A stretch of 63,760 nt of DNA, filler included, from Asterionella formosa (taxonomy: Eukaryota): the NCBI GenBank assembly GCA_002256025.1. It is 12 parts of 12 records of this genome, joined end to end, with 100 filler letters (N's around TTAATTAATTAA, not from the genome) between each part and the next. Parts side by side here need not be neighbours in the genome. Positions count along the whole stretch, not along the records: positions 42,609 to 47,824 come from NKIB01013167.1; 11 more parts are not named here. One strand, 5' to 3'. A model generated the notes under the pieces. That model searched no databases. It had not been told where the DNA came from and was given only the letters and a program-made list of their open reading frames with translations. The first letter of the stretch is position 1. Each line of letters begins with the position of its first letter. Shown piece after piece: positions 1 through 63,760 of this stretch. Position numbers and translations under genes: made by a program.

Positions 1-43
1 ACAACGATTCATTGCAACAGCCTTCTTGGTCTTCGCATTCACG

Positions 44-1489
44 ATGAGTCTAGAAGCAACCTTTGTCGCCGCCCTAAGATCCGTTGGAACTGCTGGGACA
101 TTGGCATTAGCAGGGCTCTATCTCCACCGTCGGGGCTTCGTCACCGCCGAAGGAAAGAAAGCATTGGCCCGTTTATCCGAGCAGGTCACCATTCCCTGTC
201 TCTTTTTCTCCAAAATTATCTACTGTCCCCAGAATTTCACTCGAGAACAGTGTCCCAGCATTACTGATAACCTGGCTGATATTTGGGTATTACTTTTTTG
301 GCCACTCTTTGTCGTTGGTACGGGAATGCTTATTGGCGACCTTGCGACAAGAATATCTGGAACTCCTCGCGATCAGCGTCGGGCTGTCATTGCTGCATGC
401 GCTTTTCCCAATTCTACGGGCATCCCGATCACTCTTTTAACTGTTGTTCATGCAAACTTTCCCCAGACCAGTAAACTGGGGAGAGTCGATCCAAATTTAT
501 TTCTCTCTGTTTATCTCATTCTCTATCCGGTTTTGCAGTGGGGCATTGGCGGATGGTTGTTGGCCTCAGGTGATTCTGATGATGAAGTGAATTTATCTCT
601 CAAAGCGAATGGAGTTCATCACGTGCTCAACTTGCCGGCGAATGATGACCTTGTGGTGCAATGCGACGCAGCGACGAAAATGATCAGAGAGCTCTCTCTC
701 TCTGATTTGCTCGAGAGAAAAGACCCGAAAAACGAGAACCAAAATAGCGATTTCTCACATGGTTCAAATAGTTTTCTGCTTGCACCATCAGATTCAAGCG
801 AGACCTCGCAATTGGTGCCAATTGATCAACCACTATCATCTACGTTATCCGGGAACAGCTTGACAGCCTTAGCGAGGAACTCGGCCGACGATATCGCCCC
901 TTTGATGGAAACGCTTGCCAAAGTCCTTCCAAAGGCATTTCAGCCACCGGTTATTGGTGCATTATTGGGTCTTTTTGTCGCATCCATTCCTCAACTTCGT
1001 GGACTTTTTGTCGATCTTCGTACGAGATCAGACAGCGCTCCTTTGGAATGGTTTTTCGATGGAATCTATTCGGTAAGTCGAAATAGATCTAATTTTAGTT
1101 TGTCGAACGCTTAATGAGTGTTACATGCTTATTAACAAATGTGTCATCTTTAGATTGGGTTGGCTGCTGTCCCGATTAATATGTGTATTCTTGGAATCAA
1201 CCTCTCTATTACATCAATGAAAACTAAAATGGACTTAGCTGCTGCGGAAATTTCGAAGAAGACAATTGCTGCTGTTGTTATTGGAAAGATGGTCGTCATG
1301 CCAATCATTGGTGTGTCAACAACGGTATTATTAAAGAGCTACTTTTGGAAAATTCCAGAAGCAATTGATGACCCGTTCTATCTGGTACTCATGATGGTAA
1401 CTATTACACCCACTGCCAACAATGTGATGGTCATGGTAGAGCTATCAGGAAATGGAGCAAAGGAAGGAATGGCAAGAATTATCGCTTGG
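44..1489 (+). CDS. PIN-LIKES (PILS)/auxin-efflux-carrier family membrane transporter, 3' end lost in N gap
   Basis: Exon 44-1072, GT-AG intron 1073-1153 (GTAAGT...TTTAG), exon 1154-1489 in frame. Two hydrophobic halves flank a hydrophilic loop. Motifs include IPCLFFSKI, AFPNSTGIP, PPVIGALLG, GLAAVP...LG and TPTANN, as in Mem_trans/PILS proteins. Confidence 0.85.
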
Positions 1490-1875
1490 NNNNNNNNNNN
1501 NNNNNNNNNNNNNNNNNNNNNNNNNNNNNNNNNNNNNNNNNNNNNNNNNNNNNNNNNNNNNNNNNNNNNNNNNNNNNNNNNNNNNNNNNNNNNNNNNNNN
1601 NNNNNNNNNNNNNNNNNNNNNNNNNNNNNNNNNNNNNNNNNNNNNNNNNNNNNNNNNNNNNNNNNNNNNNNNNNNNNNNNNNNNNNNNNNNNNNNNNNNN
1701 NNNNNNNNNNNNNNNNNNNNNNNNNNNNNNNNNNNNNNNNNNNNNNNNNNNNNNNNNNNNNNNNNNNNNNNNNNNNNNNNNNNNNNNNNNNNNNNNNNNN
1801 NNNNNNNNNNNNNNNNNNNNNNNNNNNNNNNNNNNNNNNNNNNNNNNNNNNNNNNNNNNNNNNNNNNNNNNNNNN

Positions 1876-2500
1876 CACTTGAGTTGAGATTTTCCTCAAT
1901 TTGATCCACAAACCGAATGAAGTCCTCATCGTGCATTAAGCGTACAATGTAAAACATGGCCTCAGTCTTGCGACGTTTCGTAGTGGCTTCGTCCTTGTGA
2001 GCGAGCAGATCAAGGTAAGCGTTCCTGTCCTCAACATTATCTTCTTCGGTATCATTCAATCGTTCCCTCTTGGTAGCCTTCTTCTGTTGATGAAGTTCAA
2101 TTTCCTTTCCTTTCGACTCTTCGTCGGAATTCACAGATATTGACGATAAATCAGGAATATTGAGCTCGGCAAGTTTATCAAAGAAAGCAATGCTGTCGGT
2201 GACATCTTGAAATTTCAGGACAATGGATCCATTCCCTCGCCGTGTTGGAAAGTAGATCGTACCCTTCCTTCGCACAGCTCGAGCAATCCCGTTCTGCAAG
2301 CTCGTCCTGCGTTCATTCTCATCCTTCTTTGGAAACACCCTGATTCTGACGCGGAATTTTCTTATCTCAACTCCTCCAACACAAGGCGTGGCCATGACTT
2401 TACCTGCGGATTCTGGCACCATTGCCTTTTCCCATCCACGTCCCAATGTCTTGCGATATACCTCAACATGCCATTCATCCTTGCTTTCCATAATTCTCAT
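1876..2500 (-). CDS. Hypothetical protein, candidate REC114/PHS1-like meiotic DSB accessory factor (start uncertain; 3' end runs into gap)
   Basis: About 208 open codons. A beta-rich N-terminal domain (EWHVEVYRK..W; AVRRKGTIYF; IVLKFQD..DSIAFFDKLAEL) is followed by an acidic linker and C-terminal IVRLMHDEDFIRFVDQIEENL, resembling the REC114 C-terminal helix. Confidence 0.5.
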
Positions 2501-2850
2501 GCCTTGTAAATATGAAGGGATTAGACGTCAGAAGAAGTCGGGATTTTAAATATATCTGTCTGATCATTTTGCTTGAGCTGCATTGGCTTTTGCCTTTCAG
2601 TAGAGTGGCGGCATACATTTCTCACGTGGTTACTATTACGACTTTTTCTGTCCTTGTCGCTCCTCGTGCAACCAGAGCAGTTTTTTTGCATTAACATGTG
2701 TATACCTACTCTTTACAAGGCAATTGAGGAGATGGAAAGCACTAAAAGGATTTAACGACGTACTTCAGGTGCATCCAATACCAATATTAGAACGGTGTGA
2801 AACTCGTGTCGCTATCTATAATATAAAGAGGCCTTTTTCAAGCATTTTTT

Positions 2851-4404
2851 CTACGACGATCCCTCGTCAAACTTAGTCTTTGCCTGACTAAGGGCATCAA
2901 AGACTCTTTTTGACAAGAATCGCTTTTCGGGATCAAGGTCTATAGTCTTGTCGGGATGGACCACTCGTGTGGCCTTGTGGTAAATCTTTTTGCATTTCCC
3001 ATCGTCAAGAAGATCACCAAGACCGACTGGTTTCCAATTGGCACCTGGCCAAAGAATGATGTGCAAAGTTCCGAGCAAGGCACGAAGCTGTTTTTTCTGG
3101 CCGTGTTCTTCACTCCAAGCCTTGATTTTTGGTTCCAATCGCTTGCGAACTTCATCTTCGGCTTCATCGTCACCTTTCTTCTTTGCTTCACGCTCCTTAA
3201 GTTCATTGATTGCCTTCGCTTGCGACTCTTTCATATCATTCACGCGTTTGTGGACAGCAGCTTGAACATCAGCAGACTTTCCAACAGCGTTCGAAGGGTC
3301 CAACGAGATACCAATAGTTTTGGATCCAGATGACGCAACCGCTGCCTGAGGAGGAGCGGATGTAGTTCCAGCCTTCAGACCAGCCTTTCGATCAACTTCC
3401 ACCCATCGTTGATCAATATCGTCCCAGACACGATTGCTTTGTGCACCCTTCTTCGCATATTCTCGCTTGAGTTTTTCCGCACGGGTTTCATTCGAATCGA
3501 AGGAAGGGGGTGAAGTCGTGGCACGATGAAGCATTCCGTGAACATGATTTGAGGGGGTTTCGCCAAAGTCCATCAGGGAAGCATCTGCACGTGGTTGAGG
3601 AGCAGCAGGTCTGGCAGCAGGTGCTCGAGAAGCGACTTGAGCTGATTGGCTTCCAGGAACAGAAGCAGGTGGCGGTCGCTGCGGAGGGGCTGACTGTGGC
3701 GTAGTGCGAGGAACAGGAGTGGAATTGGTAGGGCGAGGTTTGGGCGCTCTTGGGGTTCGTTCTATACCCCCTGAGGAGCTGCCACCGTGCTTTACACTGA
3801 AATCATGATGCATCTTTCCCAAATCTAGTAGCTTGAATGCAATGATCGGAACACGGGGACCATTGTCGGAATGAGCCCCACCTTCAACGGCAGATTGAAG
3901 GGCCTTTCCGAAATGCTTTAACGCCCCCTTGGCCCCCTTGTTCGAAGACTCTAACGTGCTGGTGGTACCCGAGAACATTTCTGGCATGAACATCTTTTCC
4001 AAGTGCGCCAACGTCGCCTCCTTGACTGGAAGTCTTGCATTTTCATCCTGAATATCCCACCAGCTAAACATGGAATCGAGACCTCCCGGAATGGGTTTGT
4101 CCTCAACACATACTCTCCAATGGAATCCATCCGCACCTGCATGGCTGAGAGAACGCAACGCTCGGCAGTTTCTGTTCCGTTGACATGAGGGTAAAACGGC
4201 GCGAGTCAGCTTCCAAATAGTCATTGTAGCGACTTAACACAGCCAAATATTGGGTTCAACAAGCGATACTCACTGCTTGACAGAAGCCAACGTTAATCCA
4301 CCTGCCTGAGACATTTGGAACGCATTGTAGAGATCATCCACCTTGTCAGTGTCTGAGTTTGTAACCTTGTAGAGCACTGTCACGAGCGTTCCACCGTTAG
4401 ACAT
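2851..4404 (-). CDS. Auxilin-like protein with C-terminal J domain and N-terminal DIX/ubiquitin-like domain
   Basis: Exon 4404-4274, intron 4273-4172 (GTGAGT...AACAG), exon 4171-2851. The C-terminus LRALLGTL..ILWPGANWKPVGLGDLL...KKIYHKATRVVHPDK is the auxilin/Swa2-type J domain. The middle is Pro-rich. Confidence 0.85.
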
Positions 4405-5234
4405 TGGATATGGCGTTCTGACTGCTTGAAAACAGGGCGCAACAGACAGTGAGAGAAAAATGTAAGTAACTTGAAAATTAACATCTCGAAAGCCTGCGAT
4501 TTTCGAACTCAACGGATCGATTTCAGGTTATAGCTGATGGTCGAGGGCAAGTCTATTTTCATGTCGAAATGTCCGTTGCAAGTCTTTCTCCTGATGTCAT
4601 TTCCTAAAACCTTGTACAACATGGTCATCATGGCGCGGATACATACCTTTATGATCGATTCGAATGGGACAGAATTGACGTTTGGCTGACCAAGGAGGAG
4701 TGGAATTGCTTTTCTCAAAACTGGCGGATGGTATATGATGTGAACTGTATTACTACTCCTACTGTAACCATTACAACCAGGCACAACCTGTATCATACCA
4801 CACCAGTGTGTAACGATAAAAACCAAGAAAGCTAAATAATAAGGAGGCAACAATTTTTGCTGCTCTGATTTTTCTGGATGTGTTTTTGGTAAACACTGTA
4901 CGTTAATACTGTGTACTGTGTAGCATGGGCTGCTGCCAGGGGTACCAGGTACCAGTAGTACTTGTAGCAGGTATGAAACTGGTACCAGGGAACCTGTGGT
5001 AAAGGTGTACGAGGTACCAGGTACCGTTGTCGTACCGGGTAGACATGGAGCAATGCTTTGCTTGTCCTGTGCAGCAGATATACATACATGATAAGAATTT
5101 TTGCTTTGGTATGTCCCTACTTGGAACGTTTAGAAGAAGCCCTTTACTCAATGGATGCAAATTAATTTAGCTAGTCCATTGGTTTTTATGGTAAAATATT
5201 TTTTGATATTATTATTAACAGCTGAAATACTGAG

Positions 5235-5334
5235 NNNNNNNNNNNNNNNNNNNNNNNNNNNNNNNNNNNNNNNNNNNNTTAATTAATTAANNNNNNNNNN
5301 NNNNNNNNNNNNNNNNNNNNNNNNNNNNNNNNNN
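5235..5334. other. Artificial scaffold linker (N44-TTAATTAATTAA-N44); first of 11
   Basis: Identical 100-nt linkers also at 10568-10667, 15898-15997, 21227-21326, 26550-26649, 31872-31971, 37191-37290, 42509-42608, 47825-47924, 53138-53237 and 58451-58550. The 12-mer puts stops in all six frames. Confidence 0.98.
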
Positions 5335-6499
5335 CAGGAGCAAAGTGTATGCATGACAAGGAACATGAAAACATGATTTCAAAGGTTTCAGCCATCTATA
5401 CATATATAAAGATTGGTAAGTTTAATTGTATATATAGTTGGACATTTGCATAGTTCAAACACGCTCATTATATGGCACATCCTGCGTATACTAACATCAA
5501 TATTGATTATACATAATTCAAATATATACTATGCATGATGAGTTCATAGTTTTCCACGACCTGTTGAATTTTTTCAATTTGTCTTGTATCAATTCTTGTA
5601 CCTACAAGTCAGTGGCTGATTAAATTAAACCCTTAAATAAGCGAGAGTCATCACCAATTTTTCAAATGGTCTAAATCATACATTTCTGAATATAGACATA
5701 ATGACCATATACATTCGAAAACTTCACATGGCCTACCGGTAGTACTGTATACTTGTTGGGTATTACTTCTATCATGGGAGTACCACAATAGTGCAGCGGA
5801 AAACTGAATATCATGTGTTAAGGATCATTTGGTCATATTTTAAGATCAATTAATCCTGATTCTTGAAAATACATTTTGATCTTTCATTTTCTCATCAATG
5901 AAACCGTTTATCATATGATCAAAGATATAGGATGAACAAATCAACATGTATTGATTATAGATAACACTTTATCCCAGAGTAGTTGCTCGTCATGCATTCA
6001 ACCCCCCCCCCCATGTATACAGTACTGAAGTGATTACCCCCAAGCTACCATTTATGTCTTGTAAGAATTATCGCAGCATGCATGCATACTTGACTCCTAC
6101 CAGTATAAATTCAATGCGAAATGATGACCACCCAACTACTACCAATCCTATAGGTCTTGTAGAATTATCGCAACATGGCTGCATATCTAGCTAATGAAAG
6201 GAAGGAGTCATCCATGCACCTGTATATGAAATATGGAAATGATCAAATAGACACAAGGAGCAGTGCATCATATATGCCCCATTATTTTAATTCCTGTGAA
6301 ATCTCTTGATCTGTTCTGAGCTTTTTCGCCACAATTGTTTTCATTGCCTCACTGGACAGCATTCGAACTGATTGTGCTTCGAACAAAGCAATGATCAAAG
6401 TCCACCCCATTGCAGAATGGTGAGTCTCAAAACTATGTATCAGCCAGTCGATTAAAATGGGACCGTCTTTGTGCAACCTTGTTGTGTTTGTACACTGAC

Positions 6500-7340
6500 T
6501 TGGCAACTGTCAGCCAAGAGCAGCCATGGTATGCCAACATATATTGTCCATCCGAGTTTTCGAATGCATTTAGCCATGATAACTTTTGCTCCTTAACACT
6601 ATCTCACCACCCTTGTCACAGATTTTTCTTTATCCTTTGGCTGCACTGACCCAGGTTACTCAATGCCTTCACCTGCGAGTTCAGCCAAGCAGGTTGGTGT
6701 CAAGACAACAGCTCACCTCAACCCCGATTTTTTTCTCACATCCTCCGCCAATCATACTTTCTTCATTAATGAAGTCGAGGTAGCTATATTAACGTCAGGT
6801 GGCGCAGGCTTATATATAGATTGATGATGCTAGTTCCCTTTTGCTTTTTCCACTGATTTTGATCCCTTGGGCATTCAAGTCAAGAAACAACTCATTTAGA
6901 TTTCTGGAGGTTTTGGTCAGTAGCACCATACAGCAACAATCAACAGATCATGGCGGCTGTTCTCTATTTTCTCTAGCAAGCACGTGACATACAAGAGGGT
7001 CTGGGATCATTGGGGAAAAATTAGGCTCCTCTGTGTTTGCCCCCGCCAGTTTGGCATTCTACCATTGCTACCTCTCAATCAATACTAGTAAAATGAAAAC
7101 CGTAATTAGCTAGATGAAATGTGACTTCCGGTTTCTAATATTTTACATTGCACTACTGAAACTTGAATCCATAAATGTTCATTCAACTTGTGCTTCTTGC
7201 ATTTTTGCAGTATAGACTGGCTGGTGGGGCGATAGGCCAAAGTGTCTGGCTTTTCATGAACATCTACAAAGTAGTGCTTTTGTCGAGTTTTGTGTCCAAA
7301 CCCAACTGCTGCCATCCATTGAACCATTCCAGATACATCA
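6500..7340 (-). pseudogene. Degenerate IS630/Tc1-mariner-related DDE transposase relic
   Basis: Broken frames retain WMAAVGF...KHYFVDVHEKPDTLAYR (7327-7230) and DFINEES...LTPTCLAELAGEGIE (about 6780-6660), matching the YxDGHE..D...YR and PK.H.EL..IE..W motifs. Many stops and frameshifts. Confidence 0.6.
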
Positions 7341-7599
7341 AAGAATACGCTCGTGTTGTGTAAGGCAAGGAACTAGTACGACGAAAAAGGAAATCTGATG
7401 AGACAAGAAAATTACGAAACCAGAATCACTCTGTTACTTCTTTGTGCATATCGCCTGCTATGCATGCTGCGTTTCAATTCTAAATGGATTATGTTCTCAT
7501 TAGAGAGACGATATAACATAGATCTAGATTATGCTGTTTTATAGCTAATGGATGTTGTTTAGCTATGATTGAGGTTGTAACACTGATCGATGATCCGGT

Positions 7600-8065
7600 G
7601 ACAGACCGGAAATATTCGTGTTGTGTGATGAGCCATTTCGTTTTCATTGGATTTCTTTTCAAGCTCTTAACGGATTGCATATGAACATACCGTGCACTGT
7701 AGATGATGATTAATCAAAGACACATGATGACTTGAACGACAAATGAAGATTTTATCACAAACACTCATTCTTCTCGACATGGCTGTTTTGTCGTTGTTGC
7801 AAGAATCAGAGTGAGGACTGGAGAGGATGATGAACCATACCACATTACTTTAGCTGGTACATTATCCTACCAAGAAATTTAAATAAAGGAACCTAATAGA
7901 AACAATACATATAATAATGAAATATACATAGTCAAAAGGGTTACTATTTAAATTATAAGGGTATTATATTCAAAATTATTAGATGATAGCTATAACAAAA
8001 AATTATGATCAGATGATCATAATTCTATGATGCATCATAGGAATATGATGGTTTTTATTTGCAGA
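7600..8065. repeat. Diverged copy of the putative Plavaka-element terminal region
   Basis: CATTACTTTAGCTGGTACATTATCCTACCAAGAAAT...GTCAAAAGGGTTACTATTTAAATTA...TTTTTATTTGCAGA is shared with 26336-26549 and 59110-59330. Confidence 0.85.
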
Positions 8066-8163
8066 CAAGACTGACTTTGCAAATCATCATCGGTAAGTAA
8101 GAGTAATGTTTTCCTAAATAACTTAAGGAACATTATTTTCATCGAAAGATGGCCTATCACGTC

Positions 8164-8238
8164 CGGCAAGCATGAGATGATCCATTGGGAGTGCCTCGAA
8201 ACTGAAAAGGTGCGCTACTGGCGGACCTTCCTAGTACT
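8164..8238. repeat. Dispersed repeat of about 80 bp (second copy at about 54100-54184)
   Basis: ATGAGATGATCCATTGGGAGTGC(C/G)TCGAAAC...GGTGCGC...GCGGACCTTCC(T/A)AGTAC occurs in two unrelated scaffolds. Confidence 0.8.
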
Positions 8239-8681
8239 CCCTCTGGGCGAAAACAATTGCATCAAATGTAAAAATTTATCTGGGGCCATTTCGACTCATG
8301 CGACTTTCTCCGGCTGAATTGCCCTAATGAGCAAAATCACATAAGCTACAGCTCCAAGTATAATATATATGTAGTTAATTTAAAATTGGCGACTATGTAT
8401 CGAAAAAACTGTTTTGGACTTTTTTGATTTGATGCAATTGTTTTCACCCAGAGGGAGTACCAGGTATTTGGTAAAGTAGTATGGCACCTGGTACCCCCTT
8501 GTACCTGGTACCAGCAATGTGTGTAACAGTACCTGTTCCTCCGAGTACCCATAAATACTCTCTCATACTAGCTATGCGCATGTTACCAGGTACTCCAGGT
8601 ACCAGGAAGGTTCCGTAAAACACGGTTTTTACTTAAATCCAGACTAAGCTAGATTTCTGGACTACTGGATCTTCCAAGCAA

Positions 8682-8754
8682 GCAAGTTGTGGTAATTGTC
8701 TTGATAATTAAACTTTAGCTAATTGTTTATTTCAGCCAAATGACCGCAGCTTGC
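8682..8754. mobile_element. MITE-like element, GCAAGTTGCGG family (internally deleted copy)
   Basis: Imperfect TIRs GCAAGTTGTGGTAAT...ATGACCGCAGCTTGC; homologous to 37325-37414. Confidence 0.6.
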
Positions 8755-9065
8755 AGGTGCTACCTGGTACCTGGTACTGTACAGTGTAGGAGTAGTCTAC
8801 ATGGTACTGGACTACCATGTTGCTTGTAGGAAGTATCATCGTCTCTGGTATTATTTTGCCACCACAAGGTACCAGGCACCAGGTACTACCAGCTACCAGG
8901 TAGAGTAGCAGGAACATACCGGTAGACTGCCTCGTGTATTGCTTCTACAGTATGAAAAGCAAGAGTGAGACAGGAGTCCTGAAAAATCGATCTCGCTTGC
9001 TTTCCTTGTTGTGCATGTGGTGCTATAATTCATAAAATGTGTACCCGGTATATGATATGATAGTG

Positions 9066-9652
9066 AACAAAATATAAACAAGCACTGAACATATCACGAA
9101 AAAAGCATATGCTGCTGGACGCAGAGAAATACAGTTACCCAATGTTTACTTCTACTAATGTGTGCTCTATAAATTTATTACCTGCCCTGTTAGAAATACA
9201 TACTGCTGGTAGCAGTAGACAGCCTCCCGTAAATCCATTCACTAAAGTTCGGGCACATACATACATGTTGGTCATACGTGTTATGTCCATGCTATTGTTC
9301 CTGTTCACTATTGAATGATGATACCAGAAGCATGATCCGATGAAGTCCTTCCCAGAAGTATAATTAGGATCCAAGGCAAAGGAGCGGTAAGATCTGAAAA
9401 AATATTAAACAAAATATAAACAAGCACTGAACATGTCACGACAAAAGCATATGCTGCTGGACACAGAGAAATACACTTACCAAATGTTTACTTCTACTAA
9501 TTTGTGCTCTATAAATTTATTACCTGCCCTGTTAGAAATACATACTGCTGGTAGCAGTAGGCAGCCTCCCATAAATCTATTCACTCAAGTTCGGGCACAT
9601 ACATACATGTTGGTCCTGTTCACTATTGAATGATGATACCAGAGGCATGCTC
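9066..9652. repeat. Direct duplication of about 270 bp (9066-9338 and 9408-9652)
   Basis: Both copies start AACAAAATATAAACAAGCACTGAACAT and end TTGAATGATGATACCAGA. The second has a short internal deletion. Confidence 0.9.
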
Positions 9653-10798
9653 CAATATTCCTATGTTACGATCATAGCTTAATATAAATTAAAATTTGAT
9701 GGACTGCAATGGCTATATATCATTAGGCCTTCTCAAATGTGCACAACCTGATGAACTGACTACATTTGCTAGACCCATGCCATTGCAAGTGTGAAATGTA
9801 GACCAAGTAATTATAGAGAAACAAGCAACCACCATCTCTGGGGAGCACCTGATGGTAGGGGAGAATCCATTAGCTTAGCAACATGCTCATGCATTGGTTC
9901 AGGCATACATCACTAGTCAAGTATAATGTATTTGCGATAAAGTGAAAGTCCTACCTTTTACATTCTTCAGCTTTCGGTTCAGGAATTATCTCATGTAACT
10001 TATCATTGTACAATGAGGAGACTGTGAAACTGCATATATCATATGATGACCATGCATATTCCTCCTGCACCTGACCAAGATGGATCAGCCAATTTTCATT
10101 CCATTTTGAAAATAGCGATACAAGGTACTTCTATCATCCTTTTGCTTTCATGTTCCCAAATCGCTTTGAATTTTACTTTTACCCCAATTACCAGTAAGCA
10201 AATTCAATTGTACCTCGGGTCACATTGATCTATTTCATACCTTCATTCAATCGAAATGAGCACGGTATTTTATGAATAAATATAAAGCTATAGATAAATA
10301 CGGAGGTAATGCATTGAGTGTGGTTACATATTTATAATTTTATTGCCTTTTACATGATGCTGTTGAGAAAGCAACTTGACAATTGTACAACATTGATCTT
10401 TGTTTTTGCACTCACTGTGTTACGAATAACTTGAACGCCCTCCTTCGCATTTCATGTACATTTCAGTCCATGTGTACGTTTCCCTGTAACTACCTACGAA
10501 ATCAGCGAGGTTGATCCTCCCCGCCGAGCAAAGTCCATTGGTGATCCAACTTCACCATCATCACCCTNNNNNNNNNNNNNNNNNNNNNNNNNNNNNNNNN
10601 NNNNNNNNNNNTTAATTAATTAANNNNNNNNNNNNNNNNNNNNNNNNNNNNNNNNNNNNNNNNNNNNGATCCTTCTATGGGGATACAGTTAGAGGGTGCA
10701 CAAAAAGTTCAACTAATTATTATGAAGTAAGCAGATGGCTGATGTACGACTGCATTGTTGCAAACTTTTATCATGACTTTCTAAGCGTCAAAATCCAT

Positions 10799-11212
10799 TT
10801 ACACCTTCAAAATCTGACCGCGGATCTCACCAGAGGGGCAGGTCGTCGTCTTGATAAGAACGGCAAGGTTTCCCGCGTTTAGTGAAGAGATTTGGGCGGA
10901 AGTAAGGGTCTTGCATTCTTTCTTGATTGGGTCGGTCGAAAGGGCGACAGCGAAGACTTCGGCGGCTCCAATGGCGGAAGTGACAATGGAGGCGCCAGTG
11001 TGTGCGCCAGATCCTGAAGCAAGCTTGCCAACAGAGAGACGCATGCACAAACTGGTACCAGTGAGAACCATTACACCATTTCCGATGGTAGTAGATGCCG
11101 CGCATCCAGCTTTAACTTGGGCAGGGTTCATGGGGACCTGGTACACAGTCTGTGCGTTCACAGGGGAAAGGATGGCAGAGAGAAGGAGGGTGGCGATAAC
11201 AGAAAGCTTCAT
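10799..11212 (-). CDS. Secreted single-domain CHRD-like protein (137 aa)
   Basis: Signal peptide MKLSVIATLLLSAILSPVNA. The C-terminus LNAGNLAVLIKTTTCPSGEIRGQI matches the CHRD P.GEIRGQI signature. Intronless. Confidence 0.8.
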   Translation of the reverse strand: MKLSVIATLLLSAILSPVNAQTVYQVPMNPAQVKAGCAASTTIGNGVMVLTGTSLCMRLSVGKLASGSGAHTGASIVTSAIGAAEVFAVALSTDPIKKECKTLTSAQISSLNAGNLAVLIKTTTCPSGEIRGQILKV

Positions 11213-12613
11213 GGTGGTAGTATTTAGTAGTGATAAGGTGAATTGATAATTTGCCAATGTTGTAAATTGTGAGATGATAAAGAATCGCACCTCGCGGTCA
11301 GTTGATTTTCGTCTACATACTGCCTTACAATGCTTTCCCTTAAAACACACGACGCAGCAGTATCATGTACGCAGTACTCAGTGTATAACAATGTATTCTT
11401 TTGGTAAAGTCAATACCACCGGCAAGTTCTACCAGCAGCAGGAAGCAACGATGAAGCAAAGGAAGGAAGTTTAACTTCTTTCAGTTTCAGAAAATAAGAA
11501 GGAATTTGGTTTAGCGGAGTTTTTTGTTACCTCTGCAAAAGACAAGTACATAATGTTTCGGTGTATACTATCATAAACATGATGTTGGTTTGTTGCTTGT
11601 TACCTGGTACCAGGTACCAGGTACTGGCTGGTGACACACTCTAGCCGGGTCCAGTTACCAGGTACCTGGTACTTGGAGTTGGTACTGGTACCCTGGTAGT
11701 CAGTCAAACAACCGGTATCAGCATTTATTAGTTACATACGGGTCTATGAATGAAATATACTTAACAATGGACTGTTCAGTATACCGGTATGGAATGCTAT
11801 TTACCCGTTACCCCAAACGTCGTCCTGTGGTTCTCATCGTTTTTAGAGAGATTACCTATCGGTATTTGAGCGATAGCTTTATATTTATGCCGGTATAGGA
11901 ACTCCATCGAAAGGTCGTATGTACATTATATATTGAATGAACCTATATGTCGCTGGCGCGAGCATCGACCATGGACTAAAACGTATGTCGCGTACTCATG
12001 CTTGGAGACCATTCTTGTTCGAAGGTCTAAACTCTACGTAGAATACATGGACCGGTATGCAGACTACCCGAACCTTGTACTCCATGCTCCATTGACACCC
12101 TTTTAAACTCTGCGGGTGATCGCTCAACCACAAACTTCTGGCAATTACTAAAAACGTGAACTGCCGATGACGATCATGTACATGGTGTGAGAAACAAACC
12201 TCTCTCATTTTTATCCTCTACCAGAACATCACTTGTCTTGCAGAGGTAGCAAAAACTCCGCTAAACCGGATTCCTTCTTATTTTCTGAAACTGAAAGAAG
12301 TTGAACTTCCTGCAGAATCACTTTCGCTTGTATAAGATGTTGCTTCCTGCTGCTGGTAGAACTTGTCGGTAGTATTGACTTTACCAAAAGACCACAGAGT
12401 TATGTACTGAGTACTGCGTACATGATACTGCTGCGTCGTGTGTTTTAAAGGAAAGCAATGTACGGCAGTAGACGAAAAAGCAACTGACCACGAAGTGCCT
12501 GATATCATCTCACAATTTACAACATTGGCAAATTATCAATTCACCGTTTCACTACTAACTACTACCACCATGAAGCTTTCTGTTATCGCCGCCCTCCTTC
12601 TCTCTGTCCTTTC
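11165..12613. repeat. Inverted duplication (arms about 11165-11547 and 12231-12613) covering upstream region and signal peptide of both CHRD genes
   Basis: AAAACACACGACGCAGCAGTATCATGTACGCAGTACTCAG at about 11342 is reverse-complemented at about 12407-12446. High identity continues through ATGAAGCTTTCTGTTATCGCC. Confidence 0.9.
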
Positions 12614-12953
12614 CGTTGATGCTGTGTATTTCTCTTATTTGAACCCAGGCCAAACAACCGCTGCCTGTACCACCGCATCCGCCCTTGGAAATGCTGTCCT
12701 CACTCTATCAGGCACCAGTTTGTGCATGAAATTGGGACTTGCCAAGCTCAACGGTACTGAAACCTCCTCCTCTATCCAGAGCGGAACTACCCAGATTGCC
12801 ACCCTCCCTGCCGGCAAACTCAAGACTGGATGTGTCACTCTCTCCTCCGCGAATGTTGCCAGCCTCAACGCCGGAAGTCTTTATTTCAACATCAAGACAA
12901 GTGCTTGCCCCAATGGAGAAACTCGTGGACGCATCTTCCCTGCCCCTGTTTAA
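12570..12953 (+). CDS. Secreted single-domain CHRD-like protein (127 aa), paralog of 10799-11212
   Basis: Signal peptide MKLSVIAALLLSVLSVDA; C-terminus LNAGSLYFNIKTSACPNGETRGRI; the same four Cys as the paralog. Confidence 0.8.
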   Translation: MKLSVIAALLLSVLSVDAVYFSYLNPGQTTAACTTASALGNAVLTLSGTSLCMKLGLAKLNGTETSSSIQSGTTQIATLPAGKLKTGCVTLSSANVASLNAGSLYFNIKTSACPNGETRGRIFPAPV

Positions 12954-13337
12954 GCAGTCATCAAGCATCTGAGTCAGCTTTATTTGTATGCCACAAAGGA
13001 TGCTTATATAAATCTAGCATAAAGGCCCTCGCCTCAGAGTAGCCTTTTTACCCTTACAATTTACCAAAATGTGCTTAGTCTAGAATTATATGTATGTTGC
13101 GAATCCTATCTCACTCGTCGAAACAAAAAGAAGCTCTACGTGGAACACGGAAATATTGTGTACAATACATCAGTAGCAAGGAAGTATTTAACCTTCATAA
13201 CATTTGCTAGCTTTTGACTTTTCCATTCAGAACCTTCTAACAGCATCTCAGTCGCTCTTTACATGCTACTACAGACAGGTAAGCTATTCTAACACAAGCA
13301 TCTCACGAATGACTTTTGTGAAAAAGTGAGGTAGTAT

Positions 13338-13949
13338 TCATCCCTTGGGTAATTCATATTCAGTCACTGGATCCCATGATTGTGTGGAAGAAGGAATAAA
13401 GGGGGGCCGTTGTTTTCGAAAGAATAGTTTGGGACGTTGGCAACTCAGTGGACAAAGTCTGGTCGTACTGGAGCCACAATATTCACAAAAAATAGGAATG
13501 ACATAAGATCCTGGCGCAACAACCAATGTATCGTCTTGATCTGTATGATCAGCTTCGAAAAAGTGAAATAAGGTGATTGGCTGATGACAGGGCTAAAATA
13601 GAATCGACAAAGCGTAAATGTACGTATACCGGTAGTTCGTTGTAAGAAATGGGCAGAGACACTTGTTAGTACGTGCATGTCTTCTTTGTTCTTGTTTCCT
13701 TCTCGAATCACCCAAATTTCTTACCATAAGGAATTGATCCATGTCTGTTTCACATGTAGGTAGACACGGTTCATGCATGCATGGCTGATCAACAGCATCG
13801 TACACCTTCTCGAAGGCTTCTCGTTGCAAGTCACCCATTTGTTTAAGGTATTTGGAGAGCGACGATGATCCCGACGATGCGTCTTGCATTCCTTTCTGAG
13901 ATGTAATGTCGTCGTCGCTTTGCTGCTTTTGCTGTTCGCTGGACGTCAT
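13338..13949 (-). CDS. Hypothetical 159-aa protein with Cys-rich motifs
   Basis: Exon 13949-13725, intron 13724-13593 (GTAAGA...TTTTAG), exon 13592-13338, joined in phase 0. Contains PCMHEPCLPTC and FCEYCGSSTTRLCPLSCQRPKLFF. Confidence 0.7.
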
Positions 13950-15266
13950 CGTATTGCTCAAAGTATTGATGGAGTAAAACAGATAGAGATGAGGAGTGAT
14001 ATGGTTCAAGCAATTGCGACAAACCTATCTCAGATTGCGTCTTGTTCCTTTCTTCGCTCTTTCGTTGCAGTTATTTGGTACAATGATGACTGCAGACAAC
14101 AGGGAAAGAGATATCGGTCAACAGTTAAGAACCAAAGTAACAGTAGCAACGCAATGAATTGGCTGTTGATTTTCAATAAATATATATTATTATTTATGTG
14201 AGAGACGTTTGTTCATTATTTCTGTTCTTTTAACAGGATACCGTATACCGTTATATGTTCTAGGCAATCGCAATACTGCAATGGTATACCGGTATATTTC
14301 GTCAATAATTTTTTTATACCGCATTGGTACTAACGGCAGCCTTTAGCTATACAGGATTGTATTCATTGCGCTCTATAATGGCACAGAAAGTGGGGCGGTG
14401 GAGAGTTTGGGGGGTCCCTAGGGTTCAAGGGTGTGCGGCTGACAAAAAGACAAGTCTTGTTGTATGCACCATAAGGATGAATAAAAATGTTACTAATTGT
14501 TTCCATTCATATGGGCATGAGAGCGATCATTGGATAGCTTTAATGTACTGTAAGATTCAATTGAAATTTTTTCAGTAAACATTACATAGGATTAACCACC
14601 AGTTACTAGTGCAGAAGAAGTCAGTCTTACTAGTTTCGCATGCTGGGCAACCCTTTAACTATTGGGGAATCACTTTATGATTAAAAAATGAAATCACTTG
14701 TAACACACTTTCTAAGACCTTGGATTTTTACGTTTTTCACATCTCTAGTTTTGTTAACGTGGGTGAGACCCCAACCATCTTTTGCGAAAGCTGATTGCCT
14801 TTTGCCGAATTGTTAGAGTAGACGCCAACCACCTAGGAAGGTGGAAAAGGCTGTTTGTTTGTGTTTTGGGTGCTACCCACTTTTCTTGAGCACCAGCAGG
14901 CAAGAACTTACAGGATGGTGAGGACCAAGGGAGTTGAAGCACACCCAGTGCATTTGTTGTTACTAGCTTGATCATCATTGTTGAATTTAATGCCATTCCT
15001 TGTCTCCAACTATGATCATCCAGGCGAAGATTATACCAATCCAACAGCATTTTTTTGATTGCGCTGCTCCTACAATGAAGAATATGAGGCCCCAAACAAC
15101 GTTTTCCTTGCTTGCTGGCCACCTGACCCCTGAGTAGCGTCATTAACACTATTGTCGCATGGCTGCCTGTACACAGATGTTGTCTCCGCAAAATGTTGCT
15201 TTTATTTGTCTCGAAATTTCAAAAGTCAAGAATGGTGTTGCTTTCACCATGGCATCTCAAATGCAC

Positions 15267-15294
15267 CTGTCTGTCTGTCTGTCTGTCTGTCTGT
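15267..15294. repeat. (CTGT)7 microsatellite
   Basis: Read directly from the sequence. Confidence 0.95.
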
Positions 15295-16079
15295 GATTCA
15301 AGGATAGAGTGCAGGGAGCGTTAGTGGATGTTGTTGGCAACAAGAAATATCAGCAATCAGCCAATGCATTCTTTTCAACTGACAATTTCCAATTGACAAT
15401 CTTCTCACACAAGTCTGACTTCCATCCACCATGCAAACATGTACTGCCAAAAGGACAATTCTCTATCCCAATTCAACACTTACCTTCTATGGAGTTTCGC
15501 AACAATGCGCGCTGTAACCACGTGCTGTACTGCCAGTGCAAACATCACCATTGGATGATGCATGATGATGGTGTGTTCGACTTTTATGAGTTTTCATAAT
15601 ATTTGTTTAAATCTAAATCTATTTAGTAGAAAATTATAGTGATCACATTTTATTAAATTTACATAGCAATATGATACCACTATAGCCCGAATTTCGATTC
15701 ATGATGTATGCAGTATGCATATTAGCTTGTTTTGATGAAAATAAATTTTGTCAAAAGTATAGAATTTCTGGTCAGCATTTTCAGGGCTGCATCCTGTGGT
15801 TACAGAGGGGGTGCTCAAGAAATTCTTATCAGAAATTCTTTACTATTGATAACATTACATAATCAAGGTACCTGAATGAGATCCAAACAATTTCTCCNNN
15901 NNNNNNNNNNNNNNNNNNNNNNNNNNNNNNNNNNNNNNNNNTTAATTAATTAANNNNNNNNNNNNNNNNNNNNNNNNNNNNNNNNNNNNNNNNNNNNTTG
16001 GGGACGACACAAATGAGATTTAGAGTTAGGAGCTAAATAAAAAATTGAATCCCGGTGATTGCATTTTTCATCATTCTCC

Positions 16080-17780
16080 CTATTTTTTCGTCCTTTCGGT
16101 TGACTGAGCTATTGCGAGAAGTTGTTCTTGTAATTTTTCGAAACAATTATTGACCGCTTCCGAAGTCTTCCCTGTTATGAAAATGTATGGCTTTTTGGAG
16201 CTGCACACGCCGACATTGCAATTCGTGACTTGTTGGAACTTTATAATTTCTTTGCCTTTATGGCCGGTAAAAATTCGAACAACATTTTGATGCTTCGGTG
16301 GAAGAAGAAATATTGCCATCCAAGTATACCGTTGCAAGTCTGGCGGTAATAGCGTCCAGACAGCCTTGTTGCTATAGCGGAAAAACTCATCACAGTTTTT
16401 GTTTGCCATGAAAATATCATAGAGAAATCGATGGATATCTCTTTTGTCATCCACAGACGTTGTCGCTTCTTTTAGTATACTCGCCGTTGCTCCATGGAGG
16501 TCCTCTCGAGATGCACCCTCAACATGAATCACGAGCCCCAACAATTCGTTGTCACTGGGACGCACCAAGTTTCCACTCATCCATATTAGACATCCGGTCT
16601 GATCTTCTAATGGGCTTCGCCATTGTGATTCTTTGGGACGGAAATTATCTATTACCGGCGGGACAAGCATGATCAGACCAGTTAGAAGTATTAGCAATCC
16701 AAACCAGCTATTTAAGTTGCGAAAAAAGCTCTTACCTCTGAGCTTGGCTGGGTTCACCCAATTTGGAAGTATTATTTGTCGGTATGCAAGGTGCAATTCA
16801 CAATTAATTCTACGCTCGCTACTGAGCTCTCCTTGCTTCTGTGTAGATTGGGCCCCCCATGGTGCTGCCAAGGAATCTTGTTCAGCTCCATCATCATCGT
16901 CAGAATCCAGCAGTTCAATAATAATTTGTTCCTTCGCTTCTGAAGTACCTAGATCGCTCGTTGGTAGTTGTGGAGGTAGTTCATTCATCAATATAGGTGC
17001 TGTTTTGCACTTCGTGACCGGGCCTGTATTGCTGCCTTCAGGGTAAATTTCTATTCCATCAGGTGGAATAGATTCTTCCTTTACTGGTTGGATCGATTTA
17101 GATTCGAGAAACTGAATATCACTACTAGCAACCATCAATACTGGTGCTGCTACGTTCTCCATGACCGAACTGCTTTGAGGGTGATATTCAATCATTTCCG
17201 TTGGAATCGATTCTGCCTTGACGGATTGTAACGATGCTGAGTCGATATATTGTTCATTACGAGGCTCTATCATCGACGTAACTTCTACCATGGATTCCAG
17301 CCTGAACCGTTTGGAAGCCTTCTCATCATCTCGCCGGAACGTCAATCGATGAACTTGAACGTCGTTCCACATGGGTCCACCGATGATTTGAATGGCATAA
17401 AGTGCAGGTGCCGAGACGGATTCTTGGTGACTCCCCATTACTATTGCAGCCTCGCCATCGCACCACACTGGTGTTTGTGAAACGAAATGTACGTCGCTTT
17501 GCTTCGCCAACAAAGTTTCGGGGGTTTGATTCGATGAAATTGTGTATACATTTTCCCGGTCTTGACTGAGAATATTGATGGCAACTGATAGAACCGTCCC
17601 AATAGTGACTTTGGGAAACGGACTTGAGTCTTCGAAATGCAAAACAGTGGTCCCAATGGGAAAGCGTTGCTTTTCCGCTTGCTCGGGAGTCATTGCCAAG
17701 AGGTATTTCATGTCAATGTGCTGTTGAACTACTCCGTAGCTAGAACTCTTTTGAGTGTCACTTTCGATTGCGGCCGCCAT
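16080..17780 (-). CDS. KH-domain protein with N-terminal Tudor/SH3-like beta domains
   Basis: 566-codon ORF with a probable in-frame 87-nt intron 16735-16649 (GTAAGA...CTAAC...AATAG). C-terminal VRIFTGHKGKEIIKFQQVTNCNV...IFITG carries the KH GxxG loop. Confidence 0.7.
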   Translation of the reverse strand: MAAAIESDTQKSSSYGVVQQHIDMKYLLAMTPEQAEKQRFPIGTTVLHFEDSSPFPKVTIGTVLSVAINILSQDRENVYTISSNQTPETLLAKQSDVHFVSQTPVWCDGEAAIVMGSHQESVSAPALYAIQIIGGPMWNDVQVHRLTFRRDDEKASKRFRLESMVEVTSMIEPRNEQYIDSASLQSVKAESIPTEMIEYHPQSSSVMENVAAPVLMVASSDIQFLESKSIQPVKEESIPPDGIEIYPEGSNTGPVTKCKTAPILMNELPPQLPTSDLGTSEAKEQIIIELLDSDDDDGAEQDSLAAPWGAQSTQKQGELSSERRINCELHLAYRQIILPNWVNPAKLRGKSFFRNLNSWFGLLILLTGLIMLVPPVIDNFRPKESQWRSPLEDQTGCLIWMSGNLVRPSDNELLGLVIHVEGASREDLHGATASILKEATTSVDDKRDIHRFLYDIFMANKNCDEFFRYSNKAVWTLLPPDLQRYTWMAIFLLPPKHQNVVRIFTGHKGKEIIKFQQVTNCNVGVCSSKKPYIFITGKTSEAVNNCFEKLQEQLLAIAQSTERTKK

Positions 17781-18427
17781 GTTGCTGGCGCTGTAGATCT
17801 ACTCCTGAATCAACTGTAGGCAAGTCTACAACTATTGACGATTGAGAGCACAGAACTGAAAGTCACGAGGTTGTCCAAATACGGTGCAGCAAAACAACTA
17901 GAATTGAATGTACGCACAAATACATACCGGTACACTGGAGACCAATATATAGAAGTCCAAACATCAGACAGTACTATCGGTATGTCAGCATGCTGGGTGC
18001 TTTCGATGGAATTTTTCAAAAATTCGGTGAGGATTGAATACATGTATAATGCTTTCACTGCATTATTGGACTACCGGTACAGGGAATTGCGTATTAGTAC
18101 CTTACCGGTAGTAAGTTGCATCAGTTTTGAAATTGTGTGGTACGCGACTCCGCAATTTTTTGGAGACGCAATTGTTATGTTGGGTTCGACTCCCACACTC
18201 CTTATCATCCCGCACGGTCTTGCCTGGCATGCAAGAAACAGGGAGTTGCCCCGTTGCAATTATCAAGACGGCGATGACATAAATTAATAAATAATAGTTT
18301 GTCATCAAAAATGATTTTGCTGCTGCTGTGTGAGGCGAAGGGAAACAATCGTTTCTTGTATGTTATACATACATGCTGACATTAAAGTAAAGGGACCCTC
18401 AAGGCCAAGAAAGCACATCATTGCGGC

Positions 18428-20018
18428 ATGACGGCAGACAATCTTTGGAATAATCCGGGGGCTATTGCTGCGACACTAGCTGCGTCTACCTTCGCCACTC
18501 TCATCTGGTGGCAGAGATCCTCGTCCCGGCGCAAGTTCAAGAAACAGAAACAGCGATGGTCCATTACTTCCACTGTCATGGGAGTCGGCGCCTTTCCTCC
18601 CGCAATCAACGTCCCGGAACCGGTCATTAATGCTTGCATACTCTTTCAGGACTGCCCATCCGTTCACGACATCGTACAGCAAGTTGTACCGAAAATGCTG
18701 GAGTACAAGCGCATGGCGACCATTCCCATGCCACACACGAGTTCGGACCGGTCTTGTGTTGGATTAAATCCTTCCGACTTGGTGCGCCGCGTGGAAATAG
18801 ATGGAGACGATGACACCATGTACGAAACGGTCACTGAATACTTGCATGAACCCCTGTCGTCGGGGCGAGGACACCTTCCGTGGTGGGAGATTTTGATTAT
18901 TGATGTACGTTGTTTTTCGTTACCAGGGTACCATGTGTGTGTGTGATGCCTCCTGTTCTGGTCCCTTACAGAATTGCAATATTTTCACTACTGTTTAGAA
19001 TAAAGGAAGTGGGAAGAGCTGCGCACTATGGAGAGTTCATCACTGTTTGGCCGACGGATTGAGTATGGTAGCTTTGACCGAGCAGATCATTAGGTACGCC
19101 GACGGATCTCCCATGGAACCCCTCATACCCGAAGGAATGCGCAAAAAATTCAAGATAAAGAAACCGTGGTACCAGCTCTTCTTTGAAGTGCTCGTCAGTG
19201 CTATCAAGATTCTCACCATGCCGGCATCCAACTACGATCATCCCACAGTCTTCTCAAAGTGCATGAATAAGGACTTGATTCACAATAGAAATAGAGAATT
19301 GGTGCGTTTTGTAGACACACCTCTCGATTTTGTCAAGGAGATCAAGAATGCAGCCAACGTGACCATCAACGATGTCTTGTACACATGTCTTTCGCAAGCG
19401 ATTCATATGTACCTCGTTCGCGAGGAGTGCCCCATTCTCGCAGAACAGGGATCCAAACTGCTCTGTCGATCACTCATGCCGGTGGGATTTCCTCGAAACA
19501 AGGAGGCCGTCCTCGACAAGGAACAGGCATTAGGAAACAAGTGGTGTTTCATTGAAACTGATTTCTTTGTCGGTCAAACTGACATTATGGAACGTCTGAA
19601 ATTGGTACATCAACAAATGACGGCCTTGAAAACGTCCCCAACTGCTGTTGTACAGTTAAATCTGCAAAATATGCTCCCCACAGTTTTGCCGCGCTCATTC
19701 ACGCAGCAAGCCACTTTTGATATTTTCTCTCGTCGGTCTGTTATTTTTTCGAATGTGCCGGGACCTACTAAACCATGCTTATTTGCGAGCAAGGAAGTAA
19801 TTGGAGTGCAAATGTTTTTCTCAAACCTGATTCCACAGACTGGCTTTATCAGTTACCGGGGACAAATTTTCGGAAACATTTGTCTCGACCCAGAGGGAAT
19901 TCGCAATTGCAAATCCATTTCCATCCTTTACAGTCAAGCCTTGGTGCTAATGGCAGAGAGAGTGAATGTTGCCATTCCTAACATTGTTGCCCAGCACGCG
20001 AAGCAACCCATGCTATGA
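18428..20018 (+). CDS. Wax ester synthase/diacylglycerol acyltransferase (WS/DGAT family)
   Basis: Exon 18428-18904, intron 18905-18998, exon 18999-20018. Catalytic HHCLADG (HHxxxDG), LPWWE, TINDV, GNKW and FSNVPGP motifs; N-terminal hydrophobic anchor. Confidence 0.9.
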
Positions 20019-20546
20019 TAAGGTGAGTTGTTCGTTGCCCTTTTTCTCGTGTTTCGCTTGATTCATTCAAGGACCAATTACTAGGCCTTCGCCCCTCCTC
20101 CGTGGGTAGAAAGTTTTCCATTTCGTGTCCAACAGCGTACCAACTTGATGCATTCATTGCAACGCAGTCAATGCGCTGCTCCGTATCGGGTCCTGGCTCC
20201 TACTCTAAAGGGAGAGGACGGCGTTTCTCAATACGCTTTGTCTTCTGGGAGGTATAGTAGCGACATTTCGACATACTACATTAACTTGCTGCTTCAAACC
20301 ACAGGTAGTTTGGGTTTACCAGCGCAACATGTTGCATACATCTGAAGTCCACATTTTTAATTGCAAATTGCTAGATTGGTTTGAAAGATTTTTAAAATGT
20401 AATTCTACAAAATAAATCAATTGATAGTTTGAGTGCTAATGTAATCAGTGTACGACGAGGAATCGAGTGCAGTTAGAGTGAATTCCAAAACATTTTGCTC
20501 AGCCAACTTGCTGGAGTGGCAACAAGGTTAGCTTACGACACTGTAT

Positions 20547-21226
20547 TTAGCTGAACAAATAATCAACCGGTTGGGGATTACTTCCAGGAGATACCTCTTC
20601 TGCAAGTTGATCTACCATTTGTCTCCACGGCACAATGCCAACGCCGCGTCGAATGACCTTGCCGTTACTAGCAATCACAATGGCGATGCCCTCTTGAATA
20701 CATTTTTTGCCAGATTGCAAAACAGCGTCATTCATTTCAGCATCAATGTATTCCTTCCATCCATCTCCCATGGTTTGTGCTACGTACGCTTGGTTCTCAT
20801 AGGCAGGTCGTTCTGCAAATCCACCCGATGGACTCACATCAGCATTACTCTTCCCAGTGTCGTATGGGATCACCAATACATTGTTCATGGCGAAATCCAT
20901 CTTCAAAATATTTGCTCCAATCAACGCTTTTGTACATGCCATTCTCGGTCCCGCAACAATAATCATGTGTTGCTTAGCTCCCGCCTGGACGTCTTGCACT
21001 TTGGCCGCTTGTGTCTTTCCATCCGCGCTAATTCTGATCTCCAACATCAAATTAGCGAGTGCTTGCTCACGCAAGCGCATGGCTTTGGCCACTTTGCTCT
21101 GTTCTCGCTTAAGCTCCAATTTAGTCTCAACTTTCTCATCAAGTTCACTCTGTTTCTCCAAATCAAACTTGGCAGCAAGTGCAAAGGCAGCAACTGCTCC
21201 AAAATCAATGGCCAAGTTCGTATACT
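20547..21226 (-). CDS. LPA1-like (low PSII accumulation 1/DUF3493) protein, C-terminal part
   Basis: NLAIDFGAVAAFA transmembrane end, IIVAGP, VLVIPY, W..YI, and C-terminal NGKVIRRGVGIVPW. The 5' part is cut by the scaffold end. Confidence 0.65.
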
Positions 21227-21655
21227 NNNNNNNNNNNNNNNNNNNNNNNNNNNNNNNNNNNNNNNNNNNNTTAATTAATTAANNNNNNNNNNNNNNNNNN
21301 NNNNNNNNNNNNNNNNNNNNNNNNNNACAGCGACGATTCAGTTTATAACAATATTCAGTCTCAACAAGACAAACAGCAATTGAGACTAAAAACTCTACAA
21401 GGATTGAATTCAGAAACCAAGGTGCAATATTCAGATTTCCAAGATCACACCGGCTTTCTCCCTGAAAATACAATGGAAATGCCCCTTCCTCCTCAATTTC
21501 AACTTCCAAGTAAACATGCTCTATACATGCGCGCATCCAATCGAATTAGAACTCATGTTATTACTTAACGAGAATTAACTTCCACCAGTTTACTTTGATC
21601 ATCTAATGAAATGGCTGTTCAAGGCCAAAGCAATGAAATATTTTGAAAAAAACGC

Positions 21656-23900
21656 ATGGATATTTCATTTCCACCAACATTAGCTGGTGGTCAACTGTTG
21701 ACCAAACAACTACAGATTGATAACAATTCAAACATGATCATCCCACGCACACTCCATTATTTCGAACCAGTACAGCTCATGTCAGGATTGATAAGTGATT
21801 CCGATATCATGCAACATTTTGTATGTCACCCACAAGTGAAACTTACAACTTGTGGAGAACGCATACATGACAACGTAACTTCCGCGACTTGGTTTGAAAA
21901 TGCATTCAACAATTCTCCTGCTTCAGAAAATGGAGTGTTGAAGGCAAGACAGGGTGTTTATTTGTTGCCCTAGCAGTTTTCAGTGATGGTTCACCTATTG
22001 ATAAACAAATGAAACATTCCGAGCATCCGTTTTGGTTGACAATGTTAAACTTAACGTTAGAAGGAAGGAAAAAGGTTGATGGATGGCAATTGGTATCTCT
22101 TTTGCCAGACATTGAAGTCAGTGATCTAGAGAAACAAATGAATAATAAGTTATCTGGTGACGACTTGTCCTTATGTAGACTCAAATTATGCCATTCTGTT
22201 ACAGGATTTCTATTGTCGCCTTTCGAAGATCCAAACAAGTCATACGATATTTGGGTTCATGGTCTTTGTATGACAAAATTTTATTACCAGATTGGAATGA
22301 TCATTGGTGATACAGAAGAGCACAACAAAATTTGTGGTTTCAGGGGTGGCAATGGATTATATCGACGATATGTTTGTCGTGATTGCCTGGTTTCAACTGA
22401 AGATGCTGATAATCCCGATATTGGATGTGAACGTCGTAAAGTGTCAGATGTTAAAAACTTTTAAAACAAATTTCTTGACAAAAATGCATTTCCTCATGAA
22501 AAATTACCATGTATCCCACCTGAGTATTGTGTCTCCCAATCTAATGGCAAATAGGAGACCTACACAACAGCAAACGAGTGGTGCCGTCGTGTTATAGTAT
22601 CGCATAATCCTATTATGCCTGCACTAATAAATCATTATTTTGGTGGTGACTTAAAAGGATTATTTGGTGCAACTCCATTTGAGGTTCTTCATCAATTACT
22701 ACTTGGAATATTCAAGTACATTTTGGAATCATTGTACAATTATCGGACTATCCCTGAAGAATGGACATGTTTTTTTAAAGAAAGAAAATCTCCAGATATT
22801 CCAGAGAACATCTCTGATCAGAAACGTATCACTGAAACAACATACACTGCTTTTCTTGATCAACAGCAACCGAAGAAACGGGCAAAGACCAAAAAGGACA
22901 CACGCACCAGTTACCAAAAATATCTACACTGGCAAAAATCAAGACCCAACATTTGTACCAGCACCAGAAATGTATTTTCGAAACTATACTATACTTCGAA
23001 CAAAGTGGCTGCTAGATATATCAATAGTCATTTGGAAAGGCAAAGCGATCGTGATATTCCAAAATTGTTTTACAGATCTGGGATGACAGTTTTGTCAAAA
23101 ATGTCAGGGCAAGGCAAGAAATTCCCGGATTATGTCGGTTAACTATTTTTTCAATGGGTGGAATGAGGGGTTGTTCAGAGAACATGCACCTAGAAAAGGA
23201 TTTCACATTGCTGTTATGGTTATGTATATCTATCAATGACACTTTATTCATACCGCTGTATACATCAACATGTATTGATATTTTAGAGGAAAAGGTGAAG
23301 AGATTTATGTCAGTTACTAAGATTATGATTGGTCCCCAACGGGAAATGATATCTCAAATTGGCTTACGAATGGCAAAATTTCATGGAATGAAAGATTACC
23401 TTCATCTGATTAGGAAGTTCGGATCTCCTCTTAATTTTTTTGGTGGATATTTGGAGTCTTTTTTGAAAGACAAATTGAAACGACCCAGTAAGCGTGTCAA
23501 TGGACAATTACATAGATTAAAGCATGACATTTTAACAAGGTCACATGAAACAAGGCAGTTTTCCTTGGCACGAAAATTTGTTTTTGCAAGTGATACATTA
23601 CATACAGAAAACAAACAAAAGAAGAGGAGTAAAGTAGTACATATGAATGTAACTGAGGGTATTTCAACAGAAATTGATTTCGAGGGAATGATTCCGGATA
23701 CAAGGATGTTGCCTGGTACGTCGCCTGATAATTCGGGAATATCGCCTACCAAGATCCATTCACCATCCCTTCCTGTTAAAGTTCAATTCTCTGCTTTATC
23801 ATCAAATGGTCTATGGACTATAGCAGGTGTCCCTAATAAGATTGGGCATGTATCACGGAGTAAGGATGCACCCTTGTCTCAATTGGTTCATCTGCTTTGA
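21656..23900 (+). pseudogene. Plavaka-type (CMC/CACTA-related) transposase pseudogene
   Basis: Ordered motifs VFSDGS, HPFWLTMLNL, IIGDTEEHNKICG, CRDC, TPFEVLHQLLLG and KFH...IRKFGSPLNFFGGYLESFLK. In-frame stops (e.g. 22462-22464) and frameshifts near 21960 and 23140. Confidence 0.75.
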
Positions 23901-24308
23901 AACCACAGGAATCAAGGAAATCCCTGATACCGCGAGAAGTTTTGGAACAGATACGGAAAGATAATTTTTATGTTGCCATGCCTCCACGTCATTCATGGAA
24001 ATCAATCGGGTGGGACCAAAAACTAACAAGCGAACGTTGATAAATACACGAGAATAATATAAATAATAGTGATAATATAATTTCACATACTATTGTCACA
24101 AACTAAAATGTCCTGAGGAATGATGAGATTGGCTGATCCCAATGGTTCATTATTTGTTCTTTTTCACTCCCATAGAACCTAAGATGGTCCTTCTCGTTTT
24201 GTCCGAAAATTTTCTTCTCCACTTTTCAACTGCAGTTCGATATGAGTCTGTAAACTTTTTCAATTTGATTCCAGAAGGGCTATCATATCATCAGTTACAA
24301 AATATTTT

Positions 24309-25099
24309 TTATAAAATTTTGTCAATTTTGATGCATCCAGAAATTTGGCCAAGAGGTGCATGATTATACCATTTGAAGGGAGCAACTTTTTCATTCATTT
24401 GTTGTATCATGGATTTCACGTTGACAACATCATCCTTCTTGAAAGATGAATTGCAAGGAAGTCGTCCAAATACTTCGTTCAACATTTTTAAATCTAAAGA
24501 GAAGCTCAAAGTTTTGTCGATACAAAATTGAAGAACAGTAATTTCCAACTGAAACATATCCTCACGAATGTTTGTCGTTGTCACTTGAGGCCAAACTGTT
24601 CCAAGATGAAAGTATGTTGACTTGGTTGGTGGGTCAGATGTAACAGATAACAAATCGTCTGTTCGATCAGTTGCTACCACCTGACGTTTTGAAACTTTCC
24701 AGGACTCCGTCTCAAAACGGAATTGTGCCCGGTTGCCAAGAAATTTGGTTTTGCCATTCCTTTCTAGTTGCAATAGAGTTTCCAATACTTTCACAATTGT
24801 AAATGTTCCACATGACCATCCACTATTATCTTCTGGTTGAAATAACATGGAATCATGTTCAGTGGCCATAATGATCTGCAATGGTGCTTTGGTGCCAGTA
24901 TAGAGAGATTCCGATAAACCAATTTCTTCAGGTGTATGGGATTCTTGTGGAAGATATCCTGTTTTGGTGCATAACAATTCCAATTGTTTCGTGCATCCAG
25001 GGATGATTCAGTACTTACGGGCAAGGTGAAATACTTGATCATTTTGTTCATCCAAACTTGCATCTTTTCCTCGATCACGGACTTGACATAATCCATCAT
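24309..25099 (-). pseudogene. Frameshifted second ORF convergent with the transposase; possible Ulp1/C48 protease-like accessory gene
   Basis: Overlapping ORFs 25099-24791 and 24983-24309. FQPEDNSGWSCGTF resembles the Q-x(n)-CG-x-F catalytic Cys motif. Confidence 0.35.
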
Positions 25100-25704
25100 T
25101 TATAGCAAAAATAATGCACAAAATGGTTGTTTTCCTCCTCATCTGATCTTTTGCAATAAAAAATTAGCACATAGTTACTGTCATGATGAAGTGGATGACA
25201 ATCACCTTGGTATATATATGGTTTGTTTTTAGCCCTTTTCTGGGTTCTCATCCAGATCAAATATATCCTTCACATCAGCCAGTTGGATGAAGTTCATGAA
25301 TTATATAATAGTAGTTGTTTCAAGGTCCCAATATGCAAGATCTTTAAAATCTGAAGATAATTTTTTGATACTACCTTTGACTCCATAAAATACAGAGGCG
25401 TAATTGCAGATTTGTTGTGGGGTACGTGTGTACAAATCTTTCCACAATTTTAGTTGACACTTGTCCCTCTATTGATGGGGATGACATGGACACCGACTTT
25501 TCCAGGAGCAAACAACAATGACGAGACCCATTTGTCGCTCTATTGATGGTAACAAAGATGCGGACAAGTTCAACAGTGAATACAAGAACAACATACCAGT
25601 GAAAACAAGTCAACAGTGTGTGTACGCACACGCCAACAAGCAGGTTTGAGGCAACGGACAGTTCCAATAAGCAAATGACGATACGGATATCAAATATTTC
25701 CTAC

Positions 25705-26549
25705 GAGCAAACAACAATGAAGAGAGCCTCTTGCTTTCGCTCTCTTGATGGTATCAAAGATGCGGACAAGCTCTATAGTTAATACAAGTACAGCATGCCA
25801 AATGCAGAAACGAGCGATATGAAAAAGAAATGTAATCAGAATAATTCTATAACTATAGCTATGTGGACAGTAGTCTGTTACATTTTCGTATCTTCTTCTA
25901 CGCTGAATCTCAATAGTAGATGTAGTATCATGTGAGAATTTAAAATGTCAACGAGAACAAGTAGAATGTGTTTATTTACGGGTTGATTTGCGAGATTGTA
26001 ATGCTGGTGGTCGACGAAACGGATTCACAATGTGCGCTGTGTGCGAAACCATTACGAGTTCGAATGATTTCTTCTCTGTAAACTCTTAATTGAATGATCA
26101 TGAACAAAGGTACACTGCACATGAGTTCGAATGATTTCTTCTCTGTAAACTCTTAATTGAATGATCATGAACAAAGGTACACTGCACATAGCGATTACTC
26201 AAAGATGTAATGATCACTTGATCAACAATTGAAGACGTTAGCTATCGCAAACAATCGTTCCACTTGTCATCGCTAGTATTTCGTTGTTATTGCAAAAATA
26301 GGAGTGATGACGGATGGAAATGACGAGCCAAATTACATTACTTTAGCTGGTACATTATCCTACCAAGAAATTCGAATACAGGAATCTAATAGAAACAATA
26401 GATATATAAATTAAATATATCGAGTCAAAAGGGTTACTATTTAAATTACAAGGGCATTTATCAAAATTATTAGATGATACAACGAAAAATTATGATCAGA
26501 TGATCACAATCCTATGATGCATCATGGAAATATGATAGTTTTTATTTGC
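25705..26549. mobile_element. Terminal region of the putative Plavaka element
   Basis: Colinear with 58551-59330; ends ATGATAGTTTTTATTTGC. Contains a perfect 67-bp tandem duplication (26056-26189) absent from the other copy. An approximately 85-bp unit at about 25705 is repeated at about 25506. Confidence 0.75.
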
Positions 26550-26672
26550 NNNNNNNNNNNNNNNNNNNNNNNNNNNNNNNNNNNNNNNNNNNNTTAATTA
26601 ATTAANNNNNNNNNNNNNNNNNNNNNNNNNNNNNNNNNNNNNNNNNNNNCTGCCAACAATATACAAGTTGAA

Positions 26673-27686
26673 ATGAACGACACGCAAGTGTCTGTTATGC
26701 TCGCTCAAATGAGGTTAACCCATGAGAAGCATGTACCTGATTCAGCCTCCGTTCGGACCTCTCATTCTCTTCCCAAGACGTTGCCATCGACAAAGGCAGC
26801 CATCCCGAGGAGAAGGCGCATGTACAGAGCATCTGTCACTGGAATCTCCCCAATGGGACCGATCGTTGGCAAGGACATGGCTTCTGAAGATGGTTCTAGC
26901 GATCCGCCGCCAATCGAGCTTTTTGTAGACATCCTGGAAGAAAATGGATACACATATAGGGACTTTGAAAGTTCTGAGCTCGATGACTACTTTGTGCCTG
27001 TCACTCCAGACCGCGTGAAGGGATATTGCACTGTTATAATTGAGGCGGTCCGCTCCTCGGACATTGCGACTCTGAGAATAATGCACTTCGAAGAGAAGCG
27101 AAACTTAAACTGCTGCAATAAGTTCGGCGAGTCCATTCTACACACTGCCTGCAGACGTGGTCTTCCAGATGTTGTTAGTTTCTTGATCAAGGAAGCAAAG
27201 GTCGATCTTCGTGTCGTTGACGACTACGGCCGAACGCCGATGCACGATGCATGCTGGACATCCGAGCCCAACATGGAGCTAGTCATACTCCTTGTAACTG
27301 AGTGGCCCGACCTATTGTTAATCAAAGACAAACGAGGATTTACCCCCTTGCAGTATGTGCGCAACACACATTTTGAAAAGTGGTGTGAATTCTTGCGGGG
27401 GAACAATCCAATCCTTCTGCCCAAGTTGCTCATCCACTCTAAATTTGCTCCCAGTGAATATGAGGTAAGCGAGAACGATGTTGTCGCTTGTCGCAATGTC
27501 AACCAAACCGAACATGTCAAGAAGTATTACCTACTCACCCATTTGTTTTTAACTACCTTCATGGTAGTGAAATCTTCAAAAGTGACTTCAATGGATAATG
27601 TATTCCTGCGCGTGATCGTTTTATTACCATCGAGGTGGGCTCCTTGGACTATCCAAGGTACTACTACCACTTTTGCAATAACATAA
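26673..27686 (+). CDS. Ankyrin-repeat protein (diatom-type); 5' end possibly truncated, 3' end probably spliced at about 27465
   Basis: NKFGESILHTACRRG, DDYGRTPMHDACW, DKRGFTPLQYV. A GTAAGC donor follows SEYE. Confidence 0.85.
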   Translation: MNDTQVSVMLAQMRLTHEKHVPDSASVRTSHSLPKTLPSTKAAIPRRRRMYRASVTGISPMGPIVGKDMASEDGSSDPPPIELFVDILEENGYTYRDFESSELDDYFVPVTPDRVKGYCTVIIEAVRSSDIATLRIMHFEEKRNLNCCNKFGESILHTACRRGLPDVVSFLIKEAKVDLRVVDDYGRTPMHDACWTSEPNMELVILLVTEWPDLLLIKDKRGFTPLQYVRNTHFEKWCEFLRGNNPILLPKLLIHSKFAPSEYEVSENDVVACRNVNQTEHVKKYYLLTHLFLTTFMVVKSSKVTSMDNVFLRVIVLLPSRWAPWTIQGTTTTFAIT

Positions 27687-27923
27687 CTTGTAGCTTCGAA
27701 CTCTTCCTGCCTGCACCCACTGATAGATGTTGTGGTAGCATCAATTCCGTCATGTCAGCACTTTATGAGTGCAGTGGAGGCAACATTAAGAGAAGCAATC
27801 AATCGTACTAGTAAATGGAATGCTGCGACCAGTATTACCTAGCAGCTGAATTTAGTCAATTCGCCAACAGCGGTACCTGTTGGAAAATAATAATAGTAAT
27901 AAAAGTAAAAAGAAGAACTGAAT

Positions 27924-28305
27924 TCATTTAACCTTGTTCTTGTTACGATCCAGATATTGGGTCAAATAAAAGAGAGTACTTGGGTTGCGTGCCTTCCTTG
28001 CTAGTTTAGCATCCGCGAGGCATTTATCACAGGCTAAAAGGTATTTATTGACTTGTGATACATGGCAGTGGGCATCTCCCTTAGCATAAACAGCTTCAAC
28101 AGCATCCATAACAGCCATAGTCTCATTTTGACATGGGGTTGCGTAGCGTTTCCCTAGCTGCGAAGAAAGCGTGTAAGGATCAAATCGACAACAAACGGAT
28201 CATTTTGATACACACACATCAAGCATGCTGGTACGAATTTGCTTGACTCACTCTTGAGGCCATTTTCATCTGATCCAGCGAGATTTTGATTGGTACTCTT
28301 GGCAT
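27924..28305 (-). CDS. 95-aa basic helical protein, possibly mitoribosomal mS37 (CHCHD1/Mrp10)-like
   Basis: Exon 28305-28252, intron 28251-28158 (GTGAGT...TCGCAG), exon 28157-27924. PCQNE...HC...ACDKC...RKARNPSTLFYLTQY resembles the mS37 layout. Confidence 0.5.
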
Positions 28306-31300
28306 GATGGCAGATAGATCTGGTCACGACAACAGCAGCAACAAGTGCGGACCAATGTGTAGATTGTTGTTTATATGAATATCGTTTCGTTTTATGTACT
28401 ATATATACCAGTAGCGGAAAACTTTGGTAATTTGTATGTAGACTACGATAAATAGACTTCCGGTATTAATAAGTTTGTATAAAATGAAACATAAATTATA
28501 AACTCGGTAGACACTACCGGTAGACTAGCACAGGTACCTGGTACCTGGTACCGGTAGATGTACTCCTCGATCTCATCGTGAATGTGCGTACAGGTATCGT
28601 AGACTATTCCCAAATATACCGGTAGTAACCTGGTAGACTACCGAACGCACCGGTATACCGGTAATACTCTATGAATTATGCATCGATAAGAATACCGGGT
28701 ATACTACGTATGCATCATTTCATCACCGTATGTAATCCACCTGCACAGTATGTACTGGTACAAACGGTATGTAGCCACTCCTCATTTCCTCCTCCTTCGG
28801 CGTCCACACGAAAGTTTTAGCTACAGTAACGGCCGGCATGACGAGCACGGTACCAGTCCCAGGTAGCATCGTACAGGTACATACTTTCCGATAAACACAA
28901 AAAGTGTTCATTATTTGTTTCGACATAATTTTGGAAACACAGCAACTCAGCTCAGGTCGATCTGAACGACTTCGATCGAGCCAACAGCCAACGAGGAATG
29001 CTCACCGTAGAACATGGAAACAACCAGTTAGATGCTTAAATAGACAACGAGGATCGGATTTGGTTGACAACTGTCTCTTCTTCTTCTTCTTGATTACAAA
29101 GTTAAATAAAAAATCGGACTGTCATAACGCTCTGTCATCATGTGAGTTTCTACCAGGAACTTATCATGGTTCAATCCATGATCCAAAATACATGTCAAAC
29201 GTTGAAAATACTATGACATGCATGGGAGACTTATGTGTGCAAGCACGTACAAACTGCATTCTCTTGCAGCAACAGAGTTCCACCATACTCTGGAGCTTTC
29301 CAAACTATTTCAGAATGCCAGAGGAACGGGGAGACGTTAGCAGCGCTGTAGATATTTACCAGTTCACTGCTAGTAGCTCCTCTACATTGTTTGAGAACCA
29401 TTTCCCATGATATCATGCCACTCACACCTCTTCATTGGACGCAACAACACAGTTGCATACTTTTCACGATTTCATGGATATCCAAACTGCACATTGTATT
29501 TTTCATTAGAATGATCAACTACAGTATGGTACGTACATAGGTCGACTTGCGTGCGCGTCATAACTCCCGATGCATCCTTTTTCGGTTCAGTACCTGGACC
29601 TTGCGGTTCAAAGCAACGTACTCAAACCTTCATGCGGATGCGATATTGATATTTTGGAATTGAGTTTTAATAGCGTGATTTCCGATTTTTACCTTGGTGA
29701 AAATATGCGTGTCGTTGGAACGTGACATCTCATCACACTTTGCACAGTTTTTGTGCGTGATGAAGGTTTAACTTTCATCGATTCCCCTAAGATTTCACGT
29801 CAGTCCTCTAACCCACATTCGTTTCATTATTATTTCAAAGATTTTGGAACCAAAATTTACTGGATCTTGAGATGATTAGCATTCGAGACGAGCAAAGTAG
29901 TCTTGTGCTTTCTGATACAATGTGACATTTGTATTTGAGGTGTGTACATTATAAAAACGCCAACCCACCATGAAATACTTTGGATTTTCTTGGGCCAGTT
30001 GGAAGCATGGGTTAACTGGGTGATGAACAAATGTATTATTCCATGTGAGAGCTGACAGGGAATTGCGAAACTTGCAACATTACAGGTTAGCACTTTTGTT
30101 TACTACCACCATCAGGACTAGGGTCCTGTTGGGAAGAAATCCCCTGCCAGTTTGCTGAACAGTGAGACTACTGACTCACCAAAGTCGCTATAATTCAAAT
30201 TGATTATGGAAACTGTTAAAGTGTTTCCTTTGTAAGATCCAATTGACACTCACTAAGGTGATTATAAGTGTAATTTATTTCTCTGTTATTGCTATATTCA
30301 TACTGTGGGATATCTAGCTTTACTTTACTTCTCCATTGACTGATCTACATTCAATCAACTGTGCTTGTCTCCAAATGATGTTTGGGATACTCAACACATA
30401 CCTAATGGCACTTGCTTTAACTCTAGGTGAATCACTTGTAGTCTGATTAAGGTGACACTGGTCGTCTGACTACAATTTGTCACCCAGCTCATCGCTTGTG
30501 CTGTGGCTACTGGTAACTTGGAATATTCATCATTGACGCATTCAACTCCAACTAGAACTTTCAAGGTCAGGTTCTTTTAACACCAGTGCATCAGATTTTG
30601 TATACTAAGGAACCCAAGAATGATGGACAAAAGGAAGTAAATCTTTGCAGTTACTATCAGGCATTGACATCAGAAAAATGAGTCATGCATATAAGAAAAC
30701 TAACTTGAAGGGTACACAACCAACATTGCCAAAACATGAGGAAACAGATAGGCCAAGAATGGTTTTGCTCCCATGCAATTCCCACAAATACAGGACATTA
30801 CAAAGCCCTCCAGACCAATGAAGCTCAAGGAGTTGGAAGACTGTGGCTATGACTCCTCAAATTCTGATAAAATATGCTGGAGAAAGCGATATCAATTATT
30901 TCATTACTTGTACAAAGGTTAACATCGGAATAAAACCAGTAGTTAAATAAATTAGTCCATATTAAATTGATTTCATTTCTTGTCCACTCCTCCAACGATA
31001 ACAGGTGGTTGTTGCAAACCCAGATTTCATGTTCTAGTAAAAATAACATCTTGCAGAACAGAGCTTTTGGGCATTATTGTGAATGGCTCAAAACAGTACT
31101 AGGTGAATAGCCCCAACAAAGCAGTGGTGATGAAGTGACTGGGATTATCTTGGCAATTAATTGATTATACTTTTTGTTGTCGCTCATTTCTGCAGTATCC
31201 AAAATATCATTGACAATTTTCTTCGTCTCATTGATCACATAAGGTTCGACACACTCTTGGGGCAAAAAATCGTGTGTCCTCCATTTTCTTCGAAAAGGGG

Positions 31301-32599
31301 TTGTAAGTTCGGAATCGATAGCTGACCCTTCGTACTATCTAATACTTTCTTCCATTTTTAAAAAATTGCATATTTATGAAGTTATGCTCGTTTCCGCAAA
31401 AACGTGCGTCCATTTTCGGGAATCCCAAAATCCTTACCAATTCGCCAAGTATCACGCACTACGGGCGGGCTACGGGAGAAATAGAAACAAATAAAAGCAT
31501 GGTAGATGTACTAGCGAAATATTCAACACGGTAGAATCAAGTGCAAATATGTAGTCAAGTGTGCTTGAACTCCTCTCGAGCGAGGACTCTAGTTTAGTAG
31601 TTCAAACTGATACTATAGGGGATAAAGTAGCCCCCCTTGCCTCTCTACAGACACCAGCATATGCTTTAACAGCATTTATAAATCCCTCTCTTTGTCCAAT
31701 TTTATGACATTCACTGGTCAAGGGTCAGTGAAATACCTCAACCTGTTCTGGAGCTGCTTGTTTGTCCAAATAACAATCATATCCTCATTATGTATGACTG
31801 CATGAATCAGTGGAGTTATATGAGGCACAAGTGCAAGCTTCTCTGCTCCAATGATACTACAGCTGCCACCTNNNNNNNNNNNNNNNNNNNNNNNNNNNNN
31901 NNNNNNNNNNNNNNNTTAATTAATTAANNNNNNNNNNNNNNNNNNNNNNNNNNNNNNNNNNNNNNNNNNNNCATTTTCTTGCCTCTCGTATAACAACTAG
32001 AACAGAACTAATAATTGGGTAATTCCAAATGACCAATGCATACCGGTAGGTCCTAAATCGGCTGCAGTAAAAACGAATGACCCATCGGATAATAAACTTA
32101 AAATGCCTTTTTATTATGCTCCAGAAAAAATGGAAGTTGGAACCCCTGGTACCAGGGTACCTGGTACTGGTACTTAAACTAATTCCAGTCATACATAGAT
32201 GCTCCATAGCTAACATAGAAAGGGTCGAACTAGATTTTTTTGTCACCCAGCAGCTGTATGCAATGTATCGCAATGTTAAGCAAACGGAAAAGTCATACCT
32301 ACCATCCGAATTTATGAAAAGTCATACCTACCATCCGAATTTATATATATGTCGTTACCCTGCCAGTGGAACATTTTTATTTTACAGGTTCGCTCCTGGT
32401 ACCAGGTACAGTATAAGCAACACCGGTAATTTGTTAACCCTCCAGAAAAAATGGACGAAGCAAACAAGCGCGGAACAACAGCCAAATATTATGTTGGCTA
32501 CAGACCAAGGAAGATCCGAAAAATCGAGATATTTAGCTTGATTTATTCTAGAGGGAAAAAGTGTTTTGCCGGACTTACCACAGGTATGAGTATATGTAT

Positions 32600-32621
32600 A
32601 GGGTTAGGGTTAGGGTTAGGG
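32600..32621. repeat. Short interstitial (TTAGGG)n tract
   Basis: AGGGTTAGGGTTAGGGTTAGGG; a shorter (CCCTAA)n tract lies at about 45149-45165. Confidence 0.8.
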
Positions 32622-35600
32622 TGATGGCAAGTAGCTCAGAACTCAACTACCAGGTACCGGTAGGTAACAGTTACCTGGTACCTGGTACCGAAAAACCAGG
32701 TTTCTCGCATCCCCCCATATACCTGCCTGCACCCCCCTTTGTACATTGGGCACACGACTCCCAAATATTTTCATGTCTCCAGAAAAATAACACCATATTA
32801 TTCCATTCTACCTATTTGCTATTGTATTTATACTATAATTGTATTCTTACCAGTCAACATCATCATGAAACAACAATCAACCCCAACACAAGCCATGCCA
32901 ATGACTTTTCCTGATGGCAATACTATCCTTGCTTGGTCTGAGATCTATGCATTTCAACAGTTGAAGCTGCAAATTGCAAGCTTGTTGTGGCATGATTGTC
33001 AAGCTGAATGCTACAGGCACAGGCAGTGTTAAAATCAATTTCATCTGCTGCCTCATGATGCATAAATATATTGTGCATGTCATACTAACAACTCTGGCTG
33101 GTCCAATAATCATATAAGTGATTTGATTGGCTGGCTCATCTCAATTTCTATCAGGATCCAAGTCATAGAACCTACACACATTATCACCTTTGTAGGATTA
33201 GGTACAAAGATTACACACTCTAGGAAAGGATCCTGTGTCAAGACCAGGAATAGACTCGTCCTCAAGCTCATGTGCGTATCATCCAGATAATAAAGAGACC
33301 TGGTCCAAGGAAGATTTGATGGTGATTGTAATTCGCTCTATGGTGTATGCCCAATATGTGGCAGAACGAGTTTGAATTGTTCAATGAAAACAACAGAGAC
33401 CAATCGATTTGCTCACTTTTGACTTACTTTGAGAGTCAATAATCATTAAAAGATCATCTCAAGCAAATCCCCAAGCATGGGGTCTACCATAGTAATACGA
33501 GATTGTCTTCGCATCTGCCTTCTTGCTGAAGGCAATTGTGTTATGTTTCAAGAATCCAAGCGTGGTGACTAGTGTCAATTTAACAAAAGATTGTCTTCAC
33601 ATGATCGCTAAAGGCAATCATGTGATGCATCAAGAAAACAGGCGTGTCACTTGAAAATTTATACACAATAATTTTACACTAAGTGCTGGTTGTGGCAGCA
33701 AGGGTCCATACAAAAGTGATTCCAGCCAGCCGTGCATGCAAGTGTGAGACAACGGTCAAACATATGGCCCCTCAAGCTATCATATCAACACTACTATTGC
33801 GTGGAAATTCTATGCAGCGAGAATTATCATACTGACAAGCCGACTAGTACCCCTGTTCATGTTTTCTACAAATCCATGGGTTAACCCGCCCTATAATGAT
33901 GAAATCTGGTTAGGATAATGTTCCGATGGCCATACCTGCCGACTTTTAAGAATCTGCCTAGGAGTCACAAAAACCCCTGTTGGTCAGCTACCGGTAGTGG
34001 TGGCCTTTGTGCCTAAAATCCAGTAGAATGCTGAAAAGATCGCCAAAACAGAAACATGTGCGACAATAGAGATGCTATTTTTATTACTGTACATATGACG
34101 ACATATTGAAAATGTCTCACTTCAGTCATCATGCGAATAAAATTTGTTATTCACATGATAATTACAGTCTGAATACCGCAGTTTTGGTTATGGGGATATT
34201 TAAATTGGATAGAGAATTCAATATCTCCCATGCATGGTGATATCAACGCCAAATCCCGGTCTCATGTTTTTCTGCCTAAGAATACATTAGCTTTGTTGAA
34301 TTTTATTCTCATGTAATAAATAATACCAGAATTTTTGGATGCTTTGCATATTCATGAAATAAAACAAGTGTTATTTGATAGTGGTGGGTCTCTTTCTTTA
34401 ACACATGACCTGCGCCTGGTACCTCAGGATACAAGTTCACTGTCTATCAAAAATCTTCAATTAATATATTCCATGCATGACAGGTTTCTTCTATACATCC
34501 CAGTATTCTTTTATATGAAATGATTCTCCCAAACTCAATAGGTCCTCAGCTTGTACACTACACCAGAAGTGGCAAGTCTTTAATGAGGACTTATGCAAGT
34601 TTTGCTTCTTTGTCAAGCTGATATGGATGTTGTGCACATTACCATGTCCTGTATGCTGGATATAACAGTATTTATGCATCAAAACTTACATTATCAGTTT
34701 ACTGAGGATACCTCTGATTGCTGATTAGGTTCAGTTGTCATGCAAATAGGACTTCCCAGTTGCTTATTAGTCTGGCAAATTTTCAGCTGCTCAGAAAAAT
34801 TACACAAACATTGAATGAGAATTACTGTCTGTGGTGAATACATTTAGGTACAATACCTTAAACACTCATTGTGTTCGCCAATGGCATCTATCTATTATTT
34901 TGAAGAATATTATTCTTATTTTCATTTTTTGAAGGGGACCGATAATGCTTTTGCAGATTCTGTCTCTTGCCTCCTGGCTGAGGAGACTTGCGTCTTTGAT
35001 GGGGGATGATATTGGACCAACATCTTCAGCATCAACATCCGATTCTACTTTCTGCTTACTACTACTTGTCTTCTCAATCATCCAGTGTTAGCAAACAATA
35101 TTCAATATTCTTTGGATTAAAGACCTTTGCTTCCCTAGTTTTGTTAGCATAGGTGATTCCCTACCATCTTTTGCGAAAGGTGATTGTCTTAGCTGCAGCG
35201 CGCATTAGGCAGCGGGAATTCCGATCGCAAGCGGGGGGGGGGGGGGACAGACCAAATTTTATTACAAACCAGGCAAGATTGTGAGGGATGGTAAGGAGAG
35301 TGGGAGTCGATCCCAAAAATTGTTTCTATGGAGAAGGGCGGAATCAACAAGCTGTGCATAGCATCACGGTTTGTCAAGAGCAAATGCCAAGATGATCAAT
35401 TGCTGGGATTGGAAATACGGAATGACTCGTCCCCTTTCAGTGATTCAATAGCTCCTTTTCGATTTGGTGACTGGCCAACCATCAATGTCGACAAAAGAAA
35501 TCGGTAAGTGCTATCATCTTTGGATCAATTCACAACTGTTAGAAAAACTGACACATTAATTTTGCTTCTTTCAAGATAATGGTAGACAAACAGTATTTGT

Positions 35601-36109
35601 AAGTTACAAACAGCATTGTTGGAGCCCATTTAGCTATTGATCGATAATTTCTCATTCAATCTTCAACTGACGCATTCTTTTACAGAAATATGCATCAGTT
35701 ACTTCCTCAATTTGTGGTAAGTGAAGGCAGATAGAAGCGAAATGCATGTTGTTGTGTAAGCAAAACATGAACAGCTAACAATTAATTGCTTCTCTTTGTT
35801 AGTATGGCTGATTGGAACAACCAAACAGATTCATTAGTAATGGGAAAATGCGTGAATGCAAAGTCAGATCCATCAGGAGTAAATGGAACAAATCAAGCAG
35901 GGGAACAACGGCAAGGCAACCAGTACTACTACAACAACATTCAGAATTGGATTGGGGGGAAGAAGGTGGAAGTGAAAGCAGCTGAAGCACCAATCATTGC
36001 GATGAGAGCATTGTAGAACATTCTGTAGCCACTCAAGATATAGAAACATAAAACCATTCTCAAACATAATTCTAAATTTCGATCAATTTCATCCTATTTT
36101 AGACAGTGA

Positions 36110-36364
36110 TATCGACGAGAATTACGATCATGCTAAGATAGATGTATGACAAAAGTATACACACCATCATATCATATGACCATGTTTAACTAATTATATG
36201 ATGCAATGGTATCATATCTATGATAGTATCATCATACTCAAAGCTTGGTAAAAGTTTACTGCATGATCATAATTATATGAAACATTGATCATATAATTAT
36301 GATCATGCACCACTTAGCGTACGATACCCTTGACCCTATATTCATGATAGTTTTGATTTGCAGA
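36110..36364. mobile_element. Putative opposite end of the Plavaka-family element
   Basis: Ends ATGATAGTTTTGATTTGCAGA versus ATGATAGTTTTTATTTGC at 26532-26549. Dense TATGAT/GATCAT subterminal motifs, but a different internal sequence. Confidence 0.5.
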
Positions 36365-37324
36365 GGACATTAGAGTCTTTTCCCTTGATAACCAACAGCA
36401 TCATAGTGTCTTCCATAGTAGCTTAAGAAATAAACAACAACACTAGGTGAGATGTTGATTTTGATCAGGTTAAAACTAGTACTGTAATGATGATCACCCA
36501 ATTGAATTTCCATATTTTGGCACTGTCACTGCCTGTCTTGGGCCCAATTTTCATTATTGCTTAAATAGTATTTCCCAGAGTGTTAACATTTGCTTTTCTG
36601 GATTTACTCTGCTAAATTAATGTTTATAATGTGACATGATACTGGCATATATACTTATATTTAGTAGTATTTATATTCCTCTTGTGTCAGAGTGTGTCTG
36701 TTAGGCTGTTGATGTCGACAGGTGTCCGAAGACTAGACTAGATGTAGTCTGAGGAATGTCTAAATGGAACTAGACAGGATTTATATAGCAAAAACAAAAT
36801 GCAGAATAGCGGTGCGAGAAAGATCTTTTTTACCGGTCATTCCATGGAAGTACTGGAGCGCGCTAGTAGAAGAGGTGCCATATATATCAGAACTCCTGTT
36901 CGCGTACATACATGTACCGGTAGTCGTCCATGTCGGATCCCACGGAACACACGGCTGTGGCAAGAACGAAAAGCAATATTCAAATCATTAGACCGCTTAT
37001 TTATTGACTGTCAAACGTCGAGACGAGGAAGAACAACACCAACAACAGCAGCAGCCACAGCCACAGCATCAGCATCAGACATGGTTCATATTTGTATGTG
37101 ACCAGGAATGCAGCAGAATGTTCGACTTGTGCCTGACCAAACAGTCGATCTCACCATTGCGCTCTTCTTTCGTTCAGCGGTAGCAGCGTANNNNNNNNNN
37201 NNNNNNNNNNNNNNNNNNNNNNNNNNNNNNNNNNTTAATTAATTAANNNNNNNNNNNNNNNNNNNNNNNNNNNNNNNNNNNNNNNNNNNNTAGTTAGTTC
37301 TAACTACCCTGGTATCCGGTACCT

Positions 37325-37414
37325 GCAAGTTGCGGTCATTTTGCTGTAACTGACATTTTAATCTGGGATAAAGGTAGCTAAATCGTTAGTTTCAGCAATA
37401 TTACCGCAACTTGC
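37325..37414. mobile_element. 90-bp MITE-like element with about 22-bp TIRs (best copy)
   Basis: GCAAGTTGCGGTCATTTTGCTG...CAGCAATATTACCGCAACTTGC (2 mismatches). Confidence 0.75.
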
Positions 37415-38618
37415 TGATACCCTGGTACCCTGGTGCCAGGTACCTTCCTTCTCACATGATCTTGATCCTCAAAGGTAACTTGTGTGTATGTAAATACATA
37501 TGATGAGAGACCAACGGCGAGATACTAACCAGTTTACATACATACTATCCTGGCACCTTTAGCTATCTCTCGTTCAAATACCGGTACCGGTATTGCGTAC
37601 TGGCCCCGCATGGGAGCTCGAGGTAAGACGATTTTTTGTTGACGTTATTTTTTCAGACGATTTCTTGTCAGACACATAACTAAATAGTTTTCAGGCATCA
37701 GCAACTACCTGGTAACAAAGTACCAGGTACCAGTATTTGTCAGACACATACAGTTAGCCTCAGGCACATACCGGTACTATAATTGGCACTAAAACAGATT
37801 TTAGACGATTTAATTTACTTGGAAGTAACGGAATAAATTGGAGGAGCCTTATAATTGCATTAAAAAAAATCAAGTACCGGCAATAGACGAGCCTGCCACA
37901 CCTACCATAGGTCTGTTTCGAGGAGGCCAGCATGTTCAAATTGAATATTCCGCTATGCGCACCTGTGGCTAAATATTTCATTTATATAAACTTGCAGGTA
38001 CCAGTACCAGTATGTCAGTACATGGACCACCACCAGCACCAGCACCAAAACGGCATGACTCGTATGGATAATGAGAAATAGAACAGACCGGCATATACTG
38101 ACATGCGGGAACAGCTACACACATATGTAGAAATACATACATGCATGAATACATTTATACAAACATATTAGGAATTCTCTTCATGGATGCATCTCACCAA
38201 CAATCATCAGGCACAGCAGGACATGGATGATGACGATGGTTGAATAAAATGTTGACAACAGCGAAAACGGAGTAATCGTAAGTGTACTACATCATACTAC
38301 CGTTACGGCATTTGCCATTTCTGATGTTCATGCGAGCGTCTCTCCCAACAAGTAAGGCAATTATAGATGAAGAAAAGCGCACTTGTTTGATTCTACCGCT
38401 AGACAAACGAGTTGCAAGGTGCTTTGAGGGCCCAGTACACCAATTTCAATTAGATAAAGAGAGACGAGTTCTGAATTTAAAATGGCGCAAAATCCATTGC
38501 TAGGTAGGTTGGGTTTTCATGATGCGTTGCGTACAATTAGTACTGCGTTCTACAGAGTTCCGTTTGCCGTTTGCAAACCAATCCTCCTCTTCCTTGCACG
38601 GACAATGAAAGCCCCAAC

Positions 38619-39792
38619 ATGACTTCAATCGCCCCAAGCACGGCATTGTCTATGTCACGTGAACGCTCCTTGATAGGACTGATAATGCTTGAAGTGGAAC
38701 GGTAGTCCATGAGCGTGTTCGCGATGCTTACGAGGCAAATGAATGCGATTCACCAACGCTTTACTCATGCAACGACTGCTCCTTCTATACTCGCCAGGAA
38801 ACCGCATTTCACTCATCTCCAAGAAGAATATTCGCTATGAGGGAACTCTATATTCCATCAACGAATCCGATGCGACTGTCGCTCTGCAGGACGTTCGATC
38901 CTTTGGGACCGAGGGCCGCGATAAAATGGACCCCACTGGCGGTACCACATTCGTCCCTCCCCAAGATACTGTTCATCCGTATCTGGTATTTAGGGGCTGT
39001 GATATCAAGGATTTGCATGTCCACGAGAATTTGGAGGAATCAACCCTACCAGCGCCCGCCGATTTGCCTTTACCGGAATTGCCAGCGCCGCCTAGTCCAC
39101 CATTGCCTCCGACGGAAACAACAGCTCCAGTCACAGAGATCGATGGAACTGCCAGCAACAATAACGCTCGTCCCAAGAAGTCACAGAGACCCAAAAATAA
39201 TAACTCCAAGAAGCCCATTAGTCAAATCGGAACTGGTGCCAGTCTGTTGAACCGCAAAGAGCGAGGGGCAGTTACAGGAGTGTCATCGTCAACACCTCAA
39301 GACGATTTTGATTTTGAATCGAATTTGCGCAACTTTGGAAAGGAAGGAGACGAGGAAGAAGACGATGGTGCAGCTTATGCAAAGGACGACTTTTTTGATT
39401 CAATATCCTGTGATGCCATTGACAAGCGGAACGGAGTGGACAATCGCCTTCGTGGGTCCACAGAAAGATCGCTCAATACCGAGACTTTTGGTGCTGTGGC
39501 ACTGAACTCTCAGAGACGACGAAGGAGCAATCGTTCTGGTGGTAGAGATGGGAGGGGAATTGCAGGCAGGGATGGTAGAGGAAATGGTCGTGGGGATGGT
39601 AGAGGAAATGGTGGTAGGGATGGTAGAGGAAATGGTGGTAGGGATGGTAGAGGAACGGAAGGCCGACAGGGCAGAGGAAGGGGACGAGGCAGGGGTCGCG
39701 GTCGAGGGGGGCGCAGTAGCAGTGACGGCAACAATGGTGGATCGTGGAGAAGCAATAACGCGTCACAAGAAGGGACAATGGCAAGCTCGTAG
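38619..39792 (+). CDS. LSM14: LSM14/Scd6/RAP55/DCP5 family mRNA decapping and P-body protein
   Basis: LSm domain [16 protein letters not shown]...VRSFGTEGR...FRGCDIKDL, then [19 protein letters not shown] and an RGG tail built from 21-nt repeats. The first exon (ATG 38619) and its donor are uncertain; acceptor at 38797. Confidence 0.92.
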
Positions 39793-40453
39793 TACCTGGT
39801 CTACCCGAGTGAAACCTTTGCTAAATACAATAGAAAGGGATATGAAGGCGGGAACTAGAATTTTCCTGGAGATGATCATTAATAACGGTAGAACCGTCCA
39901 AGCAAATCTCATCTATTANNNNNNNNNNNNNNNNNNNNNNNNNNNNNNNNNNNNNNNNNNNNNNNNNNNNNNNNNNNNNNNNNNNNNNNNNNNNNNNNNN
40001 NNNNNNNNNNNNNNNNNNNNNNNNNNNNNNNNNNNNNNNNNNNNNNNNNNNNNNNNNNNNNNNNNNNNNNNNNNNNNNNNNNNNNNNNNNNNNNNNNNNN
40101 NNNNNNNNNNNNNNNNNNNNNTTTGGTTTTCTAAAATTACCATCAAGTGCTGTCTTGTTTGCTTAATGCAGGTATAATTTAAAAAGAAAAATACATTGCA
40201 TGTCTGTCTCTGAATATGATGAGATGTCGCCATTTTTTTCACACTGGTTTGCAGCGACGTTGCTCACTTTTCAATCCCATAGTTCAAGCTAGGTTGTATC
40301 TGATTGGCTATTGTCAGCGATCGATGAGGAGAATTCATCTGGTGCGATGCAGGGTACAATTGTAGGATAATTCTGGTACGCACTTCCAAAGAAAGAACAA
40401 ATCAAGATAATATACAGAAACATTTTGTTAGACTTGAAAGGTTAGTCCAACAT

Positions 40454-41527
40454 CTATAAAGTAGCAGTGTTGAACCAAGCAAGAACTCCATCATAGACAG
40501 GTAGCACTGCAGCGGCGACTGGACCAGCGCGCAACAGAGTTACACCAAATCCTCGGTAAAATGGTGAAATTGACCCATGCTGTTGGTATACAGATTTAGC
40601 AAGTTCTATGGGACTCTGAGACATTCCGTGAATTGTTTGAGAGTACAAGCGGGCGCGGAGTGCATCCAACGGAAATATGACAGACCAACTGACAACACCA
40701 GCAGCGGCTGCACAGAAACAACGTTCTTGGATAGTAATTGCTGCATCAGGTAAACCTAGTTCGATTCTTCTTTTTTGGCAAAAGTCTCGCTTCATAAACT
40801 CATAGCAAGCAAAGTAGACCCCTCTCCCGATGGTTTCCGCAAGCAAGTGTGGACCAAAACCTGTGTAAAAGTTGGAGAGCTGAATTGACGTTGTTCCCTT
40901 GGGTTTGAGAGTGTCAAGAAGGGCCTTGTGGAAGTCCCACATCATAATTTGCTGCTTCGTCTTGATGAGTATGAGAGGGGAGGTGATGAATGCAAGACAG
41001 CCTCCCGCAGCCATGGACGATAGCGTCACGTTCCTAATGGAATCATTTTCCACATAGTCCAACTCGGAGCAGTTGGGGTCGTCATTGCGATGCAAGATTC
41101 GCCGCATCGAATCATAGATAGCAAAGTTAATACTTTGCACCAAACCTACTGTAACCAGTGGACCTCCAACACCAGCATAAAGCGATCGCATCGAAACTTT
41201 GTGAGGTGCCGCGTGGGAACTCACGCTTGCCGAGGTACCTGCAGCGGTACTAATAGCTCGAGTGCCACCAAGGCTCTGGAATCCTGCCGACTGCAGTGAT
41301 GGCCTGTTTGGTGCTGAATCTCGTGTTTGCATCCAGACTTTTGCGCTATCCATGGGGTGACCAACAACCACACCGCAAATCCCTGCGACGTATCCAGCGA
41401 TAACACTTTGGAAGATGGATTCCGTCGAGTATGCTGATTCCTCTTGTAATGCAGCTGTTTGCTGCATATTTGAAGGGATGGATCGCTTGAGAATCTGTTC
41501 CATCGGTAGTTCCGCCATCTTAATCAT
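40454..41527 (-). CDS. Mitochondrial carrier family (SLC25) protein, carnitine/basic amino acid carrier-like
   Basis: Three carrier repeats: PMDSAKVWMQ, PLILIKTKQQ and PLDALRARL; also LYAG, FYTG and FYRG. Confidence 0.9.
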   Translation of the reverse strand: MIKMAELPMEQILKRSIPSNMQQTAALQEESAYSTESIFQSVIAGYVAGICGVVVGHPMDSAKVWMQTRDSAPNRPSLQSAGFQSLGGTRAISTAAGTSASVSSHAAPHKVSMRSLYAGVGGPLVTVGLVQSINFAIYDSMRRILHRNDDPNCSELDYVENDSIRNVTLSSMAAGGCLAFITSPLILIKTKQQIMMWDFHKALLDTLKPKGTTSIQLSNFYTGFGPHLLAETIGRGVYFACYEFMKRDFCQKRRIELGLPDAAITIQERCFCAAAAGVVSWSVIFPLDALRARLYSQTIHGMSQSPIELAKSVYQQHGSISPFYRGFGVTLLRAGPVAAAVLPVYDGVLAWFNTATL

Positions 41528-43254
41528 CGCTCGAAATACACAAGGAGTGGAAATTAACTACTCGGAGTATAAATCTTCCCACTTTTTGATGGGTCAGTTT
41601 ATATGAACGTTGTATTGCATATAGGCGTACCGGTGCTCTGCAAATGTAAAAAAGATCTACCATTTGTATTTACACGTCGTACATCGCATTTGTTCTCCCT
41701 GCGGCTGAGTGTTCTCATAGCTGTTCTAAATAACACGACCCTTCCGTCGGTTTGCTGTTTTCCTTCCGACTCGCTCGTGTGTCATTACACTCAGCAGCCG
41801 GCGTTTGTGGCTGATTCGTACATGGAAATTTCAGAAAGATCGGAAGTTCGTACGTCGTTGAACTGATGATGCATTCGTTACCGGTATGTTTGAATCTTAC
41901 GTATGTATACCGGTATTCCTCCGCGAAGACTTTAAGATGTTGCCACGTGGAAGATACTGAGCAATGTGAAAAATGCATCGAATTCAATTATTGCTTGTTA
42001 CTACCTACTGGGCTACCTTGCTTACCCAGCCAGCAGCTTTATTAGCTTGCAACAAATGGTGGATCCTCAGTGACAATATGCATGACATGGTGGTAATAGT
42101 GAATCCAGAAAGCTTGTTTCAATTCAACAATAAAAAATGTGCCAGCCAGAGCTCAGTTTAAAAACTTGGAAATCGGTAATTAATAGACGAACACATTTGG
42201 AGGGGTTTTCTAGCAATGAGAACAGGATGGTTAACCAATGATAGCTGGCAATCAATTGAACTTGAATTGACGACGAAAACGAAGAAGTATGACTCCATAC
42301 TAGTCATGAATGGCAAACAGCAGAATAAATCACAAGACAACTAGTACATAATAATCTAACGAACATTTTCATGGCTAATACGATCATATCTAGTCATTAA
42401 CATTGTATTTTAAAATCACATCCATGCATGCAACGAGCTGTTAGAATGGTGGTCGCACTACCAACATGCAACCGTCACAACATACTAAAACCATGCTAGT
42501 AGCTAGTANNNNNNNNNNNNNNNNNNNNNNNNNNNNNNNNNNNNNNNNNNNNTTAATTAATTAANNNNNNNNNNNNNNNNNNNNNNNNNNNNNNNNNNNN
42601 NNNNNNNNTATTATGACTATTCTATTGCTGTTCCAAGTACATCGTTGTTAGCACTCACGCATGTACCTAATCTGGTGGCTGCGCCGGTATGGTTTGTACG
42701 GCGCATGTATGGAGCATCATATGCAGATATTAACACATTCCTCTCTTCCTGTAAATAGTGCATACGTAATCCTTTTTCTCAAATTCTCAGGATCGGAACA
42801 TATCCAGCTGTTCTGATCCTCCTCTATATATAATAAACCCCTAATACTGTAGACCAAGACGACGGGGATACGACAGGTACCTGGTACCAGTACCTGGTAC
42901 TCACTCATCACTTTCTCCGAGGAATCATGTCTGATTTGTTGCTGTTGCGAATACATTATATAAGGACTTGTTTCAATCCAGCTACCCCCAGATGGTGACA
43001 GTGTGCTATTCATCTCCATGTCCATGTCCATGTTGATAGATCCTTCTGTATGCAAAATGAACGAGTTTACAAAACAAGCATCGCTCAGAATGTATGTATC
43101 ATAACCAGGGAAACATCCATAAAGAAGAGTGTAAACGTAAATTCCAACTAACAGTTTAACAAAAACATACCCTACTTATTGATAATCAAAACATAACAGT
43201 TCCGTAATTACAATAATAAATACTAGTTGATCCTCCTAAATATAACCATGATGA

Positions 43255-43979
43255 TCATTTCCCACGGAGATTCAAATTGCGAAGTGCTCCATTACCATTT
43301 TCTTGAACACCATAATTGGATGAGAAATTTCGCATAGCAGACTCAATTAGGGCTTTTCCACCAGCATCGGATATCGTCACCTTGTTGCTGCCATTATTCA
43401 AAGCCAAGTTCCAAAGTGCTCCACAACCTTTTTCTTGCACCCTAGCATTGGAAGAATGAGTCCTCATCGCAGACAGAATTGTAGAAATACCTCCAGCTTC
43501 AGCAATAATCACCTTATTGTTTTCATTATTGTCAGCCAAGTTCCAAAATGCTGAACAACCTTGGAATTGTACATTAGCATTGGATGAATAATTATTCATA
43601 GCTGCCAGAATCATAGGGATACCTCCTGCAGCAGCAATTGCCACTTGTTGTTTTCATTACTATCAGCCAAGTCATCAAGTGCTGCACAACCATACTCTTG
43701 CACAGAAGCATTGGAGGAATGAGTCATCATTGCAGACAGAATCATAGTGATACCTCCTGCGGCAGCAATCGTCACCTTGTTCTTGTCATTCAAAGCCAAG
43801 TTATTGCAGACAGAATCATAGTGATACCTCCTGCGGCAGCAATTGTCACTCTGTTTTTGTCATTATTATAAGCCAAGGACATAAGTGCTCCACAACCATA
43901 TCCTTGCACAGTAGCATTGGAGGAATGAGTCTTCATTGCAGACAGAATCGTAGTGATACCTCCTGCATCAGCAATCATC
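43255..43979 (-). pseudogene. Armadillo-repeat (aardvark-like) array with frameshifts
   Basis: 42-aa units IAxAGGIxxILSAMxxHSSNAxVQxxGCGALxNLA split over three frames. A partial repeat is duplicated at about 43730-43870. The 3' end and stop are intact. Confidence 0.85.
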
Positions 43980-44049
43980 ACGCAGACACAAACGTAGAGC
44001 AGGAAGCCTGTGGGATTTTTCTTCAGCTCTTGTGTGAAATAAAATGCAA

Positions 44050-44919
44050 ATGAGTTATCTGGGGGAACTGAACCATTGAATGTGCCATTGAAAGAATTGG
44101 AGGACAAACCTAGAGCAATTTGACTTTTCAAGAGTCCAATCTCTGTGGGAATTCTGCCATTGAAAGATTTGTCATACAAAGATAGATAAGTGAGACTTGT
44201 CAAGAGTCCAATCTCTCTGGGAAGTGTTCCAGTAAACATATTCGAGGACAAAGGTAGAGTAGTGACACTTGTCAATAGTCCAATCTCTGTGGGAAGTGTA
44301 CCAATGAAAGAATTGCTAAACAAAGATAGATCAGCAAGAGTCCAATCTCTGTGGGAATTGTGCCAACGAAAGAATTGGAGGGCAAATATAGAGAAGTGAG
44401 ACTTGTCAACCAAAAATAGCACCAAGGCAGTCCGCACTTGACGTTTACATTGAGCCCTTTCTTCTGCTTCAATGTCAACAACAGAGGCACTGGCAAGTTC
44501 TGGATCAACCAGCACTAGCTCAGCATTGAATAGTGTTGCACGTTCTAGCTGGCCATGTTCACTCCTAATCTCGTTGGTGTCAAAATCAAAATCAACATTA
44601 CCATTCACAAAGGAATAGTTCTGTGAAGATGTCCATAATCCCTGTACTGGAAACGCACCAGGAAATGAATTAACTCCGAGATTCAAACATTCTGTTTCCT
44701 TTTTCCAACCAAATGCTTTTAGCATTGTCAATGTTGTCTTGAATGTAATGAGAGTTGTCTATTGTTTATTCGAGGTACTTTCTTTGGTTTCTTTGGTTTA
44801 TTCGAGCGACTTTCTGGTTGGTTCTTGCTCGTGTTAAAACTCCTTTTCTCGTCGTTGTCGTTATTGAAAAGTAATCTATCATACTTTTTTCTAGAGTGAC
44901 GATACCTGTTTCTACACAC
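44050..44919 (-). pseudogene. Degenerate LRR receptor-like gene (plant-type extracellular LRRs)
   Basis: Repeats GTLPTEIGLLTSLTxLxLxxNxF, preceded by PGAFPVQG...AELV...hydrophobic segment. Frameshift near 44340-44400 and internal deletions. Confidence 0.75.
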
Positions 44920-45400
44920 ATATTATCTTGTGAAGGTTATGAAGAGAGTTGTGTCTTGCAGTAATTTCCGCAAGCCAATCAAATCATGCTTTGATTTTTT
45001 TGCATCATGCATGATGAGCAAAAAGTTCCTTTGCTCACACATACCAGTAGGGGTGCATTGTCAAGAAACCAAAAGGCATGCAACGCATCCTTTTGCAGCG
45101 TCGTCGATACAAACAACTAATTCTTAGTTTAAAATGCTTGTTATTTATACCCTAACCCTAACCCTGATAAGATTATGAGTTATTGGATTAATTGCAATAT
45201 AACCAGACTACTCCGGGACAATAAGGTTTGCATACAGTAAAGCCCAAAGAATACCAAACACAACGATAAAGGCGACACAAAACCCAAGATCATCCAATAT
45301 TGTATTGGGAATAAACAAGACCATGTAATAGCCTTGAAATTCTCCACCCACAAGAAATGACATTTAACATTCAAAATGCAGAAAGAATACAAAAAACCAA

Positions 45401-47824
45401 TCATTGATATATACCTTGAAATTTCTTTTTCACCCATATGATACTACCAGCATGGTCCAAAACAGGAACCAGGTGGTTCTTCCACTCAGAATGCTTTTCC
45501 TTCTGAGCCTTTTGAGAAATTACTTCATATGATGCTCCAACAATTTCAGTAAGTTTCTTCCTATCCAATTCAAGAATAGAATTATTTTGAGTAGCACTTA
45601 TGCCTGTGAGGAATTCTTCAGTCCTTGCGATGAGCTCTTTTGTAAGTGGATCAACTATCATATCCAAGACAAATTTCTCCATTGATTCTATTGGAAAATG
45701 AATCCCAGTGGTTACTAAGCCAGCAGATACAGCAGCTCTGAGAAGTGACATTGCACATTTGATGGCAGGTGCAATACATGTCACCCATTGCTTGGTAACC
45801 TTTGTAGTAATACAGCTTTCTGTTACAACATCAAATGAATGCTGACAAACAAAGAAAATCTGCACTTCAGTTTTTATCCAGTTTTTTGGCCATTTCCAGA
45901 TTGGTTCCCTTTTTTCATTGAGTGGTACAATATAGACAATTCTGGGACACTTTGCATCCACTCCAGCTGTAAGATTGGCAAGGGCCTGTGTTGTTCGTGA
46001 CAATTGACTGGCAACACGAGTGATCTGCTTCAGAATCTCTTTTTGGTCCTGAAAGAGTTTGGACCAGTTATCATTTTCAGTTTGTTTCTTCAAGTGAAGT
46101 TCATACAGATTGCTGGGCAAGATTTGGCTCTTATACATGTCTGTATTACAATATAACTTGTCACAACCAATGATTGGGCATCGAATGGTCATATCACCAA
46201 GATGCGTAATGACATGACCCTCAAAGCATTGTTGGCATGTGGAATGGTTTTGGCAAATGGAAATGGGAGTAGAAAGTTTGGCACACAAGACACAATTCAC
46301 ACTTGTTGTTCCAGTTTTTCCACCACAGGATGCTTTGGGACTTCCACCAACATCATGATATGTTTGACTTACAAATCGACCTATTTTTTCAACCAATTCA
46401 ATAGTCTTTGGCCTCTTATTGGGAGTGTATTGAATGCAACGAATGGCTAATTCGCACACAGAGGCCAGAATTCCATCTTCCCATTCCTCTGCAAGAGTAT
46501 CAACATCGTCCACCAATGAGTAACCTGCACACTCTTGAATGTAGCGATCATAGAAATCTCCCAACTTATTCTTATCATTTTGGAGGCAGCCTGTCACAAG
46601 CTCGATCATGACAATGCCAAACGAGAAAACATCACATGATGCTTCAAATGTCTTATGTCCACGAGAATACCATGGACATGTGTAGCCAGGTGTCCCAAAG
46701 ACTCCACCACTTGATGTGTTCCGAACTGAAAAAGAAATTGCACTGGTTGAAATGGAGTCATCAACAGGCACAAACTTGGCTAAACCACAATCAATCAGCT
46801 TGGCAGTATAGTTTCGTTCAAGACAGATATTAGCTGACTTTATGTCACGATGAAACAGAATGAAGTTGTCACTTTTCTCGGTATGAAGGCAGTGGATGGC
46901 ACGAATAATGTCAAACATGATTCGAAGTCGTCTCTCACTTGAGAGACTTGCCATGCTTTGTTCACTTGCATAAAATGTATCAAGCGAACCCATGGATGCA
47001 AACTCATACACCAGGTATTGAGAAGGCGAACCAGGGGACAAATGATAGCCATACAAAGATACAATATGGGGGTGTCGGAACCTCCTTAATGCCTGAAATA
47101 GTAAAAGAGATGAATGAGAAACATAAAGAATTGAAATGACATCCAATAGATGATACCACACATGAGCTCACCTCCAATTCAATTTTGAAAGTTTTGCTAA
47201 CTTCCTGCACTAAATCGTTCTCAACAGCGATATTGAAAAGAATGCGTTTAACAGCAAAATACCGATTGTCATCCTTGCCTTTGTAGACAGCACCAAAACC
47301 GCCTTCACCAAGTTTGAAGGCATCATCAAAGTTGTTTGTACAATAAGTAATGAATTCCACAGGAAGCTCGATTGGTCTTGAATTCACATTTTCCATGGCC
47401 TCCTTCATTTTCGACCGGCCTATGGAAATTGGATCAGTGGGATTGTTACTGCTTGGTGTTGGAGTTGTTGGGGAAGAAGGATGTGCTGCATTTGTTGTTG
47501 TTTTTGATGATGTTGGCTGAGTTGTGTTCGCTGCTGTTGGTTTGCGGTTCTTGTTTCCATCAATGAGTTTGTTTATATCATTTAGTAAATCGTCACCAAC
47601 ACCAATTAAATTACCTGCGAGATCAAGTGTAGTCAAGACAGTATTGACCTTGAGAGCCTCTGCAATGGCCTTGGCTCCGCCATCACCAATTGAATTATAA
47701 CTAAGATAAAGTGTAGTCAAGACAGTATTGACCTTGAGAGTCTCTGCAATGGCCTTGGCTCCGTCATCACCAATTGAATTATTATAGAGATAAAGTGTAG
47801 TCAAGACAGTATTGACCTTGAGAG
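45401..47824 (-). CDS. LRR (RI/NLRC3-type) - IRAK/Pelle-like kinase - RING - coiled coil - C-terminal domain protein, 5' truncated
   Basis: 28-aa LRRs encoded by near-identical 84-nt units; intron 47171-47093 in phase 0. Kinase motifs GEGGFGAVYKG, AVKR, HRDIKSAN, DCG, GTPGY and DVFSFG. RING CVLC..C..H..CQQC..CPIIGC; tail CPRIVYIVP...IFFVCQHS. Confidence 0.88.
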
Positions 47825-48423
47825 NNNNNNNNNNNNNNNNNNNNNNNNNNNNNNNNNNNNNNNNNNNNTTAATTAATTAANNNNNNNNNNNNNNNNNNNN
47901 NNNNNNNNNNNNNNNNNNNNNNNNGACCCGTCCGCACAAAGCGAGCATAATGCTTGCTTGGAAACGATCCCATTAGCAAATAGAATTAATGCTGGAAGAA
48001 CGAGACGGGCCAGGGAGAAAATCATCGTGGTCGTCAAGTGATGAGCGGTTTGGCGGAAAAAGTGAGAGGAATGTACAATGTATATTTCTAATTTGAGAAA
48101 TGTTCGCTCAAAAGTATATTACCGTGTATACTCGAAAACGTATGGTGTACGACACGACCACTCCTTTTCCCCAATCATTAAATTATATTCATTTATTTAC
48201 ATCATTACATACCGGCTATTCATAACTACACCGGTAGTACGAAAAGCGAACCCACATCATTAATTTTATTATTTCAACATTCGTCTCCTTACTACATGTA
48301 CACTGAAGTGTGCATAGAAATATGCACATGTTCACATATCTACCGGTATACAGGTTCATTACTATGTGAGAGTAGAGCCTATTATTAGTACCGTTACCAG
48401 TACCAGGTATCAGGTACGCCAGA

Positions 48424-48512
48424 AAGTTGCGGTCATTTTGCTGAGTAAATCAACAAAATAATCTGGGATAAAAATAGCTAAAACTTTGGTTCAGCAAAAT
48501 TACAGCAACTTG
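48424..48512. mobile_element. MITE-like element, GCAAGTTGCGG family
   Basis: AAGTTGCGGTCATTTTGCTG...ATCTGGGATAAA...CAGCAAAATTACAGCAACTTG. Confidence 0.7.
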
Positions 48513-49058
48513 GAAGGTGTAAGTATACCCTTTAGACTTTTACATCAGCCAACAAGTATACCGGTATTTTTATTCACGCAAAGCAACAAAAGAATCCCGC
48601 GGTACAGAATAAGCACTCTGGCTGCGTGCAGTATTAGTATTTACAGTTCATGTACAAAGCAATGGATTGCCCTGATGTAATCATCCTATGTAGCATAGGT
48701 GAATGGGGTAGATGCTATAAAGCTGCTCGCCTCTTTCGGTTGATGTGAACTAGTATACAATAAAGGATGGTCACTGATAAACTATCAAGTACAATAGCTG
48801 GTGTTGGTATTTATAATGTATTATAGTTATATTCAATTACTAGCCATGTCTACCAGTTCTCATGAAGGGGACCACATCGATGTTGGTGTATGTTAGTAAA
48901 GTAGTTTTTTAGATTTTCTATTCCACAGATGCAAATGCCAGATGCATCATTACATGCAAAAGGAAAATGATGTGAAACATTCTAATGTATGTCTGTGAGA
49001 CTGTGTCCATTCATTTTAGGCTAATAATAAAGTAGTTTGGTATTGATGACAATATTCA

Positions 49059-49569
49059 TTATTTCTTTGTTGCTCCTTCTTGATCCTTTTTTGGGATCAT
49101 ATCTTGTGGTGAATACTTGGGAGGGGGTGGTGGTAATATCCCAAATTTGCCCAATATCCATTGAACCCGATCTGAAGGTTGTGCACCAACTGATATCCAA
49201 TATTTCAATCGATCTGCTTTGAGCCGAATTTCTTTAATTCCCGATGAGTTTGGTTTTGGATTGTATGTGCCGACCTGTGTGTTTCACATTATATATAGTA
49301 TATAGTTATAATAGAAACAGCATTAGTCAGTGTAGGAACAAATATACAAACAATTGCTACATCAATTCTTGCAATATGCAGAGCTGTCCATCGCATTCAT
49401 TATTGCACTGCACTATAAACAGGGAGTTCCTAGTCGTCATTGTAGGTTGACAAAAACTCACCACTTCTAAAAATTTACCATCCCTTGGAGCTCGTGCATC
49501 TGCTGCTACCATTCGATAGAATGGCATTTTCTTTCTTCCGAACCTTTGCAATCGTAGCCTGACTGGCAT
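49059..49569 (-). CDS. RPS16: Ribosomal protein bS16, nuclear-encoded, probably mitochondrial (107 aa)
   Basis: Exon 49569-49462 ([36 protein letters not shown]), intron 49461-49275, exon 49274-49059 (VGTYNP...[13 protein letters not shown]). Confidence 0.93.
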
Positions 49570-49735
49570 TTTAGTTGTTGTTGTTGTTGCAGTTGTCAGA
49601 TGAAATGAAATGGAACGATAAGGATGAAACCAATACAAACAACGAGACAAGGTTGATTGGCGGTGGCGCCGAATACCGGTAATACAATTGGTGATGATGG
49701 TGCTGTCATGATGGAATTACTGTACAGGTACCTGT

Positions 49736-49825
49736 GCAAGTTGAGGTAATTTTGCTGAAACTAAAAGTTTAGCTATCTTTCTCCCATATTAAATTGTTAG
49801 TTTAAGCAAAATTACCGCAACGTGC
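49736..49825. mobile_element. MITE-like element, GCAAGTTGCGG family (reverse orientation)
   Basis: GCAAGTTGAGGTAATTTTGCTG...AAGCAAAATTACCGCAACGTGC, 90 bp. Confidence 0.7.
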
Positions 49826-49876
49826 TGATACCCTCGTACCCCTAGTACTCAATATGGCTGATGCAGTGGTGTATCA

Positions 49877-52304
49877 GGGAGTTCCGGGAAAGTCCGAATA
49901 ATGCGAATATTTGTCCGAACATGCAGACCGGGTACGGTAAATATACCGGTAATCGGTAATCAAACAATATAACCGTACATAAAATAAATACAGTATATAG
50001 GAGTGTACCCGAAGTTAATTTTGTTTATGATATTGTCTACATGTATTATGTCTTGTATCGGTAGACTACATGGTACCAGGTACCAAAGTGGATGCATGCG
50101 TAGTGCGCAAGGTTTCAACATGAATATGGATACATGTTCCTGGTACCAGGTAGGTCTACCGGTATACACCAAAGATATGTGTAGATTAACCACGAGTATC
50201 TGGTAGTGTATAGATCACTCCCTACCGGTACTCGGCAGTATCTCAAAACCAGCCAAACCACGCACTAAAACATGGTATATGCACATGATAGCAACAAAAA
50301 TATTTTGTGAATGAAGGCACTATACCTGTGATTTAGTACCTGGTACCAGTAAAGAACTGCTGTGACCCACTGAGTTTATTCGTTTGATTAGTTCGACTAA
50401 ACCTATTCCATGTCTTGCGAGAATCAAACTTGCATGTCTTGTTAACCAAAGGAGTCAGCAGGTTGTGGATCTGTCGATATTCTCATTGAAGGTTGAGGTA
50501 CTGAGATACGAACCCTTTTATGTGGTCAAAATTTGCCGGTAATGGGTCACAGCCATACTTAAATTTTTATGAATCGAACCAAAACAACCAGACCCTTCAA
50601 CTTGCAAGGATTTAGAGAGCTTCCCTGAAAGTTGCAGAGCGTCTTCTCGGGGACAGCGATCAGCTGACTGTGCTCTGTTTCGTGTTCATGAACAAGTCCC
50701 CGGCGGAGCGCATCGTCGTGATGTAACATCGGAACCAATCCGAGCTTCTTTGGGTTTGCATGACCCACGCGGAGACTGGCCGATACAATGTCGCCTTGTT
50801 CCTTCTTTACATACACATACCAGCCTTGCTCGTCCTGTAAAACTGTGTATCCCTTGGCGTCAGAGAGCCACGCGTAATGCTGGTTTCCGTTCAAGAAGAT
50901 TGTGGGAGTGAGAGATCCATCCGGCTGGGTGTATACATGACCAGCAGGGTTGGCAGGAGCGGCGGAAACAGACCAGGCCCAGCAAAATGGCACAACGAGA
51001 GAAGCGAAGACGCGCATGAATTCGTCTATTGTCGATTGTTTTATGTTCTATTGAATGGAATTGACGGCTTTTGAATCTGTACCGGTAAAATGCTGGGAGT
51101 ATATTAAAATTTGACATTTCTCTTTTGCTGGTACCGCTCCTTTGTTTTTATACTGGTAGTTGATGCGTTGATATTTGTCGCGGCAATGTCTGGCTGAATC
51201 ATGATTTGTCATGTAAAATGACTTCTTCATAGTTTCATATCATTATCCTTTCATGATTACCGATACTTCTCTATTTGTGCAATCAATTCCTAACACTGAA
51301 TGAAGTCACGACCCAATAAAAGCAGCAATACTAATAAATTATGCATAATGGTCACCCGTATAAACGATGCATACAATTATCAGTATTTTATCGCTTTCCT
51401 AATAAGTCTAGTACTAGACATGCTGTACATTCATCGCTTAACTACATGCCGGCAATTCCAGCTCTAGCAATTTGCCAGGCCATTCGGGTACTTATTATGT
51501 ATGTACAGTATAAGTAATTTTTAGACTCTAAGTAATTTCTTAAGGAATTTGGGGCACATCGAATTTTTCGGCTCTTTCTTTTCCATTGCCTAGCACATTG
51601 CTTCTTACTTGTGTGAGGAAGTCAACATCACGTGCTATGTTTGAAGTGATCCTATTTCTAAAAATGAATAGACATTGCTGGAATGAGGTTGTGGTCAGTA
51701 AAGCAATGGGTAGGACTATCACATTAGAGATGGATGATGATCAAGTAGATTAACATGATAGAACCAAAGCACTGAAGTAGCTGCCACGATTGCCTGCTGC
51801 ATCCTTTGTTGTTGGCCGAATTTTTTTTGCCTGCTGAGTGACAATAAGAATACTGCTTTGGAAGCATTATCAGTATACTGGTATACTGTCATTTCAATAT
51901 TGAAATACTTACCTGTTTGCCAAGTGAATTCAGAATAACTGTATACTGTCTTTCTCTACAAAAGAAAGCCCGCAGTATTACTTCAGCATAATATCACCGA
52001 CCTATGCACCCCAGAGTAATAAATATTTTTAGTTTACCGGTAGTAAGTGTATCATGTGATTTTACCTTGCATACTGAATACGTATGTATGATACTGATGA
52101 CCGGTCCCCAGTACGGTGGTTTGTACAGAATTTGAACAAAAGTTACCTACCGGTACAAGGTACAACTACGCCGTACTGCTACATAATGGACATAACGGTA
52201 AGCCCTTTTTGAGGTTTGCTCACATATGGCTGGTTTGATTACCGGTATCGGGGTATATATTTACGGACAAATATTCGCAATATTCGGACTTTCCCGGAAC
52301 TCCC
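49877..52304. mobile_element. 2.4-kb segment bounded by about 40-bp inverted repeats (possible non-autonomous TIR element)
   Basis: GGGAGTTCCGGGAAAGTCCGAATAATGCGAATATTTGTCCG at 49877 and its reverse complement ending at 52304. A third copy is at 62446-62503. No TSD seen. Confidence 0.55.
50559..51017 (-). pseudogene. N-terminal fragment of a secreted M6-family (immune inhibitor A-like) metalloprotease
   Basis: Signal peptide, then AAPANP..YTQPDGS..LNGNQH..SDAKGYTVLQD..GWYVY and LVVLVRF. Stops well before any HExxH motif. Confidence 0.65.
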
Positions 52305-52701
52305 AGGTCGTACCGGTACCTAATTCATAGAATCGCACATCATGATTATTTGACAGATACCAGTACCTGTATGTTGTATATACCGGTAGTCTAGCAGGCA
52401 CCGATACGGACTGGATGTAGAAGGCAGGCTATTTATTACTATTGCATTGTTGGTGGGGAGTGGGGAGTGATGGAACAATGTCATGATATAAAATAGGAAC
52501 GAGAACTCCTTTCGTCGAGTCTCATGGGTATTCCCTGATACTCGGAATATTTACCACGCAATAGGAATTACCGGTAGCCTACGATACAAAATGTGTACTT
52601 GTATCTGGTTTTTATCTATCCTACATACATGTCTATGTATTGATGTGGTTTGCTCTGCTCTGATGCTCTGATGCACTGATTTCTGTCATCAGCATCATCA
52701 C

Positions 52702-53137
52702 TGTTGAAATTGCGTCCCGAAGCACTCTATGCTTTCTTGTATCCTGTAAGGACACGTCAGGGACCAAATAGGCTGTAGATATAACAACGATGTCTCCGTG
52801 ATCGATTGTAATCGTTCCTAAGAGTTTTAATAGAATTATGGGTTTTTACTGTTGGCGTAGATTGTTTTCGAATTCTCTGGTACCATATTCTTTCTTGATT
52901 CATTCGATTCAATATGTAGTAGGTAATTTATACCGGGATTTTCTTTCCTAAAATATTTTCTCCAACACACTCCTGCTGGACACGGATGCTTACTTTGAAT
53001 TCATAATTTCCTGACGAAAATGAATAAATTTCGTTCCAACCAGTGGTTTCGTCATGTAGTCTGCTAACATTGCATCCGATGGACAGTACTTGATTTGTAC
53101 TTCCTTTCTTTCAATAAGATCAGTAATATAAAAATAT
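52702..53137 (-). mobile_element. 3' end of a Ty1/copia (CoDi-like) retrotransposon: RNase H C-terminus, PPT, 3' LTR
   Basis: Minus strand reads YFYITDLIERKEVQIKYCPSDAMLADYMTKPLVGTKFIHFRQEIMNSK*, then purine-rich CAGCAGGAGTG, then a 266-bp LTR TGTTG...CAACA (52967-52702). Confidence 0.92.
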
Positions 53138-53832
53138 NNNNNNNNNNNNNNNNNNNNNNNNNNNNNNNNNNNNNNNNNNNNTTAATTAATTAANNNNNNN
53201 NNNNNNNNNNNNNNNNNNNNNNNNNNNNNNNNNNNNNATTTGCAATATCATGCATAGTAATTATATCACATATCACCTATATACTATCATGGCTACATAA
53301 GATACTGGTACCACCAGGTATGTGTTTTTAGGGTACCCGAGGTAGCCCTTAGAGAAGCTAGCAGTAGCTATATAATTATTTAGCTTAAATGTTGCTATTT
53401 CTTTCTGTATATTAAACGTTAGAGTGTAGTTCTTTTGCATGGCTGGAGAATCCTGCATACTGCTGTCTCCGCCTTGACCATGTCGAAAATAACGAATTTC
53501 TCCATGGAAAATGAAAATGACGCTATACTATTTCGTTTTTATATCTAACACAACATAGATAATACAACCGTAAAAAAATTCTAATGACACTAATTTTGAC
53601 AACGAAAATTGATGTTGCTGATGGTGTAGTTGATGCACAATTCAAAACGACGAAGTTGCAAACAGATTTGATACTTGCTTTTACAGTACGAAGCACACTA
53701 CACTATTGTGATCTGTAGGTCAATCGTAATTTTGTTTGATTCTCTATTGAATTAATGTCGATTAATAGTCCATTGATTTTTTCAAAATGACTCTTTTTTT
53801 TATGATTGCTGATCCAGCTGGTGACTATATGC

Positions 53833-53930
53833 AACTAGAAATCTGCTGACAACAACTAGAACTTGCTGACATCGGCGAGAATTTGCTGACTACGACTAGA
53901 AATTGCTGACTATGACTAGAAGTTACTGAT
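53833..53930. repeat. About 20-bp minisatellite, about 5 copies
   Basis: Consensus approximately ACTAGAAnTTGCTGACnAYG. Confidence 0.75.
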
Positions 53931-54180
53931 TGGTGAATTCCATTAGCAAACCGTTATCCAGTTGCTGAATACCATTACCAGTAGTAGTAGGTAAACACAA
54001 TTTCGATGATCAGAACACGACTTGGATTTAATGAATGATAATTTAACATTGAGAAAAGTTTCTTTAGATAGTTTGGAATGAAAAGCCAGTGTCTCTCATC
54101 GGGCAGGAATGAGATGATCCATTGGGAGTGCGTCGAAACGGAAATGGTGCGCATAAACGTGCTCTTGCGGACCTTCCAAG

Positions 54181-54285
54181 TACTGTACAGTACCTGGTAC
54201 CTGGTACAGTACCTGGTACCAGGTGTCATGTCGGCAGCCAGTGCACAAGAGATACCAGGTACCAGGTACCTGGTACCAGCACCGG
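54181..54285. repeat. TA-anchored GTACC(A/T)G / GTAC(A/T)G array (representative of many)
   Basis: 54181-54224 parses as TA-CTG-TA-CAG-TA-CCTGG-TA-CCTGG-TA-CAG-TA-CCTGG-TA-CCAGG. Similar clusters at about 4940, 8460-8610, 8760-8900, 11600-11700, 28530, 32150, 32650, 42875 and 58215-58420. Confidence 0.9.
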
Positions 54286-54520
54286 GTAGAAGTAGCAACA
54301 GAACAAAACATACGAACAGCCAGACAAAGAAAGAACAATTCAAGAAGGAAGCAGATCGGGTATACCGGTTGGTCGTGTGTCAGTGTACTAGCTAATGCAT
54401 ACTGCCTACCAGGTAGTGTCAGCGGCATTGATCGCCAAGGCTTCACAATATCTTTCAGAATTCGCATTTACACATCCATATCATTCTCAACTAGAAAATT
54501 GTGAAACTAGACGATTGAAC

Positions 54521-55081
54521 ATGATTCTTTCACCACTTGCTCGCCCCTTTGAACCCAGTGTCTTCTACAACGAGGAGGATCCTGACTTTTACACCGCTAT
54601 CTACAATGACGGTGTTCCATCGCTCGCGCCTTTCGATCACAAAGGGGAATCCACAATCATTCGAGGCATTTCCGACGAAGCGATTGACGAGTACTACCTT
54701 GGCACAGCCACCGCCCAAGAAGTCGCCGAAATGGAAGCCGTCGAGTACTATGTCACGATGTTGGCTCACCTTGAATTCCTCGAGGAACACGAGGAGAAGG
54801 CTCGCAAGAACTACTCATATGGGCACATGAAGCGCTGGGAGGCGCGTCGCGAACTACATGGAAAGCCAAAGCCGGCACGTCATGAACTGGACGTGACTAC
54901 GAAAACTCATCGAAAGCAGGTGGACGACTTCACCCTTGTTCCTTTCGACAGGCGCCATCGTGACCTAGTCCAATCAGGCTTTGAAATGAGGCACAGTCAT
55001 TATGTTGGCGCCGGTAAGCGCTCAAATATGAAGAACAACCACAAGAAGGCGCCCCGACCTATTTTGCAGCCTCGCAAATAG
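54521..55081 (+). CDS. Hypothetical 186-aa protein with N-terminal PAM2-like motif
   Basis: GC-rich coding-like ORF. Starts MILSPLARPFEP, has an acidic helical core and a basic tail ending PRPILQPRK. Confidence 0.75.
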   Translation: MILSPLARPFEPSVFYNEEDPDFYTAIYNDGVPSLAPFDHKGESTIIRGISDEAIDEYYLGTATAQEVAEMEAVEYYVTMLAHLEFLEEHEEKARKNYSYGHMKRWEARRELHGKPKPARHELDVTTKTHRKQVDDFTLVPFDRRHRDLVQSGFEMRHSHYVGAGKRSNMKNNHKKAPRPILQPRK

Positions 55082-55758
55082 CTCTGGTGAAATCTTGTTC
55101 GTGAACATACTATAAAACTCGCAAAAAAATTCTTGCAAAGCAGACACAGAACACTCCGCACAACAAATTTCGTCTCTGATGCTACTGCATATTACATCGA
55201 CACACACACACTAAGAGCCTCTCAGTCTTTACCCAGTATTGATACAATGGGGCAGTGCGATCAATCTAAAAATGGTCTACCAATAAAACCTATAAGCAAA
55301 AGTGCAACAAAAAAGCCGTATTCCGTCGCTCTATACTAGTTATGTCTTCCACTGGTAGCCGCGTATTGCAACAACGGCAGATTCTAGACAGTTGTCTACT
55401 CGGTAACATGAAAGTCCCCTTCTTTCTTTGCATTTCATGATAAAGAATAATATTTGAGCAGGATAGAAATATATCTGTAACCTAGATGATGTATCGTGAA
55501 TGTATTGCTTCACTTGACAAAAGCCAAAAATTCTATAAGGGTAATACTGCTGGAATATGCAAGCTATTAAATGGTGCGACTGTTATATGGCTCTAGATTA
55601 CATTGCAGCATTCTAATTGAGAACCTGATTTGTTGCAGTTCAACATTACAGGCTTACTTTTGGTTTATTCAGATTATAGTGCATATAGAGCAGCCAACTT
55701 ATAACTCGATAAAAACTACATCGTGAACATAAACCACTATCGTTCCAGTAAGACCTTA

Positions 55759-58095
55759 CTACCACCCTCCATCTTCACCATAGTCAGGATCTGCTCCACT
55801 ACCCATTGCGAAGACCAAAATTTTGTCTTTCTCAAACAACGGAATATATAACTTTGCATATTCGCTCTCTTGCTCAATAGATAGAAAATCATCGTAGCCA
55901 ACACCGATACTCCCGACGGTGGCTCCGCATTCAATCTCGACCATGAGCTTGTAACGCGCTGCTGGATCGGCATACTCCTTTCTACCCTCATCATCACCAA
56001 TGGGACGAAGAATGTAGGCGGACTCGGAGCAGTCGCCAGCAATAGCAATCAACGGACGTCTGCATGATGTAGATCCGCTCTTCGTTGGATGAAATGTGTA
56101 GACAAATCCAGGTGCTCCAGGGTTGATCATGTTGTCCAGCTTGCGTACAACTGTGAAGCCAGCTGCTACTGTTGTTCTCAACCAAGGCTCTGTTTTCCAA
56201 GCGTCCTTACCATCAGGCACTCGAAATGCGAAGAGAGAACCGCCATCAGTGGAGCCCTCGTTCTCAGCGTACCTTAAATCGTCCAGTTCGTTTCGAGGGT
56301 TCCTAACGCGAGATGACATGCCATTACTATCGGTGTATTCCTTGACTCCACCTTCATGGCTAGTCACTAGAATGTGCGAGAATGTGTCACCAGGTATATT
56401 AGTCATCACAGTACTACCCGAATCAACGATAACACGATGAATGTCGTGAGTTCTACAAGTGCCGTTTTCGCAGTCCAAGTCGACAAGGATAGACCCAAAG
56501 ACAGCACCGCATGTGTCATCGATCGTACGCTCAAAGACGATGCGTGGTTCAGGACCACGCAAGATTGACGTCAAAGTAACCTTGTGGCCAAAGAAATGGC
56601 TGGCGATGACTTCGATAGTTCCATCTTCCGTATCCAAATCGGCAACGTTAAACATGACATCAGCGCCTTCACTGAGCACATGCGTCTTCCAAGGGAGGTG
56701 TCTAGGACTGAATGGGTCAAAAACTGTTCCGTCGCTTTCCAGAGGTGTTCCGGTGACAGTGTCATGACGAAAAGGTTTGGGTTGTTCTACCCAAATGAGT
56801 TGCGTTTCAGCTATGCTACCTCCGGACGTACCACTGCCAGAAGAAAATCTGCCTGAAACCTTCGCTCTGGCAGTGAGAATGGATTGTCGACCATCTCCGG
56901 TCAAGTCAATCCAAACCGAGCGGTGATAAAACCAACCCATGTTCTCCGCTTCTGGTCCAACCATGTGGTGTTGTCCGCCTGTTAAACAGATGGTCCACTC
57001 CGAATCTGGATTTCCGGGGTTCTTGACGATATAAAGCCCGCCTTTGTCCTTTCCAGGAACCAAGAATCCATCGCTGACGAGGAGTGCATCATCGAGAATG
57101 AGATGGTCTTCATTTATCGAACTGGTGGATACCGACGATCTTGCCGCGGGATATCTTTGTAAGAGTGACAGTGGAACGGAGCCAGCTTCATTTGGCCACA
57201 GCATCGCTCTTGCTGATCTTTGATTTACAGATCCAATATGGCCAGTTTCGACATCGACACTATGAATAAAACCAACTGGACCAGCTAGGGAAAATCCGCT
57301 CACCCACAACCGATCATGCCGCGGTCCATGACGCTGATCCCTGTCAAGTTGCTCCATAAGAGCAGTGCTTTGCCAGCGATTCCATGCATCGCCTGCATTT
57401 ACTGCTCTACGAAGTGACGCTGTTGATCCCGCTGCAGTGGTTGGTAAAATGTTCAGATAACCAGGTTTTTTCACGTTGATTTCTCCGATTAGTTCCATGC
57501 TCACCATCGCATATTGATCCAGAAGACGTCGGCGCTTGTGGTCGTCAACCCATTGAAACTTCTCCACTGACGCCAGACTTCTGTCCGTGCTGGTTCCGTT
57601 GATGAGAATGGAAGCAGTCCCGGTGTTCTTAATCCATCGTCGAGTAGGGTTCTCTTCGACGGTAATTAATAGAGGGTCTCTACCAGTAACAAACCTTTGA
57701 CGTCCAGAACTCCTCCTGAGAATATTTTGATACACGTTTGAAAGACCATTTAAGCTGGGTTGAGCCAAACGCTTGCTTTGATGGAGCTTCAACCTTTTCC
57801 TGGTTGGGTCAACTTTAAGAGGACCCTCTAGTGGAGCATCCCCGTCGCCGTCAAAGATGGAGTTGACGACACTAGCCATGTCCAGAGAATGCAGTTCATT
57901 AGACGACTCTTGCTTTCTCGGCATGGTACTTTTCTTTTGATGACTCCAAGCAAAGCATCGGTGATGATCAAGTGATGTCGTTTGAACAAAGGCAGATGTA
58001 TTTTCTGGAGCAGCTGAAAGCATCGAGAGAAATGCGGTTATTGTCGCTAACGCATCTTTCCTCGTGATTCTCTGCGAATGGTGACTTCTTGTCAT
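55759..58095 (-). CDS. FG-GAP/VCBS-like beta-propeller protein (778 aa), possibly plastid-targeted
   Basis: Likely start MTRSHH. A hydrophobic stretch ends in TSA-FVQ (ASAFAP-like). Motifs WIDLTGDGRQSILTAR, VADLDTEDGTIEVIAS, LVDLD and IAGD. Confidence 0.75.
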   Translation of the reverse strand: MTRSHHSQRITRKDALATITAFLSMLSAAPENTSAFVQTTSLDHHRCFAWSHQKKSTMPRKQESSNELHSLDMASVVNSIFDGDGDAPLEGPLKVDPTRKRLKLHQSKRLAQPSLNGLSNVYQNILRRSSGRQRFVTGRDPLLITVEENPTRRWIKNTGTASILINGTSTDRSLASVEKFQWVDDHKRRRLLDQYAMVSMELIGEINVKKPGYLNILPTTAAGSTASLRRAVNAGDAWNRWQSTALMEQLDRDQRHGPRHDRLWVSGFSLAGPVGFIHSVDVETGHIGSVNQRSARAMLWPNEAGSVPLSLLQRYPAARSSVSTSSINEDHLILDDALLVSDGFLVPGKDKGGLYIVKNPGNPDSEWTICLTGGQHHMVGPEAENMGWFYHRSVWIDLTGDGRQSILTARAKVSGRFSSGSGTSGGSIAETQLIWVEQPKPFRHDTVTGTPLESDGTVFDPFSPRHLPWKTHVLSEGADVMFNVADLDTEDGTIEVIASHFFGHKVTLTSILRGPEPRIVFERTIDDTCGAVFGSILVDLDCENGTCRTHDIHRVIVDSGSTVMTNIPGDTFSHILVTSHEGGVKEYTDSNGMSSRVRNPRNELDDLRYAENEGSTDGGSLFAFRVPDGKDAWKTEPWLRTTVAAGFTVVRKLDNMINPGAPGFVYTFHPTKSGSTSCRRPLIAIAGDCSESAYILRPIGDDEGRKEYADPAARYKLMVEIECGATVGSIGVGYDDFLSIEQESEYAKLYIPLFEKDKILVFAMGSGADPDYGEDGGW

Positions 58096-58550
58096 TCTGT
58101 GCTCGGTTGTTAATGGCGATGACCAGAATGAGATGACAGGCCTTGCTTGGTGTATTATCAGACTAACAAGGGAATTTGCTCGAAGTATGGAGTCAGAATC
58201 AGTTGATAGATTGTCAGTACCAGGTACCTGGTACCACAGTGAAACGGGTTGAGTACTGGTACCAGGTACCTGGTACCTGGTACTCCAAACCAGGTTTGTA
58301 GTTAACGTACATTCCCTGTGCAGAGGCGCTGGGCTGTTTGTACCTGGTACATGGTACCAGGTACAGATTTTCACTGATGGGACATGGTATTGTAGGTACC
58401 AGGTACCACCTACCTGGTACCGTAGTCTGCCTAGATTTTAGTTGACCGGGNNNNNNNNNNNNNNNNNNNNNNNNNNNNNNNNNNNNNNNNNNNNTTAATT
58501 AATTAANNNNNNNNNNNNNNNNNNNNNNNNNNNNNNNNNNNNNNNNNNNN

Positions 58551-59330
58551 AAACAACAATGAAAAGAGCCACTTGCTTTCGCTCTCTTGATGGTATCAAA
58601 GATGCGGACAAGTTCAATAGTTAATTCAAGTACAGTATACCAAATGCAGAAACGAGCGAGCGATATGAAAATGAAATCATTCTATAACTATAGCTATGTG
58701 GACAGTAGTCTGTTACGCACATTTTCGTATCTCCTTCTATGCTGAATCTCAATAGTAGATGTAGTATCATGTGAGAATTGAAAATGTCAACAAGAACAAG
58801 TTGATTGTGTTTGTTTACAATTTGATTGGCGAGATTTTCATGCTGGTGGTCGACGAAACTGATTTAATATTTGCGCTGTGTGCAGAACCATTATGAGTTT
58901 GAATGATTTCTTCTCTGTAAACTCTTGATTGAATGATTATAAACATAGGTTCACTGGTGCACATTGCGATTACACAAAGATATAGTGATCACTTGACCAA
59001 CAATTGAAGACTTTGTTATCGCAAACAATCATTCCACTTGTTAGAGCTAGTATTTCGTTGTTGTTGCAAAAATCGGAGTGATGATGGATGGAAATGACGA
59101 GCCAAATTACATTACTTTAGCTGGTACATAATCCTACCAAGAAATTCAAATACAGGAATCTAATTGAAACAATACATATTAATAATTTAATATTGGACAT
59201 ACATAGTCAAAAGGGTTACTATTTAAATTACAAAGGTATTTATCAAAATTATTAGATGATATAACGAAAATTTTTGATCAGATGATCACAATCCTATGAT
59301 GCATCATGGAAATATGCTTTTTTTTGCAGA
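58551..59330. mobile_element. Second copy of the Plavaka-element terminal region
   Basis: Colinear with about 25708-26549; ends TTTTTGCAGA. Confidence 0.8.
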
Positions 59331-60939
59331 TCTAGCTAGAGAGAGAAAGGTTATGATGATGTGTTTGCAAGACAAAACAGGAGATGAAGATGGAAGACAG
59401 TAAAAGGTTGATACGTAAAACAAAATTTTGCAGATTCTTTGATGGGCGGGCATCATCAAAGAAGTCCATTTCCAGTTGAAACAGTTAAGTCAAAAAAATC
59501 TTGTTTGCATCTCCAAAATCAGCCCAGTCATGACCTTTTTAGACTAGTAGTCATGAATATGAATCAATCTTTGAGTCTTGTTGTGAACATGAGTTAATTT
59601 ACTCATATATGACTTATTTTTGTTTGTTCGGGTTGCTTAAAGTTACTTCTATATGCTTTCTTCTTTGCTTATTTGGAAATACCTATAGAGTCAAATCTAT
59701 CCAACAACTTTCTCCTAAATTCACCGTGATCCTTTGATCCCTTGCCTAGCACTGCTGATTATATATGCATATAGAGATTTATATACCATTTCTCAATAAG
59801 TTGAACTCCTTTCAGGGTAATCTACGACTAGTCTTTCAAGTGGTTATGAGCTTAAACGCTTAAACTTTCACATTTTTCAGTTGAATACACCTGCTCCCCG
59901 AGCCATTTTCTGATACCAATTCATTTTCTTGTCCCAGCAACAGTCAAACTTCTTTCAGCATAATTCATTGCACTTTCTTTCATTGTTACTACTCTAACAC
60001 AAACACAAATTTTGGGGTTTTGAGTACAGAAATTTATGTTATAATACACATAATATAATATTTTATAACTTCGAAGCGCGCCTAGCATTGTCCCTTGAGA
60101 CAATTGCCCGGTCCTTTTCTTACCCAATATTTCCCATGGAGAAAATCGCCCAGGAACAATCGCCTGGTCCTTTTCTTTTCATCACTCTCTTCTTTTATCG
60201 CTGCTTTCTTATCTTTTCCATACACTCCCACTTCTCTACAATGTCAGTATTCACTACTATTACTAATACTCTTCTACCTACCAAGTTTGGCCAAGTAACC
60301 TCTAGCTGGTACTGTTATCAAATGGTACTCCGGTGGCAACTGAATGATGACGTCTTTACTACTAATACCAAGAAACCAATGTGGTTTCCTCCTTAGTACC
60401 AGATCCGTTCAGACGATTCCAGGAACATGAAGACTGCATTTAAGGTTTTACTCAAAAACATGAAAATTTATACATCATCGCTGTGGTCTCCTGCTGGAAC
60501 AGGTAAGGAAGCAAAAATGGTCCTCCATCGCCTGATCTGCTCAGGTAACACAGAATAGGCTCTTGCAGTCAGTTTAATGTGCCTTGATATTTGGCTTCGA
60601 AAACGCTTCTGCCAAAATCGTTTTCTTCAGCCTGAGGGTGATGAATTTGCCCGTCATGATGTACAAATAAATAACACAATGTGGTTGGCTTGCGGAAATT
60701 CTGGCAAGACAGAACCTTGTAGAACCTACACAAGATACTATAAATGTAGAAATAAGTATATGCAGCTATGTTACTCTAAAATTTAGTATGTGGCTTATGC
60801 TAATTTTCTGGTGCACAAATGCACCCAAATTAGGAAAATCAAATGATCATAGAAACTGATTCAACCAAGAACAATATTACTTTTTACGTACATTTGTATG
60901 TTTTAAACTATGGAGAAGTCAATGGGGATGATGTTTTGA

Positions 60940-62104
60940 TCAACGGAAGATGAGGGCAATGTCAAAATCACCATCGTTCTGTCTCCCTGACAAAGTAAAT
61001 CTAGTCGTGGGTGTGTACATTTGAGGAGACATGAGCATGGGATTTACAGTAGTCATACAGCGTGCTACAGGTACATGTCCAGCCCTAGAAGGGCTGGGTG
61101 CTCTATAGGGATGACCTAATCCTAAACACTTTACCCTTTTACTCTCATCACAATGACATTCCAAACCAACAGCTTCATAATTCAAAATCCGGTAAATCAT
61201 GATATTAGGTGGGAATTTTGCGCTTTCCTTCATTGCAATTATAGAAGTTAATGCCAAATGACATTAATAACACTGTACAGCGTAGCACCGAAAAAAATGG
61301 TTGCTCTGATGTTCAACTTCTTATTACTCTTGAGGAACAAAAAATGCCAGAAAGACTGTACCCTGCAATTAGGAACTACCAAACCAACACCTTCATTATT
61401 CAAAATCCGGTAAATCCTGATATCAGGTGGGAATAATGTGATGAAATAGCCTTTTGCGACTTCCTTCATTGCAAAAGGATAAGTTAATTGCATTGCACAC
61501 ACAATAATGGTATAAGAATCTTTCTACATGAGAATGTAGAATACATTGATCAAGCAAAACCCAGGCTCAAACACAAAGGACATTAATCGGTCAAAGAACA
61601 CAGTGTTCTGAAGGATTCCTCCATTGTCACTTTGATTCAGTGGACTGGGATTTTCTAATTCTTGGTGTTTATGCATTCCCAGAAAAAGCAGGAATGCTAG
61701 GAAAAGCAAAGCAACACCAAAAGCAAGTAATTTCTGCTCATTGCTTACTTCCTCAAAACCTTTATAAATCCTAACATTTGTAGCCAACACACCCAGAAAA
61801 TAGAACTGCATGATAAAAATAAGTACCAGCACGATTTTACCAATAGTGATGAAAGGAAATGGGAACACAGCAGGAATTCCAATGTTATCTTGTTGTTCAT
61901 GAAAAAAATTAAAGTCACCAGGCCAATATCCCGATGATTATTGATGTAATCTTTCCATTCATCATCATCAGCTGCTTGCAAAACCTCTCCCGCAATGTTC
62001 TGTCGATCACCATCTACAATGACAAGGTTTGGTGCAGGTCTTGGTAGGTCAGGTCCTGGTAGGGCAATAGTCGCTTGTGCGACGATAAGTTCTTGATCAG
62101 CCAT
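60940..62104 (-). pseudogene. Frameshifted membrane-protein gene remnant
   Basis: Successive hydrophobic ORF pieces in different frames (62104-61745, 61868-61524, 61502-61248, 61257-60940). Internal duplication at about 61175-61250 versus 61392-61490. Confidence 0.45.
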
Positions 62105-62139
62105 GTTCACTTGGTTTCTTTGATTTGGTTGTTCTATGG

Positions 62140-62447
62140 TGTTGAAATTGCGTCCCAAAGCTCTCTATTGCTTTCTTGTATCCTGTAAGGACACGTCAGT
62201 GACCAAATAGGCTGTAGATATGAACAACGATGTTGCACGTAATCGATTGTAATCGTTCCCAAGAGTTTTAATAGAAGTATGAATTTTGGTGGCGATGTAG
62301 ATTGTTTTCGAATTCTGAGTTTTCTCTAGTACCGGTACCATATTCTTTCTTGATTCATTCGATTCAATATGTAGTACCGGGTAGGTAATTCTTACCGGGA
62401 TTTTTCTTTCCAAAAATAATTTCTCCAACACTCTCCACTCCTGCTGG
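62140..62447 (-). mobile_element. Copia 3' LTR plus PPT, same family as 52702-52967
   Basis: TGTTG...CAACA ends at 62140-62430, colinear with the other LTR. The PPT remnant CACTCCTGCTGG is followed directly by the GGGAGTTCC repeat. Confidence 0.88.
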
Positions 62448-62506
62448 GAGTTCCGGGAAAGCAAGTCCGAATATTGCGAATATTTGTCCGAACATGCAGA
62501 CCGGCG

Positions 62507-62606
62507 GCAAGTTGCGGTAATTTTGCTGAACTAAGGATTTACCGGTAGCTGGTTTTATCCCATGTCGAATTGTTTATTTACCGGTAAGCCAAATCACCAC
62601 ATCTTG
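62507..62606. mobile_element. MITE-like element, GCAAGTTGCGG family, with two CCGGTA insertions
   Basis: Starts GCAAGTTGCGGTAATTTTGCTGAA and aligns to 49736-49825 once two CCGGTA are removed. Confidence 0.65.
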
Positions 62607-62771
62607 TTGTTGTACCTTCAACCAGCGGTCATTTTCCTGAAACAGACAACATGTTACTGGACATTGACATATTTTATAATGTATAAAGAAAATCATCTAT
62701 TCATAGGACGATTCAGCAAAATATATAGCGGAATTCTTCTAATTGCAAAAACGAGAACAAACCGCATATGA

Positions 62772-63760
62772 CTATGACATTCAGGAAGCATTATGACTTT
62801 CAGGAAATTCCTATAAATGTCAGGAAATGACTATGACTATCAGGAAATGCCTATGACTTTCAGGAAAACTTAAGGAAACTTCAGGAAATGTGTAAGGAAA
62901 TTTCAGGAAATGCATGGAATTTCCTGAAGTCTCCAAAATTAGTCCTTATGTTTCCTGACATTTCCTGAAGTTTCCTTAGTTTTCCTGAAGCGATACCTCC
63001 AATGTCAGCAATCATCAACTGGTTGTCAACATTCAAAGCCAAGTTACGAAGTGTTGCACAACCAGATTCCTGGACATTAGGATTCTCTGGATGTTTCTTC
63101 ATTGCAACCACAATCGCAGCGATACCTCCTTCATCAGCAATCCGCCCCTTGTTGCCATCATTTAAAGCCAAGTTCCAAAGTGCTCCACAACCATATTCTT
63201 GGACATAAGGAAACTCTGGATGAATCTTCATTGCAGACACAATAGAAGTGATACCTCCTGCTTCAGCAATTGTCATCTGGTTGTCGCGATTCTCAGCCAA
63301 CTTCATAAGTGCTCCACAACCAGAGTATTGAACATAAGCATCCTTGTTTAGATGTTTATAAGGAAACTTCAGGAAATGCGTAAGGAAATTTCAGGAAATG
63401 CATGGAATTTCCTGAAGTCTCCAAAATTAGTCCTTATGTTTCCTGACATTTCCTGAAGTTTCCTTAAGTTTTCCTGAAGCGATACCTCCATTGTCAGCAA
63501 TCATCAACTGGTTGTCAACATTCAAAGCCAAGTTACGAAGTGTTGCACAACCAGATTCCTGGACATTAGGATTCTCTGGATGTTTCTTCATTGCAACCAC
63601 AATCGCAGCGATACCTCCTTCATCAGCAATCCGCCCCTTGTTGCCATCATTTAAAGCCAAGTTCCAAAGTGCTCCACAACCATATTCTTGGACATAAGGA
63701 AACTCTGGATGAATCTTCATTGCAGACACAATAGAAGTGATACCTCCTGCTTCAGCAATT
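62772..63760 (-). repeat. Tandem 489-bp units of armadillo-repeat fragment plus TCAGGAAA-rich quasi-palindrome
   Basis: Identical ORFs at 63002-63208 and 63491-63697 (offset 489). ARM repeats IAxxGGI..IV.AMK.HP....VQ..GC.AL.NLA are cut after GGIA by TCAGGAAA/TTTCCTGA repeats. Confidence 0.85.

Follow-up and report, generated by a model that had tools for sequence, protein, structure and literature searches.

A candidate diatom orthologue of the meiotic factor REC114 in Asterionella formosa

The locus and its gene model

The window, that is, the whole 63,760-nucleotide stretch of Asterionella formosa DNA analysed here, carries close to its start an intronless open reading frame on the minus strand. 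This frame runs from an ATG at 2500 to position 1877, encodes 208 amino acids (protein P0001) and then enters an assembly gap at 1875. The features of the gene and its surroundings are as follows, with residue numbers counted from the ATG at 2500.

1876..2500, minus strand: intronless REC114-like open reading frame, a stop-free frame from the ATG at 2500 up to the N gap
2156..2479, minus strand: PH/EVH1-fold domain, residues 8-115 (strands 10-97, helix 100-114), from AlphaFold2 (mean pLDDT 86, pTM 0.78) and fold searches
2453..2473, minus strand: first-strand motif W10-x-V-x-V-Y-R16 (W in 87% and R in 98% of alignment A3)
2249..2278, minus strand: AVRRKGTIYF, with V76, R78, T81 and Y83 on mouse V97, R99, C102 and L104 at the best of 216 offsets
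2036..2155, minus strand: disordered, fast-evolving, net acidic linker, residues 116-155, from pLDDT, composition and identity
1886..1960, minus strand: SSM7-like helix-turn-helix, residues 181-205 (Y184, I185, M189, F194, F197, V198, I201, E202), the predicted MEI4-binding part
1490..1875, no strand: assembly gap represented by 386 N, for which the spanning contigs L002 and L003 give about 259 bases

A search of the A. formosa genome with P0001 returned three matches. One is the locus; the other two are contigs of 519 bases each (L002 and L003), which overlap the window on either side of the gap and show 11 differences between them. We read these contigs, from their sequences, as two putative alleles of the REC114-like gene, which would make the gene single-locus at the sensitivity of the search. 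The final 20 codons of the gene, which encode an extra conserved helix, and its stop fall in the gap, as does the end of a convergent transporter gene. The full-length protein would thus comprise 228 amino acids from the ATG at 2500 or 225 from M4; since four of the five closest homologues begin at the equivalent methionine, M4 (position 2491) is the likely true start.

The transporter gene is of the PIN-like kind (Mem_trans, PF03547, E 8e-16), occupies window positions 2-1489 on the plus strand with an apparent intron near 1073-1152, and continues in L002:132-200. It converges on the REC114-like gene, which lies on the opposite strand, and ends inside the gap at a distance of about 130 bases from that gene's stop codon. 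On the other side, an upstream neighbour (2851-4423, minus strand), which we take to be auxilin-like, has a weak match to DnaJ (E 0.12) at its end; its intron at 4172-4273 is confirmed by spliced contigs from two runs, and a loose end at 4423 hints at a second splice. Neither flanking gene has a bearing on meiosis. Paired short N runs recur every ~5.3 kb between window positions 5235 and 58550, so the window is not one contig and genes past 5234 are not firm neighbours.

Protein family, predicted fold and profile searches

P0001 belongs to a large family, with 204 clusters at E<=0.001 and 169 at 1e-10 in a whole-library profile search, of which the best 150 of 204 were listed; word-index searches returned 10, 26 and 23 proteins. 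Separate profiles of the PH half and the C-terminal half matched 146 and 147 of these best 150, both halves being present in 143 of 150, and the four members with only the C-terminal half are pieces of 79-141 amino acids. Of the 130 sequences in alignment A3, 7 came from the initial searches and 123 were taken from 147 new ones after short pieces and certain very long sequences had been set aside. Conservation is concentrated in the two structured regions, PH domain and C-terminal helices; the linker is variable, with four close homologues showing 16-33% identity there versus 74-82% in the PH part, and it ranges across the family from 20 to 117 amino acids (median 49). A helix following SSM7 (D210, G211, L215, A217, F/L218) is also conserved.

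Members with species names come from Mediolabrus comicus and Leptocylindrus danicus (2 of the 30 clusters looked up) and from Craspedostauros; all three are diatoms, and all these members are unannotated. The sequencing runs containing the stretch come from fresh waters. One M. comicus entry (P0213, KAL7453869.1) is a 748-residue model joining an eIF3 subunit M-like and a REC114-like protein, and the presence of separate 442- and 322-residue proteins within the same cluster suggests that it is a merged model of two neighbouring genes. A contig from a related strain (run X6), covering window positions 1954-2488, shares changes with P0002, a homologue 97% identical to P0001. Strain differences amount to six amino-acid-changing and one silent in the REC114-like gene versus seven and seven in the neighbour, which is not significant (Fisher p 0.17) and does not show relaxed selection on the REC114-like gene.

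In the AlphaFold2 model of the 208 residues (27 sequences, mean pLDDT 73.8), residues 10-97 form strands and 100-114 a helix, 120-155 are disordered, and two further helices span 156-190 and 192-207; the first 120 residues alone (142 sequences) reach pLDDT 86 and pTM 0.78. The beta-rich N-terminal domain proposed in the preliminary description is thus predicted as a PH fold. Most of the motifs listed there are present as given: a second tryptophan (W23), AVRRKGTIYF at residues 75-84, and VLKF (94-97) followed by FF (106-107), L110 and EL. The first motif had been written as W-x3-Y-R, but the sequence reads W-x4-Y-R (W10, Y15, R16). The linker described there as disordered and acidic has pLDDT below 50 at 120-142 and 144-155 and is net acidic, with 8 K/R and 14 D/E in 53 amino acids of P0002. 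The C-terminal helix LMHDEDFIRFVDQIEENL is indeed found at 188-205, but it is not the end of the protein, as 20 more residues lie in the gap. Among the 208 in-window residues there are no S/T-Q sites.

Searches with the predicted structures returned PH/EVH1 folds in all top positions, with VIA-align Z-scores of 9-10. In Foldseek, the full model ranked the mouse REC114-TOPOVIBL structure 7qwv first (E 2.6e-3), and the PH model placed REC114 third (E 5.4e-3) after two PP4R3 EVH1 domains; for neither model did any match reach E 0.001. With the PH model, three REC114 chains gave the highest query TM-scores listed (0.57, 0.54 and 0.53; others <=0.50). VIA-align scored Dcp1 at Z 9.9 (rmsd 3.2, 95 residues aligned) versus 9.5 for REC114 (4.0, 103) with the full model, and at 10.2 versus 9.2 with the PH model, and in a second VIA-align comparison REC114 stood at rank 24. 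Identity to mouse REC114 in the structural alignments is 14-19%. For the predicted models, the PH/EVH1 fold is settled, and the fold does not decide between REC114 and Dcp1 or other EVH1 families.

Profile searches with HMMER, proposed in the same description as a check, gave no match to REC114. Pfam assigned no family to P0001 and no REC114-type family to any of 11 close homologues or to any of the 147 remote members scanned among the 150 listed (one of them judged on the best 5 of 14 weak families), although weak, sub-threshold PH-type matches occur in 7 of those 147. P0001 falls below the curated cut-offs of PF15165 (REC114-like), PF25349 (PH_PHS1) and PF03525 (Meiotic_rec114), models that are limited by lineage. 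The same three models returned no candidates from the A. formosa genome, a result obtained with prokaryotic controls that does not speak for absence. Against PDB sequences, the family profiles matched no REC114 chain at E<=10 and gave chance-level matches only, including PP4R3A at E 1.3. Failure of profile searches is usual for REC114-type proteins, according to the accessible parts of PMC9957857 and PMC10393192.

Residue-level evidence for REC114 identity

In the ESM Atlas, the four nearest clusters to P0001 were one REC114-like and three PHS1 clusters (0.89, 0.85, 0.85 and 0.84). Ranks 1-4 were again REC114-like or PHS1 for P0051, a member ~36% identical (0.92, 0.88, 0.88 and 0.86; 182 shared features). 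Scores below 0.9 are leads only on the scale of the tool, recognition of P0051 (2038) lies below the 2300 mark, PF15165 is found on 15% of the members of the top cluster, and the two queries are kin. Diatom-rich DCP1 clusters followed at 0.77-0.78.

The C-terminal helices can be compared with contact residues of mouse REC114, nine of which, L227, F230, L231, L235, F240, F243, V244, V247 and I254, are named in the accessible part of PMC10425845. The first eight fall, ungapped and at one offset, on A181, Y184, I185, M189, F194, F197, V198 and I201, and the ninth, I254, falls on S208 and has no match. This offset was the best of 198 over the family profile (21.8 versus 6.9 for the next), with the caveat that amphipathic helices favour hydrophobic matches; the eight columns are 80-100% hydrophobic. 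Yeast Rec114 offers a second comparison, as F411 and E419 are described as near-invariant and V415 as highly conserved, with F411 right after the turn between two helices (PMC10393192, in part). F194 (126 of 128 sequences, 98%), V198 (102 of 128, 80%) and E202 (91%) keep both the spacing of these three residues and the position after the turn.

In the PH domain, six mouse residues from strands 6-7 of the sheet that binds TOPOVIBL, ANKRD31 and IHO1, taken from the accessible part of PMC9671922, fitted best at offset 21 of 216 (8.8 versus 6.3), an offset compatible with the structural alignment (model residues 2-115 on chain residues 12-144). At this offset mouse R99 corresponds to R78 (130 of 130 members), V97 to V76 and L104 to column 83 (L in 103 of 130), the equivalent of C102 (column 81) is C in 25 of 130, and K95 and M100 are unmatched. 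M115 and R117 are not kept: an offset scan with M115, R117 and Q119 landed on the wrong strand, yielding no mapping onto the last strand and no counterpart of R117. The mouse-type TOPOVIBL-binding surface is not conserved in yeast, so it is not a family-wide criterion.

Comparison by eye with Arabidopsis PHS1 (AtREC114), using the sequence given in PMC9957857, needed no gaps in the first strand, in the last strand and helix, or in the C-terminal motif. The two proteins share W-x5-R in the first strand, G-x-W/GW in the second, and L-[KR]-F followed nine residues on by F, and at SSM7 I185, M189, D191, F194 and E202 are identical. In contrast to PHS1, the diatom protein has a shorter linker (~40 amino acids) and is not detected by PF25349. 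Regular expressions matched 66 and 35 of 130 members versus 28 and 0 of 260,000 shuffles, counts that are not a test because the residue classes were picked after viewing the protein.

Among characterised relatives, mouse REC114 (259 amino acids; PH structures 6HFG, 6NXF and 7QWV; residues 203-254 bind MEI4 2:1) resembles the diatom protein in size, fold and the order of PH domain, linker and helical C-terminus, as well as in the spacing of eight of the nine named C-terminal residues and in the equivalents of V97, R99 and L104. Unlike the mouse protein, the diatom protein lacks equivalents of I254 and R117 and has one extra conserved helix past SSM7. An extra helix after SSM7 is shared with C. 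elegans DSB-1 and DSB-2, for which PMC10393192 reports it, and not for the other orthologues modelled there; unlike those two paralogues, the diatom gene is at a single locus. Saccharomyces cerevisiae Rec114 (PF03525) is far longer, and was compared through its published residues rather than by a tool alignment.

The A. formosa genome has a separate DCP1 gene on contig C996 (E 3e-36), for which the PH profile of the family gives -0.4 bits. P0001 itself has no PF06058 match, and with DCP1 on C996 it is ruled out as the DCP1 of this genome. We put the probability that the gene is a diatom orthologue of REC114 (Rec114/Rec7/PHS1/DSB-1/2) at about 0.85, a reading that rests not on the fold alone but on the combination of Atlas neighbours, the mouse C-terminal spacing, the match to yeast F411/V415/E419, and the separate DCP1. 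Of the REC114/PHS1 identity first proposed, the Atlas neighbours and published residue spacings thus make orthology probable, HMMER lends no support, and a role as SPO11 accessory subunit is extrapolated from orthologues.

Possible role in meiotic break formation and alternative readings

REC114 assists the DNA-cutting enzyme that initiates meiotic recombination and is known from fungi, animals and plants; the gene described here is a candidate in diatoms. In the accessible parts of the sources, REC114 was scored absent in 18 of 18 chrysophyte transcriptomes (PMC6339481) and in a rhizarian inventory whose authors consider that genes of this kind may have been lost in the ancestor of SAR (PMC12096724), and a survey covers metazoans (PMC9665070). 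A paper on the diatom meiotic toolkit gives only SPO11 genes for break formation, with no mention of REC114, MEI4 or MER2, and its table records HOP1, REC8 and DMC1 as not found in diatoms (PMC4647503), while a 2025 paper on brown algae, as far as accessible, only speculates on SPO11 helpers (PMC12678776). No report of a diatom or stramenopile REC114 was found in the literature searched, which included PMC6678668, PMC5695089 and supplements of PMC5654045; subscription papers (Kumar et al. 2010) and supplementary alignments could hold one. The surprise is moderate, since specialists would expect a diatom REC114 orthologue to exist.

The REC114 family is defined by an N-terminal PH domain carrying SSM1-6 (PMC6288613, PMC10393192, in part). 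In the mouse and yeast model, two REC114 C-termini embrace one MEI4 helix, and the mouse PH sheet binds TOPOVIBL, IHO1 or ANKRD31 one at a time (PMC6288613, PMC10425845, PMC9671922, PMC10903461, PMC10393192, each in part). By analogy, the diatom protein probably acts in meiotic break formation as in mouse. Two copies would enclose the N-terminal helix of a single MEI4-like protein with their C-terminal helices, forming a 2:1 unit that would gather on meiotic prophase chromosomes. Its PH domain would bind short helical peptides of a TOPOVIBL-like SPO11 partner and of axis factors, binding that may license SPO11-2 to cut DNA. A complex prediction pairing the last 60 residues of P0002 with themselves scored 0.01, with the alignment unused and the fold uncertain, and carries no weight either way on dimerisation.

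Two genes of the SPO11/TopoVIA family are present in the genome, one on L004 (1317-2657 region) and one on L005 that is intron-split and more divergent; from sequence features we take these to be TOP6A/SPO11-3 and SPO11-2, respectively. PF09239 detected one canonical TopoVIB-type gene (L013) and no second, divergent gene of the TOPOVIBL kind, a search that cannot prove absence. The Mei4 model PF13971, run with prokaryotic controls that likewise leave absence aside, gave no candidate, and a degenerate search pattern describing the N-terminal helix of MEI4 had one match versus two in the reversed control, in no fitting open reading frame.

Contigs from four of four runs lie on the stretch. In run X1 one contig spans 1878-2491 and continues into the gap, in each of X3 and X5 two pieces together cover most of the gene, and X1 and X3 show the upstream neighbour spliced at 4172-4273; run X6 contributes a single unspliced piece across both genes and looks like DNA. 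Positions 2492-2720 have no cover in X1 and X3, and contigs cannot prove lack of a transcript. The REC114-like gene is thus in contigs of three lake RNA libraries, from two studies, with the neighbour spliced or separately assembled and with no sexual stage recorded. Because the gene has no intron, transcription is probable rather than proven, and RNA cover with no recorded sexual stage counts mildly against strict meiosis-specificity. The names rec114, phs1, mei4 and pleckstrin do not occur in three supplementary files of PMC12618581.

The same ancestry could go with a different function, the protein being a true REC114 orthologue that is dispensable for breaks or active in vegetative DNA repair or recombination. 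Arabidopsis PHS1 offers a precedent, being reported as dispensable for breaks (PMC9957857, in part), so that orthology does not fix function. The missing R117 equivalent, the extra C-terminal helix, the lack of MEI4 and TOPOVIBL hits in the genome searches and the RNA cover in lake samples are all consistent with such a shift. However, few parts of the family are conserved as well as the MEI4-contact columns, non-sexual diatom cells are reported to express sex markers at a background level (PMC12618581, in part), and MEI4 and TOPOVIBL diverge too fast for the searches used to show absence. We consider a shifted role unlikely, though it is the most serious of the alternatives.

Less probable still is a diatom-specific EVH1/PH adaptor of Dcp1-, PP4R3-, Homer- or SPRED-like type, a housekeeping protein binding proline-rich or helical peptides, whose C-terminal oligomerisation helix would resemble SSM7 by amphipathic convergence. 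These EVH1 domains share the fold, with Z-scores equal to or slightly above that of REC114, and such an adaptor would also fit the sub-threshold PH-type matches and the occurrence of the gene in RNA libraries with no sexual stage on record. Against it stand the canonical DCP1 elsewhere in the genome, with its negligible score to the family PH profile, and the Atlas, in which EVH1_PP4R3 and DCP1 clusters lie 0.07-0.15 under the top REC114-like cluster. Such a reading would require the F-x2-F-V-x2-[ILV]-E spacing, its location behind the linker and the match to three distant REC114 proteins all to be coincidental, and we know of no Dcp1, PP4R3, Homer or SPRED family that ends in an SSM7-like helix pair. 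A spurious open reading frame or assembly artefact, to which the abutting N gap and the lack of a Pfam match might point, is refuted by a conserved family of 204 homologous clusters with conserved halves and a variable linker, and by two alleles that close the frame cleanly.

If the gene is the REC114 orthologue that we favour, a further and rather doubtful proposal is that diatoms keep a REC114 module without known HOP1, REC8, DMC1, TOPOVIBL or MEI4, the altered PH surface and extra helix marking a rewired break machine. REC114 would then reach SPO11-2 and the chromosome axis via partners unlike those of mouse, yeast and plants.

Two further observations concern repetitive DNA. Window positions 4900-5130 and 55762-58437 hold tracts of GGTACCAGGTACCAG-like repeats that produce long low-complexity frames (WYQVPGT) and are probably repeat rather than genes. 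Translation of L006:1994-2714 reads as frame-broken fragments resembling a Harbinger/PIF-type DDE transposase.

Follow-up and report, generated by a model that had tools for sequence, protein, structure and literature searches.

A candidate single-chain LRR sensor-kinase with a RING1-like finger and a conserved tail domain in the freshwater alga Asterionella formosa

Gene structure and transcription

The window analysed here, a stretch of 63,760 nucleotides, consists of 12 contigs of about 5.2-5.3 kb each, joined by spacers of the form N44 + TTAATTAATTAA + N44. The minus strand of positions 45401-47824 contains the 3' 2.4 kb of a spliced, transcribed eukaryotic gene of this freshwater alga. 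The carrier contig covers positions 42609-47824 (5.2 kb), and the gene extends past its edge. Because the edge at 47824 falls within leucine-rich repeats (LRRs) of the ribonuclease-inhibitor (RI) type, the 5' end of the gene and the length of the LRR array are missing; the lost part may contain additional domains or a signal peptide. Three short metagenome contigs (1.1-2.1 kb) were matched when the 5' end was sought there, none of them reaching the start.

The visible part of the LRR-kinase gene comprises 780 codons, which are open and uninterrupted across a single intron of 79 nt (GT..AG; 47093..47171, minus strand) within the kinase domain. The intron is defined by spliced RNA contigs and by the reading frame, and reading across it gives back the motif ELEALRRFRHPHIV. 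The splice joint 47091>47171 (cut +1) is found in one contig of RNA run X16 (side 43) and in one contig of RNA run X17 (side 20), and in none of the contigs of RNA run X13 or DNA run X1; that is, the intron is removed in contigs of two of the three RNA runs. An earlier reading of this DNA, made from the sequence only, did not include the intron in its description. The coding region ends with a TGA codon at 45401..45403, at a stop position common to the close relatives P0001-P0003.

Nearly all of the elements proposed by the sequence-only reading are found where it placed them, on the minus strand, and the order that it gave for a single chain is borne out by Pfam, PDB matches and structural models: RI-type LRRs, an IRAK/Pelle-like kinase, an RBR-RING1-like finger, a long helix and a conserved tail. 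The LRRs and the kinase N-lobe occupy one exon (exon 1), and RNA contigs show it spliced to exon 2. As that reading also had it, the visible part is free of transmembrane (TM) segments in a Kyte-Doolittle scan, whose 19-residue means across the LRR-kinase part peak at 1.1 in exon 1 and at 1.66 in a kinase helix that we take to be the buried alpha-F helix.

The same order of LRR_6, kinase, finger and tail is found in two full-length homologues, P0041 (1317 aa) and P0097 (1101 aa). A further relative, L002, has a DNA identity of 81% over 1633 nt and shares the LRR_6 units, linker, kinase and intron position; its exon 1 is split over three reading frames, and its end is an unrelated ORF. Within the window, a tblastn search for paralogues matched just the gene itself, and 33 ORFs on the other contigs match general eukaryotic families only (Pfam), none of which we recognized as peculiar to diatoms.

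Leucine-rich repeats and linker

The RI-type repeats occupy 47571..47822 (minus strand; Tandem Repeats Finder and Pfam), and the array runs on upstream, past the contig end at 47824. Tandem Repeats Finder reports a period of 84 with 2.5 copies and 94% matches at 47619-47824, and Pfam identifies 28-residue repeats of the LRR_6 family (E=1.5e-16; 59.5 bits against a cutoff of 23.4). By unit comparison, two full units (unit 1, 47739-47822; unit 2, 47655-47738) and one terminal unit with a divergent second half (47571-47654) are visible.

Units 1 and 2 differ at six of 84 nt, in codons 12 (a silent change), 13, 14, 20 and 28. The claim of the sequence-only reading that the units vary mainly in the xLxLxx strand therefore rests on two of the four amino acid differences between the two full units, together with the terminal unit. 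The same strand pattern is seen in L002 (TLNLGWNS / TIYLDRNS / IFSFDGNS). The array may be recombining, as the sequence-only reading called it. Metagenome contigs that match the LRR units are far more numerous than those that match other parts of the gene. In all four runs, depth over the LRR bins exceeds that over the remaining gene by 50-100 times; this depth is not to be taken as a copy number and is no more than a hint of a large repeat family.

The repeats are like those of NLRC3 and other RI-type LRR proteins, which also consist of 28 residues and belong to LRR_6. In contrast to NLRC3, no NACHT domain is matched by Pfam in the visible part of the window gene, whose 5' end is missing, or in the full-length P0041 and P0097 at E<=1e-5. 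The repeats are followed by the Thr/Pro linker of the sequence-only reading, present in the translation at 47367..47570 (minus strand) as a low-complexity segment rich in Thr, Pro, Ser and Asn, in which no Pfam family is matched.

IRAK/Pelle-like kinase domain

The kinase is divided between the two exons. The N-lobe, at the end of exon 1 (47172..47366, minus strand; PDB sequence matches), contains a pre-kinase TNNF motif, GEGGFG, the AVK lysine and the alpha-C Glu, and the C-lobe, at the start of exon 2 (46388..47092, minus strand; Pfam and PDB), contains HRDIKSAN, DCG for DFG and GTPGYTCPW for the APE motif. On exon 2, Pfam gives a Pkinase match with E=2.7e-25. In the comparison of the N-lobe with PDB, IRAK1 is among the best matches (1.2e-6) and a plant lectin receptor-like kinase (RLK) is also matched; IRAK4 accounts for 26 of the 29 rows, and IRAK1 and IRAK4 together for 27. 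These alignments take in the TNNF motif. For the C-lobe, 53 of the best 60 PDB rows are named as plant RLK or RLCK or as IRAK1/4, two as Raf-like CTR1, and five have non-committal names; the E-values include 7.7e-22 for RIPK, 1e-19 for BIK1 and 4.5e-18 for IRAK1.

Judged by the ranking of PDB matches, which serves as a proxy for phylogeny, the predicted kinase domain is closest to the IRAK/Pelle/RLK family in both lobes. It is thus most similar, including the segment TNNF...GEGGFG, to IRAK1/IRAK4, Pelle and plant RLK/RLCK proteins (BIK1, PBL2, RIPK, BRI1 and BAK1). The Tyr before the hinge (LVYEF) is the gatekeeper typical of the IRAK/RLK family. In the surrounding architecture the visible protein departs from these kinases: it lacks a death domain, a TM segment and an ectodomain, and carries RI-type LRRs directly N-terminal of the kinase, and a finger, a helix and a tail C-terminal of it. 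In particular, Pfam matches no Death domain N-terminal of the kinase, where the LRR_6 repeats and the linker stand.

The catalytic motifs, which the sequence-only reading described as intact apart from DCG, are present in the case of GEGGFG, the AVK lysine, the alpha-C Glu, HRDIKSAN and DCG, but CPW stands in place of APE. Both DCG and CPW also distinguish the domain from the IRAK/Pelle/RLK kinases, and these two replacements speak against taking kinase activity for granted. DCG occurs in 39 of the 47 kinase-bearing homologues and is a trait of the family; the kinase is probably active despite it.

RING1-like finger and long helix

C-terminal of the kinase, at 46163..46294 (minus strand; VIA and Foldseek), lies a zinc finger with eight ligands, of the C3HC4 type and ending in C-x4-C. 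The full pattern is C-x2-C-x9-C-x2-H-x2-C-x2-C-x15-C-x4-C, and the eight ligands are kept in 49-81 of 69-83 homologue rows. The sequence match in Pfam is weak (zf-RING_14, E=0.047). For the predicted structure, the ten best VIA rows are all RING1 domains of RBR ligases (Z 6.3-8.2), namely, among others, ARIH2 with 8.2 (rmsd 3.2 A over 79 residues), RNF144A with 8.2, HOIL-1L with 8.1, HOIP with 7.2 and parkin with 7.0, whereas canonical RINGs give 4.2-5.6. The top Foldseek rows are likewise RBR RING1 domains, with probabilities of 0.96-1.00 but E-values of 0.1-0.5. An RBR-RING1-like finger, as first proposed from the sequence, is therefore borne out on the predicted structure by both programs.

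The ligand spacing ending in CP..GC is like that of the RBR ligases (ARIH1/2, parkin, HOIP, HOIL-1, RNF144A and RNF216), and the model, at Z 6.3-8.2, resembles RING1 plus its following helix. The protein differs from these ligases in lacking IBR and RING2/Rcat, whose place is taken by a long helix and by a domain that has no zinc ligands. No IBR is matched by Pfam after the finger at E<=10, and the model has there a helix of 49 residues, followed by an alpha/beta domain. Since both IBR and RING2 are missing, the presence of the finger is not enough to class the protein as an RBR ligase. The finger may have E3 activity, although a RING1 of the RBR type may perform poorly as an E3 when it stands alone, with neither IBR nor RING2.

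The coiled coil of the sequence-only reading corresponds to a single long helix of 49 residues, which AlphaFold2 predicts between the finger and the tail at 45968..46114 (minus strand; residues 89-137 of the 325-aa query, block pLDDT 88-97). A homodimer prediction of the helix and tail, made with the alignment unused and with an uncertain fold for the single chain, scored 0.00 and speaks neither for nor against a dimer.

C-terminal tail domain and its family

The remainder of the protein is an alpha/beta domain of about 185 residues (45404..45952, minus strand; sequence search and AlphaFold2). Its motifs are CPR(I/L)..h.P, hYFVCxHS, WV..hAP and WVKK, and its identity to close relatives is 83-95%. 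A sequence search of 1.84 billion representatives found 192 relatives at E<=1e-3, and in the homologue search the tail-only alignment gave two matches against the longer proteins. The AlphaFold2 model has a pLDDT of 86.2 and a pTM of 0.80, and consists of five strands and seven helices. In the numbering of the 325-aa query, P145 is conserved in 131 of 131 rows, C178 in 131 of 132 and W198 in 126 of 133, and the most conserved element is a hydrophobic helix of 23 residues, WV..hAP.hK..h.hhR.A...G.

No family in Pfam, PADLOC or NCBIfam matches the tail; for nine tails, the best PADLOC/NCBIfam rows (one with E=0.011, two with 0.03-0.05) are all far under the cutoffs. Comparison with PDB, by sequence and by profile, gave nothing credible. 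In fold searches, the best VIA row (Z 4.5) is a Rap regulator matched in its helical part only, and Foldseek gave E=0.48 with a probability of 0.04 as the best PDB row and E=0.14 as the best BFVD row. ESM Atlas, queried with the window tail and with P0034, gave no usable match. By its conservation, the tail is a real domain of an undescribed family, spread over at least 192 protein clusters.

The domain is usually C-terminal and typically follows a long helix, but its partners vary. Among 65 tail homologues of at least 500 aa, 52 have a kinase (seven of them with ankyrin repeats, two with LRR_6 and one with Kelch); the rest comprise six with ankyrin only, two with RING and Deltex-DTC, one with TIR, one with C2, one with Ras/Roc and ankyrin, and two in which no partner is recognizable. 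A further 31 proteins (30 mid-size homologues and P0275) include one with tail, U-box and Sel1, one with LRR and tail, and three with ankyrin. The C2 fusion, P0022, joins the tail to a lipid-binding domain, and in P0131 two copies of the tail accompany an N-terminal Ras/Roc-type GTPase, ankyrin repeats and a further region that is GTPase-like. The finger is missing in at least 20 tail proteins that have at least 150 residues upstream, which makes the tail independent of the finger; at least nine proteins with kinase and tail are without it.

On a tree of the tail core (FastTree, 115 rows), the architectures interleave: the RING-DTC protein P0104 stands beside the kinase P0136 (support 96), and the U-box protein P0098 adjoins P0142 (support 98). 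The window tail groups with P0001-P0003 (support 97). The sequence-only reading had raised the possibility of many paralogues with N-terminal swaps, and such a family is what we find, with LRR, ankyrin and Kelch exchanged among its members. On this comparison of sequences, the tail represents a large mobile family that accompanies signalling and ubiquitin enzymes.

Proposed role and alternative explanations

We tentatively favour, at a little under an even chance, a cytosolic sensor-kinase in which a new mobile domain underlies an output module of the TRAF/TRIM kind; surveillance would be the most likely role of such a protein. The LRR array would bind a ligand or partner in the cytosol, and binding would alter the activity or the clustering of the kinase. 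The finger, helix and tail would form an output or assembly module, in which the finger docks an E2 and the tail directs the protein to partners, whether through contacts with other proteins that carry it or through attachment to a target or membrane. The steps of receptor, IRAK/RLCK kinase and RING/U-box ligase, which are separate in animals and plants, would then be united in one chain.

TRAF6 and TRIM proteins consist of a RING, a coiled coil and a C-terminal recognition domain, and act downstream of IRAK kinases. The modelled order of an E2-docking finger, a long helix and a C-terminal globular domain would follow this layout, here fused to an IRAK-type kinase. The tail differs in being alpha/beta, and the protein lacks MATH/TRAF-C, B-box and SPRY: Pfam gives no match to MATH, B-box or SPRY at E<=10, except for an ANCHR-like B-box row (E=0.43) far under the cutoff. 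The protein also resembles the Roco proteins (LRRK2, DAPK1 and the Dictyostelium Roco kinases), which likewise are large soluble chains that unite a TKL-type kinase with LRR or ankyrin repeats. In another group of algae, the haptophytes, TIR, LRR and NACHT genes of G. huxleyi are described as being up in virus-resistant cells (PMC12489294).

An immune-type use would be the most likely one, and against it stands the fact that RI-type LRRs, IRAK/RLK kinases and RING fingers serve non-immune signalling too. The same architecture may be one of ordinary signalling, in which the cell recognizes mates or kin or responds to environmental or developmental cues, with no sensing of pathogens; we regard this as unlikely, though the likeliest of the alternatives. 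In the diatom Pseudo-nitzschia multistriata, ten listed genes annotated as LRR receptor-like kinases change in expression during sexual reproduction, and two have Ka:Ks>1 (PMC5485032). The present gene is found in RNA contigs from natural freshwater communities whose run records, as shown, mention no infection, and no result here links it to infection. On the other hand, the tail family contains TIR and Deltex-type fusions, domains typical of immune signalling, and it is a large family in which N-terminal sensor repeats have been exchanged repeatedly.

A broader proposal, which we put forward as rather improbable, is that the tail is an unrecognized recruitment domain, a protist counterpart of the animal death-fold domains. 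It would connect IRAK-type kinases, TIR, Deltex/U-box ligases and a Roc-type GTPase with ankyrin/LRR/Kelch sensors in a common signalling network, and the window gene would encode the entire "receptor - IRAK - TRAF6" pathway as one protein. Animal death-fold adaptor domains occur in IRAK, MyD88, ankyrins, PIDD1 and DAPK1. By analogy, the fusion partners of the tail form a comparable set (IRAK-type kinase, TIR, ankyrin, LRR and Roc-type GTPase), and such a shared set is the pattern expected of a common recruitment module. The structure, however, is different: the tail is an alpha/beta domain of about 185 residues and not a six-helix bundle, and no death-fold chain is among its matches.

Two readings give the tail an activity of its own. 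In the first, to which we give only a small chance, it is an executioner that targets or permeabilizes membranes, so that the protein would resemble RIPK3 and MLKL in a single chain and activation of the kinase would expose a hydrophobic helix. The conserved tail helix has a Kyte-Doolittle 19-residue mean of 1.26-2.04 in eight proteins, in each of which it ranks in the top three segments by hydrophobicity, and one homologue, P0022, carries the C2 fusion. However, the helix is packed in a compact alpha/beta domain in both confident models and has two conserved basic residues, and no pore-former or MLKL/HeLo-like chain is found among the fold matches, the best of which has Z 4.5.

In the second, which is slightly less probable still, the tail works with the RING1-like finger as a thioester-forming E3 of a new kind, comparable to RBR/RCR ligases, in which the cysteine of FVCxHS accepts ubiquitin from a finger-docked E2~Ub. 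This cysteine, Cys178, is the one kept in 131 of 132 rows, and a His two residues on is kept in 86 of 132; Cys-x-His is likewise a hallmark of the catalytic domain of RBR ligases. In addition, the tail is fused to three kinds of E2-binding domain: RING-DTC (two), U-box (one) and the RING1-like finger (about 70 rows). The reading is countered by the tails that occur without an E2-binding domain (ankyrin only, TIR, Ras/Roc and the kinase proteins without finger noted above), as it is by the loss of the His in one third of all rows. Moreover, Ile or Val takes the place of the second cysteine, C144, in 23 of 131 rows, so that this position seems to be buried and not reactive.

Kinship with the Roco family, which the sequence-only reading drew from a likeness of the tail to Roco/COR-type C-terminal regions, is very unlikely: although P0131 unites a Ras/Roc-type GTPase with two tail copies, it has no COR match at E<=1e-5, Pfam matches no Roc or COR in the 780 visible residues (for the tail, even at E<=10), the LRRs run directly into the linker and kinase with no Roc-COR between them, the tail profile gives an hhalign probability of 0.08% against the COR-bearing LRRK-like P0272, so that the tail is not a COR domain, and, as a lesser point, LRRK/Roco chains are missing among the tail fold matches. 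Equally hard to sustain is an assembly chimera or decaying pseudogene, as might be suspected from the contig edge within a repeat, the excess of metagenome contigs matching the LRR units, and the three frames and unrelated ORF of L002, given the 780 uninterrupted codons, the spliced RNA contigs, the equal domain order in P0041, P0097 and L002, and the 83-95% identity of close relatives across the tail.

Conclusion

Kinases of the IRAK/Pelle/RLK type, LRR sensors and RING/U-box ligases form the core of innate immune signalling, as separate proteins in animals and plants. Their combination in one chain in a unicellular alga offers a compact system for asking how these pathways are wired and how old they are. 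For the diatom T. pseudonana, one kinome study reported no IRAK-like kinase (PMC3019232). In a full-text literature search judged by title and abstract, we came across no paper describing this architecture or the tail domain.

The sensor-kinase with a TRAF/TRIM-like output module is our preferred reading of the gene, and the tail is the more durable result: its fold is predicted with confidence, it has no match in Pfam, PADLOC, NCBIfam, PDB or BFVD, and it has been recombined repeatedly. Naming and characterizing this domain would annotate parts of many "hypothetical" protist proteins, and it could mark candidate immune or surveillance genes in algae.

Gene structure and transcription

The LRR-kinase gene occupies 45401-47824 on the minus strand, where an open frame with a single interruption runs from the contig edge down to a TGA stop codon (45401-45403); its 5' end is missing. 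On this strand, exon 1 (47172-47822; in frame, 217 codons) is separated from exon 2 (45401-47092; 563 codons and the stop) by a 79-nt intron with GT..AG borders (47093-47171), and the kinase motif ...KIELEALRRFRHPHIVSLYGY is regained when the intron is read across. Contigs from three metatranscriptome runs (X13, X16 and X17) and one DNA run (X1) were compared with the gene at 90% likeness. A joint omitting exactly the 79 intron bases occurs in one contig of X16 (shorter side 43 letters) and one of X17 (20 letters), and in no contig of X13 or X1 at this likeness. Since joints with a side below 30 letters may derive from relatives at 90% likeness, the X16 joint is the more reliable of the two. 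One unspliced piece spanning the intron is present in X13 (record 15). The stretch 45401-47824 is present in 20 of the 24 listed sequencing runs, six of the 20 being recorded as RNA; the 20 are metagenomes marked freshwater, lake-water, algae or unspecified, one coded organism, or runs without a label. The gene is thus transcribed and spliced, and its order of LRRs, kinase, finger and tail, as described in the sequence-only reading, is confirmed as a whole; the full order, finger included, recurs in two homologous proteins, P0041 and P0097. The P0097 protein model begins with Met followed directly by the LRR region, and no segment resembling a signal peptide or a TM helix is apparent in it by inspection.

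Along the 63,760 bases of the window, the 12-mer TTAATTAATTAA recurs every ~5.32 kb with an N run of 44 bases on either side, and these regular N44 + TTAATTAATTAA + N44 spacers therefore identify the window as 12 joined contigs of similar size, that of the LRR-kinase gene being 42609-47824. Consequently, genes on different contigs and any sequence past 47824 are not neighbours of the LRR-kinase. The spacers lie at 5235-5334, 10568-10667 and so on to 58451-58550; the contigs, of ~5.2-5.3 kb, are apparently sorted by length, and two more N runs are present at 1490-1875 and 39919-40121.

On the same contig, a second repeat-rich gene adjoins the LRR-kinase downstream (43255-44758, minus strand). 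It encodes, in several frames, plant-type LRRs of 24 residues and, after them, armadillo repeats (Pfam Arm 4.5e-10, ARM_LRRK2 1.1e-7) and contains tandem repeats of periods 72, 132 and 206. The spacer between the two genes carries 2.8 copies of a telomere-like hexamer, ACCCTA (45149-45165). An ORF on another contig (62884-63390, minus strand) matches Pfam Arm and Atx10homo_assoc, a pair that it has in common with the ARM gene at 43255-43653; judging from these matches, the two may belong to one armadillo-repeat family. One further contig has two CHRD-domain ORFs, at 10802-11362 (minus) and 12426-12950 (plus). As for paralogues of the LRR-kinase within the window, tblastn finds the gene itself only.

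LRR array

Tandem Repeats Finder reports a repeat of period 84 at 47619-47824 (2.5 copies, 94% matches), and Pfam LRR_6 matches the LRR-kinase with 59.5 bits (E=1.5e-16). The contig holds only two full units and a terminal unit whose second half is divergent. Between units 1 and 2 there are six differences in 84 bases, which fall in codons 12 (a silent change), 13, 14, 20 and 28. The motifs YLYN, YLSY and DLAG named in the sequence-only reading are present; as to the proposal that variation centres on the strand, the strand motifs do differ, but the units are very few. L002, a relative in marine metagenome DNA with 81% DNA identity to the window gene across 1633 nt, has the same LRR scaffold with strand residues that are different again (NLGW, YLDR, SFDG), and matches the gene in linker, kinase and intron position. 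Note that exon 1 of L002 (within 1-2066) requires three reading frames (3-302, 257-487 and 450-803), that its final 500 bases are an unrelated ORF on the opposite strand, and that its contig name states a coverage of 0.67; this relative could be a pseudogene or a chimera, or its sequence error-prone.

Depth over the LRR bins exceeds that over the remainder of the gene 50-100x in each of the four runs, although it is not a copy number. There is a hint that near-identical LRR units are very common, which would also explain the assembly break in the array. At 90% likeness, the units at 47565-47824 collect contigs from X1, X13, X16 and X17. In X1 the depth is ~2.5 million on the LRR units and 1,000-20,000 on the tail, again not copy numbers, and 13,117 of 43,665 placed contigs fit two places.

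Kinase and zinc finger

Exon 2 matches Pfam Pkinase at E=2.7e-25. Of the best 60 PDB matches of the C-lobe, two are Raf-like CTR1 and five bear non-committal names; all others are IRAK1/IRAK4 or plant kinases of the receptor or receptor-like class, among them RIPK (7.7e-22), BIK1 (1e-19), IRAK1 (4.5e-18), PBL2, SYMRK and BRI1. The N-lobe matches IRAK1 (1.2e-6), a plant lectin RLK and IRAK4, with IRAK1/4 accounting for 27 of 29 rows, and the alignment spans the pre-kinase motif (window CTNNFDDAFKLGEGGFGAVYKG, IRAK4 TNNFDE...MGEGGFGVVYKG). By sequence comparison, the kinase is of the IRAK/plant receptor-like kinase type. One kinome study reports that IRAK-like proteins were not detected in T. 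pseudonana (PMC3019232). All catalytic motifs are present except that DCG replaces DFG, as the sequence-only reading had seen, and that CPW additionally replaces APE. Among 47 tail-bearing homologues with recognisable HxD..K..N and DxG motifs, 39 have DCG, six DFG and two DYG; DCG is thus a family trait.

The finger has the spacing C-x2-C-x9-C-x2-H-x2-C-x2-C-x15-C-x4-C, and its eight ligands are retained, in order, in 66/69, 68/70, 49/71, 68/71, 63/71, 69/71, 76/81 and 81/83 of the homologue rows covering it. Pfam gives weak rows only (zf-RING_14, E=0.047). Finger, helix and tail were modelled together with AlphaFold2 (48 sequences; pLDDT 84.2, pTM 0.66). When this model is compared with 48,161 chains using VIA-align, RBR RING1 domains fill the ten top rows: Z is 8.2 for ARIH2 (rmsd 3.2 A, 79 residues), 8.2 for RNF144A, 8.1 for HOIL-1L, 7.2 for HOIP RING1 and 6.3-7.0 for parkin, against 4.2-5.6 for canonical RINGs. 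Foldseek places the same RBR proteins on top (probability 0.96-1.00, E just 0.1-0.5). The modelled finger therefore has a RING1-like fold, in agreement with its initial assignment. In RBR ligases, RING1 is followed by IBR and RING2, whereas in the LRR-kinase neither follows the finger, and hence it is not an RBR ligase.

The tail domain family

The tail (45404-45952, minus strand) forms residues 143-325 of the 325-aa query, and has no Pfam match at E<=10 and no sequence relative in PDB. A phmmer search against 1.84 billion representatives yields 192 proteins at E<=1e-3, of which 64 reach E<=1e-10 and six E<=1e-30; the match is nearly always at the C-terminus of the homologue. Four motifs are conserved, namely CPR(L/I)..h.P, hYFVCxHS, WV..hAP.h and WVKK; among the positions counted are P145 (131/131 rows), C178 (131/132), P204 (130/133), W299 (123/129), W198 (126/133) and F176 (124/132), followed by C144 (106/131) and H180 (86/132). 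In a model of the tail alone (83 sequences; pLDDT 86.2, pTM 0.80), five strands are combined with seven helices, including a hydrophobic one of 23 residues. Among known folds, nothing convincing resembles it (best VIA Z 4.5, in a helical part; best Foldseek E=0.48 in PDB and 0.14 in BFVD), and searches of PADLOC, NCBIfam and ESM Atlas return nothing. The sequence-only reading took the tail for a Roco/COR-type region, which is wrong: neither Roc nor COR matches anywhere in the LRR-kinase protein, and hhalign of the tail profile with a COR-bearing LRRK-like protein gives a probability of 0.08%. Full-text literature searches return no title or abstract describing the tail or the architecture, and both may tentatively be regarded as unpublished.

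Fusion partners were surveyed with Pfam in 65 tail homologues of at least 500 aa. A kinase is found in 52, alone in 42 and together with ankyrin in seven, LRR_6 in two (P0041 and P0097) and Kelch in one; many kinase-only homologues are fragments, because their sequences begin inside the kinase. Kinase-less homologues have ankyrin only (six), two RING+Deltex-DTC modules (two), TIR (one), C2 after the tail (one) or nothing recognisable (two). One more of the 65, P0131 (1744 aa), has a Ras/Roc-type GTPase as well as ankyrin repeats, another GTPase-like region and two tails, the tail profile being found there by hhalign at 98.3%; among the homologues surveyed, it is the only link between Roc-type GTPases and the tail. 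A second survey of 31 proteins (30 mid-size homologues and P0275) adds tail with U-box and Sel1 (one), LRR with tail (one), ankyrin (three) and kinase only (four), and 22 are without any match at E<=1e-6. In P0098 (456 aa) an N-terminal tail precedes the U-box and Sel1 repeats, and in P0101 and P0104 two RING+Deltex-DTC modules precede the tail; the tail has thus been fused repeatedly to E3-ligase domains.

A FastTree phylogeny was built from the tail core of 115 rows, each with 140 or more aligned residues (rows below that length, such as P0125, were left out). In it, the window protein groups with the homologues P0001-P0003 (support 97). The architectures are interleaved: ankyrin-kinase requires at least four changes, RING-DTC P0104 adjoins kinase P0136 (96), P0101 clusters with kinase P0103 (95) and U-box P0098 adjoins P0142 (98). 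Across the family, partners have therefore indeed been swapped around a constant tail.

Possible function

In the mechanism we propose, the LRRs would detect a ligand or partner in the cytosol, signalling would fall to the kinase, and finger, helix and tail would form an output module, organised like TRAF6/TRIM proteins, in which the finger docks an E2 and the tail recruits partners.

An immune role of the LRR-kinase is plausible. Alternatively, it may serve non-immune signalling: in P. multistriata, sexual cues elicit a response from LRR receptor-like kinases, two of which have Ka:Ks>1 (PMC5485032). In virus-resistant G. huxleyi, TIR, LRR and NACHT genes go up (PMC12489294), which shows that algal defence makes use of domains of this kind but has no bearing on the LRR-kinase gene itself.

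With regard to the tail, its near-invariant cysteine, located beside E2-docking domains, might instead be catalytic, or its hydrophobic helix might act as a membrane-active executioner. We favour a recruitment role, by analogy, because its fusion partners (IRAK-type kinase, TIR, ankyrin, LRR, Roc-type GTPase and E3 ligases) resemble those of death-fold domains in animals. The tail domain family, which exists and is mobile, is the most valuable outcome of this analysis.
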